A stretch of 64,000 nt of DNA. Source: Ostrea edulis (lineage: Eukaryota). A program made the translations under genes and the position numbers. Shown here one piece after another: positions 1-64,000 of the stretch. Every line of letters starts with the position of its first letter. Within the stretch, counting starts at the first letter, position 1. Below the pieces are notes generated by a model that saw only the letters and a program-made list of their open reading frames with translations, was not told where the DNA came from and did not search any database. The stretch is from NCBI RefSeq assembly GCF_947568905.1, contig NC_079172.1, forward strand, positions 43,214,001-43,278,000, given 5' to 3'.

Positions 1-382
1 CTAACCTCTAGACCACCACCGTGGCTCGACCCATGGATCTCGAGGCCCATATCAGCTATCTTGCTCTCACAAATATATATGTATCTTCATAAGTTTATGA
101 GTCCTACTTGTAGTCTCACACTGAAACAAAAACTCGCTATTGGATAACTCAGAATGCATGCATATTGCATTATCTATTTCTAATTTCTCCCAGTTCACGG
201 TATATATGCACTGAATGTGTTGGGGGGGGGGGGGGGGGGGGGGGGGTGTTAGAAAATGAGAAATTCAAACACATTGATTACAAGTTATAAAATTGGTATT
301 TTATTTTCATTTAGAAATGTTTACTGATTTTGATATATCAAAAACTTAGAATAATCAACAATGACACTTCATCTACATTTAT

Positions 383-2242
383 GCAATATTATCGTCTTTA
401 AGAAAGACATATAATAGTATACATGAGTATATGTACTTGTTTTCCATTAAATTCACACTTTAGTATGTTGCACAATATATCTGGGCTCACAAATACATTA
501 TTGATTCTATCCAAGTCCCACATTGTGCAGAAGTTCTTGAATTTTCTCTGTAATCTGTAAAGTTGTGGGGTCCAGGGGATATGACATCATCAATGTAAAT
601 GAAGTACCTGTTAAAATATATTCTGTATATTCAAATATTGAAAAAAAAAAAAAGATGAATATGATTATTTAATATACTAAGAATTGTCTTTACAAATGTC
701 TGGTGTTAAAATAAAAATTTCTATCTTAGAAAATACTGTACCTTTCTTGCTGATTTTCAAGGCAAATTGCTGTTGAAGTTGTTGACTCGAAGCCCATTTC
801 AACTTGCACTGGTCCTTAGGATGACACTTAGGGAAAAAATCATCATAATTAATATTTGCACAGTCAGTATTAATCATTAATTATACTGTGTCAGACAATG
901 TCAATTTTAAAATTGTGTGTCTCAATGCATCTTCAGTGAACTTTAAAATACTGATATATTGAAAATTACATTTATTATGTTAATTTTTAAAATCTTGTCT
1001 GAAATCAGTATTACATATGTAACACTATGTTAAATGTGTGCAGTGCAGCAATGTGAACTCTTGCAGTAGTAGTACATCTGAATGATTGTTATTTACTTTA
1101 TATTGTTATAGCTAACTTCTATTTAAACTGTACATACCCCATACACCCCCCCCCCCCCCCCCCCCCCCCCATAATGAGGTGAATAAACATCATGATTATC
1201 ATATTGCAATATGAGATGACAGATATGTTTTCATACGATAAACTACCAGTTCATTCTAATAATACCAAAACAAGTCAACTCTAGATTTATCAGACATGTC
1301 TCCTTTACCAAGTGTGGGTCAAGAGAAGGACATACATATCTTATGTTCATACAATACATACATTTGCCTATAAGGGGGCTTGTGATTTTACAAAATATTA
1401 ATATTTTAAATTGTAGACTTGCATGCTTGTGTGAAACATGAAACCCCAGATTTGAAATATCTCTTAGGTCAATGAAATTTCAAGATATTATAAGTACTAT
1501 CATTTAGTGCAACAACAACCCCCCCCCCCCAACCCCCCCCCCCCCCCCCGAAACTTGGGAGAGCCCTATTTTTTTTAATGTGGCATATACATGATATTCA
1601 TTTACAATTACATGAGCATGTAGGAGTTATATTTTGGGCACATATGGAATATATAAATGCAAAGAAAATGAAACATCTCCAAGTTGTGTGTTTATAGATG
1701 TTATTATAAAATCACGTTGTGAAATAGCAGAGGAAAAGTGGGTTGAATACAAATTTAATTTGCCATATTTTTTCACTTACCAAACGAAATTATATTCTCG
1801 TTGTCCACGTTGAATGCATCCATCGAATCCCTCTTCTCAGAAGAAACTTTGTTTAAACTCTCAATGACTACATAAACAGTATTGAAACTCGCAGCACTCG
1901 GAGTCGGACATCACGATCACGCTACATCAACAACTTTGTAAAATTGTTTACGTAGCGCAGCTATGCATGGTCGTGAGGTAAAAAGTGCCATTCTGCACGG
2001 ACGAAACATTTGGTCCACTATTATTACATTGACGTATTCCTAATCTAAACTATGGCCAACTGTCTCTATCTTTCGTCGAGACGACCCCCTCAATCATCGA
2101 GTCAGTCACAGCAACAACTTGTACTTTCGGAACCCCTTCATGTTTTTCAACTACTCTATGACGGTGTACGGAATTCCGGAAAATAAATTCACGTGAATAT
2201 ACACGATTTTTACTGATCACGTGGTTGCTATCCGTCTCTACC
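383..2242. mobile_element. Partial TTAA-flanked (Kolobok-like) element, copy 1 of a head-to-tail pair
   Basis: Similar to 3739-5598. Ends ...GCTATCCGTCTCTACC followed by TTAA (2243-2246), immediately followed by the start of the next copy. Left end not identified. Confidence 0.55.
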
Positions 2243-2246
2243 TTAA

Positions 2247-5200
2247 GGTAGAGATTGATAGGTTGATGCTAAAAAAAATAACCATTGAATTTTTTTTATT
2301 TTGATATATGTTTATGATGAAGCTTCGATATAAAACATAATAAAAAATCAATGTAGGTAATCGACCTTGTTTTTGAGAAATAGGGCGATTTTAACAACAC
2401 CTTCTTTAGTCCCTGTAAAGCGTAAAAAGTGAAGAAAAATAAGTAGAGAGCAATATACAAATAGAGCTATAACATTTTTATTGTAAAGAGGATCATAACT
2501 TGTCATATATGGTTCCAAACAACTTTTCACATAATTGTATATTACACATCAATTTCAAGTTCAGCAATCATTATTAACATGCAACAACATTACTTCAACA
2601 CAGCTACATTGGCCAATTACCTTAAAACAGTGTACAATATTTGCACACAGGGTCATACCTTTGCTTAAGCTGCAAAAAAATTACCCATCAAATTTCGTAT
2701 TTTATTTCATTAAGTGGTCAGTCTATTAGTAAGCAAAATATATGAAAAAAATTATACACCATAATGGGGTTCAATATGGAACTAGCAAAAAATTCCTAAC
2801 CCCACTCCCTTTTAACAAAGTACACATTTTCTTAAGAAAAAGGGTTATTAAAAGATGTTGTAAACAATCCATCAAAAACAGCTTGCTGAAATTCGAAGAT
2901 TCTTTGTAATACCTTTTTTGAATTAATAAATATAATACAGAAAGTATGTATTTCAAATTTTAGCTTATATTTTGTTGTAGTTCTCGTTGTTGACCTTTGT
3001 GCACTTACACTCAGAATATAGATTTATCATACGTCATCATATTTGATGATTAATATCAAGAGTTTTCCCAAATAAAAATCCCCACAAAAAATAGAAATAC
3101 AATTTATATTTGTTAAAACAAATGTCTCCATTACATCCCAACCCCTTCAATATACTGCATGGTATGGAGGAGAAAGAATGAGCAGGAACATAGACGTCAT
3201 GAATTGCACTCGGTGCATTGAGAAGAAAGATTCAGCCAGCAGAGATAAACTACTGACCTTTTTATAACTTAGAATGTTTAAGCATTCCCAAATTACCTCT
3301 TTGAAAATTGAACATGACAATAAGAAGGTTTCTATAAGCTATTTCAGGGGCGGATCAGGAATTGAAGTTGGGAGGGGGGGGGGTGCAACTGTATGAGGCA
3401 GGGGTCTGGGGGCCGCCTTGAAGGGGGGATTCCCCCAGAAACTCCTGGATTTTACAGATTTTTTAGGGCTTAAAATATGTCTCCTATGTAGTCATTTTGA
3501 TTATTTTCTGTCATTTTTAATAAGGTGAAATTAATAAAATAACGCAAATTTTAAGGGTTTTGGAAAAAGTAGCAGTTCTCCCACTAAAAGTAATTCAATA
3601 AATCAAAAGATTTTGTCAGACATTTATTTCTCTGAGAGTGGAGGAAATTATAGTTTCTTTTATCGTATATATTTCTCTAAACAAGAGACCACGATTTACT
3701 TTAAACTTGAAAATTTTAGGGGGGCTCGCGCCGGTTATTATACAATATTATTGTCTTTAAAAAAGACATGTAATACATGAGTACATGTACTTGTTTTCCA
3801 TTAAATTCACACTTTAGTATGTTGCACAATATATCCATTGCTCTGGGCTCACAAATACATTATTGATTCTATCCAAGTCCCACATTTTGCAGAAGTTCTT
3901 GAATTTTCTCTGTAACCTGTAAAGTTGTGGGGTCCAGGGGATATGACATCATCAATGTAAATGAAGTACCTGTTATAAAAAATATATTCTGTATATTCAA
4001 ATATTGAAAAAAAGATGAATATCTAATATACTAAGAATTGTCTTTATAAATGTCTGGTGTTAAAATGAAAAATTCTATCTTACTAAGACAGAAAATATTG
4101 TACCTTTCTTGCTGATTTTCATGGCAAATTGCTGTTGAAGTTGTTGGCTGGAAGCCCATTTCAACTTGCACTGGTCCTTAGGATGATGCTTAGAAAAAAA
4201 TCATCATAATTAATATTTGCACAGTCAGTATTAATCATTAATTATACTGTGTCAGACAATGTCAATTTTAAAATTGTGTGTCTCAATGCATGTTTAGTGA
4301 ACTTTAAAATGCTGATATATTGAAAATTACACACATAACATGTATTTTATTATGTTAATTTTTAAAATCTTGTCTGAAATCAGTATTACATATGTAACAC
4401 TACATGTATGTTAAATGTGTGCAGTGCAGCAATGTGAACTCTTGCAGTAGTAGTACATCTGCATGATTGTTATTTATTTCATATTGTTATAGTTACCTTC
4501 TATTTAAACTGTACATACCCTCCCACCCCGGGTCCTTAATGAGGTGAATAAACATCATAATTATCATATTACAATATGAGATGACAGATATGTTTTCATA
4601 AACTGCCAGTTCATTCTAATAATATCAAAACAAGTCAACTCTAGATTTATCAGACCTGTCTCCTTTACAGAGTGTGCGTCAAGAGGAGGACATACATATC
4701 TTATTTTCATACAATACATTTCTTTGCCTATGAGGGGGGCTTGTGATTTTACAAATATTTTAAATAAAGTTTTGTAGACCTACATGCTTGCATGAAACAT
4801 GAAACCCCAGATTTGAAATATCTCTTAGGTCAATGAAATTTCAAGATACTATAAGTACTATCATTTATACCAAATAGAATTTTAGTGCAACACCCCCCCC
4901 CCCCCCCCTCAAACTTGTGAGAGCCCTATTTTTTTTTAAATCTGGCATATACATGACATCCATTTACAATTACATGCACATGTAGGAGTTATATTTTGGG
5001 CACATATGGAATACATAAATGCACAAAAAATGAAACAGCTCCAAATTGTGCGTTTATAGATGTTATTATAAAATCGCGTTGTGAAATAGCAGAGGAAAAG
5101 TGGGTTGAATACAAATTCAATTTGCCATTTTTTTCACTTACCAAACGAAATTATGATTTTGTTGTCCACGTTGAATGCATCCATCGAATTCCTCTTCTCA

Positions 5201-5598
5201 GAAGAAACTTTGTTTAAACTCTCAATGACTACATAAACAGTATTGAAACTCGCAGCACTCGGACATCACGATCACGCTACATCAACAACTTTGTTTACGT
5301 AGCGCAGCTATGCATAGTGGTGAATTTCGTGAGGTAAAAAGTGCCATTCTGCACGGACGAAACATTTAGTCCACTATTATTACATTGACGTATTCCTAAT
5401 CTAAATTATGGCCAAATTTCTATATCTTTCGTCGAGACGACCCTCTCAATCATCGATTCAGTCACAGCAACAACTTCTACTTTCGGAACCCCTTTTTGTT
5501 TTTCAACTACTCTATGGCGATGTACGGAATTCCGAAAAATAATTTCACGTGAAAATACACGATTTTTACTGATCACGTGGTTGCTATCGGTCTCTACC
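2247..5598. mobile_element. Non-autonomous TTAA-flanked DNA transposon (Kolobok-like), ~3.35 kb
   Basis: TTAA at 2243-2246 and 5599-5602. Termini GGTAGAGATTGATAG / revcomp GGTAGAGACCGATAG (13/15). TTAA TSD with purine-purine termini fits Kolobok. Decayed exon-like segments on the minus strand. Confidence 0.65.
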
Positions 5599-6589
5599 TT
5601 AAGAAATAGTATTTAACACAATTAATGAATATTACAGTCTGTCTTGAATTCACAACAGACATAAGCAGACGATAGGGAGAAGTCGTTGGATCTTTTTCCA
5701 ACGTAGATCTCGCCAGAAACCGGTAGGCAGAGAGTAGAAATTGTTAAAAACAAGCCGTGAATCGAGGGCCCCCCAGAAATCCAAGATGGCGAGTGTCGTC
5801 CCTTTACTTTTTTAAATGTACACATGATACACCTTTTTTAAAACCTCGAAAAAGGCGGATTTTGGTGGTGGATTTTATTTACATAATTTATTATTCGGAC
5901 ACAAATCATGCAAAACTTCAATTTATTATTCAGGAACAAATAATACAAAACTTCAATATCTGACAACCGAGCCCCTGTGCTCTACCCATGAGCGGATGAT
6001 TGATCTAAAACCTATTTTACTGAATATTTTCGATAATAAACAGCTGTCAAGTTGAAGAATTTAGTTTTTTATGAGTTAGAACTAACATTACATGACACAA
6101 TTATGCAGTATGTTTACTTTTGGTAAAGGAGACAAACTGAATGCAAAGGGGTCGGGAATAAAACAATTAGCTGGGTAAAGTAAATATATGCAGGTATCTA
6201 TTTGTACCATGTTTTGTCAATCTCTCTGATTAATAGTTGATCATATAAACTTGTAATAACACATTTTTTTGGGGGGGATACTGACAGCTAAAGGGGGGGA
6301 GGACACATTTACAAAGCAATGCAGTTTCTCATTTTCATTATGTTTTAATTAATGATAATATTTTTTGATGGGACAAGAGGGGGTGGGAGTGGTGTCATCC
6401 CCCATTTGGTAGTTCATATGTAACAAATATGGGGATTTGGGTTGCAAATTTGATAATTTTAATTTACACATACCTCTTTTACGGGGATAATATAAATTAC
6501 ACTTGCCCCCCCCCCCCCTTCCTTTGCAAATTTTCTTGATCCACCCCTGCAATACTTTTAATGATATTCACTTGATGTCTATGCTTGTT

Positions 6590-7200
6590 ACAGATGCTGT
6601 TATATACATCATTTCCTTCAGAAGTATCAATGTGTTGGTGGCTGTTATGAAGAGAATGGGCCCATTTTAACAACTTCTAGGATGGGCGGTACAAGGGTTC
6701 ATACCAGTGATCAATTTCTCATGACTCTTATGAAGTTGCACCTAAATCTAAGGGATCTACATATCAAGGGGCTCAATGCCGAATTACCTCTGAAAGATCG
6801 CAATGGATACAACAAACATAACACTGGATTTAACTTTAAAAATGAATAACTAGTCATTATCTGACAGCAACAACATTGTGCAAAATTTGTCACACAGCAA
6901 AGGCTATCACATGTGTAGCACAATTGTTCTGAATTTTATCCTGGATCCACCTCTGATGGTGACATTGTTGATCACTGAGGTGTATTGGAGATGTTGACGC
7001 CAGATGATATATGATTCTTGCTAATAAAGAATTTGATATATTTGATAAACTTTAATCAGGAGTGACATTGAACATATCACCTTTTCTTTCATCAAAATCT
7101 CATTTCAGTAAGGATGAAGCACAGCTGTTACAAGACCAGGAAGAGTCAAATTCATGTGGAGTGTGCAATTGAATAATTAAAAACATCCATATTCTAAATC
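6590..7200 (+). pseudogene. Decayed PIF/Harbinger-ISL2EU family (DDE_Tnp_4-like) transposase
   Basis: Pieces across frames: DQFLMTLMKLHLNL (from 6709), YPGSTSDGDIVDH*GVLEML, ILANKEFDI (cf. ILADKGF), GVTLNISPFL, QIHVECAI. Several stops and frameshifts. Confidence 0.7.
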
Positions 7201-7231
7201 ATATACCTTCACAATACAGACATATATACAT

Positions 7232-7776
7232 TTATTATATACCCATCAATGTATCATTCTTTGATACTGTGGATTTCACAGCGTGTGATCCGGTTTTCCG
7301 GATCACCACACTGTGGTTTTCTGATTCCGTATCAGTATCCTCACAATGCATCAACGCAACGTTTTTTGCTTAAAATATTGGCCGTGTCACAAACAAAACT
7401 GCATACACAAAACATAATTTCACTGTATGTCTGTATTTTTGATAATTTGGATTACATTTATTATCTTTATTATTATATACCCCCTTATGCATTTTAAATC
7501 CACATTTATATGATACTAAATGTAATCCAAATTATCAAAAATACAGACATACAGTGAAATTATGTTTTGTGTGCAGTTTTGTTTGTGACGCGGTGAATAT
7601 TTTAAGCAAAAAAAAAAAAACAACGTTGCGTTGTGCGTTGATGCATTGTGACGGCATCAGTTTCAGAGGATACTGATACGGAATCAGAAAACCACAGTGT
7701 GGTGATCCGGAAAACCGGATCACACGCTGTGAAATCCACAGTATCAACAAACGATACATTGATGGGTATATAATAA
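7232..7776. mobile_element. Foldback/MITE with ~230-260 bp inverted arms
   Basis: TTATTATATACCCATCAATGTATC... at 7232 is the reverse complement of ...GATACATTGATGGGTATATAATAA ending 7776. Arms match with small indels around a ~60-bp spacer. Explains the mirrored ORFs 7249+ and 7535-. Confidence 0.85.
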
Positions 7777-7989
7777 AACTTCTTACTCACATTATTCTGC
7801 ATTGTCAAGTTGCATTAAATACATTCAAGTAAATGATAAAGTGAACATTTATTTAAGGTTGCTAGTCAAAGAAATTGTTACAATGGTGATTCATGCACAT
7901 CTTTACACTGATCATTTGTAGCAAAAAACAAAATAAAACTAATGGAAGACATTTAAATTTTCACAAGTCTGTCTAGTTGGTTATTGCAG

Positions 7990-8710
7990 AGAGGGCACAA
8001 AGGCTCAATCATGTATGCCAAGTTTAATTCCCATAATTCATCTCTAAGGATGAGAATCACTTCCATGTCCATTGGTGTTCAAACTATGAAATCACAAGTG
8101 GTGCCTGTGAGGTAAAGCTGATGGAGAACTTGATGCCAATAAGCATGGCTCTCTTTGAGCTGCAGCGCACCTTCCGGGTTGCACTCTGGAAATTTTACCC
8201 CCAAAAAATATATTAAAAAAGACTGACATCCACTATATATATTCTTTCATAAAAATACCAATGCTAGATAATTCTTATTTGGACATTCAACATTTTCTTA
8301 TAGCATAATAAAATTTATTTACTTATACCGCTGTCTGATAGAATTTTTAAAGAAAAACCTTATAATGATATCTGCATTTATCTAGCAAAAATCCCTATAT
8401 GTTTGCACAGGCATCCTTTGCTGTCGCAGAGAAAGGACATTTTTAAAATTTATATATTGTCTGGAGATGCATTCATTTTTGGTGAAGCTTTATATTTTGG
8501 GATCACCTGAATTTACATGTATACAAGTTTCATTACAGAATGAATAGCATTTAATATTGATAGCTTGACGAGCATGTATTGCATAAAGAGCTCTGGTGGG
8601 TTACCTATATTCTGATTGCCTGGGTGGATACATTTCTCTCATTGTCATAGCTTTACGAGGTGCAGACTTAGGATGCTTTATCCAGCTGTGTTGTTTGCCA
8701 TTTTATATCT
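7990..8710 (-). pseudogene. Decayed YqaJ/lambda-exonuclease-like accessory ORF of an ISL2EU-type transposon
   Basis: Exon from 8185 (-) reads LQLKESHAYWHQVLHQLYLTGTTCDFIV*TPMDMEVILILRDELW, like the YqaJ C-terminal H.YY.QVQ.QL...CDFVVW motif with W changed to stop. Converges on the transposase relic at 6.6-7.2 kb. Confidence 0.65.
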
Positions 8711-10190
8711 AAAAGATTAACAAATTAACATTGTAGTCATTTTCACACAAAACATGTAGATTATGCACACCAAAATGCAAATTGACTATCTGGACTAGTC
8801 AATATTTCATAATAGACATATAATATGTTCTATCAATTCAGCTGAAATTCAGATAAACCAAAATTCATAAGATATACATGTATTTATATCTACAATCCAT
8901 GAAATATGCCATTGGCAGATTTGAGGGGAGATAGATCTCCACCTCATGACCCCCCCCCCCCCCCCCTATTTGAATTCCTGGGTCTGCAATACTAGTATAT
9001 ATAGAATTGCACACTAAAATGTTTGTTGACTATCTGGATTAGTGATAATTCAGCTGAAATTCAGATAAATCAAAAAATCTTAGATGCCAGTCGCAGATTT
9101 AACCCCCCCACACCCCACACCCCCCATCCCCAAATTTCTGGATCTGTTCCTGTATGCAGTTTTACATACCAAATGTATATACTATAATATTATAAACTAC
9201 TGCAGCTACATAGTGGTGACAAAACTGACTCGTGGGATTGCCATATGTCACTGATATGATTTGGTGTCAGTAAAAAGTTCTGTCTTCATTTTATAGAAAT
9301 ATCTTTATGAAATGATTTAGATAAATTTCTAAATGAAACTGTAAAACGTTCAAAATCATAGAATAAAACAGGGCTATATATCCATGTTATACACAACAGG
9401 AAAAAGTTTTATTCTTTTCGAGCTCTAGCGTTTTCACTCGATGCAGATTATTACCGGGGGGGGGGGGTAACCACAACATCAATCAAGAATCAGTCTAATC
9501 AGAACTACGCAAATATATTGCTGAGATTTTGATCGAGGACTTTCGATATCTTGAGCTAAACTCTGAGATATAGATGTATGGGTGTATATGATGCAAATGA
9601 CTGTACAGTGCATGATGCAAACGACTCTATAATGTAAACATACCTGTAGCTGTACTTTGTTGGAAAATGTCTCGTATTGACGCTTGAACAACCGCTGTAA
9701 TAAACCAGAGCTCTATCTAGAACACATTTTCTAAACTCAGTTGTTATCCACCGCGCTCTCGCTTTTTGTAGTAAGCTCTATGTGGTTTTGAACGTAGCGA
9801 GTCTAGTACATTATTGATAACGCCATCCTGACAACTGCCCGGAAGTACGATTTCACGTTATTTCTCGCGAGTCACATGACGAGACTTTCCGACCCTAATG
9901 TTCCTAGCAGAAACAACACGTAAGACATGGGCGAATCCAGAAGGGGGGGGGGGTCCAGGGCGTCCTGACCCCCCTCCCCTTTGGAGAACCAAACAATTTA
10001 AGAATTATTCAATTTTAACGAGACTTTGAGTCCAAATGATATGAATGGTAGATACTTACATGTATATGTACTACTAATTGCTTCATTCAAATTTATCAAC
10101 ACCAGTATGATTATCATTTAATTCTAGGATAAATAAGACGACACACTGATGAAATATTTACGATATTTTCGTCAGATGCAAGTATCGCTT

Positions 10191-10284
10191 CAATCTAATT
10201 AAAATTAGATGTTTGATCCGCTCGCGTACTCGCATACATAACATCTAACAACATCCCATGGAGGGTCACGTCAGAGGTCAAATT
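10191..10284 (+). repeat. Left terminal inverted repeat (94 bp)
   Basis: CAATCTAATTAAAATTAGATG...GTCAAATT; base-by-base reverse complement of 20773-20866. Confidence 0.97.
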
Positions 10285-10380
10285 TATGTAAAAATATCGA
10301 CCAATCATTGCGAAGACGGAAGAACCTTTTGTGACCAATGAGAATCAGTTGTACAAACTACGTTTGGTTGTTGAAGGAAA

Positions 10381-12922
10381 ATGGCGGCGAAAGACAGTAC
10401 AAGCGAGGCGATTGAAAACGTGCTGAAAAAATTTAATATCCAAAGTTTAAAACGCGAACAGCGACAGGTGTTACAGTGTCTGTTAGACCGGGTAGACTGT
10501 ATGGCGGTCCTCCCGACTGGATTTGGAAAATCCCTGCCCTTCCAAATGTTAATCCCTGTCCAGAGAGAGATGGGCAGCAATATTGGGAAAATAATTGTGT
10601 GTTGCCCATTGATTTCCCTGATGCAGGACCAAGTGGCACGTTTACAGGAAATTTCCAGATATGACAGCTGCATATAAAGGTTAGTGTGTTTACTATTGTT
10701 TTGAATATTGCGAAGTCGAAATCAGTTGAATAGGTGATTTATAACTTAAGCGTTGTGGGAATCATATTGTGTAAATTAACTGACATTGAATATTCGATCT
10801 CATGTTTTTAAAAAAGAAAACTTAAACTTTAAGATTCTCGTATCATAGTTTAACATGTATTATTTATCAGGTTAATGTGCCCGAATGTTATTCACCCCAT
10901 GTCTTATATCCTGCAATTTTCATAGCTTTTCAAAACTATTTGCAATGGCTTGATTAAGCTAGTATTAAATGAACTTCTAAAATGCAATGGCATAGCCCTA
11001 ATGTTGCATAATAATTTTGGAACATCTTTATACATAGTTGAAGTATTTTTCACAATGTGTTTTGTGGAGTACAATGATGAAATATTTTCACTCAGTAAAA
11101 TTTATTTTCTATGCTCTTACAAATCCATTTGATAAAAGATATGAAATAGCTAAATCAAGCTGTTTCAAGTAGTTTTTGTTAGCTATACAGCTTTATAACT
11201 AAATATATACAGATTGTGTTGAACCTGATTGTATTTGCACATGTGAAATCAATTAGAACAGGTATATTATAAAAATTAAAATATATATTTGAAGGGTCCA
11301 GTGATGAAACCGACAGAAAAATACTGGAAGGAACAGTAGACATAGTGTATGGCTCCCCAGAGGCATTAGTTGGCGACATAGAATGGAGAGAATCTATGCG
11401 TAATCTTGATGTCACTACTATTGTTATTGACGAGTTTCATACAATAGCAACATGGTAAATGCATTTTTGTTTTAAAGTCTAGTTGTAAATGACTAGTAAA
11501 GGTGATGTACACTATAAAGACCAATAATTCTTGATTGATTTGTACCATTAAAATTAAATTTGTCTTGAAGCATCCCCCCTAATGTTGGATCAATCTATGT
11601 ACTTGGTACACCCAAATTCTACCCTTTTCTTGATTTTTGTGGAATTTCAGAATATTGTCTCCCTCCACCCCCCAACATCAATTAATTTAATGATCATATT
11701 CAGTTTCCCTTCTGTGTTGACATTTATTATATATTATTTGCTAAGCATTTTCTGTTATCACCAGTAAACTTGCCATTGTTTTAAGACTTGACTTATGTAC
11801 ACATGATGTAGGGGAAAAAAACCATTCTCGAGTCAGGCATATTATTTTTTACCATTATGGCTGGAGAAGGGCAAAATGAGTTGTAAACGTGACCCAAAAA
11901 GGTTTAAATTATAAAGAAATGATGTTACAATAAAATTAAATAAGATTGTCAACTGAAAGTTGCCTTAAAACTTAATTTTTTCTTCATATATTTGCTTTAA
12001 CAGGGGTCAAAGTGAAAATGGCAAAGAGGCTTTTAGGAAATGGTTTGGACACGTTGGGGAGCTAAGGTCCATGTTTCCAGATGCAAATTTGTTGGCCTTG
12101 TCTGCAACATGCACAAAGAAAATTGCTAGACGTGTTAAAAAGTGTCTGGGTGATGGAACAGTGGAAATCATAATTTCTCCTGACAAACCAAACATCAAAT
12201 TATCAGTGACTAAGGTATCAACCAATATAGAGAACTCTATGTTTTGGATAATTGATCCACTTCAAGAATTACAAGAGAAATTTCCACGGGTAATAATTTA
12301 CTGTACCTCAATTAATGATGCAGCAAAAGTTTGCAATTACTTAATCGAAGAAGTGCCATCAAGTGTCCGAAATATTGAATTATACCACTCAGAAACAGAA
12401 GATCTTAAGAAAGAGTACATTGTTAATGAACTGAAAGACTTTAACAGTTCTCTTCGTATCCTGATTTCTACAAGTGCTTTAGGCATGGGAATAGATGCCA
12501 AAGGATTCCACAGTGTGGTTTTATTTGGAGCTCAATCAAACTGTTCTGATCTTATACAGGAAATTGGAAGAGTAGGAAGAGACAACATGCCATCGGTTGC
12601 GTTAATTGTTTACAACTCGTATCACCAACGATTAGCAGATGAATCTGTCAAGAAAATTCTTGTGACAAAGGAATGTCGTAGACTATGTCTTCTAGAAAAC
12701 TTTTTGAATGACAAGGGAATACAAGAAATTAGAGAAAATATTTTGGGACATCACACTTGTTGCGATAATTGTGCAGCAAAATGTTCTTGCAATAAATGTG
12801 AACTACTGCCCATCGAAAAAATGTTCAATTTTGCTAATGTGTACTCTGCGCCAGACAGTGATAGTGACGAGACAGAGTATTATGATTCTTTTGATGAAGA
12901 AATACATGATTTGATAGAGTAA
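10381..12922 (+). CDS. RecQ-like superfamily 2 helicase of AcademH (3 exons; ~458 aa after correcting a 1-bp frameshift in exon 1)
   Basis: Exons 10381-10679, 11295-11454, 12004-12922 (GT-AG). Motifs: I PTGFGKS, Ia CPLISLMQDQ, II DEFH, III SAT, V TSALGMGID, VI QEIGRVGR, then CRR...CCDNC Zn module. An extra T at 10652-10654 creates TAA at 10675-10677; removing it restores phase with exon 2. Confidence 0.9.
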
Positions 12923-14334
12923 TAAAATCTGAAGTTATACCAAAATAAATTATGTGTGTTTCCTACTTTACTACCCCCAAAATTATGTAGGGTTACCAGT
13001 TAAAACATTTAATTCAAAATCTTGGTTTTTGATATGCTTCCATGTCTATATACAAATACAATTACTTTTCAAATACTTTGACGATCAATAGTTGTCAAAA
13101 TGTAGATCAGACAACTTGAACACAAAAAGCAAAATATTTCCAGTTTGAAAATTATATATATATAAATATATCGATAAAATCTTGAGGGTTGATAGAGAAA
13201 ATGTTGTTAGGGTCGGTAAACCGGAAACACACATATTTTATTTTGGCTGTTGTGATATTTCCAATCACCATGATATCTAGTTTATATACAACTGAAGTGT
13301 AGAATAAAAATGCATAAAATTTAAAGGTAATAAAGTCTATCCTGTTTTTTCAACTACATGAATGTTTGCATCACTAATTTAATGGACACCAATTATTACA
13401 GAATCATGAGCCATTCTAACAAGTTAACTAAGTTCACCAAATGTTTATGGCGAATATATTCTTTGTTATTGAATTATGAGAACTTGTTTTCCCAAAAATA
13501 TATATTTAATTAAGGAGGTACTCTACATCATCATAATGGCTGAACATGCAAAATACTAGTGCATCAGCTCCAACTGCGCGAAGTGTTTAATATACTAAAA
13601 TAAGTGCACATAAGATATTCAGTTTCTTTTGACATCAAATTTCTTCATTATAATCTACATGTTACTTCAAGCATTATCTTTTTGTCTCTATTGAGATTCA
13701 CCACTGACATATTAAATCACACAAAGTAACAATGACACTTGAACCATTTATTTTAGCTTAAATAACTTTTGCAATATGTTGTACAAGTTAACTGGTCACA
13801 TCTGCACAATCTCTGCTGTCTGCACTGTGATGTATCACATTTATTAAAGCAAAACCGTGTTATATCTGTACTTGAAAAGCGATCAAAATACTCTTACGAA
13901 TTGAGATAAGTTACAGAACCATTAGATATTAAGTCCCGGTGTATGATACTAGCGTGTGCATCGATAAGCCTGCTATACTTAAACATGCATCAAAGGAAAA
14001 CTAAATGGTTTACTGTAACAATGGCTAATTATCTTTACACTATTCAATGAGCACATTAAAAAATGTACTATACAGTAAAACATGCTTAAAAAGAAATTCA
14101 TGCTTAGTGTGACGTGCTATTTATTCCCCTATAAGAGGAAATTTGCGACAAGGTTTGGTTTTAATGAATTGTTCTTCACTGATTCTGTAAGTTTGTTACG
14201 ACTTTGTTTCTATACGATAAATGATGTACAACAGGGTGATTGAACTTAGCATTGAAAGGAATAAACAGAAAGTTACCATACAAAATAACTGATAACATGC
14301 ACAAACTTAGCACTGTGTCATATCAGTTCTCAAT

Positions 14335-17300
14335 TTAAACATGTGGATCTCTTAGTCGTATAAAAGGTTGTCTTGGCTTATGTCGGTGTATCACAGTTGA
14401 TAATCCAACAAATGAATTCTGGAAGGGGTTCCTATCCACTGTGAAACCTTGACACTTAAATGTACGCTTTGGAATGAGGGTCATCACATTTGCTTCCTGT
14501 AAATCTTTGAACACCTTTAATACATCACCCTTGTAACTGGGAATGTGATGGAAGCCCTTTCTCTTTCTGATCTCAGTAATGCTGTCAAAATGGCCGACTA
14601 AGTTTATTAAATGAGGATATTCCTTTGAGTGGGCGAGGATACTTTCCTTTGTTTTGTGACCAGAGCAGGCAATTTTACTATCTCTATTCAACATCTCAAG
14701 GTATTCATCTAAGGACACATTGTTGTTCTTTCCTCCTTGCAAATTGACAAAGCGATTGGCAATTAGACGTTCCTTTTGATTATCACAGAGAATACCAGAT
14801 GTTAGAGATGTTAAATGAATAGAACCAATAGCGTATTTCACTTTGTTAGTGAGATGGTATACAGGTAGTTCATATTTTGCGGATCGCACAGCCCTTTCGC
14901 CATCCCCCATGTCCACAGAAGTATCCAAATTCTTGTGCAAAATTACAAGTTTGAAAAGCATCATCAGGTAATCCTGCATTTGGTCTTGGTTTTTATTTTT
15001 TGGTTTTTTCGATGGTTTGGCAATATGAACATCATGGATTTTTTGTTCATGAGTTTGCAATGACACAACATGCGCATAGGTTTTATCACAGTGGTGGCAC
15101 TTAAATCTCCCTTCCTCTCGTGTTGATGTCCAATAGTTTTCAGGATGCTGTGGATCACACACAATATCTCGAACATTTTGGAATATGTCATTAGTGTTGT
15201 CAAAGAAATGTTTCCTCAAAATGTTTTCACTCACTGAATCAATGTACTCTATCTTTTCTCTGTTTGACAATACTGCAAAGTTGGACGGCAGATCTATTTC
15301 TTGGTCAATGTCTGAAACACCCATGTGATGTAGAAAAAGCAGCAAACAGATGGCATCCAGGATCACATAATACAACATCTTGTATGCTCGGTATGCATTA
15401 TACACATGACCTTTGACATTTCTCATGTTCAGGAAATTTCTGCAATTCATACACAAGAATTTTTTACACACCATTCAAAATTTACAAAACCGTTAAATAA
15501 ATGAAGTACACACAAAATATAAGTTTCTTATAAAAGTATACATACCTGTAATAGTATACTGTGCCTCGGTCCATAGCACTATATGTTGAATAAGTGAGCT
15601 TGTGTATGGCCTACAATTACATATTAATATTGCAATCAAATTATAAAGAAGTTAGTACCAAAGCACTAATCTCAAATATTTCAAGTACAAACACAAAATT
15701 TATATAAGGGTATGGATTTGTGCATGTTAGCCACTGATAAGAAATTTCAGGTCAGAACTCTTTGCACATATATCAGGAAGTTTCTTTACATATTGTAAAT
15801 CAGAAAAACATGCATTTTCATCAATGATACCTCTAGGAAATTCATCAATCTGTGAAAGTCTTCAATTTTTGAGACAAAGCCTTGAAGTCTTTGAAGCTGT
15901 GTTTCAGCATTATTCATGGCCTTTTGGGCTGCTTGCACCCGTTCATCAGTTAACCTATCGCCTAATAATAAAAAAATAATTAATTCACACTTGAATTGTT
16001 TATTGGATATCATGATTCTAGAAATTGACGATTGCCCAAACATTTTTCACAGACTGCATATATTGGAATTTTAAATTACTATTTTGCCAAAATGAAGATC
16101 AATACCTGCATTACACACATGTGCACACTATTACATCTCTTTGGTATAATGTATTATAAATTAGAGATCCCACACACACCCCTAAATCCATATGAGAAAA
16201 CAAACCTCCAAAAAATACAGGTTCCACAACTTCTCCATCCCTGCAAGGAACATATGTAGACAAGGTCTTCAAAAGACGTATCAATTCTGGTGTCTTATTT
16301 TCATTACAGTCGAAAAGACCAAGTGGGTACTGAATAAAAAAATAATTTAAGATCATATGCAAAATTCTGTAATTAATCAATGATAATATTCTCTAATTAA
16401 TCGAAGATAATATAAACTATTACATAAAGTACATGGTACACACCTTTCAACAATAATTATAAATTTCAGTAAAATGAAAACTTAGAAATAGAAGAAAACT
16501 CATGACTTACTTGTTTAGTTTTGTTTCCTGCACAGTAGGAATATTTATGCTCTAAATGTTTTGGATAAATTTTTCCATATTCTTTCTGCAAGTGGGGATG
16601 ATTTTCAATGACAGAAGTGGAGAAGAGAAATGTTAGTTCCTTCATTAGTTTCTGTTGGTCTTCAATGGATGGAAGAAAAGTTGAAATTTCAATTTCATGG
16701 GAAGGAGGACTGTGGGAGCTGTGTTCAGTTGGAATTACTCTGTCCAGGATGGCATAAACGTGAAAGAGATGAAGAGAGAGAGTTTTCCTGTCAGACGTTC
16801 TATACGATGGAAGGATGTTTTTGTCCCAGTTGTCCCCAATTATTTGGTATTTTACATTTCCTCCTTCAACCCAAGAATCACGGATTTCTAAAATTTCTTT
16901 GTCCAGTATTTTTTGCCAGTCACAAAGCTTTCTCTTCAAAGTCAATGGGTGGACAGTCAATCCTATATGTGACAGTCGTTCAATGTCCTAAAATTAAGAT
17001 TTAAATATTGTCAATATCAAGTTTTACTGTACAGATTGGAATGCCACATTAATTCTAATAAAGAGTTATGTTTACAGGAAATAAATATTACATATATTTT
17101 GCATAAACAAAATGAAAATTTACCCGCTGTGTACATCCACCATGATTTAGCAGAAATCCATTCATGTACTGCAAAACTGTCATCTCTTGGCTTCTTCCAT
17201 GTAGTGCAATACCTACAGTTTGTAGGGCATGGAGAAATGGTTTGCTTCCAATAACAGGTGGTATGTCTGAAACGGTAGCTGTAATGATTGACAGTAGTGC

Positions 17301-20300
17301 TGGGCACATTGTTTCAAGTTGTTTGTGTAAATTTTCCCACCGGAAACTGAAAAAGTCTGCATTGCTTTTCTTTTGTAGAAGACTGCCCGATCCCCTCTTA
17401 CAAATTGCTTTACATTCCTCCTGCACAATCTTTTGAGAGCCGCGTACCAATTCCAATGGACTAGACTTCCGCAGAATGTCAACTATGACAGTTTCTGTAT
17501 TTCCTCCTCTTGCTATAGCTTTGCATATCTGTTGGTGGGTGTCCTCTTTGATGATTGACGACTTTCTCCCACTTGGATAGTGCAGTACAACCTAGCATTT
17601 AAAACATAAAAGATATTACCTAAAAATATATTACCTACAAATTATACAGACATGTGCGTATATCTAATATGTTACAAAGAAATATATTTAACGATTTAGT
17701 GTTTGATCTCAGTGTTGTTAACAGCAACAAATCTATATAGTTTTAGACTTATTTGATAGAAAATTACTGCTTGAGCACTTAATGTCAAATTCTTGAGAAC
17801 ACGTTGGACCTCTCTTCCCCCCCCCCCTTGTAAAACTTTATTTTAAACTATATTTATTTCAAAAACATAAGAACATGATTACACATATCATTTGAATAGT
17901 TGAGATCAAAATCAAGCAAAGATGCACTTATATCAATTCTACTTCCATTAAAACTTTGATTCCATATTTTACCCCATGATTTGAACGATCTTGAACCTAC
18001 ACTATATCAGGAAATTTTCACAAGTTTTATCTTTCCAGACCCAGTGCTTCTTCAGTTGAGAACCCTAGTCATATATGAATCTGTACAAAGAACTGCATAC
18101 ATACTATCACTAATCATGGCCAGTGGTCTTTGATAAGGAAATTGCTAAAGATTATATATATTTAATGTCAAAATGGAGCCCCCTCCCTCATGATTTGAAG
18201 AAACTGCAATATGCAGATGGTCTTGTTGGACTCAATGTATTATCAGAAAATCTCACTTGAGCTTTCAGCTGAGCTTAATAGTCAACAGATGCACAAACAG
18301 ACAAAAAGTTATCAGAAAAACTTACTTGACCTTTTGTTTCAAGTAAGCTAAGAAAAACTCCACTTTGGCAGAGAAACATAGTGTTAAAATCAACTCAAAG
18401 ATAAATGAATTGGTTAGTCATTTACAATTCTATAGCTAAGCATGCACAACAGACCTACAGTTTGGGGTAAGTACTGATAAATCCAAACCTCAAACAAATT
18501 GTAGTGTTGGAGATATCTTTTTAACATATGAATTTTCTGAAAGCTATAAATTTCATATATGTATCTAAATCTCAAGGAACTTGAAATGTACCCTGTGAAC
18601 AGAGACTACAATCGATGAACACAGTGATTTTTCTACATTTTTTATAAGGGTCCTGTGGCTTTAAAACTGGGAAAAATTGTCGACATTTCAGTCAAATTCA
18701 ATTTTATCGTAAATAAGTTTTAAAATCATATCTAACATTATTTTATCTTTATTTTACTAATCTAGTTTTCTTTAACCTTCTAAAATTTTCAACTATTCTA
18801 TCCAAATCATCATTCCCATAACTCTTTGTTAAGTTTCACATATAGAATGTTTATTTCTTTCAAATACGTTTTCCTTTCACAATTTTATTATTGGGAAAAA
18901 TGTAAGCTAAATTGGGAAAGAATTAGCAATTTTTAGGAGGGGAGAGGGCCGAAATTCTGACCCAAAATGGGCCTTAAAAAATCACTGGAACAGAAAATTC
19001 AAAACAAACGTTGAAACAAATCAAAAGAAAAAGGAAAACAAAATTAACAATTTTCAACAATTTTAACATTGCACCTCTACTTTTCCATCAAGAGAGCATT
19101 TGTCTGATTTTGGTTTGCTCTCTTTGTCACTGAATAAGGATCTCTTTGAAGATTTTGGAACTGTATCTGTCACAATGACGTACATATATATGTATTAAAA
19201 TGCAAAAGACCAATCAATACCTTTCATGATTTTAAGCCTTGAAAGTCTAATTATCATTCTTGATACATTTTAAGACTTTGGTATAAATGTAAACATACCT
19301 GGTCTCTCTGTCTTTGGTGCAATAGAGACAACACTGTATCCAGTGTCTGGGACCTGTTAACATACACAAAAATTGCAAATACCTTAACAGCATACCAAAA
19401 CATACACATACATGTACTGTCAATATTTATTTAATGATTGACTAAACATTATCTTTCATATGAGTTAATGTACCTGTAAAAGTTTCTTCCAGGATTCTTC
19501 TCCAAGCAACAGGGGTGGTTGTGATCCTGTGATGCTGCCTACGATAAAGGGGGCAAGAGGCTTTAGTTTTTGAGGTGTCACTCTTCGAATCGGTACTAAC
19601 ATAGTAGATGTCTCTGTCTCCTCTGAGGCTTTCGAGCGTTTCCCAATTCCCAAAACTCCTGGACTTCTAATTTCTCTCTTCTTAATGACTGTTTTTGATG
19701 GTGAGGGCACAGTAACACTATATCTGCAAAGTTTTCATAAGTTTTATAGGTTTAACATGACCCATAACATGAAATGAGTATATATAGAATATGAGTATAT
19801 ATACTTATGATAAGATACTTCCATTGATCATGAAATTCAAGCTAGATATGGAAAGAAATAAGGTAATTTTCATTACAGCATTTTTTGTATGTATGTTGAC
19901 AATTCTCTTCAGAAACATATCTTACCAAAATGTACCAATTAAATTTATCTAGTATATATACATTTCAAATATTTTTCAATCTGAGTTGAAGGTAATAAAT
20001 GTTGAGTCTATGGGATTCGCGGAAACACAGAATAAAAACACCAATAAATATACACTAATTTATCAATAATTTTTTTTTACAGGATTTCAGTTCATCCATC
20101 TTGAATAACTACAGTACACCAAAATAAATGACGCGACGGCACATTCATTTTCCTGTAGGTACTCCTACTAGAGTTTAGAGCTTTTATTTACTGGTACAAC
20201 TAAGAATCCCAGAAATCCTTATTTGTTGCTGCTTCTTGCTACATCTGATCTTAACATTGATCAGCTGTTGATACCGGTGTTCAGGCTTCACATCATGTGA

Positions 20301-20658
20301 CATTTAAGCAATAACTCTCCTTATTATACACTAACCTTGACATGGTTGATCGTATGTTACTTGTAAATCTCTCCCTTGCCTCCATCGCCTCTTTTTCCAA
20401 TTTGCGCACCCTGTCCATGGCCCGAAAACATTTCTGACATACACCCGCGTCACCAGGAAAACAAGTCTCTTTCTTCACATCACACACGTTCAGTAACGTT
20501 TCCAATCTTTCACGTGTTAATCTTAATTTTTTATCCAAACACTTTTGAACTTTTATGCTGCCTAATTCATCTACAAACTTTGTAACAAACGAAAACCCGC
20601 ACACAACACAAATGTTTCCAAACGAATAGCATTTGACAGGCGTAATGCGCGCCGCCAT
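14335..20658 (-). CDS. Academ-family transposase (DUF6589-like), 10 exons, 1029 aa
   Basis: Exons (-): 20658-20336, 19723-19474, 19353-19299, 19166-19075, 17591-17124, 16987-16511, 16329-16206, 15961-15831, 15610-15546, 15439-14335. Total 3090 nt, all GT-AG, phases consistent, no internal stops. Motifs IGDNWD..R..SLHLF, GGDRLT, KIEDFH, LDEYLE; N-terminal CxxC..CxxC; internal C2H2 finger. Confidence 0.88.
17970..18353 (+). mobile_element. Helentron/HINE-like repeat fragment in transposase intron 4
   Basis: Shares CCATGATTTGAAC...TATCAGGAA and CACTTGAGCTTTCAGCT motifs with 29346-30531. Confidence 0.55.
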
Positions 20659-20772
20659 TGTCTTGGTTCGGATCACGTTTTTTTTTTTTTTTTACATTCG
20701 GAACCACTCTAGACTTATTCCCTTCGACGAGCATTTAAAGAGTTTGCCAGATGTGATTTCATTGGTCAATTG

Positions 20773-20866
20773 AATTTGACCTCTGACGTGACCCTCCATG
20801 GGATGTTGTTAGATGTTATGTATGCGAGTACGCGAGCGGATCAAACATCTAATTTTAATTAGATTG
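20773..20866 (-). repeat. Right terminal inverted repeat (94 bp)
   Basis: Reverse complement of 10191-10284; followed by the TSD GTATCGCTT. Confidence 0.97.
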
Positions 20867-21026
20867 GTATCGCTTTTAAAAAGAATTCTTAAAAAGTATA
20901 TGTAACATTAAAAAAAATTGTTTAAGAAGTAGAGAACTTGAAAGTGAAAAGGAAGTGCCAGGAAATGTTCAGAATGCAGGACAGAATGCAAGATCGAGTT
21001 GCACCATTTACCCTACTGGGACTAAC

Positions 21027-21037
<11 letters not shown>

Positions 21038-21104
<67 letters not shown>

Positions 21105-21119
21105 CTCTCTCTCTCTCTC
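21038..21119. repeat. (CT)n microsatellite
   Basis: Direct reading. Other (CT/GA)n tracts near 28613, 42498, 47500, 53472; (TA)n near 33248, 40005, 40409, 58075. Confidence 0.95.
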
Positions 21120-21264
21120 ATTTCTTTGCGATATCAGACATAGATAGCGGATGGACGTTGTGAAAAGTATCTAAAAGATCAAGTGCTGACCCCCCTCCCC
21201 CTCCCCTACTTCAAAAATTCCTGCATCCGTTTCTGTAAGCTCAAATTACAGAGATAGAATGATA

Positions 21265-21788
21265 CCCTAATACGCAAGTTCCGAGTTTCCCAAAAGTTAT
21301 TTCCCTTTGTCTCTTTCGCATTTTATGACGTATGGTGGGTACACAATGTATACATTATATCGTAGACTGGCATTGTACATAACGATTACGTACGATTAAT
21401 GTAATAAAAGCGTAACTTTTGTTTATATCAATCACTGGTATGCATATTCTGGTCATATCAAGCATAATTTGTTTGAATAAGATCATCAAATAGGCTATTG
21501 AATCATTATTCGTTTCCTCTTCTACATGAGTGACGCTTTTATCAAAGAAAGATGTCAATTAACAATATTTGTTTGAGCCATTTTGTTATCCAATACTCAT
21601 AAACTCACTAAAGTTGCCTTTTCCCTGAGATAGGATGGTCTCAGAAACTCTGGATATCATCTTTTAAGAAATAATACAACGATAGTAAATAGCAAATGTA
21701 CCCACTGTCATCATATTTTACGTCATAATTTACGGAAGAGTTCGACAAAGGGAAATAACTCTTGGGGAACTCGGAACTTCCGTATTGG
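21265..21788. mobile_element. MITE with ~65-bp imperfect TIRs, probable TA TSD
   Basis: AATACGCAAGTTCCGAGTTTCCCAAAAGTTATTTCCCTTTGTC (left) vs GACAAAGGGAAATAACTCTTGGGGAACTCGGAACTTCCGTATT (right); TA on both outer sides. Confidence 0.7.
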
Positions 21789-21922
21789 TATCCAGGTTTT
21801 CTGCAATTCGTTGTAGTTACTTCAGTGTGTATTTTTTACGACAAGTTTAATTTTTAGTGAATTACATGCTCAAACAAATGTGATAAAAGTTGATGATCAG
21901 CTATCGTCATATGCTGTTCCAC

Positions 21923-21958
<36 letters not shown>

Positions 21959-23152
21959 ACTCTAAATATATCTATGAGTGAGCAAAATATTTACGAAGGT
22001 AATGTGACCAGGTTTAAATACTATATGTTTTAAAGAGAAGAAATAATGGAGTTTGAATGATATCAATGTTGTTTATTTGTATTTGAATGCATGATGGTGC
22101 TCATTGTACATTGATAAAGTGGCTTTTTTATAGGATCCGAAACAGTGACATGTAAGAGAGTTGGTTGGCGGGGATTTCTATTTTCACTTTTGAGGATGCA
22201 GTAAACGGACGACAGGAGGGGAAGATGCGCATTTCCTCGTTGGATGATTTGTGTACATGTGCGGACGTGGATGTCATTTCAGCGAGTTCACTTGGATTTA
22301 AGAGGCTGAGCAAAGGCACAAAGAAAATGAATCCTGAGTATAGAGTCTGAACAAAGGATATTGCATCATTCCTGACATAGGCGTAGCTTGGGTTCGAATA
22401 TTACCGAGGCATGGGGTCTGGAGGGCGCAGCCCCCCAGAAGCTATCGACATTTTAACAACGTAAAAGGTGTTGGTTTTTTTTTTACCGAGGCAGCTGCCT
22501 CGGTTGCCTCAATGGAAGCTACGCCACTGCCTGATCAGGCAAGTCTAACTTATTCATGTATTTCATTTTATTTATCATTTCTATCTTTTTTTTTTAATAA
22601 TTTTTATTCGTTCATTGGTTTACAATATTACAGAAGGTGAAATGTACATTTGTAACTCTTTCTGTGTATGTGTATTTGTTTTAATTGGGGGGGGGGGTGT
22701 ATTATCAGTTTGTGTAGAGTGTCAATTTTGTGTATTCCTTAAAGATCAGTACCAGTGCCCTAAAGTTGAACATTGGGCAGATATGTAAATTGGTACTTGG
22801 TTGGTTCATGCAGTCCTCCTTGACATTGACAGAGCTTTCCCACGGAGACTATTTCTCCAAGTTATGCGTAGAGTGTCGGTCATCTATCTGTGTCTCGCAA
22901 GTACTTGGTGCAGACAGCTATCATTCTGAATGCCGTGAAGGAAGGGGATATAGACTTCCTTTGGAATGACGTACATACTCTATGTTGCGTCGCTTGTGGA
23001 GACCCACATCTTGAAGAGTGACCTTGACTTTTGACCTTGACCCCATTTTTTAAGTCAACCACTTAAGACCTTGTGGAGGAGAAAGTGATTTTGACCTTGA
23101 CCCACTTCCAAGGTCATTCAAGGTCAACAATCCTAGGATATAATGGGACTAC

Positions 23153-23435
23153 TCCTAAAGATGTAGATGGAGCTTTATGATAGAAAACGTCATTTTTCGG
23201 CCCCTATTTGCCCCCTGGGGTCAATATGAAAATTCCAAAACCTTATTGCACATCTACAGGACATTACTATTCAGCTCCTTGAATATCATGTGACTATTCC
23301 TAAAGATGTAGATGGAGTTTAAGTGACAAGCTTTGTGATAGAAAACGTCATTTTTCGGCCCCTATTTGCCCCCTGGGGCCAATATGAAAATTCCAAATCC
23401 TTATTGCCCATCTACAGGACATTACTATTCAGCTC
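23153..23435. repeat. Two tandem ~145-bp units inside a Helentron-like repeat
   Basis: TCCTAAAGATGTAGATGGAG...TTCAGCTC starts at 23153 and 23298; upstream TGACCTTGA motif repeats. Confidence 0.75.
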
Positions 23436-25707
23436 AGATGAATCTCCGGAAAGAACTGAACATCGCAGAGAATGTGGAACTGCACAAGGTAAGGGACGGT
23501 TTGGATTTGGATATGTAATTGAAACTGAACGCTTCTTTTGACTCGATAAATTTCTGTAATAGGTTTTTAACAACGACCTCGCTTCGATGTCTCGACATAA
23601 ACTTGGAAACCGACATCAATCACCTATTGCTTCTGTGGCACGGAGGCAGTGCGGTGTGTAGGTCTTAATGCACTTTAACGACTTATCGGCCATACATCCT
23701 ATGAATGACCACGAATTTTCCACACCATTTTGGGAATGGGGCCTGGGCCTTTAGAATTGGGAATTTTAACAGCATTTTGTCCAAATTGGGAATTTTAGAA
23801 ATTCAGTTTTACAACATATTTCTTAAACTACGCTCTTTTTTCAATAAAAAGAACATTTTCTCTTTATTCATGGAAATTTTCTTATCTTAATATTCTGTAT
23901 TTATACTTTTGAATACTAGATGAAATTTTTTTCAGTAGAAAAAAATATCGATGAAAATTTTAAAGTATATTGTATTGCTCTGAAATTTAATTGACATAAA
24001 CAGCCCAACCATATATAAATTATTTTTTAAATCATGATCCAGTTCATCATGAAACTGATACTATCTATGCCAATATATATACTTGTTCAATGAGTAGGAA
24101 AAGCACCAGGCATGGGAAGTTATATTTTCATATCCAATAAAATCATTTTGTAAAGTAAATATATCTCTAAATGTACATGTTATCTTCAAAGATTTATTTT
24201 CATACAAAGTACACGGAAAATACATTCTAAATATATATGATATTTACTTAATAACTCTCAGATAGGTAAAGGAAGTGGGTACAATAAGTGAAGCAACAAT
24301 ATAGCCTGTATTAATCAAAGAGAAAAATGGAGGAAATTCGGATTTATCGAACAGTTGCAGATATTTCTAGAGTGTTTTATAAGATGAACTATGATGGCAG
24401 TGCTGCTGAATTAGTTTTATGGAGAAAATTTGACGACAATAGAATCATGTAACATGTATTTTTCAAAGAAAATGAACAATCTAGTTAATTACTGCACTTT
24501 GAACAGGTGTACCGACGGACGAAAATTTCAGGTAGACCTTCCGATCTTTTGGTGGTCTCGGACCTCCGGTCCACAATTTGTGTCAAACCAATAAAATATA
24601 TTTTTTTCATTTGATAACTTTTTTTTAATCATTCCACTTTCCCCATGACATTTATTTGACTTGAATTGGAAAATTTTGCAGACAAATTGGGGGAAAATGC
24701 TACAATTTTTTTTTTCGGCCCCGACAACAGGGTGGAAAATCCCTTTAACAAGCCCAATGTCCAATTCCGCATCACCGATGACCAGGGTGTAGCAGACGAA
24801 ATTTTAGACATGTACACTAGGCCCCTAGTAACTAGGCCTAAAAATTGTAAATGTTTACAGAGATAGACTTCTGTTGTTAGCGAGAGCGATTGCTAGATGT
24901 GTATTGCCTTTAACAAAATGTTCATACGCACAGCCGACATCAATCACCTATGGCTGCTGTGGCACGGATGCAGTACGGTATGTAGGTCTTAATGCACTTT
25001 TGACTGTTGTGGATTTATGCAGTGATGGTAATCGCCGTGATTAAATTTTCCAACACATCTGCAAGTTTAACAGGAAACAGATCATTCACTACAGATTTGG
25101 TAGAACTCCTGACAATATGCCGGGTTTACACTCCATTTTCTTTCTGGCTACGTGCCTGAAATGCAGTTTTTTCGGTTGTGAATGTTTTATTTATTAACCC
25201 ATCTCATTGTATCTTGCATCATTTTTTACACCTCAATGCGACGAAGACACAAAGTTAGCTAGGCTCCAGTCCCCAAAATGTCCTTCCGGAAAGACCCAAG
25301 TTCAAATTTAAAACGTTTTTGGGGATCAATTTGTGGTACATCCCGATTATAGATACGAGTATCTCATCTCCAAGACCACAACGATCTCTCAGATTGAAAA
25401 CTTGAATACGTCTTTGTTTACCCTTAATATGAAACAGAAAATGCATGTTAAGTGAAATTCATTTTTTGACCAATATGGTGCTTCATACTATTTTCTTAGT
25501 CTCAAAGAGACGAAGCACGTGTAATCATTTAGGGTGACATAAGATTTTATGCCCCAAAACCTTTACAATTTAAAGTTCGAGAATCAACGGCGAGTTAAAA
25601 ATCACGGGATTTTCATATTTTATAAAACTAAAGTATATGAAAGCACTAGAAAATTGTTCATGATTTTTCAATTTTATTTCGTGACTTAGATATCACAGAA
25701 GACCGTC

Positions 25708-28127
25708 TTATTCACATCGTCCGTTGAATTCCGTACATCTACTGTTGGATTTCCGGATATTTCCCATTTCCTCCATTTTGATGACGTTGCTGTTAAGGAA
25801 TTCAAATAAGGACTGCAGATACTGGAGTTGATGTGGTGCTACAATCGTTTATAAAATCATAAGTACAGTTATACATGTAAATGTACGGAAGCATATCAAT
25901 GTCATAAACTAAAAATAGATACTGTTGCGGCCCTAATATGCTTCCGTAGTATTATGCACACTGATCTACCAAAATTTTTCTATACCAAGATTTCACAAGA
26001 ACATCTTACATTAGACTCACTGATGTTTTCCACGATTTAGTGTAAAGTTTTGATCATTTATGTCGAAGTTTTAGTGTAAAGTTATCGTTTAAATGACTTG
26101 TGCGTTTCCCATGATTGGGTCCATCGTTAGAAATAAATTGCAATTTTTTTTCCAAATACATACCAAGATACTTAGACATAAAGTTTGTGATGTCAGCTGT
26201 ATTTCCGGTGCTCATGTGGTTCTCTACTTCCTCGAGGTGAAACATGACCGACTTGACGTAGTCAGTGTACACTTGAAGGATGGTAGTAATGGCAGGGGTG
26301 GCGTCTGTAGTCAGGTAGGTAGGAAGGAACTTCCTCACCCAGGCCTCTGTCTCCGTTAGGGGGTTGGCAACAGGAAACCTATTCAAGATAACATTTTCCA
26401 TTAGAATTCTATATACATTCAGAATTATAAAGGCGTTCTTTTTCTTGCGAATCCGACATTTGGCAATAAGGAGAAATTGCAAAAAGGGACAAATGTAAAA
26501 ATCATTTTTTATGCTTACGTTTCTTGAAAATGGCTAGCAATTCCATGGTGGAATTGCCATAGATGATTCATGCTGGGACATTTAAAGAGAAAGTGATTGT
26601 CTGTCAAAAGTTGATTTAGTTTCCCATCGAACACGCTTGGGGACCATTTATTCTCCTCAGCCATGCTCATGAGCATCTTCATTTTCCCAAGGAATTCCTC
26701 GATATCTGAAACATTGCAAAAAAAAAAAAAAAGACTGTTTAGACGATCTCTAATTGATTTGAATATATATCTATTTAGTTGAGAAGATTTGAGGGGATAT
26801 AGAAATACCTTGCAATTGGAAATGACCAAGGTGATCAATGACCTGTCCGTATGTGTATGACTGCGCTGCCGAAAGAATTCGCTGGGCGACGTTATTCACA
26901 TTGGCTGTGTCCATTATCCAGCTCTCTAGAATCTTCCTCACGCGCATGTTCATATTCTGCTCATTGGTCATTTCAGGCGATTTCTGCTTCAAAACATCTA
27001 AATAGAAAATTAATGTATATGTTAATGTATATGATGTAGATTTGATCGATACCTAGTATATTAGAATTGCCATATTTCATCGATAAAACTAATTGGGGAG
27101 ATTTAAAACTCCATTGTAATTTTAATGATATAACTTATATGAACTTTCATGGAAGAAATTCTGGACTTAAAATTAGCCAAAGGTTAGTGTGTAAAAGTTA
27201 TTAGAAAATATGAACTGCTTACCCTTACAGTGGTAAATATGAACATCGGACAGATATTTTCTAAAACACTTTAAGATAGTGTATTGGAATCAGAAACGTT
27301 AGCAAATACTTTTGATCCCCCACGAAACGGACGCGAATTTTAGAAAATGTTTATGCGAGTACCATGCATTAAATCAGTTAATAGAGAATATTTGTGTTAG
27401 TAATCAAGTTCACTTTTACCATACTTACAGAAAACTATTTGGTTGAGTTTTGTAGTTGCGCACTGGAAATGGGCATTCAATAGTTCCCCCGCAATGTTGC
27501 CTAAAGCCCGTTCTCTGAACATCACTTGGTCACTTCTGTACCATGCGCTCAATTTTTCCACAATATCATGTTGTGTTAAAGGCATCTCCACTGAGAATTC
27601 AAACGATATTGATATAAAAACCATTCAAGCTTTTGCATGCTTATTTTTTATTAAATGTTTTGGCCTTACATGTGTATGGTCCAACTGGGAAACTGACGAA
27701 GTGTGGCCTCAGAAGCTTGCCCAACATTCTGGCGCCGGGGACAGGGAATTCTGGCGTAGACTCGCTCCTTGGTTCGATACGGCTCATCGAGTACTCTGGC
27801 ATATCCACATAATCTACCTGCCGCCGTAAGCTTCCTACGAGTCTCTCGAGTTGTCCGACAATGACACGTAGCTCATCATCAGAACCAATAGGCTTCGAGA
27901 GTGAACCTGAACGAAAATAGAATAGTTCATATAAACACAAGTCTTCTGTTAAATTTCACTATGGTGACAATACGTTCACAACATTCCGTGCGTGTTCGAA
28001 TGGTTTAACCCCTTTAGATATAAAGCTCGGAAATACTCAATACATTTGAAATAGTGGAAATATAGTAACGAAATATCTTACCGTGAAATACTACGAACAA
28101 AACCACGAGGACTTTCAAGAACTCCAT
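25708..28127 (-). CDS. Uncharacterised secreted protein, 7 exons, 388 aa (copy A)
   Basis: Exons (-): 28127-28082, 27906-27670, 27590-27429, 26997-26809, 26705-26519, 26378-26164, 25838-25708 (1167 nt, GT-AG, phases consistent). N-terminus MEFLKVLVVLFVVFHGSLS-KP is a signal-peptide pattern. TATAAAA upstream, AATAAA at 25678-25673. Confidence 0.88.
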
Positions 28128-28195
28128 GCTTCGCTTGTTTGGTGTGACTTCTATCACCTGTTGTCTCCTAATACTCGCACTCACTCGCTCACTCC

Positions 28196-28202
28196 TTTTA
28201 TA
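28196..28202 (-). promoter_or_regulatory. TATA box of the secreted-protein gene (copy A)
   Basis: TATAAAA ~70 nt upstream of the ATG at 28127; conserved in copy B at 50297-50303. Confidence 0.7.
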
Positions 28203-28608
28203 TCCACCCGGCGTCGCGCTGTATAACAATGGACCGTTAAAATTTGATGACACGCGCAATTTTGGTTTAGGAGGGATTTCAAGGATGTAATTCGTAATTA
28301 GATTTAGCTATTTCATTATCCCCACTCCGTATATTGTAGAAATGAATCTTTAGAGTGTGTATATTAAAAAGATTTTTACTACTAAAGAAAATGCACTTAT
28401 GCGCATACTTATATATTGGAAGGAAAATGAAAAAATACATAATTGCAATATCCTTGCATAGGCCTCTTCTAGATGTTAAATTAGGAATTTCGTCACGTTT
28501 ATCCCGTGAGTGTGTCACGGGTGTATCTTGATTTCATGTAGTTTATTGTCATTTATTTATTTGTAAATTATAAATTTCCTTATTAGCAATAGTGCAATAT
28601 GGTATTAG

Positions 28609-28662
<54 letters not shown>

Positions 28663-29345
28663 ATCATATCTTTACATGATCATACAATGTACACATGCAT
28701 CCTCTCCCAAGGACTTAAATGCCACTTTACCGTGAACATAATATCATTACGTTAGCAGGGGTGGATCTAAGAATTGCGATAAAGGGGGCGTAACTTTTTT
28801 AGGCAGGGGGTCTGGGGGCGGCCTTTCGCCCCCCCCCCCACCCACCCCCCACCCCCACCCCCGTTTCAGGGCTATGAATAGGTCTCCTATGCAGGCATTA
28901 TTATTTTCTGTCATTTTTGGTAAGGTGAAATTAATAAGATGACGCAACTTTTAAGGGTTTTTGGGAAAAGTGTAAGTTCTCCCAGTAAAAATAATTCAAT
29001 ATATAAAAAAAGATTTTTTTCATTTATTTCTCCAAGAGTGGAAGAATTAATTGCTTCTTCTATCGTAAGTCATTACAATTATTTCTTAGAAAAATTCCTT
29101 AACTGGCAGTTAATTACAATCAGAAATAGTTAATTTTCTATCTATTCCTTATAAGACTATGAGTGGCGCAAAGGGCAAAAACATCACATAAGAGAAAATA
29201 AAAAAGTTCAATTTCAATGACAATTACATGCTTAATCAACTGACGTTTTTGCAAAACAAATATACATGAAAGCCACATTAACGGTCTGGTATGTGACAAA
29301 CAGACGTAACTGCAAAATAAACGGTTATCGAACAATATGCATTAA

Positions 29346-30531
29346 AAGAGGCCCATGGGCCATATCGCTCACCTGAGCTATATTGGCCCTGTCATTGTTC
29401 AAGGTCTCAAGGTCAAACACCAAAGTATAACAATGTCTTACCATAAAGAATCTATATATACAAAGTATGAAAGCCCTACCTAAAATAGTTCTGGATATAT
29501 TTAATAGGTTATGTTTTCTAAAAAGTAGGTCAACTCAGAGTTCAAAGCCACAAGATCAAAGGGCATGATATGGAATGAAAGGTCTTACTATAAGACATTG
29601 ATATAAAAGATATGAAAGATATACCTTTAATAGTTCAGGACATATTGAATTGGTCACAATTTTATTAAAAGTAGGTCAAACGTCCAGGTCGAGGTCACAA
29701 GATCGCACACTGTAAAATCACATGATAGGTCCTTCCATAACGAATGTATAAACAAAATATGAAAGCCCTAGCTTAAATAGTTCAAGATAAAATTTATAAA
29801 GATTTTTCCTACATACAAACTTTGATCACCTATTGTGGCCCCATCCTAACCACGAGGACCATGATTTGAACAAACTTCAATCTACTCTATGTCAGGAAGA
29901 TTTTATGTGAATTTCCAATTTTCTGACCCAGCGGTTCTTGAGAAGAAGGTTGTTTTAAAAAAATCTCAATGTATCTTAAATATAAAATTTTGATCCCCTA
30001 TTGTGGCCCCACCCTACCCACGGGGATCATGATTTGAACTCGAATTTGCAATATATCATTGAGCTCTCATGTAAATTTCCATTTTTTCCCCTGGCCCGGT
30101 GATTCTTGAGAAGATTTTAAAAGATTTTTCCTATATATTTGCATGTAAAACTTTATTCTCTCTTGTGGCCCCACCATACCACCGGAGGCCATGATTTGAG
30201 CAAACTTGAATCTGCACAATATCAGGAAGCTTTCATGTAAATTTCAACTTTACTGGCCCGATGCTTCTTGAAAAGATTTTTAAATGACCCTACCCAAGTT
30301 TGCATTTTCGTATTTATCTCCCCTTTTAAGGGGGCGGCTCTTCATTTGAACAAACTCAAAGCGCTTTACCCAAGAATGCTTTGTGCCAAGTTTAATTGAA
30401 ATTGGCCAAGCGGTTCTGGAGAATAAGTCGAAAATGTAAACAGTTTACGGACAGACAGGGGACAGACAGACGGACGCCGGACGAAAAGTGATCGAAAAAG
30501 TTCACTTGAGCTTTCAGCTTGGGTGAGCTAA
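29346..30531 (+). mobile_element. Helentron-associated non-autonomous element (HINE-like) with internal tandem subrepeats
   Basis: Starts AAGAGGCCCATGGGCCATATCGCTCACCTGAG; internal TTGTGGCCCC...CCATGATTTGAAC repeats; GACA microsatellite; ends CACTTGAGCTTTCAGCTTGGGTGAGCTAA. Family recognised from memory of oyster repeats. Confidence 0.7.
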
Positions 30532-31352
30532 CAAGACAAACCACTCAATACACAGCAAATGATTTTATATGCACAACAAACAGTGTTATTTTGCAAATGA
30601 CAATAAAATCGAGATAAATGGTTTCTCGCCATATATATACATACATTGAAATGAAGATTCATAAACGCGTGATGAACAGACAATGGATGAGTAAACAGTC
30701 ATCGGGTGGCGCCCGTGAATTTTTACCTCGCAGATTTTTGTGAAATAGGTAAACATACATAATAACAAAGAATGATATTTTGTACATTTTCGGAAATAAA
30801 GAACAAAAATGGCCCTAAAAGAGATCCCTGAGGAATACCTGAATGTGTAGATCTTGGAGAAGATGTAAATCCATCTAGGACCACTCAATGTGACCTGTTG
30901 GTTAAATAGCTTTCTACCCATTTCATTATTTGTTTTGACATACCATAGATTTGTATCTTATAAACGAGATACCTATGTGTCAGATTCTATCAAAGGCTTT
31001 TGCAATGTCACAAAATATAAACTTTACATCTTTGTCAAGATTTGGAATAATTGTATTATAAATTTCAATACGTTGATTTGTTCTTGAATCATCTTGTTGG
31101 AACCCAGACTAATATTTATAAATAATATCATGATCCAAAACATAGTTATTTAAGGAATATTCAATTATGATTTTTTTTCGAGTATTTTGTACGGAGCTCA
31201 TACCTGTAGCATAGGTCTAAATTTGTGGTATTTTACCTTCAGCTGGTGACGTCTCAATATGAGTGAGAAAAAATCTCAAGAGACATAAAACGAAACATAA
31301 TTGACTACTAAATACATGTTACTTTCATAAAGGATAATTTTACCAGTCTTAA

Positions 31353-31693
31353 GGTCACCCACTACACTAAAGCTTATACTCGTTATGACACTACGTCACA
31401 AGAAGGCGATTTAAATGTTTTGTGAAATTATTTGTATCGATTGATTTGTTTGTCCATCATCGTAGCTCAGTGGTTAAAGCATTGGGTTGGTGAATCGCAA
31501 ATCTCGAGTTCAAATCCGCAAGAGTCTTTTGTTCATATATGTTGAAATGAATTTTTTGAAAATCATGTTTTTATCCAAATTTGCGTATTTTCTGCCTTTT
31601 TGGCATATATACTTATTATATATCATCAAATCTTTTATGATTAAACCAATTCGTACTAATTTGATAAACTATTTCAAGGTGTAGTGAGCCACC
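31353..31693. mobile_element. 341-bp TTAA-flanked MITE containing a tRNA-like (SINE-head) segment
   Basis: TTAA at 31349-31352 and 31694-31697. Imperfect TIR (cleaner in copy B: GGTAGCTCACTACAC vs GGTGGCTCACTACAC). Internal TAGCTCAGTGG (A box) and GAGTTCAAATCC (B box). Confidence 0.7.
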
Positions 31694-32671
31694 TTAAATG
31701 TAACAACACGATGATTATGAAAAAAGAAAAAGTAAGCAAGCTCACATGCCCCAAAATTGCTTGGGAATGTCTCACATAATGAATGGTAATGCTATGCATT
31801 ACTGCAAGAACGTGCTAGACGACCTCGAAATAATAAGTTTAAAAGGGGCATAACTCCAAAAAAAATATTGAATCAGAATTTTCAGGAAATATGCACAACT
31901 ACACAATGTGTCCTTATTAACGACAAAGTTTCACGAAATTCTGTCGAGTGGTCTTAGAGAATTTCGAGTCCGTCTGTCCTGTTCTTGTCAACGTTGTATT
32001 GACAAGAACAGGACAGACGGGCTCGAAATTCTAAGTTCGAAAGGGGTATGACTTATGGTTATGGTTATTTCCATATATGGGGAGCGGAGTGAACTAAAAA
32101 CCCTTGGCCAGCGAAGATGGTAAAAGCGAGTAATGAAAACCAAAATCCTATTTCACAGAAGACTACACAAAAAGTTTTAAATCAACATTTCAAATTATGA
32201 CAACGAAAGAGAACAACTTGTAAACGAAGTGAAACAAAGTTTGACCATAGGCGCTTGGGTCACGAATAATGTAAATTTAAAAGTTTTGTTTTAGTATACG
32301 GTAGGTGAAATTAACTTTCAAACGTTTATGAAATTAAATTTTTACAGCATACCAGTATATAATAAGCAAAATAGATTACAGAAAATAAAAACCCAAATCA
32401 TGGAAGTTGAAAAAAAAATGTTACAACCATAGTTCAAATTTGTTCGATAGCTCTATTTTTTTTTTTTTTTTTTTTTTATTTTTACATTATCCATGACCCG
32501 AGCGCCTATGACTTTGACTGACGGACAAATAGACGTATAGACATAGAAAATGGCGCTTCACACTCCCCCTTCCAATCTACCGGTAGGGGCACTCGAATAC
32601 CATGATAAAGTTCTGTCAAGTCGTTTGATGTTAAACTTCAAAAACATATCTGGCACCACAAACATTTATAT

Positions 32672-33244
32672 CTATTTCAAATAGATGGATTTCCTAACAC
32701 TACTGTTAATCGCCTCCAATGCGAAAGAACTCCATTCTAAACACGGAACATTGGAAATGTCGAACGACGCCCCGATACCAAAACAGAGGAACAGCAATCC
32801 TCTTCCTTTCGATTTCTTCTGGTGACCAGGATAACTCTCCATCAGCTCTTTGGCAGCTTTTATAGAAAAGGTTTGAAATTTGAAAGAAGGCTTAGTAATC
32901 TTGAATGATTTCTTTGTCACTGGGTTTGAGATTCCTAGGTATTGCATCACAATTTTCTGGGACGAAATTTCAATTTTCATGCACATATCTGGAAAAAATT
33001 ACAAAATAAAGCTCAACAGTAGTATACGGACAAATAGTTCTTTTCAAAATTTCTTTTTATGAATTAATATGCAATTATCGTTTTAATCTTTATATGACTA
33101 CACAAGTAGTAGTATAAAAAAATATATCACAAAGCCGATAGAGTATACTCGACTAGTTTCTTCAATAATTTTTTCAGGAGTATATAAAAACATTCATAAT
33201 ACGTTTGATACTTTACTTCAACTTGGAATTCATTGCTTTGCATA

Positions 33245-33283
<39 letters not shown>

Positions 33284-36200
33284 CGTGTTTTTGGATTTTA
33301 TTCTATGGGGTAGAGAACATTATGAATAATGTATTTGAGTACTTATCATTCCGACAGTCTATATTTGAAAATAAAAGTCGAACTTTCATAATTCAAAGAT
33401 TCAAACATGTCATCTCCGTCTTCGATCCCGTGCATTAAGAAAAAGCGCTCGTCAGGGCTATCCAGGCTGAAGGCTGTATGTGGCTATGGAGATAATTATA
33501 GTTATTAAAGGGTTTTAAAAATCATACAGGTTGAATTATTGCTTAACAGATCGATCAGTTTTTCGTTAGACTAAAGCCATATTTGTACGACATTGAATAT
33601 CTTGTTTGATAATGGATGCCGTTACTTTAGTAAGGAGTAACTCGGGAAATTCGGTTGATTTTCTTTACTAGAGAAATGAGATTATTGAACAGAATTAATG
33701 CACATTCAATTTTATAATCACCTTGAGTATCACAGCGGCGGACTCTTCACCAAGCGTTGAAGAAATGTCGAAGAGTTGACCTTCATCCTCGAATATAAAA
33801 ACGCATCCAAAGTACGCCTGATACCGCCTCTTGGAATCCATTGCTTTGCACTTAAAAAACCGGACGCCAAATTTAACTACAACACAAAATCAATCCACAT
33901 AAAGAACACGCAAGACTAGATAAACTACAGAAGAACGATTAAGTTGTGAGAACTTCTCTCTGAATCTGTTGTACAATTTATAAAATACGTTCAAACCAAA
34001 TTACATGTGAATATCTATTAAATAGTGCAAAAGAGTAAGCTGGGCGTATTCCGGTACCGAGTTCTTATACTACGATGTTATTTTTGGACTGAAAGCGGCG
34101 TGGAGAACGAGCAGTGATCAATCTCATAAATCCCATAAAAATCAATTTAATGAAAAATTATCATAGTAACGATCTTGTAAAAAAGCTAGCAATAAGCCTA
34201 CATTCAAGCTGCAGACATATTTACATTACAAATTACATGTATAATCAAAGTACTGAAAGTATTTACATTACAAATTACATTTTAAAAAACCACTGAGAAG
34301 GTTTGGTTTCGTCAACTGGTGGATTATTCTGCCAAAACATTGATAAACGAGACTAGCACGTGACCTTGTAAATCAGTGTATAATATAGTAAACTAGCATG
34401 TAAAACTAGGATAAACTAGCCTAGCACGTGACCTTGTAAATCAGTGTATAATATAGTAAATTAGCATGTAAAGCTAGGATAAACTAGACTACCAGGTGAT
34501 CTTGTAAATCAGTGTATAATAGTAAATTAGCATGTAAAGCTAGGATAAAGTAGACTACCACGTGATCTTGTAAGTAAACTAGCATGTAAAGCTAGGATAA
34601 ACTAGACTACCACGTGATCTTGTAAATCAGTGTATAATAGTAAATTAGCATGTAAAGCTAGGATAAACTAGACTACCGGGTGATCTTGTAAGTCAGAGTA
34701 TAATATAGTAAATTAGCATGTAAAGCTAGGATAAACTAGACTACCACGTGATCTTGTAAATCAGTGTATAATAGTAAATTAGCATGTAAAGCTAAGATAA
34801 AGTAGACTACCACGTGATCTTGTAAATCAGTGTATAATAGTAAATTAGCATGTAAAGCTAAGATAAAGTAGACTACCACGTGATCTTGTAAATCAGTGTA
34901 TAATAGTAAATTAGCATGTAAAGCTAGAATAAACTAGACTATCAGGTGATCTTGTAAGTCAGAGTATGATATAGTAAACTAACATGTAAATCTAGGATAA
35001 ACTAGTCTACCACGTGTTCTTGTAAATCAGTGTATAATATAGTAAACTAGCATGTAAAGCTAGGATAAACTAGACTACCACGTGATCTTGTAAATCAGTG
35101 TATAATAGTAAATTAGCATGTAAATCTAGGATTAACTAGTCTACCACGTGTTCTTGTAAATCAGTGTATAATATAGTAAACTAGCATGTAAAGCTAGGAT
35201 AAACTAGACTACCACGTGATCTTGTAAATCAGTGTATAATATAGTAAATTAGCATGTAAAGCTAGGATAAACTAGACTACCACGTGATCTTGTAAATCAG
35301 TGTATAATAGTAAATTAGCATGTAAAGCTAGGATAAACTAGACTACCACGTGATCTTGTAAATCAGTGTATAATATAGTAAACTAGCATGTAAAGCTACT
35401 TAACGGGGTTTTACGCTAGAAATAAAATGGAATTCGGCTGTAGTGTTGAAGACACAATAAAACGAGTGGCTAGAGTTTAGAATCTACTAACGGTATAGTC
35501 TACTTTTATCCTGATGGAATCAGTGAGTGTGTTGATACATTGAGAGTCGATTGAACAGTCACCTGTTTCTGTGAATACATATGTAAGTTGTGACTTCTGT
35601 ATACTTATAATAACACAAGGTACTTAGCTTGAAATGACACTGAATGATACCCTCCTGAGAATGCCAGAGAAACTCTTCGAATTGTCCATTTTCGCGACCC
35701 TCGATATTTTCCCCACACAATATGGTCATCATGGTCAGTGTTCGGTCTTTTCTATTACTGAGTTTTACTTACACAAGCTCATCTCTCGTCTTTCTCTGAT
35801 AGGGTATCCATAAACACATGTTATGTTTCTATCCACACACAAGTACACCCCGGTCTCGCACGCCACGCGAATATGGAAGTTCCGAGGTTCGTATGTTGTC
35901 CAGGTCATGTCTTTGAACTTTCTAGGGGTCAGATCAATGTTTGACAAATCCTTCGTACAGTGGCATCTACTTGTCTCCCCTATAACGAGTTTGATCTCAA
36001 GTACATCAGTTCTATTTCCTTTGTTTAACCATCGCCACAACACCTATAATCACAAACAGTCAATTAACAGCAAAGGCTGTTCAATACCAAATGCTGATAA
36101 AAGGAATTAGAAACTGCAATCGATATTTGCATATATGATAATCACCTAAATGCTAGTACATATATACGTAGACACTTATTTACTTTTTTAGAAACGGTTC

Positions 36201-37270
36201 TACACTATAATGATCATGGTGGTCCTATTTTTGTGGCAATTTTAGACTGCAAATAAAAGCGTACGATAGCGAGCGGAGGAATGGTATTCTGGTCAAATTC
36301 TACAATTTAGATGTAATGGGTAAGATTTGGTCAATTATAGACGATTGTCATATCGATAATGAAAGCATTGTTATTGTTAACTGGTTTCCTAGCCAACAAG
36401 AAGGGATTCTATCAGGTTTACTTCATTGTGTGTTTATCAATGAATTAGTACATACATGTATGTGACCGGTCGACAGGGGGTGCTTATTCCTACTAGACAC
36501 CTGACCCCACCTCTGGTGTATCCAGGGGTCCGTTGTTATCCAACTCTCTATTATGTATTGTTTATAGGAGTTATGGGATTGATCAATGTTCGTTATCTTC
36601 ACCTTTCATGCTAGATATACAAAATCAACAAATCCAACATTAGCTGATATTGGTAAAGTAAAGTAGAGAAGACTAGTGTATTCTATTGTGGGTACAGCCG
36701 TTCATGGGTAGTGCAATCCTTTACAACACGTAACAGATTTTTGAGTTGGTTTTACTGGATATATTTCAATTCTCACTTACTACCGACACCCCTACTTCTG
36801 TCCTAATATTTTTCAGCAGTTGTCGGACGTGGCTACAACTGTAATCCTTGATGTTTTCGTCGTTGATCTGGACAATTCTATCGTAACGTCTGTTGGAGGG
36901 AATAAGGAAATATACTGAACGGTTAAAACACCAACAACAAGAAACTGTTAGACTGATCTCCTTCCCTGCTTTAAATTAACATACAAATGTGTAACTGAAA
37001 ATAACGTAAAGTACAAAGAAAAATACATTTTGTCGGTTTTACGTTTTGTACATCCCGGAAGTGAATTTGTACTAACTTGAGACTGTCCTTGACGGAGTCT
37101 GGTCCCACGTTTTCTATGTAGTGGTGGTATTCTCCAGTCTTTGAGGGATTTTCTGACGATTTTACTCTGCATATTTTTTGTCCGGAGATCACCATCTTTG
37201 ACGCTTTGATTTTTATTTTAGTTTGCTGTTGGGGCGACGGCGTTGATCCTTCACTTGAACTCGACGAACT
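32672..37270 (-). CDS. Leaderless PDZ-like + IL-1-like beta-trefoil protein (copy A), at least 6 coding exons
   Basis: Exons (-): 37270-37027, 36914-36781, 36043-35773, 33876-33722, 33483-33384, 32988-32672 (1221 nt open, GT-AG, phases consistent; first in-frame ATG 37195, true start may be upstream). PDZ-like: YIENVGPDS...YDRIVQIND...SHVRQLLKN...VSVVLWR. IL-1-like: DERFFLMHGIEDGDDMFESLNYENMCM vs IL-1beta [27 protein letters not shown]. Exon 5 donor (GTTCGA) is weak in this copy. Confidence 0.8.
34351..35398. repeat. Minisatellite, ~66-68 bp unit, ~16 copies, in intron 3 of the IL-1-like gene
   Basis: Unit ACTAGACTACCACGTGATCTTGTAAATCAGTGTATAAT(AT)AGTAAA(C/T)TAGCATGTAAAGCTAGGATAA; head-to-tail, no spacers. 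Confidence 0.95.
36461..36609 (+). mobile_element. Penelope-like element terminal-repeat fragment
   Basis: TGTGACCGGTCGACAGGGG...CTCTGGTGTATCCAGGGGTCCG...CGTTATCTTCACCTTTCAT; similar to the reverse complement of the 3' part of 52210-52625. Confidence 0.55.
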
Positions 37271-37662
37271 CTAATGAATTTAATAAAAATTATATATCGC
37301 TCGTCAAACGCTGGCATATCTTATGTAAGAGAAATAAAAACTAAAATCTTGTGAATTATCGACTTGCAAAAAGTATGACATACTGGTAACTTTCCTTAGG
37401 TTAACCTTCAAATAACACGCATTTTAGAAAACGGGGATGTTAACGTCGTCTGCCAGAAAAGCACCTCACAGGCCTTATGTGTAACCTGAGTAGTAGTTAA
37501 AAGTATCACTAGTCCCAAGTTTTTATGACGTAAAGGGCGAGGGGTACCGATTGGTATATTCGTATATAGGTGAAGTAATGAGGCCTCGACGGGGAGTTTG
37601 TCAACGAAATAAGTTTTTTGTTTCACGTCATTACTCGCCAGGTGGCGTTACTGTTCTAGGGG

Positions 37663-38638
37663 CACTAACAAAACCGCTCAGTACATTCTATGCAACTCCC
37701 GGAAGTATTGATTTCTACCCCTGTGCGCATGCCCCAAATGACGTATTTATTTACAAACACAATAACGACAACACAGTATGCAATCAGCTGCTAGCTGACC
37801 GCCTGAGCCGGGTTGGAAATAGTTAATGCAATGTTACTGTTGATTGATTACTTTGGCGCTTTGGTAAATAAAATAGGTTAAATAAAACTTTTGTTTATTT
37901 TGGAACTTTGTCAAATCATTTGAAATATCAATCCTGAAAAGTTCCAAGACTTCATCCTCGTATGGTTTCAACGGATATGATTTTTTTTATTACACTTTAA
38001 TTCACAAACCCTGCAAATGTGCACCAAATTTACCAAAATGTGCATCCATATTTATTACAACTAGGCGCAGGCTAAACAAAGAAATACACAATATTCACAT
38101 TGCACAATTCTGAACACAGCATGCAGCAATACGAGCGCGAGCTGAGTGATTTACAAATGGCTGACAAAATGGCCGACAAGACCTTGCTCAACCGCTTGGG
38201 TTATGTAAACATGACCCTAAATTCTGAATAAAGACTCCCGACATGTCAACAATGAAACGAAAGTAGAATATTCAATTTATTCATACCAAAATACCTCTTT
38301 CTTGTACATAAATCAGCTTTTTATTAATGAATTTTCAAAGTTAGCATGTCATTTTAAGTCCTAAACACACCACTACTTCAAAAACTAATATTTCGGCTTC
38401 TATTTTCCCAATTTTCACCATTTCTTCTTCACGAACTAGCTACGTGACAGGAAATTCAATTTCCAACCCTGCGCATGTTCACCGGGTATTTCCCTTTTCC
38501 ATATTTAGTTGAAAACGAACAGATATAGCGATCCAATCATAATACGGGATTTAGTGAAATCCCGTTCCGGCTTTGGATTTTACGCAATATGTTTACCTCA
38601 TTATGCAAGAACAAAAGTTGCATAGGGTTTTGTTAGTG
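37663..38638. mobile_element. 976-bp non-autonomous element with CAC...GTG termini and 5-bp TSD (Transib/RAG-like architecture)
   Basis: Perfect 13-bp TIR CACTAACAAAACC. TSD AGGGG at 37658-37662 and 38639-38643. Absent from copy B, where the site reads TTCTAGGGGGTATAT. Confidence 0.8.
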
Positions 38639-39545
38639 AGGGGGTATATATGAATAAGCAGCATGGCGTCACAGTATGCGAGATGGCCTGTGACACGACT
38701 AAAACGCGTACTATCAGAAAGAGGGGCAATTACACGCGGCCGCAAGGAACAGCTTGTGGAAAGGTTAGTATACAAATTACAATGATTGTAATATTTTGAT
38801 GTCTTTCTCTCAAAAATATGTAGAAAATGTTACAAAATCCCTTCTGTTTATCATGCAGATCCCTGTCGAGGTACGAAAATTGGAATTCGCTAAACAGCTT
38901 TAAAGACCCAATCTTAAGTTACCCCCCCCCCCCCCCCTCCGAGACATACATGTACATGTGTCTGTTATCTGACGTCCTAAAATATTATCTGTATCCTGAT
39001 CAATGGTAAGCTACACGCCAATCAAACTTTTAACAATACGCCTGCAGGTAACCTCAGCGAGTTTGGTCGAGGCTGGATACTCGGTCCAAATATCCAAGCT
39101 GTCCGCCGCTGCTATATTTTCTCATAATAATATTCAAATTTTTAAAAATCTCTTGGACAATGCAATTTAATCATTATATTTTTCAATATTCTCTCTAGAC
39201 AGGTGTTGTAAATTACACAATCAGAATTCAAACAATAATTTGCACATTAATTTCTAAAACATATAACTTACTGAAATAATTTTTATTAATAATTTATAAC
39301 AGCTTTATATTTATGCATTTATTTTAAAAAGAAATTGTTCATTGACCCATTGAATTAGAGGAAGAGATGGGGGGGGGGGGATAGACCGTGTCAGATCAGA
39401 TAACAATTACCATATATAAGCTACACCCAGACCCAGTAAGACACCCTTAGACATTGGGGGGGGGGGGTGTCTTTAAAATTAACAATAAACATATCGTCAA
39501 TCCCATATTTATACCACTGTTTAGCTTTCTTTAAACTTATTTCAG

Positions 39546-40002
39546 ATTAGAAGCCTATGATAGAACTTTCAATTTTGTTCCTGAACCAATTGTTCTGCCA
39601 CAGCCAGATGCTGTCGATTGGCCACAGTCTGGTTTCCAGCAGTTGCAGTCTATGCATGTGCATCTACTGCCGAAAATCACTAAAGAGCAAATTGAGCCTT
39701 ATTTCATATTTAGATTGGCAGGTACGTAGAAATATAATGTTCACAATAATATTGATAAATAACAAATTCTGTACTACTATGCATGAAAAGTTTTCATGTC
39801 ATTACTCACCAGCTGGTCTTTACTGTTTTAAGTTTTACAAGCACCTAATGATATATATGTAAGCCAAATATCAATTTGTGTTTTTGACTTTTGTTAAACA
39901 TGACATTTGAACAGTATCATAGTTAGTCACTGTACTTGTAGTAGCACATAGGTATTTACATAGTGCATACCACTGGTGGACATATAATATTCCAAAATAG
40001 AA

Positions 40003-40053
<51 letters not shown>

Positions 40054-40406
40054 CTTTCAATTTCATCACTTCTATTTTCTTTAAAAGTTTGCGGGCATAT
40101 ATCACACGATATATGCCCGGAAACATTCCGGCCCGCAAACATTACGTCACAATCAAATTTCTACGCCGTTAATTTTTAAATTTTTCGTGTTTTTCATCTT
40201 TTACTCAGTTAAACCGATAAAGATATTGTTAAAAATAAAATTATTGTTAGTTTCTAAATGAAATTGAAAGTATATAATAAAAAGGTTATAGACTTTGTAT
40301 GGGAAATATGACGACCTCGTTTTTTGTCGCGAATGGACCTCGCAAGCTCGGTCCGTCTACACGCCAAAAAACTCGGTCGTCATATTTTCCCATACAAAGT
40401 CTATAA

Positions 40407-40450
<44 letters not shown>

Positions 40451-40693
40451 TATGACTTATGATATTTACAAGTTAAACACACTGCTACATTTAGATTTAG
40501 TGATACATGGACAAATATAATGCAGAATCTTTTCTATTTTAACCACAGGGGACAAACATGCTGCTTCTGATGTGAAAGCCTTGGTAAAGGGTAGACTTAT
40601 AAAAGATGCAGTAGAGTTTTGGCCTGTTCCATTCTTATGCAGGGAGGTCAAATCTACTTTAGTGGTATTGTTGCTGCAGCCATGAAGAAATTA
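39546..40693 (+). pseudogene. Decayed two-exon fragment of a transposon accessory protein (SWIM/YqaJ-type, ISL2EU or Kolobok)
   Basis: Exon 39546-39721 LEAYDRTFNF...WPQSGF...LPKITKEQIEPYFIFRLA; exon 40549-40693 DKHAASDVKALVKG (frameshift) RVLACSILMQGGQIYFSGIVAAAMKKL. GT-AG sites and phase match; no further exons found. Confidence 0.55.
40284..40408. mobile_element. 125-bp hairpin MITE abutting a (TA)n tract
   Basis: GGTTATAGACTTTGTATGGGAAATATGACGACC vs GGTCGTCATATTTTCCCATACAAAGTCTATAACC (one indel). Confidence 0.8.
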
Positions 40694-42495
40694 GTATGTT
40701 GTCATCATTTTATTGTTATACATATTAACATAGTAATTATGCTGCATACAGTGATATACCAAGATGTATACCCACTTGTGGGAAGCTACATTGGTACACA
40801 TGTACCAATATCAATTAAATGAATCCTCTTAGATAATTTTTTACCCTTTGTGTATTCCATATAGATGAAATATTTCTTCGCGTTTTTGTATAGCTTTGAC
40901 ATATTTCCTGCAAATGTACGTACATTCACGTAACGATGGCATTCTATATTTACACACCACCACAAAATAAGAAAATGAAGATATTATGAGGCACTCATAG
41001 TAGAGTTCTCTAACCACCCCATCCCACCCCCAACGATTGAAAAAAATGAAGTGTAGGGGGGAAATTATTGAGGCAGTCAAAGTAAAAGACTCGTTAACCC
41101 TTCACCCCCACATTAGGACTTTGAACATCAGACCAAACATTTTGGTTTGTTTGGTTTTTTTTTTATTTATTTATTATATTGCAGTTTTCGTTCATCTTTT
41201 TAAACTATTATTTTGAATGGCAAGAAATTTTGAAGAATCCATTTTTCCTTCCTGTTGTACCCCCCCCCCCCCCCCCCCCCCCCCCCCATGAAAAATGACG
41301 ATACATATCTGGTTATTACATGTACATTTCGCTTTGCAACACATGCATGTATACTGATTTTATGGTGTAGAATTGCACCCTTTACCAAGTTTTCCTTCAT
41401 TTACGCAGTGTAAGGAATGGTAAACTAAAATCACAAAACAAAATGCATAAAGACCAAGATATTTTTAAGCGTAGGAACTTCATTCACGAATACATAAATA
41501 CATGTCTTCAGAAAAATCGCATGCATGCATTGCAGGACTATATCATATGTGTGTTTTAACGTTTCTGTAGCATGCCATGATGATTACTTTCAGGCTTGAG
41601 TGTAATTTATTCATAAATATTTTCATTTCGTAGATCTGGCACAATGGATATATACTGAAAATAGACTTACCTCTGTACGTCGAAATTTCAAATTCAAATG
41701 TATTCGATAAGATGTTAGTATTCATAAATCAGTAAAATTCGTGTTGAGGTTTTATTTGATATGATAGTGCCAATATACTGTAATGCATTAGTAGGATATG
41801 CAAAAGGCAAAAGTATAAACATTTTCCTTTTTCATTATTAGTATCAATATCTATATGATCACGAAAAAACATGATATAATTTATATCCGGATTCATATAC
41901 CGATTTAGATATCATTAAAAACAAAGCTGAATAGTTGGGGAGGGGGTTCTAATAAGTCTGATGAAATTAAAAGAAGGAACCCCACATTTACATTCAAACT
42001 AGATGTACTTCAAAATGAATTCATTTCTGCTCTGACTGAAAGCATGATTCTAAATTCGGGAACGAATCTTACATACAAAATAATTAATAGGGGAACACAT
42101 AAATTCGAGCTCCTTTGGAATTCAATGAAATGCAGGTATGCACCTTTCTTTCAACACGAATTGATATGTTGTTTCAGGCACGTATACAGGGGGTTGGGGT
42201 GGGCAGGGAGGCTGGTCTGCTCTCCCCCACGTTTTTGACAATTTATTTTTTTCCGTTATTCTAACATACAAAGTCAGTATTTTCTACATGCGCAGTTCAA
42301 ACTAATATTTTTTTTTTTTTAAATTGTAATGAATTCAATAATAAGCATCAACTCCTGTAAGTTTCCAATATATTGTAATTCACAATTTTTTATATAGCTG
42401 GAAATTTTTAATGCTTGCAATTGTAAGCTTACATTTATATCAGTGATCGATTTTCTTTCCTTCTGTGAAGTGATATATTGTACATCGAAGTAGGA

Positions 42496-42533
<38 letters not shown>

Positions 42534-43597
42534 CAATCAATGAATATGGACATACATAGACCGTAAATAATTATATGGTTCCCAAAGAGACAAAATTATA
42601 TTTTCGTTTATATATTTCCTTTTATACGTGTCTTTGTGTAATCAATTGTTTATTATGGATTGCAAATGCAATACCCGCATTTTCACACAGGTGTATATTT
42701 CGATCATTATTCCCTTATTTGTATATCCAAGTTTGTATATGATCATCAATAAATTTTGAATTGTGCACGCAATATATCCAACCAAATGTTCGGTGTATAT
42801 CATTGGATTCCGATTTTTATAAACTGCAAAACCTCGACCAGACAAGCATTCAATACAGGGAAAAAAATTTGACTCTCAGTCTGACATCTCCCCTGATTGA
42901 AAACACCCTGTTTGGCACGGGTGAAATGTGTTGCAGTCTGTATAATGGAACGACAACGTGTTGTAAAATTTTAACGAGATCCAAATGGAGTTTATCATTT
43001 TGTTTCGTGGATTTATCAGAATAAAGAGAATCTAATATTTTCGGTAAGTGCACATCTCCGATACCTGTTGAGTAGACGTCCGTATTTGATACGGGGTTGT
43101 TGTGGGTTGTTTTTTGTTTTTTGTTTTGGCGAATATGCTATGTGCATTATATATTATGCATATGGCATGCACCTGTATTTTGCAAGAATTGCTATAAATA
43201 ATAGATTTTATGCTCTTTACTTATTCCATTCTATCAGTATGTAATTGGCAAATGATTTTTCCGCATTTATTTCATAAGAAACTGCAAATACTTGCATGCA
43301 CTTGCAAGTATGCAAGAAAAGCTTTTTTTTTTTTTTTTTTTTTTGCATTTTTGTCAAAATTATCTAAACTTTCAGAATGTTGCATGGGTATACAATAAAT
43401 ATTTTGTAATTTTGAGCAAAGCATAATGTTTTAAAATGTGATTTTATTTGTTTCTCATTCCCGATATATTACAATCGGAGATGTGCACTGGTCGAGTCCA
43501 CCTAGAAAAATCACTCAGGTGTGACAATCACATTGGGGTATATACGGGTAGAGTAAATTAGGCTACCTGTAGCAACCACCACCCATTTTTAAAAAAA

Positions 43598-43983
43598 TAC
43601 CCAAAACAATAAAAATCAGGTGTAATTACCAATTTTGAGTATGCTGATTTCAAATTTGGATTCCTTTTACTCCAATTTCTTATAGAAAATGAGGTATAGT
43701 GTCTCAAACACCCCTACCGTCAGGTTGTCAAAAACGGAAAATGTTTCATTTCGCATCAAAAAGTGACCCAACTTTATTTCTTGAAACACCATTACCCAAA
43801 ACAATAAAAAGCAGGTGTAATTACCAATTTTGAGTATGCTGAATCTAATTCTGAATTCCTTTTACTCCACTTCCTTTCAGAAAATGAGGTATAGTGCCTT
43901 AAACACCCCTACCGTCAGGTTGTCAAAAATTGAAAATGTTCCATTTCACATTAAAAAGTGACCTGAAAGTTATTTCTTGAAAT
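43598..43983. repeat. Two tandem ~195-bp units
   Basis: TACCCAAAACAATAAAAA(T/G)CAGGTGTAATTACC... begins at 43598 and 43793. Confidence 0.85.
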
Positions 43984-45689
43984 AAGGCATACAACAGAAA
44001 AGGAAAACAATTAATACTAAATTGTTCCATGAACATTCTTAGTTGTTTTGGAAAGAATATATCTCACCTCTGGACTTCACAGATACAGGAAAGGAAGAGG
44101 AATACGGAGCGGATCAGCGATCTTAAATTTAATCAGATTGAGCCATAGCCTAATGAACTGATGAACAGGAGCAAAAGTAAAATTAATAGGAAAACTGATT
44201 TATTAAACATCAGCAAGTCTTTTCCGAGAACTTCTGGTAGAGCTGTCGGGGGGTGGGGGGGGGGGTGGTGCTGAGTTGCATCATTATCAGAATTTACCGA
44301 AACAGTGGACTCTCTGGCCAGTCTGGGGGCTGAGTTTGTTGCATCAGAACTGACAGAAGCAGAACTCTCTGGCAAGTCGGGGGGGGGGGGGGGGGCTGAG
44401 TGGTATCAGAATCTATTATTTATTTATTTTTATTTTTTCAAAATTCAGAAATTTAAAAACTGCATGATCAGATTTTTTTGTAACACTAATAATTAATGTC
44501 CCTTTATTGCGATGACTCTTCAAGTACAAACCATGATATTTAAAAAATAAATGAAATGAAATGATAGATAAATAAATAAAATATTTGTAAGTTACTTTAT
44601 TTATCTGTAAGTAAGTCACTAATTAAGTGTAACTAGTGGCAGTGCAACTTGCAAGTGAAAATTGCATCATCTGTAGCTTATGACCCCTTTTGCCTTGCCT
44701 TGTAATTAATATTGTTGAAAATTTGACAAATAGCATTTTTAACCCCCCAGTTCATACCCCACTTTTCTTTAAACGTTAAAAATCCAGACTAATTCAGTGA
44801 GGAAGAAATGTCACTACCATATTTCGAATTTCCTCTAGACTATATCAAATTAAATACCGCACTGCTATCAGTCACAGATTGACACTGGTAGGGGTATGGG
44901 GACCTGGTCTGTGAGTGTGATGGAAAAGATTCTGATGAAAATAAAGATTCACTCATCATTCAGAAATGTATAAACATTGTATTATTGTATACCACCGGTA
45001 CGTTGTGAGTACGTTAATAATGTGAGTTATCTTTCCTTGGATATCTAAATCAATCAAATACTATATGAACACGGGCAATTATCGTCCATGTTTGACCTCA
45101 GTATAATTTATTCATGCATAAAATGTATTAATATGTCACTCTTTGTTGCGTATTTCACCGTTAAGTAAATGTTTACATATACTCGCTCTGCTTAATCGCT
45201 TCAATCTCAAAGGGATTTTCTGGAATATGCTTAATCACGTGAGATACGCTAAATATAGCTATTCTAGATCCGAACGATCAACTTCGCATCATTCGTAGGC
45301 ACTAGGTTTATCCATACTAGCCCGTAAAAAATAGGGTGGAACCTCGTCCCACTTTTCCTGTAGAAATAAAAATAGAACATGACGCGCCACCTAGCGAGCG
45401 TGGTTGTTGCTACTACCTGAGAGAAATATGGCGGATAAGATGAGAAAGGTGTACGTATTTATTAATTCATGTCAGCTTTAATAAAAGAAATAAAATCAAT
45501 TCGAACGAGGTGATGGGTGACATTAATCTTTATGTGCAATCGCAAACCCATTGAATACAATGTCGCATTAAAGCATTCAGTGGTGGATGTAGAGAGGGGG
45601 GTGGATTGCATCCCCCCCTTTTTGGGTTGAACTTTTTATATAATTAAAATACATCCCTCCACTTGTTTTGTAGGATGCCCAGTTAATTG

Positions 45690-45807
45690 TCACAAATCTC
45701 AGTTTCAGTTTCAGTTTCCAAATTCTTCGAAATTTAGGGTCTTCTGGGAAAAGAAACAATCCCTGTCCCGATTTCACATTGCAGTTCAAAGCAGCGCATT
45801 GTACCAT
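45690..45807 (-). pseudogene. Truncated THAP zinc-finger N-terminus (transposon-derived)
   Basis: MVQCAALNCNVKSGQGLFLFPEDPKFRRIWKLKL fits the THAP M..C.A..C...F.FP.D...R..W pattern; the CS.HF half is missing. A possible Kolobok-like end (TTAA|AGGTCAAATAC, minus strand) lies at 46067-46071. Confidence 0.7.
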
Positions 45808-46575
45808 AAATACAGGACTTTTCTATGTATACAATATAAAACCCTATCAATGCAATCGAAAGTTGTCTCAGATGACGTCATAAGCTACGAGCGATAACTC
45901 ACGTCACAACACATTTATCGATCGCTCAGGTAAAAAAGTTTGATAGCGCCATGTAATTCACGCCAAGTGATTTTTATCAAAATTGCCATGGAAATTAATC
46001 CATAAGTGTACGACAGACATTTTTCTGTATAAAAGTCAAGTTTTAGGAAAATCACCGTATTTGACCTTTAAGTGGACATCAGTGTTACGTAATCTTGGCC
46101 GAGATTCGGCTCGGTTGGATAATTGAACCGACGAGCATCCAGCCGAACAAGCTGAATCTGAAGACCAAGGGAATGTAGTTGTTCAAATTAGAAAAATCTT
46201 AAATCTCTCTCAGAATTTTGACCATTTCATCTCAATTTCTTTTAAATATATTCTATTTTTACAGATATTACGTTCGATTCGTTCTTTTCGACATTCATAT
46301 TATGCATCAAGTCAGAGCGAAATCTTTATAGAGTGTTGACACAAACAAATAAATACTACACAACTGATACACACAGACACATACATACAGCAAAACATAA
46401 AATATATACTACACATACTTGTAACGCATGTCACACATCTTACAACCTCTTCAACTTATCAATGCATAGCTCTTATCCTTGGACGAATTTGGCTCCACAT
46501 GTTTGGCACGCTGTTTTTGGCTATATTTAGATCTAAAACTTCATAGTTATTTCGGATTTCAAACATTTCGGTTGA

Positions 46576-46619
46576 GCATCACTGAAGAGACATTATTTGT
46601 CGAAATGCGCATCTGGTGC
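46576..46619 (+). ncRNA. Minimal type I hammerhead ribozyme with palindromic helix III (Penelope-like element fragment)
   Basis: Stem I GCAUCA/UGGUGC; core CUGAAGA; stem II GACA-UUAUU-UGUC; GAAA; self-complementary AUGCGCAU; cleavage triplet AUC (after 46613). Confidence 0.8.
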
Positions 46620-47858
46620 ATCAAAATTGGTACCGTATAAGTTTTACATAATTACTTTGTTACCTTCAAAAGGAAGGGAGACTAAACCAGTATTTTCATG
46701 CATGAGCTTTCATTTTGCATGATTAGCTATGAAATGACTTGCACACATATACATCTGCATTTCAGTTACACTTCAAAGTATTTCTTGTAAATCCCATAAA
46801 AAAAATGATTTCGAGATAAAATTTCAATTGGATGTAAACAAGTGACTGCAATTTCTGAATTTACATGTAGCACACATTTTCTAAGCTAGTTTTTTTCCTG
46901 CAAGTACATGTATATATGAAATACGATTTGTTTCTTTTGACACTAAAGTAGTAGAACAAGATTCTTCAGGAATATTCTGGGGCCATTTCAAATATTTCAT
47001 ATTTGTTTTATAGATGACGTTGGTTTTGATGACATTCTTTATTGGGGAAAACCTTGTTAAAGCGGGCCAAGGTGCAACAGAATCCATTTTTCTTAAAGCC
47101 TAATGTCCAATTCCGCATCACCGATGACCAGGGTGAAGTTGTAGCAGACGAAATTTTAGACACGTACATTAGGCCCCTAGTAACTAGGCCTAAAGATGGT
47201 TTACAGAAATGCTTTTATAATTATTGATTAAAATTCACTGCTTGGAATACAAATAAAAACTATAAATACATTTTGTGTGATGTTCAGTAATCACCGCGAT
47301 TATATTTTCCAACACATCTGCAAGTTTAACAGGAAACAGATCATTATGACAATATACACATGTCAGTAGACTAAAACTTATTCTTACAAAATTGGATGGG
47401 TAAATTAAATGATCCGAATAAAATTGGAAAGTACAAAATCCGCGACAATGAATTACATAATGCAGGCGCTTAGCCTATACGCATACGTGCGCAGCTCAGA
47501 GAGAGAGAGAGAGAGAGAGTCCCCAAAACGTCGTTCCGGAAAAAAGACCCAAGTTCAAATTTAAAACATTTTCGGGGATCAATCTGTGGTACATCCCGAT
47601 TATAGATTCATTTTTGACCAATATGGTGCTTCATACTATTTTCTTAAGTCTCAAAGAGACGAAGGATGTGTAATCATTTAGGGTGACACAAGATTTTATG
47701 CCCTAAAACCTTTACAATTTAAAGTTCGAGAATCAACGGCGAGTTAAATAAAATCACGGGATTTCATATTTTATAAAACTAAAGTATATGAAAGCACTAG
47801 AAAATTGTTTATGATTTTTCAATTTTATTTCGTCACTTAGATATCACAGAAGTCCATC

Positions 47859-50228
47859 TTATTCACATCGTCCGTTGAATTCCGTACATCTACTGTTGGA
47901 TTTCCGGATATTTCCCATTTCCTCCATTTTGATGACGTTGCTGTTAAGGAATTCAAATAAGGACTGCAGATACTGGAGTTGATGTGGTGCTACAATCGTT
48001 CATAAAATCATAAGTACAGTTATACATGTAAATGTACGGAAGCATATCAATTTGTTATAACAAACTAAATATACTGTTGCGGCCCTAATATGCTTCCGTA
48101 GTATTATGCACACTGATCTACCAAAATTTTTGTACCAAGATTTCACAAGAACATCTTACATTAGATTCACTGTTTTCCACGATTTAGTGTAAAGTTTTGA
48201 TCATTTATGTCGAAGTTTTAGTGTGACCCTATCGTTAGAAATAAATTGCAATTTTTTTTTCCAAATACATACCAAGATACTTAGACATAAAGTTTGTGAT
48301 GTCAGCTGTATTTCCGGTGCTCATGTGGTTCTCTACTTCCTCGAGGTGAAACATGACCGACTTGACGTAGTCAGTGTACACTTGAAGGATGGTAGTAATG
48401 GCAGGGGTGGCGTCTGTAGTCAGGTAGGTAGGAAGGAACTTCCTCACCCAGGCCTCTGTCTCCGTTAGGGGGTTGGCAACAGGAAACCTATTCAAGATAA
48501 CATTTTCCATTAGAATTCTATATACATTCAGAATTATAAAGGCGTTCTTTTTCTTGCGAATCCGACATTTGGCAATAAGGAGAAATTGCAAAAAGGGACA
48601 AATGTAAAAATCATTTTTTATGCTTACGTTTCTTGAAAATGGCTAGCAATTCCATGGTGGAATTGCCATAGATGATTCATGCTGGGACATTTAAAGAGAA
48701 AGTGATTGTCTGTCAAAAGTTGATTTAGTTTCCCATCGAACACGCTTGGGGACCATTTATTCTCCTCAGCCATGCTCATGAGCATCTTCATTTTCCCAAG
48801 GAATTCCTCGATATCTGAAACATTGCAAAAAAAAAAAAAAGACTGTTTAGACGATCTCTAATTGATTTGAATATATATCTATTTAGTTGAGAAGATTTGA
48901 GGGGATATAGAAATACCTTGCAATTGGAAATGACCAAGGTGATCAATGACCTGTCCGTATGTGTATGACTGCGCTGCCGAAACAATTCGCTGGGCGACGT
49001 TATTCACATTGGCTGTGTCCATTATCCAGCTCTCTAGAATCTTCCTCACGCGCATGTTCATATTCTGTTCATTGGTCATTTCAGGCGATTTCTGCTTCAA
49101 AACATCTACATAGAAAATTAATGTATATGTTGATGTAGATTTGATCGATACCTAGTATATTAGAATTGCCATATTTCATCGATAAAACTAATTGGGGAGA
49201 TTTAAAACTCCATTGTAATTTTAATGATATAACTTATATGAACTTTCATGGAAGAAATTCTGGACTTAAAATTAGCCAAAGGTTAGTGTGTAAAAGTTAT
49301 TAGAAAATATGAAATGCTTACCCTTACAGTGGTAAATATGAACATCGGACAACAGATATTTTCTAAAACACTTTAAGATAGTGTATTGGAATCAGAAACG
49401 TTAGCAAATACTTTTGATCCCCCACGAAACGGACGCGAATTTTAGAAAATGTTTATGCGAGTACCATGCATTAAATCAGTTAATAGAGAATATTTGTGTT
49501 AGTAATCAAGTTCACTTTTACCATACTTACAGAAAACTATTTGGTTGAGTTTTGTAGTTGCGCACTGGAAATGGGCATTCAATAGTTCCCCCGCAATGTT
49601 GCCGAAAGCCCGTTCTCTGAACATCACTTGGTCACTTCTGTACCATGCGCTCAATTTTTCCACAATATCATGTTGTGTTAAAGACATCTCCACTGAGAAT
49701 TCAAACGATATTAATATAAAAACCATTCAAGCTTTGCATGCTTATTTTTTATTAAATGTTTTGGCCTTACATGTGTATGGTCCAACTGGGAAACTGGCGA
49801 AGTGTGGCCTCAGAAGCTTGCCCAACATTCTGGCGCCGGGGACAGGGAATTCTGGTGTAGACTCGCTCCTTGGTTCGATACTCGAGTACTCTGGCATATC
49901 CACATAATCTACAAGCCGCCGTAAGCTTCCTACGAGTCTCTCTAGTTGTCCGACAATGACACGTAGCTCATCATCAGAACCAATAGGCTTCGAGAGTGAA
50001 CCTGAATGAAAATAGAATACATGTAGTTCATATAAACACAAGTCTTCTGTTAAATTTCACTATGGTGGCAATACGTTCACAACATTCCGTGCGTGTTCGA
50101 ATGGTTTAACCCCTTTAGATATAAAGCTCGGAACTACTCAATACGTTTGAAATAGTGGAAATATAGTAACGAAATAACTTACCGTGAAAAACTACGAACA
50201 AAACCACGAGGACTTTCAAGAACTCCAT
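47859..50228 (-). CDS. Uncharacterised secreted protein, 7 exons, 386 aa (copy B)
   Basis: Exons (-): 50228-50183, 50001-49771, 49692-49531, 49105-48917, 48814-48628, 48487-48273, 47989-47859 (1161 nt, open). In-frame 6-nt deletion in exon 2 relative to copy A. Confidence 0.88.
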
Positions 50229-51178
50229 GCTTCGCTTGTTTGGTGTGACTTCTATCACCTGTTGTCTCCTAATACTCGCACTCACTCGCTCACTCCTTTT
50301 ATATCTACCCGGCGTTGTGCTGTGTAACAATGGACCGTGAAAATTTGATGACACGCGCAATTTTGGTTGAGGGGTGATTTCAAGGATGTAATTCATAATT
50401 AGATTTAGCTATTTCATTATCCCCACTCCGTTTATTGTAGAAATGAATCTTTAGAGTGTGTTTATTAAAAAGATTTTTACTACTAAAGAAAATGCACTTA
50501 TGCGCATACTTATATATTGGAATGGAAATGAAAAAATACATAATTGCAATATCCTTGCATAGGCCTCTTCTAGATGTTAAATTAGGAATTTCGTCACGTT
50601 TATCCCGTGAGTGTGTCACGGGTGTATCTTGATTTCATGTAGTTTATTGTCATTTATTTATTTGTAAATTATAAATTTCCTTATTAGCAATAGTGCAATG
50701 TGGTATTGGACTTTTGCGAGAAGGGCTGACGTTTACAATTTACGGCTGACTTTGACACAAGCTTAATATACGGGAACCTTTTCGTGACATATTTGTACAT
50801 ACATGAATAAGCGATGAACAAAGGCAATGTGCAGAAATGTTAGTTGTTCAAAGAGTATTGAGTTGTTCCGGTTCCTTTCCATGCTCGTACTATTTCTCAC
50901 AAGCATTTGGGAAGCAGTAGACGATATTTGACGGTTGATTATAGCCGATAAATGGACTTTATTTCCAGTTCACCATGACGACGCCGAAATTTTCAAGCGA
51001 TGCAGCTGGTAAAACAGAAAACCAAGATAGCGGTGTGATATACCTTGTGAATATTATGTTTACAGGAAGACATTTTTTTAAATTATAGATATTTAATTAA
51101 AACGTCGAGTGTCTGTGCTATTTCTGTTACAGTAAAGTCTGTGACCTAATAATCCCATATATTCCTCCTGCACCCCCG

Positions 51179-51428
51179 CTCCCATGGGGATACGGGTTAG
51201 AATAGGTCATCAGTACCCCTTGCTTGTCGTAGAAGGCGATTAAATAGGGCGGTCCTTTGGATGAGACCGCAAAAACCGGGGCCCCATGTCGCAGCAGGTG
51301 TGGCACGAGAAATACCCGTCCCTGCTCAAAGGCCATAAGCGCCGAGCATAGGCCTAAATTTCGCAGCCCTTCACCGGCAATGGTGACGTTTTCTCTCGAG
51401 GGACGTTAAACAATATTCAATCAATCAA
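51179..51428 (+). mobile_element. SINE-like non-autonomous retroelement with (TCAA)n tail
   Basis: 13-bp TSD TCCTGCACCCCCG at 51166-51178 and 51429-51441; simple-repeat 3' tail; nested in 50708-53450. Confidence 0.85.
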
Positions 51429-52209
51429 TCCTGCACCCCCGGAGCCTTAAGGATGAAACAAAAATTTATCAATGTTAAATCATCTTCCCTACAACCTCAC
51501 ATCTGTAATAAAGATCTAGGCCTCTACCGAAATTGCAAATTGAAAATGATATCCGGGGTAAACGTACTGACTCCAGGGCGGGGCCAAACTTGGTATATAT
51601 AATGCTTATGTGTAAACCATTTTTGAATGTCTTTTAAAATGTTATTGATAGCATAGATCTCTTTAATGCTATGCCGTGGGCGTCTTGTTAGTTAAATATT
51701 TTAGATGAAATAATTCCAGATCCAGATCCGCTAAGTTCTGTATTGAAAAAAATCAGCGGGAACAGGGGCCAGACTGATAGCTTACATAACGTACTAAGAT
51801 TACTTTTCAATATTTACGTCCAATATTCGTGTTTATTATAAATGAAGACCGAATACGTACTTCATATTAGATAGAATGAATAGATATAAAAATCAACGGG
51901 GTTCGAATTGACTGCCACGGCACATGGCTATCTTTAAAAACGAAATCATTTGAAGTTGCGACTATTCGGTTCACATGGGAATTTGATAAATGTTTGGACA
52001 AGAAAATACTAGGAAAATATGCAAGGAATGTTTTGATATTATGATGCCAGAATACAGCGACATGCGCCGTAAATCGAAGGTTTGTATAAGGGGTGGATCT
52101 ATAGCTCTCTGGTATGACCAAATATTTTCCAAGAGAGCTGCAGATCTGCATTAGTGCAGATGCACATGGAATTCCAAATTGTCGGTACGCTTAGCACGCA
52201 CTGTGTTGT

Positions 52210-52625
52210 ATGCAAGGTGAAGATAACGAACAGTGATCAATCTCATAACTCCTACAAGCAATACAAAATAGATAGTTGGGCAAACACGGACCCCTGGACA
52301 CACCAGAGGTGGGATCAGGTGCCTAGGAGGAGTAAGCATCCCCTGTTGACCGGTCACACCCACAGTGAGCCCTATATCCTGATCAGGTAAACAGAGTTAT
52401 CAGCAGTCAAAATCAGTGTGCCAGGAACGGCTTAACAGTCGGTATGAAACACGTCAGACAGCATTTGACCCAATGATAGGTTGTATTGAAGAACTAGATC
52501 GTTATAACGACAATAGAATTTGCGAAATGCTGACTTCAATCGTGACTGTTGAAACCCCTGTACCATCAACTTGTTTGTCAGTAGCTTACTTCGATTTAAA
52601 AACTGACTATACGCAGAACAAGTAT
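52210..52625 (-). mobile_element. 5'-truncated Penelope-like retroelement 3' end (RT C-terminus + terminal repeat)
   Basis: CSAYSQFLNRSKLLTNKLMVQGFQQSRLKSAFRKFYCRYNDLV...SDVFHTDC* resembles the post-RT C-terminus of invertebrate Penelope-like elements, followed by the repeat also seen at 36461 and 61128. Confidence 0.6.
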
Positions 52626-54175
52626 CTGTGTTTGATTGAATAAACCTGTATAACAACTTCACATTTTATGATAAAAGAAAACGCAAACCTCCTGCATAAT
52701 AAACTAACATGTACATCCGATTTATCATGTTGCGATGACGTTTTGTAAAGTTTGAACATGAATCAACGTATATGTTCGAGTTAAGATTTTACATCTACAA
52801 TGTATGTATGTATGCAAAACTGAAATGAATTGTTTTTATTTTTTAATAATTTTCAGATAAATGAAAGAAGTTCATGTAATTCAAAACCTAAGTCGTACTA
52901 TAATAATATTGTAACGTACAGTGATCTGAACACGCTCATCGTTGCTTAGAGAAATACTACCATATCACTAGAAACGCTACATGTAGCTCTCTAGCGAAGC
53001 AGTAGAAATTCCCTACATACTGTGCGCTACACTTCCTACGCTCAGGAAAGCTTCGTTCCGAAGCTTAGCATGGATGTTCTCTGATTGTTTGGCACCTCTT
53101 CGGCAAAGGTATCCGCCGTTCACGACGACAACCGCCGTCGTCCCGGGACGAAACCCCGTCCGTACATGGACACAAAGTCCCAGAGATACTCTATCTGAAG
53201 CAGGTATCCCACCAAACATCAGTCACTACCCTGCCACGATTTTGTAACATGCAGTGGTTTGAAGACGCTCGCCTTTGCTTTTGCGTGATCAAGAGAAATC
53301 ACCAAAAAAGCTAGCTCAAGATCAAGGCAGTAGAAGTTCGCTGTAAAAATGTCAACAAGTCGATATTAGATATATTTAACGATATCGTGCTTCCATAATA
53401 TACGCAGGTTTAAATCTCTAATGTGAAAGTCAGCCTTCTCGCAAAAGTCCATTAGGAACTCGAACTCGAACTCTCTCTCTCTCTCTCTCTCTCTCTCAGT
53501 CAGATCATATCTTTACATGATCATACAATGTACACATGCATCCACTCCCAAGGATTTAAATGCCACTATACCATGAACATAATCTCATTACGTTAGCAGG
53601 GGTGGATCTAAGAATTGCGGTTAAGGGGGCGCAACTTTTTGAGGCAGGGGGTCTGGGGGCCGCCTTGAGCCCCACCCACCCACCGCCAGGGGGTTCAGGG
53701 CTCTAAATAGGTCTCCTATGCAGTCATTATTATTTTCTGTCATTTTTGGTAAGGTGAAATTAATAAGATGACGCAACTTTTAAGGGTTTTTGGACAAAAA
53801 ATGTAAGTTCTCCCAGTAAGAGTAATTCAATATATAAAAAAAGATTTTTTTCATTTATTTCTCCGAGAGTGGAAGAATTAATTGCTTCTTCTATCGTAAG
53901 TCATTACAATTATTTCTTAGAAAAATTCCTTAACTGGCAGTTAATTACAATCAGAAATAGTTAATTTTCTACCTATTCCTTATAAGACTATGAGTGGCAC
54001 AAAGGGCAAAAATATCACATAAGAGAAAATAAAAAAGTTCAATTTCAATGACAATCACATGCTTAATCAACTGACCTTTTTGCAAAACAAATATACATGA
54101 AAGCTACATAAACGGTCTGGTATGTGACAAACAGACGTAACTGCAAAACAAACGGTTATCGAACAATATGCATTA

Positions 54176-55350
54176 AAAGAGGCCCATGGGCCATATCGCT
54201 CACCTGAGCTATACTGGCCCTATCATTGTTCAAGGTCTCAAGGTCAAACACCAAAGTATAACAATGTCTTGCCATAAAGAATCTATATATACAAAGTATG
54301 AAAGCCCTACCAAAATAGTTCTAGATGTATTTAATAGGTTATGTTTTCTAAAAAATAGGTCAACTCAGAGTTCAAAGCCACAAGATCAAAGGGCATGATA
54401 TAAAATGAAAGGTCTTACTATAAGACATTGATATAAAAGATATACTTTTAATAGTTCAGGACATATTGAATTGGTCACAATTTTATTAAAAGTAGGTCAA
54501 ACGTCCAGGTCGAGGTCACAAGATCGCACACTGTAAAATCACATGATAGGTCCTTCCAAAACGAATGTATAAACAAAATATAAAAGCCCTAGCTTAAATA
54601 GTTCAAGATAAAATTTATAAAGATTTTTCCTACATACAAACTTTGATCACCTATTGTGGCCCCATCCTAACCACGAGGACCATGATTTGAACAAACTTGA
54701 ATCTACTCTATGTCGGGAAGATTTTAAGTGAATTTCCAATTTTCTGACCCAGCGGTTCTTGAGAAGAAGGTTGTTTTAAAAAATCTCAATGTATCTTGAA
54801 TATAAAATTTTGATCCCCTATTGTGGCCCCACCCTACCCACGGGGACCATGATTTGAACTCGAATTTGCAATATATCATGAAGCTCTCATGTAAATTTCC
54901 ATTTTGTTTCCTGGCCCGGTGATTCTTGAGAAGATTTTAAAAGATTTTTCCTATATATTTGCATGTAAAACTTTATTCTCTCTTGTGGCCCCACCATACC
55001 ACTGGAGGCCATGATTTGAGCAAACTTGAATCTGCACAATATCAGGAAGCTTTCATGTAAATTTCAACTTTACTGGCCCGATGCTTCTTGAAAAGATTTT
55101 TAAATGACCCTACCCAAGTTTGCATTTTCGTATTTATCTCCCCTTTTAAGGGGGCGGCTCTTCATTTGAACAAACTCAAAGCACTTTACCCAAGAATGCT
55201 TTGTGCCAAGTTTAATTGAAATTGGCCAAGCGGTTCTGGAGAATAAGTCGAAAATGTAAAAGTTTACGGACAGACAGGGGGCAGACAGACGGACGCCGGA
55301 CGAAAAGTGATCGAAAAATTTCACTTGAGCTTTCAGCTTGGGTGAGCTAA
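54176..55350 (+). mobile_element. HINE-like element (copy B counterpart of 29346-30531)
   Basis: Same termini and internal repeats. Confidence 0.7.
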
Positions 55351-56171
55351 CAAGACAAACCACTCAATACACAGCAAATGATTTTATATGCACAACAAAC
55401 AGTGTTATTTTGCAAATGACAATGAAATCGAGATAAATGGTTTCTCGCCATATATATAAATACATTGAAATCAAGATTCATAAACGTGTGATGAACAGAC
55501 AATGGATGAGTAAACAGTCATCGGGTGGCGCCCCGTGAATTTTTACCTCGCAGATTTTTGTGGAATAGGTAAACATACATAATAACAAAGAATGATATTT
55601 TGTACATTTTCGGAGATAAAGAACAAAAATGGCCCTGAAAGAGATCCCTGAGGAATACCTGATTGTGTAGATCTTGGAGAAGATGTAAATCCATCTAGAA
55701 CCACTCAATGTGACCTGTTGGTTAAATAGTTTTCTACCCATTTCATTATTTGTTTTGACATACCATAGATTTGTATCTTATAAACGATACCTATGTGCCA
55801 GATTCTATCAAAGGCTTTTGCAATGTCACAAAATATAAACCTTACATCTTTGTCAAGATTTGGAATAATTGTATTATAAATTTCAATACGTTGATTTGTT
55901 CTTGAATCATCTTGTTGGAACCCAGTCTAATATTTATAAATAATATCATGATCCAAAACATAGTTATTTAAGGAATATTCAATTGTGATTTTTTTTCCGA
56001 GTATTTTGTACGGAGCTCATACCTGTAGCATAGGTCTTAATTTGTGGTATTTTACCTTCAGCTGGTGACGTCTCAATATGAGTGAGAAAAAATCTTAAGA
56101 GACATAAAACGAAACATAATTGACTACTAAATACATGTTACTTTCATAAAGGATAATTTTACCTGTCTTAA

Positions 56172-56512
56172 GGTAGCTCACTACACTAAAGCTTATACTC
56201 GTTATGACACTACGTCACAAGATGGCGATTTAAATATTTTGTGAAATTATTTGTATCGATCAATTTGTTTGTCCATCATCGTAGCTCAGTGGTTAAAGCA
56301 TTGGGCTGGTGAATCGCAGATCTCGAGATCAAATCCGCAAGAATCTTTTGTTCATATATGTTGAAATGAATTTTTTGAAAATCATGTTTTTATCCAAATT
56401 TGCGTATTTTCTGCCTTTTTGGCATATATACTTATTATATCTCATCAAATCTTTTATGATTAAACCAATTCGTACTAATTTGATAAATTATTTCAAGGTG
56501 TAGTGAGCCACC
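56172..56512. mobile_element. 341-bp TTAA-flanked MITE with tRNA-like segment (copy B)
   Basis: TTAA 56168-56171 and 56513-56516; TIR GGT(A/G)GCTCACTACAC. Confidence 0.7.
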
Positions 56513-57511
56513 TTAAATGTTACTGTTCGTGTAACAACACGATGATTATGAAAAAAGAAAAAGTAAGCAAGCTCACATGCCCCATGCCCCAAAATTGCTT
56601 GGGAATGTCTCACATAATGAATGGTAATGCTATGCATTACTGCAAGAACGTGCTAGACGACCTCGAAATAATAAGTTTAAAAGGAGCATAACTCCAAAAA
56701 AAAATATTGAATCAGAATTTTCAGGAAATATGCACAACTACACAATGTGTCCTTATTAACGACAAAGTTTCACGAAATTCTGTCGAGTGGTCTTAGAGAA
56801 TTTCGAGTCCGTCTGTCCTGTTCTTGTCAACGTTGCATTGACAAGAACAGGACAGACGGGCTCGAAATTCTAAGTTCGAAAGGGGTATAACTTATGGTTA
56901 TGGTTATTTCCATATATGGGGAGCAGAGTGAACTGAAAACCCTTGGCCAGCGAAGATGGTAAAAGCGAGTAATGAAAACCAAAATCCTATTTCACAAAAG
57001 ACTACACAAAAAGTTTTAAATCAACATTTCAAATTATGACAACGAAAGAGAACAGCTTGTAAACGAAGTGAAACAAAGTTTGACCATAGGCGCTTGGGTC
57101 ACGAATAATGTAAATTTAAAAGTTTTGTTTTAGTATACGGTAGGTGAAATTAATTTTCAAACGTTTATGAAATTAAATTTTTACAGCATACCAGTATATA
57201 ATAAGCAAAATAGATTACAGAAAATAAAAACCCAAATCATGGAAGTTGAAAAAAAAATGTTACAACCATAGTTCAAATTTGTTCGATAGCTCTATTTTTT
57301 ATTTATTTATTTTTTTTTTTTTTACATTATCCATGACCCGAGCGCCTATGACTTTGACTGACGGACAAATAGACGTATAGACATAGAAAATGGCGCTTCA
57401 CACTCCCCCTTCCAGTCTACCGGTAGGGGCACTCGAATACCATGATAAAGTTCTGTCAAGTCGTTTGATGTTAAACTTCAAAAACATATCTGGCACCACA
57501 AACATTTATAT

Positions 57512-58072
57512 CTATTTCAAATAGATGGATTTCCTAACACTACTGTTAATCGCCTCCAATGCGAAAGAACTCCATTCTAAACACGGAACTTTGGAAATGT
57601 CGAACGACGCCCCGATACCAAAACAGAGGAACAGCAATCCTCTTCCTTTCGATTTCTTCTTGTGACCAGGATAACCCTCCATCAGCTCTTTGGCAGCTTT
57701 TATAGAAAAGGTTTGAAATTTGAAAGAAGGCTTAGTAATCTTGAATGATTTCTTTGTCACTGGGTTTGAGATTCCTAGGTATTGCATCACAATTTTCTGG
57801 GACGAAATTTCAATTTTCATGCACATATCTGGAAAAAATTACAAAATAAAGCTCAACAGTAGTATACGGACAAATAGTTCTTTTCAAAATTTCTTTTTAT
57901 GAATTAATATGCAATTATCGTTTTAATCTTTATATGACTAAACAAGTAGTAGTATAAAAAAAATATATCACAAAGAGTATACTCGACTAGTTTCTTCAAT
58001 AATTTTTTCAGGAGTATATAAAAACATTCATAATACGTTTGATACTTTACTTCAACTTGGAATTCATTGCTT

Positions 58073-58131
<59 letters not shown>

Positions 58132-61100
58132 CGTGTTTTTGGATTTTATTCTATGGGGTAGAGAACATTATGAATAATGTATTTGAGTACTTATCATACC
58201 GACAGTCTATATTTGAAAATAAAAGTCGTACTTTCATAATTCAAAGATTCAAACACGTCAACTCCGTCTTCGATCCCGTGCATTAAGAAAAAGCGCTCGT
58301 CAGGGCTATCCAGGCTGAATGTTGTATGTGGCTATGGAGATAATTATAGTTATTAAAAGGTTTTAAAAATCATACAGGTTCAATTATTGCTTGACAGATC
58401 GATCAGTTTTTCGTTAGACTAAAGCCATATTTGTACGACATTGAATATCTTGTTTGATAATGGATGCCGTTACTTTAGTAAGGAGTAACTCTGGAAATTC
58501 GGTTGATTTTCTTTATTACAGAGATGAGATTATTGAACAGAATTAATGCACATTCAATTTTATAATCACCTTGAGTATCACAGCGGCGGACTCCTCACCA
58601 AGCGTTGAAGAAATGTCGTAGAGTTGACCTTCATCCTCGAATATAAAAACGCATCCATAGTACGCCTGATAACGCCTCTTGGAATCCATTGCTTTGCACT
58701 TAAAAAACCGGACGCCAAATTTAACTACAACACAAAATCAATCCACATAAAGAACACGCAAGACTAGATAAACTACAGAAGAACGATTAAGTTGTGAGAA
58801 CTTCTTTCTGAATCTGTTGTACAATTTATAAAATACGTTCAAACCAAATTACATGTGAATAGCTATTAAATAGTGCAATAGAGTAAGCTGGACGTATTCC
58901 GGTACCGAGTTCTTATACTACGATGTTATTTTTGGACTGAAAGCGGCATGGAGAACGAGCAGTGATCAATTTCATAAATCGCATAAAAATTAATTTAATG
59001 AAAAATTATCATAGTAAAGATATTGTTAAAAAGCTAGCAATAAGCCTACATTCAAGCTGCAGACATATTTACATTACAAATTACATGTATAATCAAAGTA
59101 CTGAAAGTATTTACATTACAAATTACATTTAAGAAAACCACCGAGGAGAAGGTTTGGTTTCGTCAACTGGTGGATTATTCTGTCAAAACATTGATAAACG
59201 AGACTAGCACATGACCTTGTAAATCAGTGTATAATATAGTAAACTAGCATGTAAAGCTAGGATAAATTAGACTACCACGTGATCTTGTAAGTCAGAGTAT
59301 AATATAGTAAACTAGCATGTAAAGCTAGGATAAACTAGACTACCACGTGATCTTGTAAATCAGAGTATAATATAGTAAACTAGCATGTAAATCTAGGATA
59401 AACTAGTCTACCACGTGTTCTTGTAAATCAGTGTATAATAGTAAACTAGTATGTAAAGCTAGGATAAACTAGACTAGCACATGATCTTGTAAATCAGAGT
59501 ATAATATAGTAAACTACCATGTAAAGCTAGGATAAACTAGACTACCACGTGATCTTGTAAGTCAGAGTATAATATAGTAAACTAGCATGTAAATCTAGGA
59601 TAAATTAGTCTACCACGTGATCTTGTAAATCAGTGTATAATAGTAAACTAGCATGTAAAGCTAGGATAAACTAGACTATCACGTGATCTTGTAAATCAGA
59701 GAATAATATAGTAAACTAGCATGTAAAGCTAGGATAAACTAGACTTCCACGTGATCTTGTAAGTCAGAGTATAATATAGTAAACTAGCATGTAAAGCTAG
59801 GATAAACTAAACTACCACGTGATCTTGTAAGTCACAGTATAATATAGTAAACTAGCATGTAAAGCTAGGATAAACTAAACTACCACGTGATCTTGTAAGT
59901 CAGAGTATAATATTGTAAACTAGCATGTAAAGCTAGGATAAACTAGACTACAACGTGATCTTGTAAATCAGAGTATGATATAGTAAACTAGCATGTAAAG
60001 CTTAGATAAACTAAACTACCACGTGATCTTGTAAATCAGTGTATAATATAGTAAATTAGCATGCAAAGCTACTTAGCGGGGTTTTACGCTAGAAATAAAA
60101 TGAAATTCGACTGTAGTGTTGAAGACACAATAAAACGAGTGGCTAGAGTTTAGAATCTACTAAAGGTATAGTCTACTTTCATCCTGATGGAATCAGTGAG
60201 TTTGTTGATACATTGAGGGTCGATTACACAGGCACCTGTTTCTGTGAATACATATGTAAGTTGTGACATCTGTATACTCATAATAACACAAAGTACTTAG
60301 CTTGAAATGACACTGAATGATACCCTCCTGAGAATGCCAGAGAAACTTTTCGAATTGTCCATTTTCGCGACCCTCGATATTTTCCCCACACAATATAGTC
60401 ATCATGGTCAGTTTTCGGTCTTTTCTGTTACTGAGTTTTACTTACACATGCTCATCTCTCGTCTTTCTCTGATAGGGTATCCATAAACACATGTTATGTT
60501 TCTATCCACACACAAGTACACCCCGGTCTCGCACGCCACGCGAATATGGTAGTTCCGAGGTTCGTATGTTGTCCAGGTCATGTCTTTGAACTTTCTAGGG
60601 GTCAGATCAATGTTTGACAAATCCTTCGTACAGTGGCATCTACTTGTCTCCCCTATAACGAGTTTGATCTCAAGTACATCAGTTCTATTTCCTTTGTTTA
60701 ACCATCGCCACAACACCTATAATCACAAACAGTCAATTAACAGCAAATGCTGTTCAATATCAAATGCTAATAAAAGGAATTAGAAGCTGCAATCGATATT
60801 TGGATATATGATAATCACCTAAATGCTAGTACATATATACGTAGACACTCATCTACTTTTTTAGAAACGGTTCTACACTATAATGATCATGGTGGTCCTA
60901 TTTTTGTGGCAATTTTAGACTGCAAATAAAAGCTTACGATAGCGAGCGGAGGAATGGTATTCTGGTCAAATTCTACAATTTAGATGTAATGGGTAAGATT
61001 TGATCAATTATAGACGATTGTCATATCGATAATGAAAGCATTGTTATTGTTAACTGGTTTCCTAGCCAACAAGAAGGGATTCTATCAGGTTTACTTCATT

Positions 61101-61937
61101 GTGTGTTTATCAATGAATTAGTACATATGTGACCGGTCGACAGGGGGTGCTTATTCCTACTAGACACCTGACCCCACCTCTGGTGTATCCAGGGGTCCGT
61201 TTTTGTCCAACTCTCTATTATGTATTGTTTATAGGAGTTATGGGATTGAGCACTGTTCGTTATCTTCACCTTTCATGCTAGATATACAAAATCAACAAAT
61301 CCAACATTAGCTGATATTGGTAAAGTAAAGTAGAGAAGACTAGTGTATTCTATTGTGGGTACAGCCGTTCATGGGTAGTGCAATCCTTTACAACACGTAA
61401 CAGATTTTTGAGTTGGTTTTACTGGATAAATTTCAATTCTCACTTACTACCGACACCCCTACTTCTGTCCTAAGATTTTTCAGCAGTTGTCGGACGTGGC
61501 TACAACTGTAATCCTTGATGTTTTCGTCGTTGATCTGGACAATTCTATCGTAACGTCTGTTGGAAGGAATAATGAAATATACTGAACGGTTAAAACACCA
61601 ACAACAAAACATTGTTAGACTGATCTCCTTCCCTACTTTAAATTAACATACAAATGTGTAACTGAAAATAACGTAAAGTACAAAGAAAAATACATTTTGT
61701 CGGTTTTACGTTTTGTACATCCCGGAAGTGAATTTGTACTAACTTGAGACTGTCCTTGACGGAGTCTGGTCCCACGTTTTCTATGTAGTGGTGGTATTCT
61801 CCAGTCTTTGAGGGATTTTCTGACGATTTTACTCTGCATATTTTTTGTCCGGAGATCACCATCTTTGACGCTTTGATTTTTATTTTAGTTTGCTGTTGGG
61901 GCGACGACGTTGATCCTTCACTTGAACTCGACGAACT
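57512..61937 (-). CDS. Leaderless PDZ-like + IL-1-like beta-trefoil protein (copy B)
   Basis: Exons (-): 61937-61694, 61581-61448, 60716-60446, 58724-58570, 58331-58232, 57828-57512; same lengths as copy A, open frame; exon 5 donor GTACGA; first in-frame ATG 61862. Confidence 0.8.
59202..60071. repeat. Minisatellite, ~66-68 bp unit, ~13 copies (copy B)
   Basis: Same unit as 34351-35398, fewer copies. Confidence 0.95.
61128..61275 (+). mobile_element. Penelope-like terminal-repeat fragment (copy B)
   Basis: Counterpart of 36461-36609. Confidence 0.55.
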
Positions 61938-62280
61938 CTAATGAATTTAATAAAAATTATATATCGCTCGTCAAACGCTGGCATATCTTATGTAAGAGAA
62001 ATAAAAACTAAAATCTTGTGAATTATCGACTTTCAAAAAATATGACATACTGGTAACTTTCCTTAGGTTAACCTTCAAATGACACGCATTTTAGAAAACG
62101 GGGATGTTAACGTCGTCTGCCAGAAAAGCACCTCACAGGCCTTATCTGTAACCTGAGTAGTAGTTAAAAGTATCACTAGTCCCAAGGGCTATGTAAAAGC
62201 ACTTAATAAAAGCATTTATTAATAACAAATTGAAGAAAATATTGTATGCAGTATATTTAGAAATGTTCCATAAACGAAAT

Positions 62281-62713
62281 CAAACTTCCACCAGAGTTCG
62301 TTTGCTCGCAAACCAAACTCTTCCACTTAGGCATTATGGGATAGCGATTTCTTAGGCCGCGTATACTGTGACGTCACTGTAGAATGACGAAAACACATAA
62401 CGTCAAACGTAAACAACTTTCAAAACAAGAACGTAAACATCAAGTTCATTAACTTTACACAATAATTTGAACAGTCTCCCTACTTTTTAATGATCTTTTG
62501 ATCATTTTATGTTTAAAATAAGATTCATACTTTTATATTAATGCTCTTAATATCAATATCTTCAAACTTTTAACTGCGAACTACTTCTTTAGTGTTATTT
62601 GCCTGCGTGATAATCGCGGACTCACAATATACAAATCTGTATATTGTGATGCGTCACATAGGAGAGTTATATTCGTATATAGGTGACGTAATGAGGCCTC
62701 GACGGGGAGTTTG
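62281..62713 (+). mobile_element. 433-bp non-autonomous DNA element with 10-bp TSD
   Basis: Termini CAAACTTCC.../...GGGGAGTTTG; flanks TAAACGAAAT (62271-62280) and TCAACGAAAT (62714-62723), 9/10 match. Confidence 0.75.
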
Positions 62714-62781
62714 TCAACGAAATAAGTTTTTTGTTTCACGTCATTACTCGCCAGGTGGCGTTACTGTTCTAGGGGGTATAT

Positions 62782-63216
62782 CAAACTCCCCGTCGAGGCC
62801 TCATTACGTCACAGTGCCTACGAATAGACCTCTCCTATGTGACGCACCACAATATACAGATTTGTATATTGTGAGTCCGCGATTATCACGCAGACAAATT
62901 ACACTAAAGAAGTAGTTCGCAGTTAAAAGTCTGAAGATATTAATATTAAAAGCATTAATATAAAAGTATGGATTTTATTTTAAACATAAAATGATCAAAA
63001 GATCATTAAAAAGTAGGGATACTCTGTTCAAATTATTGTGTAAAGTAATGAATTTGATGTTTACGTTCTTGTTTTGAAAGTTGGTTACGTTTGACGTTAT
63101 GTTTTTTCGTCATTCTACAGTGACGTCACAGTATACGCGGCCTAAGAAATCGCTATCCCATAATGCCTCAGTGGAAGAGTTTGGTTTGTGAGCAAACGAA
63201 CTCTGGTGGAAGTTTG
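62782..63216 (-). mobile_element. 435-bp copy of the same family, inverted, with perfect 10-bp TSD
   Basis: Near-identical reverse complement of 62281-62713; TSD GGGGGTATAT at 62772-62781 and 63217-63226. Confidence 0.85.
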
Positions 63217-64000
63217 GGGGGTATATATGAATAAGCAGCATGGCGTCACAGTATGCGAGATGGCCTGTGACACGATTAAAACGCGTACTTTCAGAAAGAG
63301 GGGCAATTACACGCGGCCGCAAGGAATAGCTTGTGGAAAGGTTAGTATACAAATTACAATGATTGTAATATTTTGATGTCTTTCTCTCAAAAATATGTAG
63401 AAAATGTTACAAAATCCCTTCTGTTTATCATGCAGACCCCTGTCGAGGTACGAAAATTGGAATTCGCTAAACAGCTTTAAAGACCCAATTTTAAGTTAAC
63501 CCAACCCCCCAACCCCCCTCCGAGACATACATGTACATGTGTCTGTTATCTGACGTCCTAAAATATTATCTGTATCCTGATCAATGGTAAGCTACACGCC
63601 AATCAAACTTTTAACAATACGCCTGCAGGTAACCTCAGCGAGTTTGGTCGAGGCTGGATACTCGGTCCAAATATCCAAGCTGTCCGCCGCTGCTATATTT
63701 TCTCATAATAATATTCAAATTTTTAAAAGTCTCTTGGACAATGCAATTTAATCATTATATTTTTCAATATTCTCTCTAGACAGGTGTTGTAAATTACACA
63801 ATCAGAATTCAAACAATAATTTGCACATTAATTTCTAAAACATATAACTTACTGAAATAATTTCTATTAATAATTTATAACAGCTTTATATTTATGCATT
63901 TATTTTAAAAAGAAATTGTTCATTGACCCATTGAATTAGAGGAAGAGATGGGGGGGGGGATAGACCGTGTCAGATCAGATAACAATTACCATATATAAGC

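What the first reader, a model, noticed from the sequence alone, without database searches (positions are those of the whole stretch)
10182..20875. Complete, very young AcademH-type transposon with a RecQ-like helicase
Seen: 94-bp TIRs with no mismatch, a perfect 9-bp TSD, an open 1029-aa 10-exon transposase and a convergent 3-exon helicase with all SF2 motifs and a RecQ-type Zn module. Established: AcademH is the helicase-encoding Academ lineage with ~9-bp TSDs; to my knowledge the helicase's role in transposition is not established. Inference: a recent insertion from a probably still active family, and a good experimental template for a helicase-assisted cut-and-paste system. The helicase could be mis-annotated as a host RecQ gene.
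Basis: partly seen in the sequence, partly recalled or inferred. Interest (0 to 1): 0.75.

Follow-up and report, generated by a model that had tools for sequence, protein, structure and literature searches.

The report
Young oyster AcademH transposon, helicase frameshifted
This is a very recently inserted 10.7-kb cut-and-paste transposon of the flat oyster, of the already described helicase-carrying Academ type. Its transposase gene looks intact, but its RecQ-like helicase gene is broken by one extra base that all its youngest sister copies share.

Summary
The ends are confirmed: perfect 94-bp TIRs (10191-10284 / 20773-20866) and a 9-bp TSD, GTATCGCTT. The flanks belong to a dispersed repeat. 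In at least 8 other copies of that repeat the two flanks abut and overlap by exactly 9 bp, which are paralogous empty sites.

The genome (Ostrea edulis) holds at least 8 full-length copies:
- Six are 99.4-99.9% identical to this one, from five independent insertions with 9- or 10-bp TSDs.
- There are also 262-bp MITEs and a 196-bp deletion derivative.

Transposase (minus strand): it carries DUF6589, its close homologue models as an RNase H-fold DDE enzyme, and it is open in my 8-exon, 980-aa model.

Helicase: it has three exons (junctions seen in spliced contigs of a related organism) and all RecQ motifs plus a Zn module. An extra C at 10655 puts a TAA after codon 98. All seven young copies share this C; older relatives lack it.

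So the copy is not complete. The young subfamily spread with a dead helicase, which was either supplied in trans or is dispensable.

The scan noted AcademH elements twice before elsewhere in this genome. This is a new member of a known kind.

The parts
9897..10181 (.). Left flank: part of a dispersed host repeat into which the element inserted
   Evidence: A 300-bp flank query matches at least 40 other loci at 90-96% identity.
10182..10190 (.). Left copy of the 9-bp target-site duplication GTATCGCTT
   Evidence: Read directly. It is present only once in the paralogous empty sites.
10191..10284 (+). Left terminal inverted repeat, 94 bp
   Evidence: 100% complementary to 20773-20866. There are 54 or more TIR matches in the genome.
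10381..10679 (+). Helicase exon 1 (start codon, RecQ motifs 0, I, Ia). It is frameshifted by an extra C at 10655, with a premature TAA at 10675-10677.
   Evidence: Pfam DEAD 1.6e-9 and recQ_fam 6.6e-15. The donor at 10679 is seen in spliced contigs. The extra C is shared by copies A, B, C, D, F, G and H. It is absent in E, I, J, K and in the X1/X2 contigs.
11295..11454 (+). Helicase exon 2 (motif Ib region and DEFH motif II)
   Evidence: Pfam DEAD 1.6e-6. Joints 10679|11295 and 11454|12004 are GT..AG in X1 and X2.
12004..12922 (+). Helicase exon 3 (WG..FR, motifs III-VI, CRR...CCDNC zinc module, acidic tail, stop codon). There is no RQC or HRDC domain.
   Evidence: Helicase_C 3.6e-16; recQ_fam 3.2e-32. 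The WRN alignment includes the zinc module. Mollusc homologues are 45-52% identical.
14335..15439 (-). Transposase last exon: insertion domain with a C2H2 finger (15099-15034), the catalytic D/E helix (LDEY at 14712-14701), and the stop codon
   Evidence: DUF6589 6.4e-14. Joint 15546|15439 is seen in X1. There are 723 homologues. D and E are invariant in 32 of 32 aligned homologues.
15546..15610 (-). Transposase exon 7 of my model
   Evidence: Both joints are seen in the X1/X2 contigs, CT..AC on the plus strand.
15831..15961 (-). Transposase exon 6 (begins with the second catalytic D: GG|DRLTDE)
   Evidence: Joint to 15610 is. The loose end at 15963 continues at 16208. GT..AG is placed at 16205/15962.
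16206..16329 (-). Transposase exon 5
   Evidence: tblastn with P0069, P0078 and P0088; acceptor at 16329.
16511..16987 (-). Transposase exon 4 (first catalytic D in GDNWD, 16837-16823)
   Evidence: tblastn hits at 47-49% identity. Strong splice sites at both ends.
17124..17591 (-). Transposase exon 3
   Evidence: tblastn with P0069 residues 10-132; donor at 17124. The joined model is colinear with P0069 over 753 aa at 52% identity.
19474..19723 (-). Transposase exon 2, modelled only (basic, proline-rich linker)
   Evidence: It lies on the longest open canonical path. There is no RNA or homology support.
20336..20658 (-). Transposase exon 1: start codon and an N-terminal CxxC...CxxC zinc module
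   Evidence: tblastn with P0071 residues 3-91. CVVC and CQKC are found. A distant homologue hits zf-AD weakly.
20773..20866 (-). Right terminal inverted repeat, 94 bp
20867..20875 (.). Right copy of the TSD GTATCGCTT
20876..21166 (.). Right flank: continuation of the same host repeat
   Evidence: In at least 8 paralogues it abuts the left-flank match with a 9-bp overlap.

Best explanation
Window 10191-10866... corrected: window 10191-20866 is one copy of a recently active 10.7-kb family of AcademH-type cut-and-paste DNA transposons of Ostrea edulis.

Shown:
- The element inserted into a pre-existing dispersed repeat and duplicated 9 bp of target.
- It carries two convergent genes, each starting about 100 bp inside a TIR.
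- The minus-strand gene encodes a roughly 980-aa transposase. It has an N-terminal CxxC...CxxC zinc module and a DUF6589 core.
- In a 52%-identical homologue this core models as an RNase H fold. [quoted passage not shown]
- The plus-strand gene is a minimal RecQ-like helicase: two RecA domains plus a zinc module, without RQC or HRDC.
- In this copy and its six nearest relatives the helicase gene is inactivated by a 1-nt insertion. The insertion stops translation after codon 98, before motifs Ib to VI.

Inferred mechanism:
- The transposase binds the 94-bp TIRs, excises the element and integrates it with a 9-10-nt staggered cut.
- The five independent insertions of the young subfamily happened after the helicase lesion.
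- The helicase therefore acts in trans, coming from other AcademH families in the genome, or is not needed for mobilisation. The gene-less MITEs likewise rely on trans-acting proteins.
For: Ends and insertion:
- TIRs and TSD are confirmed.
- Empty-site paralogues show the two flank matches overlapping by exactly 9 bp. Examples are C1:18530767/18530775, C3:34530715-34530723 and C5:82836795-82836803.

Family:
- Copies B, C, D, F, G and H are 99.4-99.9% identical to the window copy. TSDs are 9 bp in A, B/C/D, E, F and H, and 10 bp in G and I.
- All six distinct 262-bp MITE insertions checked have 9- or 10-bp TSDs. A 196-bp derivative has 100%-identical TIR parts.

Helicase:
- Pfam and NCBIfam give RecQ-like hits. 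The best PDB matches are WRN 3e-19, RecQ 5e-14 and RECQ1 1e-12.
- Spliced contigs give both junctions.
- The extra C at 10655 is present in all A-type copies. It is absent in E, I, J, K, X1 and X2.
- Homologues read '..SAAYKGSS..', as the unshifted frame does.
- All seven A-type coding sequences stop at codon 98.

Transposase:
- The model is open in A, B, C, D, F and G at 980 aa, and in H at 973 aa. It is colinear with P0069.
- The P0069 model has pTM 0.77. Its best fold matches are all DDE transposases: P element and Hermes Z 9.2, ISCth4 Z 8.5, RAG1 and Transib Z 6-7.
- The D, D and D/E residues are conserved.

Other species and literature:
- The same convergent helicase plus DUF6589 pair occurs in Mytilus californianus and Patella caerulea.
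- AcademH has 9-10-bp TSDs (PMC10045372). Academ elements are amplified in bivalves (PMC10294476).
Against: - Membership of the transposase in the Academ superfamily could not be tested against Repbase sequences. The link between DUF6589 and Academ is indirect.
- The spliced contigs come from a coded 'organism A'. They are only about 95% like this copy, and the run kind is a guess ('RNA?'). Transcription and splicing of the window's own subfamily are therefore not shown.
- The two 5' transposase junctions are modelled only.
- A helicase-intact allele of this subfamily could exist outside this assembly.
- Copies B, C and D may be assembly redundancy rather than a real duplication.
Confidence: 0.8

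Rival explanations
1. The copy is fully autonomous. A functional helicase would be made despite the extra C, by use of the weak donor at 10639, by programmed +1 ribosomal frameshifting at ..ATT TCC AGA.., or by some other recoding.
For: All seven young copies keep exons 2 and 3 open, and the lesion is a single base. A canonical in-phase path 10639|11295 exists. Reading TCC and then skipping one base would give the same residues as the ancestral frame (my inspection).
Against: The 10639 donor (CAC|GTTTAC) matches the consensus poorly. It would remove about 13 conserved residues between motifs Ia and Ib, which are present in all homologues. The spliced contigs use 10679. No known +1 frameshift signal was identified. 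The copies are so young that open downstream exons say nothing about selection.
Confidence: 0.06
2. The element belongs to another DDE superfamily that also has long TIRs and 9-10-bp TSDs (MuDR/MULE), or to a helicase-carrying Kolobok lineage. On this reading it is not Academ.
For: Long TIRs with 9-11-bp TSDs are also typical of MULEs (established knowledge). KolobokH and Kolobok-1_CCri also encode RecQ helicases (PMC9587614). The IS256-family transposase ISCth4 scores Z 8.0-8.5, close to the top fold matches. Academ membership was not tested against reference sequences.
Against: There is no Pfam hit to MULE, Transposase_mut, hAT or other transposase families, only DUF6589. Kolobok makes 4-bp TTAA TSDs (established knowledge), whereas all 11 insertions here have 9-10 bp. 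The combination of a helicase on the other strand, 9-10-bp TSDs and an animal host is the published AcademH definition (PMC10045372). Academ is known to be amplified in bivalves (PMC10294476).
Confidence: 0.08
3. The helicase is a host RecQ-family gene, or a recent capture of one, and merely lies between two transposon ends.
For: The sequence is clearly RecQ-like. Relatives are annotated as host RecQ, RecS or WRN-like genes.
Against: It is carried inside every full-length copy at five independent loci. It lacks RQC and HRDC. Its matches to solved RecQ-family chains are weak: WRN 72 bits, bacterial RecQ 56, RECQ1 51, BLM 31. Its matches to TE-linked mollusc helicases reach 331 bits and 45-52% identity. 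The helicase-DUF6589 pairing recurs in a mussel and a limpet.
Confidence: 0.02

Closest known systems
AcademH lineage of the Academ superfamily (Kojima 2020, Mob DNA 11:15, cited through PMC10045372 and PMC10799480; the paper itself is not held)
   Same: TIR-bounded DNA transposon of an animal. It has a DDE transposase plus a separate SF2/RecQ-like helicase gene and 9- or 10-bp TSDs. The helicase's role is unknown.
   Different: In this copy and its whole young subfamily the helicase gene is frameshifted, yet the subfamily kept inserting. Direct sequence membership in Academ could not be tested here.
AcademX lineage (XPG nuclease-encoding Academ)
   Same: Presumed same transposase superfamily.
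   Different: AcademX makes 3-4-bp TSDs and encodes a nuclease (PMC10045372). This element has 9-10-bp TSDs, a helicase and no nuclease hit among the ten largest open frames.
KolobokH and Kolobok-1_CCri (RecQ-helicase-carrying Kolobok elements, PMC9587614)
   Same: A DDE transposon that carries a RecQ-type helicase. In Kolobok-1_CCri the helicase is also on the complementary strand.
   Different: Kolobok TSDs are 4 bp, TTAA (established knowledge). KolobokH is reported only from fungi, with the helicase fused downstream of the transposase.
MuDR/MULE superfamily
   Same: Long TIRs, 9-11-bp TSDs and an RNase H-fold DDE core with an insertion domain.
   Different: No MULE or Transposase_mut Pfam signal. 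MULEs do not carry a RecQ-like helicase.
hAT (Hermes), P element and Transib/RAG1 transposases
   Same: These are the best structural matches to the modelled homologue: an RNase H fold split by a large helical insertion domain.
   Different: Sequence identity is only 9-13% and Z is about 6-9. TSD lengths differ (8 bp and 5 bp), and there is no accessory helicase.
Cellular RecQ family (WRN, RECQ1, BLM, RECQ5, bacterial RecQ)
   Same: The helicase core motifs and the CRR...CCxxC zinc module are shared. WRN is the best solved match.
   Different: A minimal protein of about 460 aa without RQC winged-helix, HRDC or exonuclease domains. It is multi-copy and transposon-borne.

Membership tests
AcademH (Academ superfamily) | Target-site duplications of 9 or 10 bp | tested here: met
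   Copies A, B/C/D, E, F and H have 9 bp; G and I have 10 bp. All six distinct MITE insertions and the deletion derivative have 9-10 bp. Paralogous empty sites overlap by 9 bp. The criterion comes from PMC10045372.
AcademH (Academ superfamily) | Terminal inverted repeats bounding the element | tested here: met
   94-bp TIRs, 100% complementary.
AcademH (Academ superfamily) | Encodes an SF2 (RecQ-like) helicase in addition to the transposase | tested here: met
   The gene is present with all motifs. In this copy it is frameshifted at 10655.
AcademH (Academ superfamily) | Transposase groups with Repbase Academ DDE transposases | not testable with these tools
   Repbase and the Kojima 2020 and Yuan & Wessler 2011 alignments are not on hand. 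Indirect support only: DUF6589, an RNase H-fold DDE model, no other transposase Pfam hit, and Academ being abundant in bivalves (PMC10294476).
Autonomous (complete) element | All element-encoded genes have open reading frames | tested here: not met
   The transposase model is open at 980 aa, but the helicase stops after 98 codons.
Kolobok (KolobokH) | 4-bp TTAA TSD | tested here: not met
   TSDs are 9-10 bp with varied sequence. The criterion is from established knowledge.
MuDR/MULE | MULE or Transposase_mut catalytic domain detectable by Pfam | tested here: not met
   Only DUF6589 and zinc-finger hits were found in the window exons and in the full-length homologues P0069 and P0141.
Cellular RecQ helicases | RQC winged-helix and/or HRDC domain after the zinc module, in a single-copy host gene | tested here: not met
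   There are no such Pfam hits, and the protein ends about 45 aa after the zinc module. The gene lies inside every copy of a multi-copy element.
RecQ family (helicase core) | RecQ-type motifs 0-VI plus a four-Cys zinc module | tested here: met
   recQ_fam TIGR00614 is the best family: 3.2e-32 for exon 3 and 6.6e-15 for exon 1, both below the full-length cut-off. The WRN alignment spans CRR...CCDNC.

The most novel reading that the evidence does not exclude
The young subfamily is a natural helicase knock-out that still transposed at least five times. This would mean AcademH mobilisation does not require a helicase encoded by the moving copy. In the stronger form the RecQ-like helicase is dispensable for cut-and-paste itself, or helicases from about 50%-identical sister families cross-complement. 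Alternatively, the shared +1 lesion is decoded by programmed frameshifting.
Probability: 0.3. Interest if true: 0.6.

Novelty: new member of a known kind. Interest (0 to 1): 0.42.

Why it matters
What the RecQ-like helicase of AcademH elements does is not known. This family offers a natural contrast: an intact transposase with a helicase that was already dead when at least five insertions happened. Intact helicases from other AcademH families are reported in the same genome.

That makes the question of whether the helicase is needed, in cis or in trans, directly testable with natural sequences.

It also matters for annotation. Mollusc gene sets list many of these transposon helicases as RecQ, RecS or WRN-like host genes. 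The kind of element itself is already described, and Academ elements are known to be abundant in bivalves.

Tried and rejected
- An extra helicase exon. An open frame at 10959-11040 reads 'NGIALMLHNN' and resembles RecQ. I enumerated splice chains through it. I dropped it once the spliced contigs and homologues showed that the missing strand lies in exon 1, in the other frame.
- An intact helicase in the 96% relatives at C2:23.96 and 23.99 Mb. They are only about 1-kb fragments of the element.
- Copy E as an intact source. It has the right frame at 10655 but carries +7 nt in helicase exon 3 and a broken transposase.
No such path passed my splice thresholds.
- Reading Kojima 2020 and Yuan & Wessler 2011. 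Neither is held.
- Linking DUF6589 to Academ in the literature or in supplements. Nothing was found.
- Exact look-up of the two exon-1 peptide variants in the protein collection. Neither is on record.
- Presence/absence at this locus and RNA from the window's own subfamily.
Full report
**Observation**

The inverted repeat is real. The arms 10191-10284 and 20773-20866 are 94 nt long and 100% complementary. Directly outside them lies GTATCGCTT, at 10182-10190 and 20867-20875.

A stronger test than counting matches came from the flanks, which belong to a dispersed repeat. I searched the genome with 300 bp of left flank ending in the TSD and 300 bp of right flank beginning with it. In at least 8 other loci the two matches abut and overlap by exactly 9 bp. 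Examples are:
- C1:18530767-18531070 with 18530456-18530775
- C3:34530423-34530723 with 34530715-34531040
- C5, C6, C7 and C9 likewise

These are paralogous empty sites. The 10,676-bp stretch is therefore an insertion that duplicated 9 bp of target.

**Genome and family**

The window is C9:43214001-43278000 of an 895-Mb assembly. Contig C1 has the same length (112,480,954) as the NCBI contig that carries Ostrea edulis proteins. Earlier notes of this scan also call it the flat oyster.

The TIR finds at least 54 places. I fetched eight further full-length copies:

| Copy | Location | Difference from the window copy (A) | TSD |
|---|---|---|---|
| B, C, D | C9, 63.13-63.43 Mb | 0.08-0.13% | GCGGAAGAC, same flanks in all three |
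| F | C2 | 0.31% | 9 bp |
| G | C1, with two nested insertions of about 1.5 kb | 0.25% | 10 bp |
| H | C1 | 0.34% | 9 bp |
| E | C2 | 1.4% | 9 bp |
| I | C1 | 91-93% identical, rearranged | 10 bp |

B, C and D share one TSD and the same flanks. They are one insertion that was later duplicated, or assembly redundancy. Each of the other copies has its own perfect TSD.

Short relatives also exist. All six distinct 262-bp MITE insertions that I checked have perfect 9- or 10-bp TSDs. A 196-bp internal-deletion derivative on C7 has 100%-identical TIR parts and a 9-bp TSD. The family has moved very recently and repeatedly.

**Helicase**

Three plus-strand open frames carry DEAD and Helicase_C. Their best NCBIfam family is recQ_fam. 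The best solved relatives are WRN (3e-19), bacterial RecQ and RECQ1, and the WRN alignment runs through the CRR...CCDNC zinc module. By eye the frames contain RecQ motifs 0, I, Ia (PLISLMQDQV), II (DEFH...WG..FR), III, IV, V and VI. The protein ends about 45 residues after the zinc module, without RQC or HRDC.

Contigs of two runs (X1 and X2) show spliced joints with GT..AG ends at 10679|11295 and 11454|12004. These runs are coded organism A, their kind is guessed as RNA, and they are about 95% like this copy. Their depth is zero in the first intron.

The frame is not open. With the donor at 10679, the window reads ...LQEISRYDSCI and then TAA (10675-10677).
- Copy E, copy I, two fragments on C2 and the X1/X2 contigs lack one C at 10655. 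They read ...LQEISDMTAAYKG| into exon 2.
- Independent mollusc homologues read ...LSAAYKGSS... at the same place.
- The extra C is therefore a derived frameshift. It is shared by A, B, C, D, F, G and H. In all seven the coding sequence stops after 98 codons.
- The only canonical in-phase alternative donor (10639) is weak and would delete this conserved strand.
- Copy E is broken elsewhere, with +7 nt in exon 3. I found no copy of this family with an intact helicase.
- Contigs of run X3 (organism B) agree with the window across 10255-11161 without a gap. An assembly error is therefore unlikely.

**Transposase**

On the minus strand the last exon carries DUF6589. Evidence for the junctions is as follows:
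- The X1/X2 contigs give joints 15546|15439, 15831|15610 and 16206|15961. The last comes from a loose end whose continuation I located at 16208.
- Homologues found with the last exon number 723 at E <= 0.001. They placed the exons 17591-17124, 16987-16511 and 16329-16206, which have strong splice sites.
- Exon 1 (20658-20336) matches the N-terminus of P0071.
- The link through 19723-19474 is only the longest canonical open path.

This 8-exon model gives 980 aa. It is open in A, B, C, D, F and G. It gives 973 aa in H and is broken in E. From residue 225 it is colinear with a Pinctada imbricata protein, P0069, at 52% identity over 753 aa. I could not reproduce 10 exons and 1029 aa.

The joined coding sequence was built only inside local scripts from the stored files. 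It was used to count stops and to check colinearity with P0069.

**Fold**

I modelled P0069 with 33 homologues. The model has pTM 0.77 and high confidence from residue 180 onward. It shows the order of an RNase H fold: strand-strand-strand-helix-strand-helix-strand. A helical insertion of about 270 residues holding a C2H2 finger follows, and then the helix that carries the invariant D and E.

All leading structural matches are DDE transposases:
- P element and Hermes, Z 9.2
- ISCth4, Z 8.5
- RAG1 and Transib, Z 6-7

These Z values are moderate, so the fold class is supported but no particular superfamily is.

The conserved residues are as follows:

| Motif | Conservation among aligned homologues | Window position |
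|---|---|---|
| D in GDNWD | 11 of 12 | 16837-16823 |
| D in GGD | 12 of 14 | split by the intron at 16206\|15961 |
| D and E in LDEYxE | 32 of 32 | LDEY at 14712-14701 |

**Classification**

The literature held here says that AcademH makes 9-10-bp TSDs and AcademX makes 3-4-bp TSDs, and links the difference to the helicase or nuclease they encode (PMC10045372). It also says that Academ elements are amplified in bivalves, with 100 curated autonomous families (PMC10294476).

The same convergent helicase plus DUF6589 pair occurs in Mytilus californianus and Patella caerulea. The O. edulis genome holds more than 100 DUF6589 matches.

Two rivals were considered:
- Kolobok lineages also carry RecQ helicases (PMC9587614) but make TTAA TSDs (established knowledge).
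- MULEs share the TSD length and long TIRs, but no MULE domain is detectable.

I could not compare with Repbase Academ sequences, and Kojima 2020 is not held. Superfamily membership therefore rests on architecture, not on a tree.

**Mis-annotation**

The closest named proteins are NCBI models called RecS, RecQ-like, WRN-like or Q1-like. They come from O. edulis, Crassostrea, Saccostrea, Mytilus, pectinids, Pinctada, Patella and Haliotis, and are 39-52% identical. No annotated O. edulis protein matches this family's own helicase closely, which fits its being broken.

**How it most likely works**

Shown: the ends, the TSD, the insertion, the gene content, the helicase lesion, and the recent multi-site spread.

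Inferred: the transposase binds the TIRs through its N-terminal zinc module, cuts out the element and inserts it with a 9-10-nt stagger. Because all five independent young insertions carry the same frameshift, they were made when the moving copy could not encode a full helicase. The helicase either works in trans or is not needed. Earlier notes of this scan report intact AcademH families of 11.4 and 11.7 kb elsewhere in this genome; I did not test this.

**Verdict**

The finding is a real, very young member of a known kind. It is not complete. Its interest lies in the natural helicase knock-out, not in the element type. The scan had already noted AcademH elements on other DNA of this genome (s1-287427, s1-306990).

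Noticed in passing
G000 C9:63134188-63144866, 63313047-63323727, 63421265-63431945 (loci L031-L036): Three copies share the same TSD (GCGGAAGAC) and identical flanks, 108 and 179 kb apart. They differ from each other by 0.08-0.11%. This is either a recent segmental duplication that carried one insertion, or redundant haplotype sequence in the assembly.
   Followed up: partly
G000 C7:1461470-1461665 (L006, L047): A 196-bp internal-deletion derivative keeps 49 bp of one TIR and the full other TIR at 100% identity, with the 9-bp TSD TGATGCATA. It looks like a product of abortive gap repair after a recent excision.
   Followed up: partly
L025-L030, L048 (L049 is the same locus as L025): A 262-bp MITE family has TIRs 89-94% like this element's. 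It was seen at about a dozen loci, which is a lower bound, and all six distinct insertions checked have perfect 9-10-bp TSDs. TIR depth in the read contigs is roughly 100 times the internal depth.
   Followed up: partly
window 9897-10190 and 20867-21166: The element sits inside another dispersed repeat with at least 40 copies. Left-flank matches are 90-96% identical and right-flank matches 75-85%. I did not classify this repeat.
   Followed up: no
window 13510-13543: A stretch of about 34 bp in the intergenic spacer has about 75 times the contig depth of its surroundings in run X3, with many loose ends on both sides. It is a short piece shared with a high-copy repeat.
   Followed up: no
window 12940-12976 / 13210-13246: A 37-nt inverted repeat, 81% complementary and 233 nt apart, lies just after the helicase stop codon. 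It may be a nested MITE or a terminator-like structure.
   Followed up: no
window 10385-10389: Contigs of X1 and X2 end here against Illumina adapter sequence. This suggests transcript 5' ends within a few bases of the helicase ATG at 10381. The 5' UTR would be very short and the promoter would lie in or just inside the TIR.
   Followed up: no
copy G, G000 C1:60741364-60755153 (L041, L042): Two nested insertions of about 1.5 kb each lie at positions equivalent to window ~11840 (helicase intron 2) and ~12970 (spacer). They have 7- and 9-bp overlaps at the breakpoints. Both transposase and helicase exons are untouched.
   Followed up: no
run X8 (coded organism C): Low-depth contigs (3-7x) are 100% identical to parts of the element, although the run is labelled as a different organism. 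More than half of what was laid runs on into unlike sequence. This could be oyster DNA in another sample or a very recent sharing of the element.
   Followed up: no
G000 C2:23956665-23957650 and 23992177-23993160 (L070-L073): Two fragments of about 1 kb are about 95% like the element's left end, from part of the TIR to helicase intron 1. They lie inside a larger duplicated block that is 98.7% identical over more than 9 kb.
   Followed up: partly

What the first reader, a model, noticed from the sequence alone, without database searches (positions are those of the whole stretch)
32672..37270. Candidate invertebrate interleukin-1-like cytokine: PDZ-like domain fused to an IL-1-type beta-trefoil
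Seen: six exons splice in phase into a 406-aa open frame with no signal peptide, intact in both copies. The N-terminal part follows the PDZ strand/helix order (KIKIK, YIENVGPDS, YDRIVQIND, SHVRQLLKN, VSVVLWR). The C-terminal part has about 12 short beta-strand-like segments, including NFHIRV, VYLCVD, SLFKF, VILKP and DERFFLMHGIEDGDDMFESLNYENMCM, which lines up with the IL-1 family signature region (IL-1beta [26 protein letters not shown]). Established: IL-1 cytokines are leaderless beta-trefoils matured by cleavage and were long considered vertebrate-specific; I recall reports of divergent invertebrate IL-1-like proteins with PDZ-like N-termini but cannot verify that here. Inference: a molluscan pro-IL-1-like molecule, probably annotated only as uncharacterised. 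This is the strongest novelty candidate in the window.
Basis: partly seen in the sequence, partly recalled or inferred. Interest (0 to 1): 0.9.

Follow-up and report, generated by a model that had tools for sequence, protein, structure and literature searches.

The report
Oyster IL-1-like gene, truncated tandem copies
This is a real spliced flat-oyster gene for a PDZ-like domain joined to an interleukin-1-like beta-trefoil; the family (IL-1anc) was published in 2025-26, and the two copies in this window lack the gene's first coding exon.

Summary
On the minus strand, six exons (37270-32672) splice in frame. A second copy (61937-57512) keeps the frame and every splice site. Spliced contigs from a related species reproduce all five junctions, including the doubted 33384/32988. 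The frame is 381 codons, not 406 (356 from the first Met, 37195). It opens at a real splice acceptor, so it is not a complete gene.

The window is Ostrea edulis. A third copy, 20 kb beyond the window (LOC125658216, 462 aa), has an extra 5' coding exon (81 aa). That exon holds the start codon and a conserved DxxD-G motif, and neither window copy has a counterpart.

The N-terminal domain is PDZ-like by profile search. The C-terminal domain is a beta-trefoil with an invariant FES motif. Oyster homologues give sub-threshold Pfam hits to IL1 and to no other trefoil family, and language-model neighbours are IL-18, IL-33 and IL-1.

My two AlphaFold models were poor (pLDDT about 46). They cannot separate IL-1 from ricin-type trefoils.

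This architecture is the IL-1anc family of Fontenla-Iglesias et al. (preprint 2025; Nat Ecol Evol 2026), already reported in bivalves. I file it as a new member of a known kind. Its function here is inferred, not shown.

The parts
37077..37270 (-). Copy A exon 1 of the window (exon 2 of the full gene). It encodes the Ser/Lys-rich linker and the start of the PDZ-like domain. The acceptor AG is at 37272-37271, the first in-frame ATG is at 37195-37193, and the intron after it is phase 2.
   Evidence: The junctions 37270 (acceptor) and 37077/36889 are seen in spliced contigs (records 4, 6 and 8).
36781..36889 (-). Copy A exon 2, the core of the PDZ-like domain (YDRIVQIND ... SHVRQLLKN). The intron after it is phase 0.
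   Evidence: On its own it hits Pfam PDZ_6 at E 7e-4 and PDZ at E 8e-3. The junctions are, record 6.
35773..36043 (-). Copy A exon 3, covering the end of the PDZ-like domain (VVLWRW), a linker, and trefoil strands about 1-4. The NCBI model XP_056005280.1 starts at the Met at 35908. The intron after it is phase 1.
   Evidence: The junction 35773/33876 is, records 1 and 6.
33722..33876 (-). Copy A exon 4, the middle of the trefoil (FKFGVRFF ... VILK). The intron after it is phase 0.
   Evidence: and records 1 and 6.
33384..33483 (-). Copy A exon 5, holding the DERFF...FES motif region (FES at 33405-33397). The intron after it is phase 1, with the weak donor GTTCGA.
   Evidence: The junction 33384/32988 is, record 1. 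Pfam IL1 hits of homologues map to this region.
32672..32988 (-). Copy A exon 6, with the last trefoil strands (to about 32867), a 62-aa C-terminal tail, and the stop TAG at 32674-32672.
57512..61937 (-). Copy B (LOC130050537), with the same six exons at 61937-61744, 61556-61448, 60716-60446, 58724-58570, 58331-58232 and 57828-57512. Its first in-frame ATG is at 61862. The NCBI model XP_056006723.1 uses an alternative terminal exon at 60233-60153.
37271..37519 (-). What remains of intron 0 upstream of copy A. Similarity to the full-length copy C ends here (at 62280 for copy B). The 5' coding exon of copy C has no counterpart further upstream.
25457..39421 (.). Segmental tandem-duplication unit that carries copy A. 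Its partner, 47606-64000, carries copy B.

Best explanation
The finding is a genuine spliced gene of Ostrea edulis from the recently described IL-1anc family. Its members are leaderless proteins with a PDZ-like domain, a linker, an IL-1-like 12-strand beta-trefoil carrying the FES motif, and here a 62-aa tail.

The genome holds seven such genes on one chromosome. Three near-identical tandem copies sit at 43.25-43.30 Mb, and four more distant paralogues sit at 45.38-45.46 Mb. The window holds two of the three tandem copies.

Both window copies are 5'-truncated duplicates. They keep every exon for the PDZ-like and trefoil domains, but they lack the first coding exon. In the third copy that exon supplies the start codon, a conserved N-terminal region and a conserved caspase-type (D/E)xxD-G motif.

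Mechanism, inferred from the family and not shown here:
- The full-length protein would be made as a cytosolic pro-form in haemocytes after immune stimulation.
- It would be cut by a caspase. In oysters the conserved candidate site lies upstream of the PDZ-like domain.
- It would be released without a signal peptide, through gasdermin pores or cell lysis.
- It would signal through Ig-TIR receptors to MyD88 and NF-kB.

The window copies could only make protein from the internal Met (37195 or 61862). That product would be PDZ-like domain plus trefoil without the pro-region. Alternatively they make nothing useful.
For: Gene reality:
- The frame and splice sites hold.
- Spliced contigs match all five junctions.
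- NCBI protein models exist for all three copies.
- Full-length homologues occur in Saccostrea, Magallana and Crassostrea at 26-33% identity along the whole length.
- Exon boundaries coincide in tblastn.

PDZ-like domain:
- Exon 2 alone hits PDZ_6 at E 7e-4.
- The paralogue P0004 scores 22.8 bits on Pfam PDZ against a cut-off of 23.2.
- The family profile A3 hits solved PDZ domains: InaD-like E 1.3e-4, PSD-95 E 7e-4, Par-3 E 1.5e-3. Nearly all of the 60 listed rows are PDZ proteins.

Beta-trefoil fold:
- The Foldseek rows are nearly all beta-trefoil proteins too.
- The Atlas's own model of P0012 matches an IL-18 cluster best. TM is 0.81 by the IL-18 model and 0.51 by the query, with 155 residues aligned over 227-389.

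IL-1 rather than another trefoil family:
- PF00340 IL1 is the first or only hit for 7 of 9 homologue trefoil domains (E 0.001-0.37). It always covers profile positions 48-100, the DERF..FES..MFMKF stretch.
- No FGF, ricin or Kunitz family appears even at E 10.
- Language-model neighbours of two members only 33% identical are IL-18, IL-33 and IL-1 clusters, 0.77-0.81.
- FES is present in every member that reaches that region, and there is no QxW motif.
- The trefoil introns are phase 1 then phase 0, with the phase-0 intron 26 codons before FES.
- The architecture, size, motif and lack of a signal peptide meet the published criteria for IL-1anc, which was reported in bivalves (PMC13736523).

Truncation:
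- Residues 1-81 of P0012 match only C9:43297000-43297245, upstream of copy C, by protein search and by profile search.
- DNA similarity between copy C and copies A and B stops 250-340 bp upstream of the exon-1 acceptor.
- NCBI models of A and B start at internal Mets.
Against: - The window protein itself gives no Pfam IL1 hit. Every homologue hit is below the gathering score (at most 19.1 bits against 25).
- A profile of the trefoil domain finds no IL-1 chain among PDB sequences.
- Both AlphaFold models are low confidence (pLDDT 45.5 and 46.7).
- Language-model scores under 0.9 are leads only.
- I could not compare directly with the paper's bivalve sequences, because its Supplementary Table 2 is not held.
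- The spliced contigs come from a relative, not from O. edulis, so they do not show that the window copies are expressed.
- dN/dS among the copies is about 1. That fits neutral drift as well as fast immune-gene evolution.
- No cytokine activity, receptor or processing has been shown for any mollusc member.
Confidence: 0.75

Rival explanations
1. The protein is a PDZ-like domain fused to a generic beta-trefoil (lectin-like, protease-inhibitor-like or scaffolding) that is not homologous to IL-1 and does not act as a cytokine. On this reading the FES motif and the weak Pfam hits are convergence or chance.
For: By shape, ricin-type trefoils tie with or beat the IL-1 members. All sequence links to IL-1 are sub-threshold. 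Bivalves are rich in beta-trefoil lectins such as SeviL, which also appears among the hits (row 47).
Against: No ricin, FGF or Kunitz Pfam hit appears even at E 10. No QxW repeats are present. IL1 is the sole recurring family, always on the same stretch. IL-18 is the top match for the Atlas's own model and for the Foldseek 3Di+AA search of my second model. Lectins of that kind are usually secreted or lack a PDZ fusion. The PDZ-plus-trefoil fusion with FES is the published IL-1anc signature.
Confidence: 0.15
2. The two window copies are dead-on-arrival partial duplicates. Having lost the promoter, start codon and first coding exon, they are untranslated or make only aberrant products. Only copy C, outside the window, is the working gene.
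For: The first coding exon is absent from both copies. The NCBI models are fragments: 235 aa starting inside exon 3, and 194 aa ending in an intronic alternative exon. dN/dS is about 1. Copy A has a weakened intron-5 donor, GTTCGA. No O. edulis RNA run was found among the holders.
Against: Both frames and all splice sites are intact. The copies are so young (0.3-1.3% exon divergence) that intactness and dN/dS say little either way. An in-frame Met with a good context (A at -3, G at +4) at 37195 would give the whole PDZ-like domain plus trefoil, and a TATATA box lies about 25 bp upstream of the exon. Gnomon built models for both copies. Mosaic intron similarity suggests continuing gene conversion with copy C.
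Confidence: 0.5
3. The three 'copies' are an assembly artefact (uncollapsed haplotypes) rather than true tandem genes.
For: Divergence between copies (0.3-2%) lies in the range of oyster heterozygosity.
Against: The copies lie 20-25 kb apart in one orientation, with different sequence between them. A and B share an upstream context that C lacks, and C alone has the 5' exon. NCBI annotated three separate loci.
Confidence: 0.05

Closest known systems
IL-1anc family (Fontenla-Iglesias et al., bioRxiv 2025, PMC12338702; Nat Ecol Evol 2026, PMC13736523), including bivalve members PmaxIL-1.1-1.3 and CvirIL-1.1-1.2
   Same: It has an N-terminal PDZ-type domain plus a C-terminal IL-1-like beta-trefoil and is under 500 aa. 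The F/LES motif sits in the ninth strand and there is no signal peptide. The trefoil is encoded by 3-5 exons (here 4). It forms lineage-specific tandem expansions and is annotated as uncharacterised.
   Different: Ostrea edulis is not named in the paper's main text. This species has seven loci, against the two reported for C. virginica. The two window copies lack the first coding exon. The conserved caspase-type DxxD-G motif of oyster members lies upstream of the PDZ-like domain, whereas the mapped sea-urchin site (SpurIL-1.3 Asp184) lies between the N-terminal region and the trefoil. The window-type proteins carry a 62-aa C-terminal tail and a short insertion before the last strand.
Vertebrate IL-18, IL-1beta and IL-33 (Pfam PF00340 IL1, PF15095 IL33_bt)
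   Same: It shares the beta-trefoil fold and the leaderless pro-protein design. The FES-centred stretch gives the only Pfam similarity. IL-18 is the best match of the Atlas model. From my memory of human IL1B, the last two trefoil introns there are also phase 1 then phase 0, with the phase-0 intron about 28 codons before FES (26 here).
   Different: No score reaches the Pfam gathering threshold. It has a PDZ-like domain in place of the IL-1 propeptide. No receptor-binding or caspase-1 site equivalence has been shown.
Teleost nIL-1F (lumpfish, PMC7144542)
   Same: It is a PDZ domain plus an IL-1 family domain with seven coding exons and a predicted caspase site. Full-length copy C here also has seven coding exons.
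   Different: The fish protein is recognised by the InterPro IL-1 family domain. The oyster proteins are not.
Ricin-B-type beta-trefoil lectins (for example botulinum HA33, SeviL)
   Different: It has no QxW repeats, no Pfam ricin hit, no signal peptide and a PDZ fusion.

Membership tests
IL-1anc (PMC13736523) | N-terminal PDZ domain | tested here: met
   The family profile A3 hits solved PDZ domains at E 1.3e-4 to 1.5e-3, and nearly all of the 60 listed rows are PDZ proteins. Pfam PDZ and PDZ_6 hits fall just under the cut-offs. Only the second half of the domain is canonical, and the GLGF-type loop is not recognisable by reading.
IL-1anc (PMC13736523) | C-terminal beta-trefoil of about 12 strands | tested here: met
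IL-1anc (PMC13736523) | Trefoil nearer to IL-1, IL-18 and IL-33 than to other trefoil superfamilies | tested here: inconclusive
   Sequence-aware methods favour IL-1: Pfam IL1 is the sole family in 7 of 9 homologues, the language-model neighbours agree, and IL-18 tops Foldseek with model 2. Shape alone ties or favours ricin-type trefoils.
IL-1anc (PMC13736523) | (F/L)ES motif in strand 9 | tested here: met
   FES lies at 33405-33397 in copy A and is present in copies B and C. It is present in every homologue that reaches that region.
IL-1anc (PMC13736523) | No signal peptide and length under 500 aa | tested here: met
   The maximum 12-residue hydropathy in the first 50 aa is 0.4-0.8. Lengths are 462 aa for the full-length copy and 356 aa from the window Met. 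No SignalP-type predictor was available.
IL-1anc (PMC13736523) | Conserved phases of the two central trefoil introns relative to FES, and of the PDZ introns | tested here: inconclusive
   The window gene has PDZ introns of phase 2 and 0 and trefoil introns of phase 1, 0 and 1, with the phase-0 intron 26 codons before FES. The paper's Extended Data Fig. 7 is not held. The human IL1B phases (1, 0) come from memory only.
IL-1anc (PMC13736523) | Sequence homology to the published bivalve members (Supplementary Table 2) | not testable with these tools
   No supplementary files are held for the paper or the preprint.
IL-1anc (PMC13736523) | Immune-induced expression, caspase processing, cytosolic or nuclear pro-form | not testable with these tools
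   No O. edulis RNA run was found. A conserved (D/E)xxD-G motif is present in 12 of the 13 family N-terminal regions I checked, but it lies in the exon missing from the window copies.
Classical IL-1 family (Pfam PF00340) | Score above the Pfam gathering threshold (25 bits) | tested here: not met
   The window-type proteins give no hit. Homologues score 10.9-19.1 bits.
Ricin-B lectin (PF00652 / PF14200) | QxW repeats and a Pfam hit | tested here: not met
   There is no [QN]xW motif in five family trefoil domains and no Pfam hit at E 10.

The most novel reading that the evidence does not exclude
In oysters the conserved caspase-type DxxD-G site sits upstream of the PDZ-like domain, so the processed cytokine would keep its PDZ-like domain. 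This differs from the sea-urchin and mammalian design. The two window copies lost exactly the exon that carries the start codon, the pro-region and that site. If transcribed from their own promoter and translated from Met 37195 or 61862, they would be natural 'pre-processed' IL-1anc variants. Such variants would need no caspase step, making them alarmin-like or antagonist-like paralogues born by partial tandem duplication.
Probability: 0.1. Interest if true: 0.6.

Novelty: new member of a known kind. Interest (0 to 1): 0.38.

Why it matters
IL-1 was long held to be a vertebrate invention. The IL-1anc paper changed that, but it rests on structure prediction and on experiments in sea urchin and lamprey only.

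This locus adds a commercially important, disease-prone bivalve, the European flat oyster, to the family. It has a seven-gene repertoire in two clusters. It also provides clear copy-specific markers for expression studies during Bonamia or Vibrio infection.

The conserved DxxD-G motif and the naturally truncated copies give simple, testable handles on how a PDZ-bearing IL-1 is processed. As a discovery of a new kind of molecule it comes too late, because the family is already described.

Tried and rejected
- Atlas search with exon 3 alone gave no usable hit.
- Pfam on single exons gave only the PDZ hit on exon 2.
- The word-index homologue searches (all three used) returned only oyster proteins. 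The exhaustive representative search with exon 3 gave two true relatives plus chance repeat proteins, P0003 and P0005, which I discarded.
- The trefoil profile and a single paralogue segment against PDB sequences gave no IL-1 chain, only chance rows.
- Two AlphaFold jobs failed to reach usable confidence (pLDDT 45.5 and 46.7). One used the whole C-terminal half with 8 sequences. The other used the trimmed core with 21 rows, including exon fragments of paralogues. Adding the paralogues L011-L013 added little diversity.
- I looked for the missing 5' exon in the window by ORF reading and by tblastn with six homologues and with P0012. Nothing was found. The Ser-rich ORF at 44133-44375 is low-complexity repeat, not an exon.
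- I looked for a linked Ig-TIR receptor gene. The nearest listed TIR match is 217 kb from the second cluster, and none is listed near the window. Only 150 of 230 candidates were scored, so this says little.
- Searching papers for the LOC and XP identifiers found nothing.
- Looking for intron phases in PMC9382457 and PMC7144542 found no numbers in the text.
- The look-up of encoding contigs does not serve the window's own genome.
- I did not use complex prediction, because no binding claim is made.
Full report
**What is there**

Reading the minus strand of 32400-37500 and splicing the six proposed exons in a script gives one open frame of 381 codons. The exons are 37270-37077, 36889-36781, 36043-35773, 33876-33722, 33483-33384 and 32988-32672. 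The frame ends at TAG 32674-32672, and every boundary has AG/GT. The first Met is at 37195, which leaves 356 aa.

tblastn and blastn of the exons against the window find a second copy at 61937-57512. It has identical exon boundaries and an intact frame. It differs at 15 of 1146 nt, which is 12 amino-acid changes and 2 silent codons. The two copies lie in a segmental duplication, 25457-39421 against 47606-64000.

**Transcript evidence**

Among public runs, X3-X6 hold most of the stretch (57-80% of the sampled words), and the two I laid, X3 and X6, cover the introns like genomic DNA. X1 and X2, from a different organism about 95% identical, hold only the exons.

Their contigs are intron-less and join exactly where predicted (table 8).
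- Record 1 runs 32600-32988 | 33384-33483 | 33722-33876 | 35773-36037.
- Record 6 runs 33409-33483 | 33722-33876 | 35773-36043 | 36782-36888 | 37076-37202.
- Record 4 runs 36815-36888 | 37076-37270.

Records 4 and 8 continue 214 and 243 nt beyond 37270. That makes 37270 a true acceptor, and the gene has at least one more exon upstream.

One caveat applies to copy A. Its intron-5 donor is GTTCGA, while copies B and C have GTACGA.

**Identity of the genome and of the gene models**

An exhaustive search with exon 3 returned a 235-aa protein identical to spliced exons 3-6. Its source name is 'uncharacterized protein LOC130050166 [Ostrea edulis]'. Its 90% cluster holds two more O. edulis proteins.
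- LOC130050537 (194 aa) is copy B. It starts at the Met equivalent to 37195 and ends in an alternative exon at 60233-60153.
- LOC125658216 (462 aa, P0012) is a full-length protein whose residues 82-462 correspond to the window frame.

A six-frame search of the window's own genome places three tandem copies on one chromosome. Copies A and B are in the window. Copy C lies 20 kb beyond its end.

Residues 1-81 of P0012 match only one place, just upstream of copy C. This holds with the protein and with a family profile. DNA similarity between copy C and copies A and B stops 250-340 bp upstream of the exon-1 acceptor. Reading and ORF-scanning the 10 kb upstream of copy A found no substitute exon.

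The two window copies are therefore 5'-truncated duplicates. They keep the PDZ-like and trefoil exons but lack the start codon and the first 81 residues.

The same profile search shows four more distant paralogues at 45.38-45.46 Mb with the same seven-exon layout.

**The N-terminal domain**

Exon 2 alone gives Pfam PDZ_6 at E 7e-4. The paralogue P0004 reaches 22.8 bits on PDZ against a cut-off of 23.2.

A profile of eight family members (A3) against all PDB sequences returns mostly PDZ domains. InaD-like scores E 1.3e-4, PSD-95 E 7e-4 and Par-3 E 1.5e-3, followed by dozens of further PDZ chains and a few chance rows.

By reading, the second half is canonical (DRIVQIN, the SHVRQLLKN helix, VSVVLWR). 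The first half is short and lacks a GLGF-type loop, so 'PDZ-like' is the right word. KIKIK lies before the domain.

**The C-terminal domain**

No Pfam family reaches threshold. Still, PF00340 (IL1) is the first or only hit for 7 of 9 homologue trefoil domains (E 0.001-0.37). It always falls on profile positions 48-100, the DERF...FES...MFMKF stretch. No FGF, ricin or Kunitz family appears even at E 10. The window-type protein itself gives no IL1 hit.

FES is present in every member that reaches that region, and no QxW motif is present.

Language-model neighbours of P0012 and of the 33%-identical Saccostrea protein P0002 are IL-18, IL-33 and IL-1 clusters at 0.77-0.81. These are leads only. The Atlas's own model of P0012 matches an IL-18 cluster best (TM 0.81 by the IL-18 model, 0.51 by the query, 155 residues over 227-389), followed by AbfB and ricin trefoils.

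My two AlphaFold runs were poor (pLDDT 45.5 and 46.7), because only oyster sequences could be gathered.
- Foldseek with model 1 lists mostly trefoil proteins, with IL-18 giving the best TM (about 0.5).
- With model 2, the five best Foldseek rows are IL-18, but at E 0.07-0.15.
- A shape-only Atlas search of model 1 gives ricin-type clusters at TM below 0.5.

My conclusion is that the fold is a beta-trefoil. The assignment to IL-1 rests on sequence-level signals, the motif, the gene structure and the domain fusion. It does not rest on my structures.

**Gene structure**

The intron phases are 0 (after the missing first exon), 2 and 0 (PDZ-like domain), then 1, 0 and 1 (trefoil). The phase-0 trefoil intron lies 26 codons before FES.

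From memory, human IL1B has phase-1 and phase-0 introns flanking a 131-nt exon, with FES about 28 codons after the phase-0 intron. I could not verify this here, and the paper's figure is not held.

**Comparison with the literature**

The paper defines IL-1anc by these features: an N-terminal PDZ domain plus a C-terminal IL-1 trefoil, under 500 aa, the (F/L)ES motif in strand 9, no signal peptide, and conserved intron phasing. [quoted passage not shown]

It shows immune induction in sea urchin, lamprey and Nematostella, cytosolic or nuclear pro-forms, and caspase cleavage of one sea-urchin protein at Asp184.

The oyster family here meets every criterion I could test. Ostrea does not occur in the main text. 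None of the LOC identifiers occurs in the searchable literature. The paper's sequences are not held.

**Additional observations on the family**

Alignment of eight full-length members shows an invariant Asp-Gly in the N-terminal exon. It is preceded by a caspase-like tetrapeptide: DEVD-G in Saccostrea, DEMD-G in P0012 residues 64-68, and HEVD, NEVD, DSAD, DAAD and DNLD elsewhere. The O. edulis paralogues carry DAAD-G, DDID-G, DAID-G and DELD-D. No Asp is conserved in the linker between the PDZ-like domain and the trefoil. If this is the processing site, the product would keep the PDZ-like domain. The window copies lack this exon.

The three tandem copies are very young. Exon divergence is 0.35-1.3% and intron divergence 0.8-2.1%. 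The pattern is mosaic: intron 1 is identical in B and C, while the other introns are nearly identical in A and C. This suggests gene conversion. dN/dS is about 1 (A-B 1.05, B-C 0.88, A-C four replacements and no silent change). With so few changes this cannot separate drift from fast immune-gene evolution.

**Verdict**

The family is already published, so this is a new member of a known kind. There is a local twist: the window holds two 5'-truncated tandem copies, and the complete gene lies just outside it. Cytokine function in molluscs remains inferred.

Noticed in passing
window 34342-35398 (copy A intron 3); 59193-60071 (copy B): A tandem array of a 66-68-bp unit sits inside intron 3, with about 16 copies at 92% match. 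Its length differs between the gene copies.
   Followed up: partly
window 34031-34189 and 36416-36733: Two intronic segments have word depths a thousand-fold or more above their neighbours in all four runs, with many contig joints. These are high-copy interspersed repeats, possibly MITE- or SINE-like.
   Followed up: no
window 38660-38790 (+), within the block 38640-39421 that is duplicated at 63217-64000: A plus-strand exon-like ORF starts at an ATG (MASQYARWPVTRLKRVLSERGAITRGRKEQLVE...) and ends at a GT donor. It lies upstream of both truncated copies. It may be the first exon of another gene or of a transposon gene.
   Followed up: no
window 40290-40420, flanked by (TA)n at 40006-40053 and 40409-40445: A near-perfect palindrome of about 60 bp per arm lies between two TA microsatellites, like a small foldback or MITE element.
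   Followed up: no
window 62281-62713 and 62782-63216: A large inverted repeat (about 435-bp arms, 94% identical) lies just upstream of copy B, at the point where similarity to copies A and C breaks.
   Followed up: no
window 12071-12922 (+) and 14335-15474 (-): These ORFs carry Helicase_C (E 3e-16) and DUF6589 (E 6e-14). That fits the helicase-bearing transposon noted by the scan at 10182-20875.
   Followed up: partly
window 379-2247 and 3738-5603: A direct repeat of about 1.9 kb at 88.6% identity.
   Followed up: no
G000:C9:45380216-45460325 (loci L011-L014, L017, L018): A second cluster of four family paralogues lies 2.1 Mb away, all on the minus strand with seven exons. One of them (L011) is the orthologue of the Saccostrea protein P0002. 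An orphan N-terminal exon lies at 45426299-45426490.
   Followed up: partly
L016 (Magallana gigas OY970752.1:23214703-23239576): The M. gigas homologue LOC105329011 is preceded in the same orientation by a gene for a 419-aa protein without Pfam hits. This is probably another tandem family member.
   Followed up: no
window 60153-60233 (copy B); equivalent 35480-35557 in copy A: The NCBI model of copy B uses this intronic alternative terminal exon, which would cut the protein after about four trefoil strands.
   Followed up: partly
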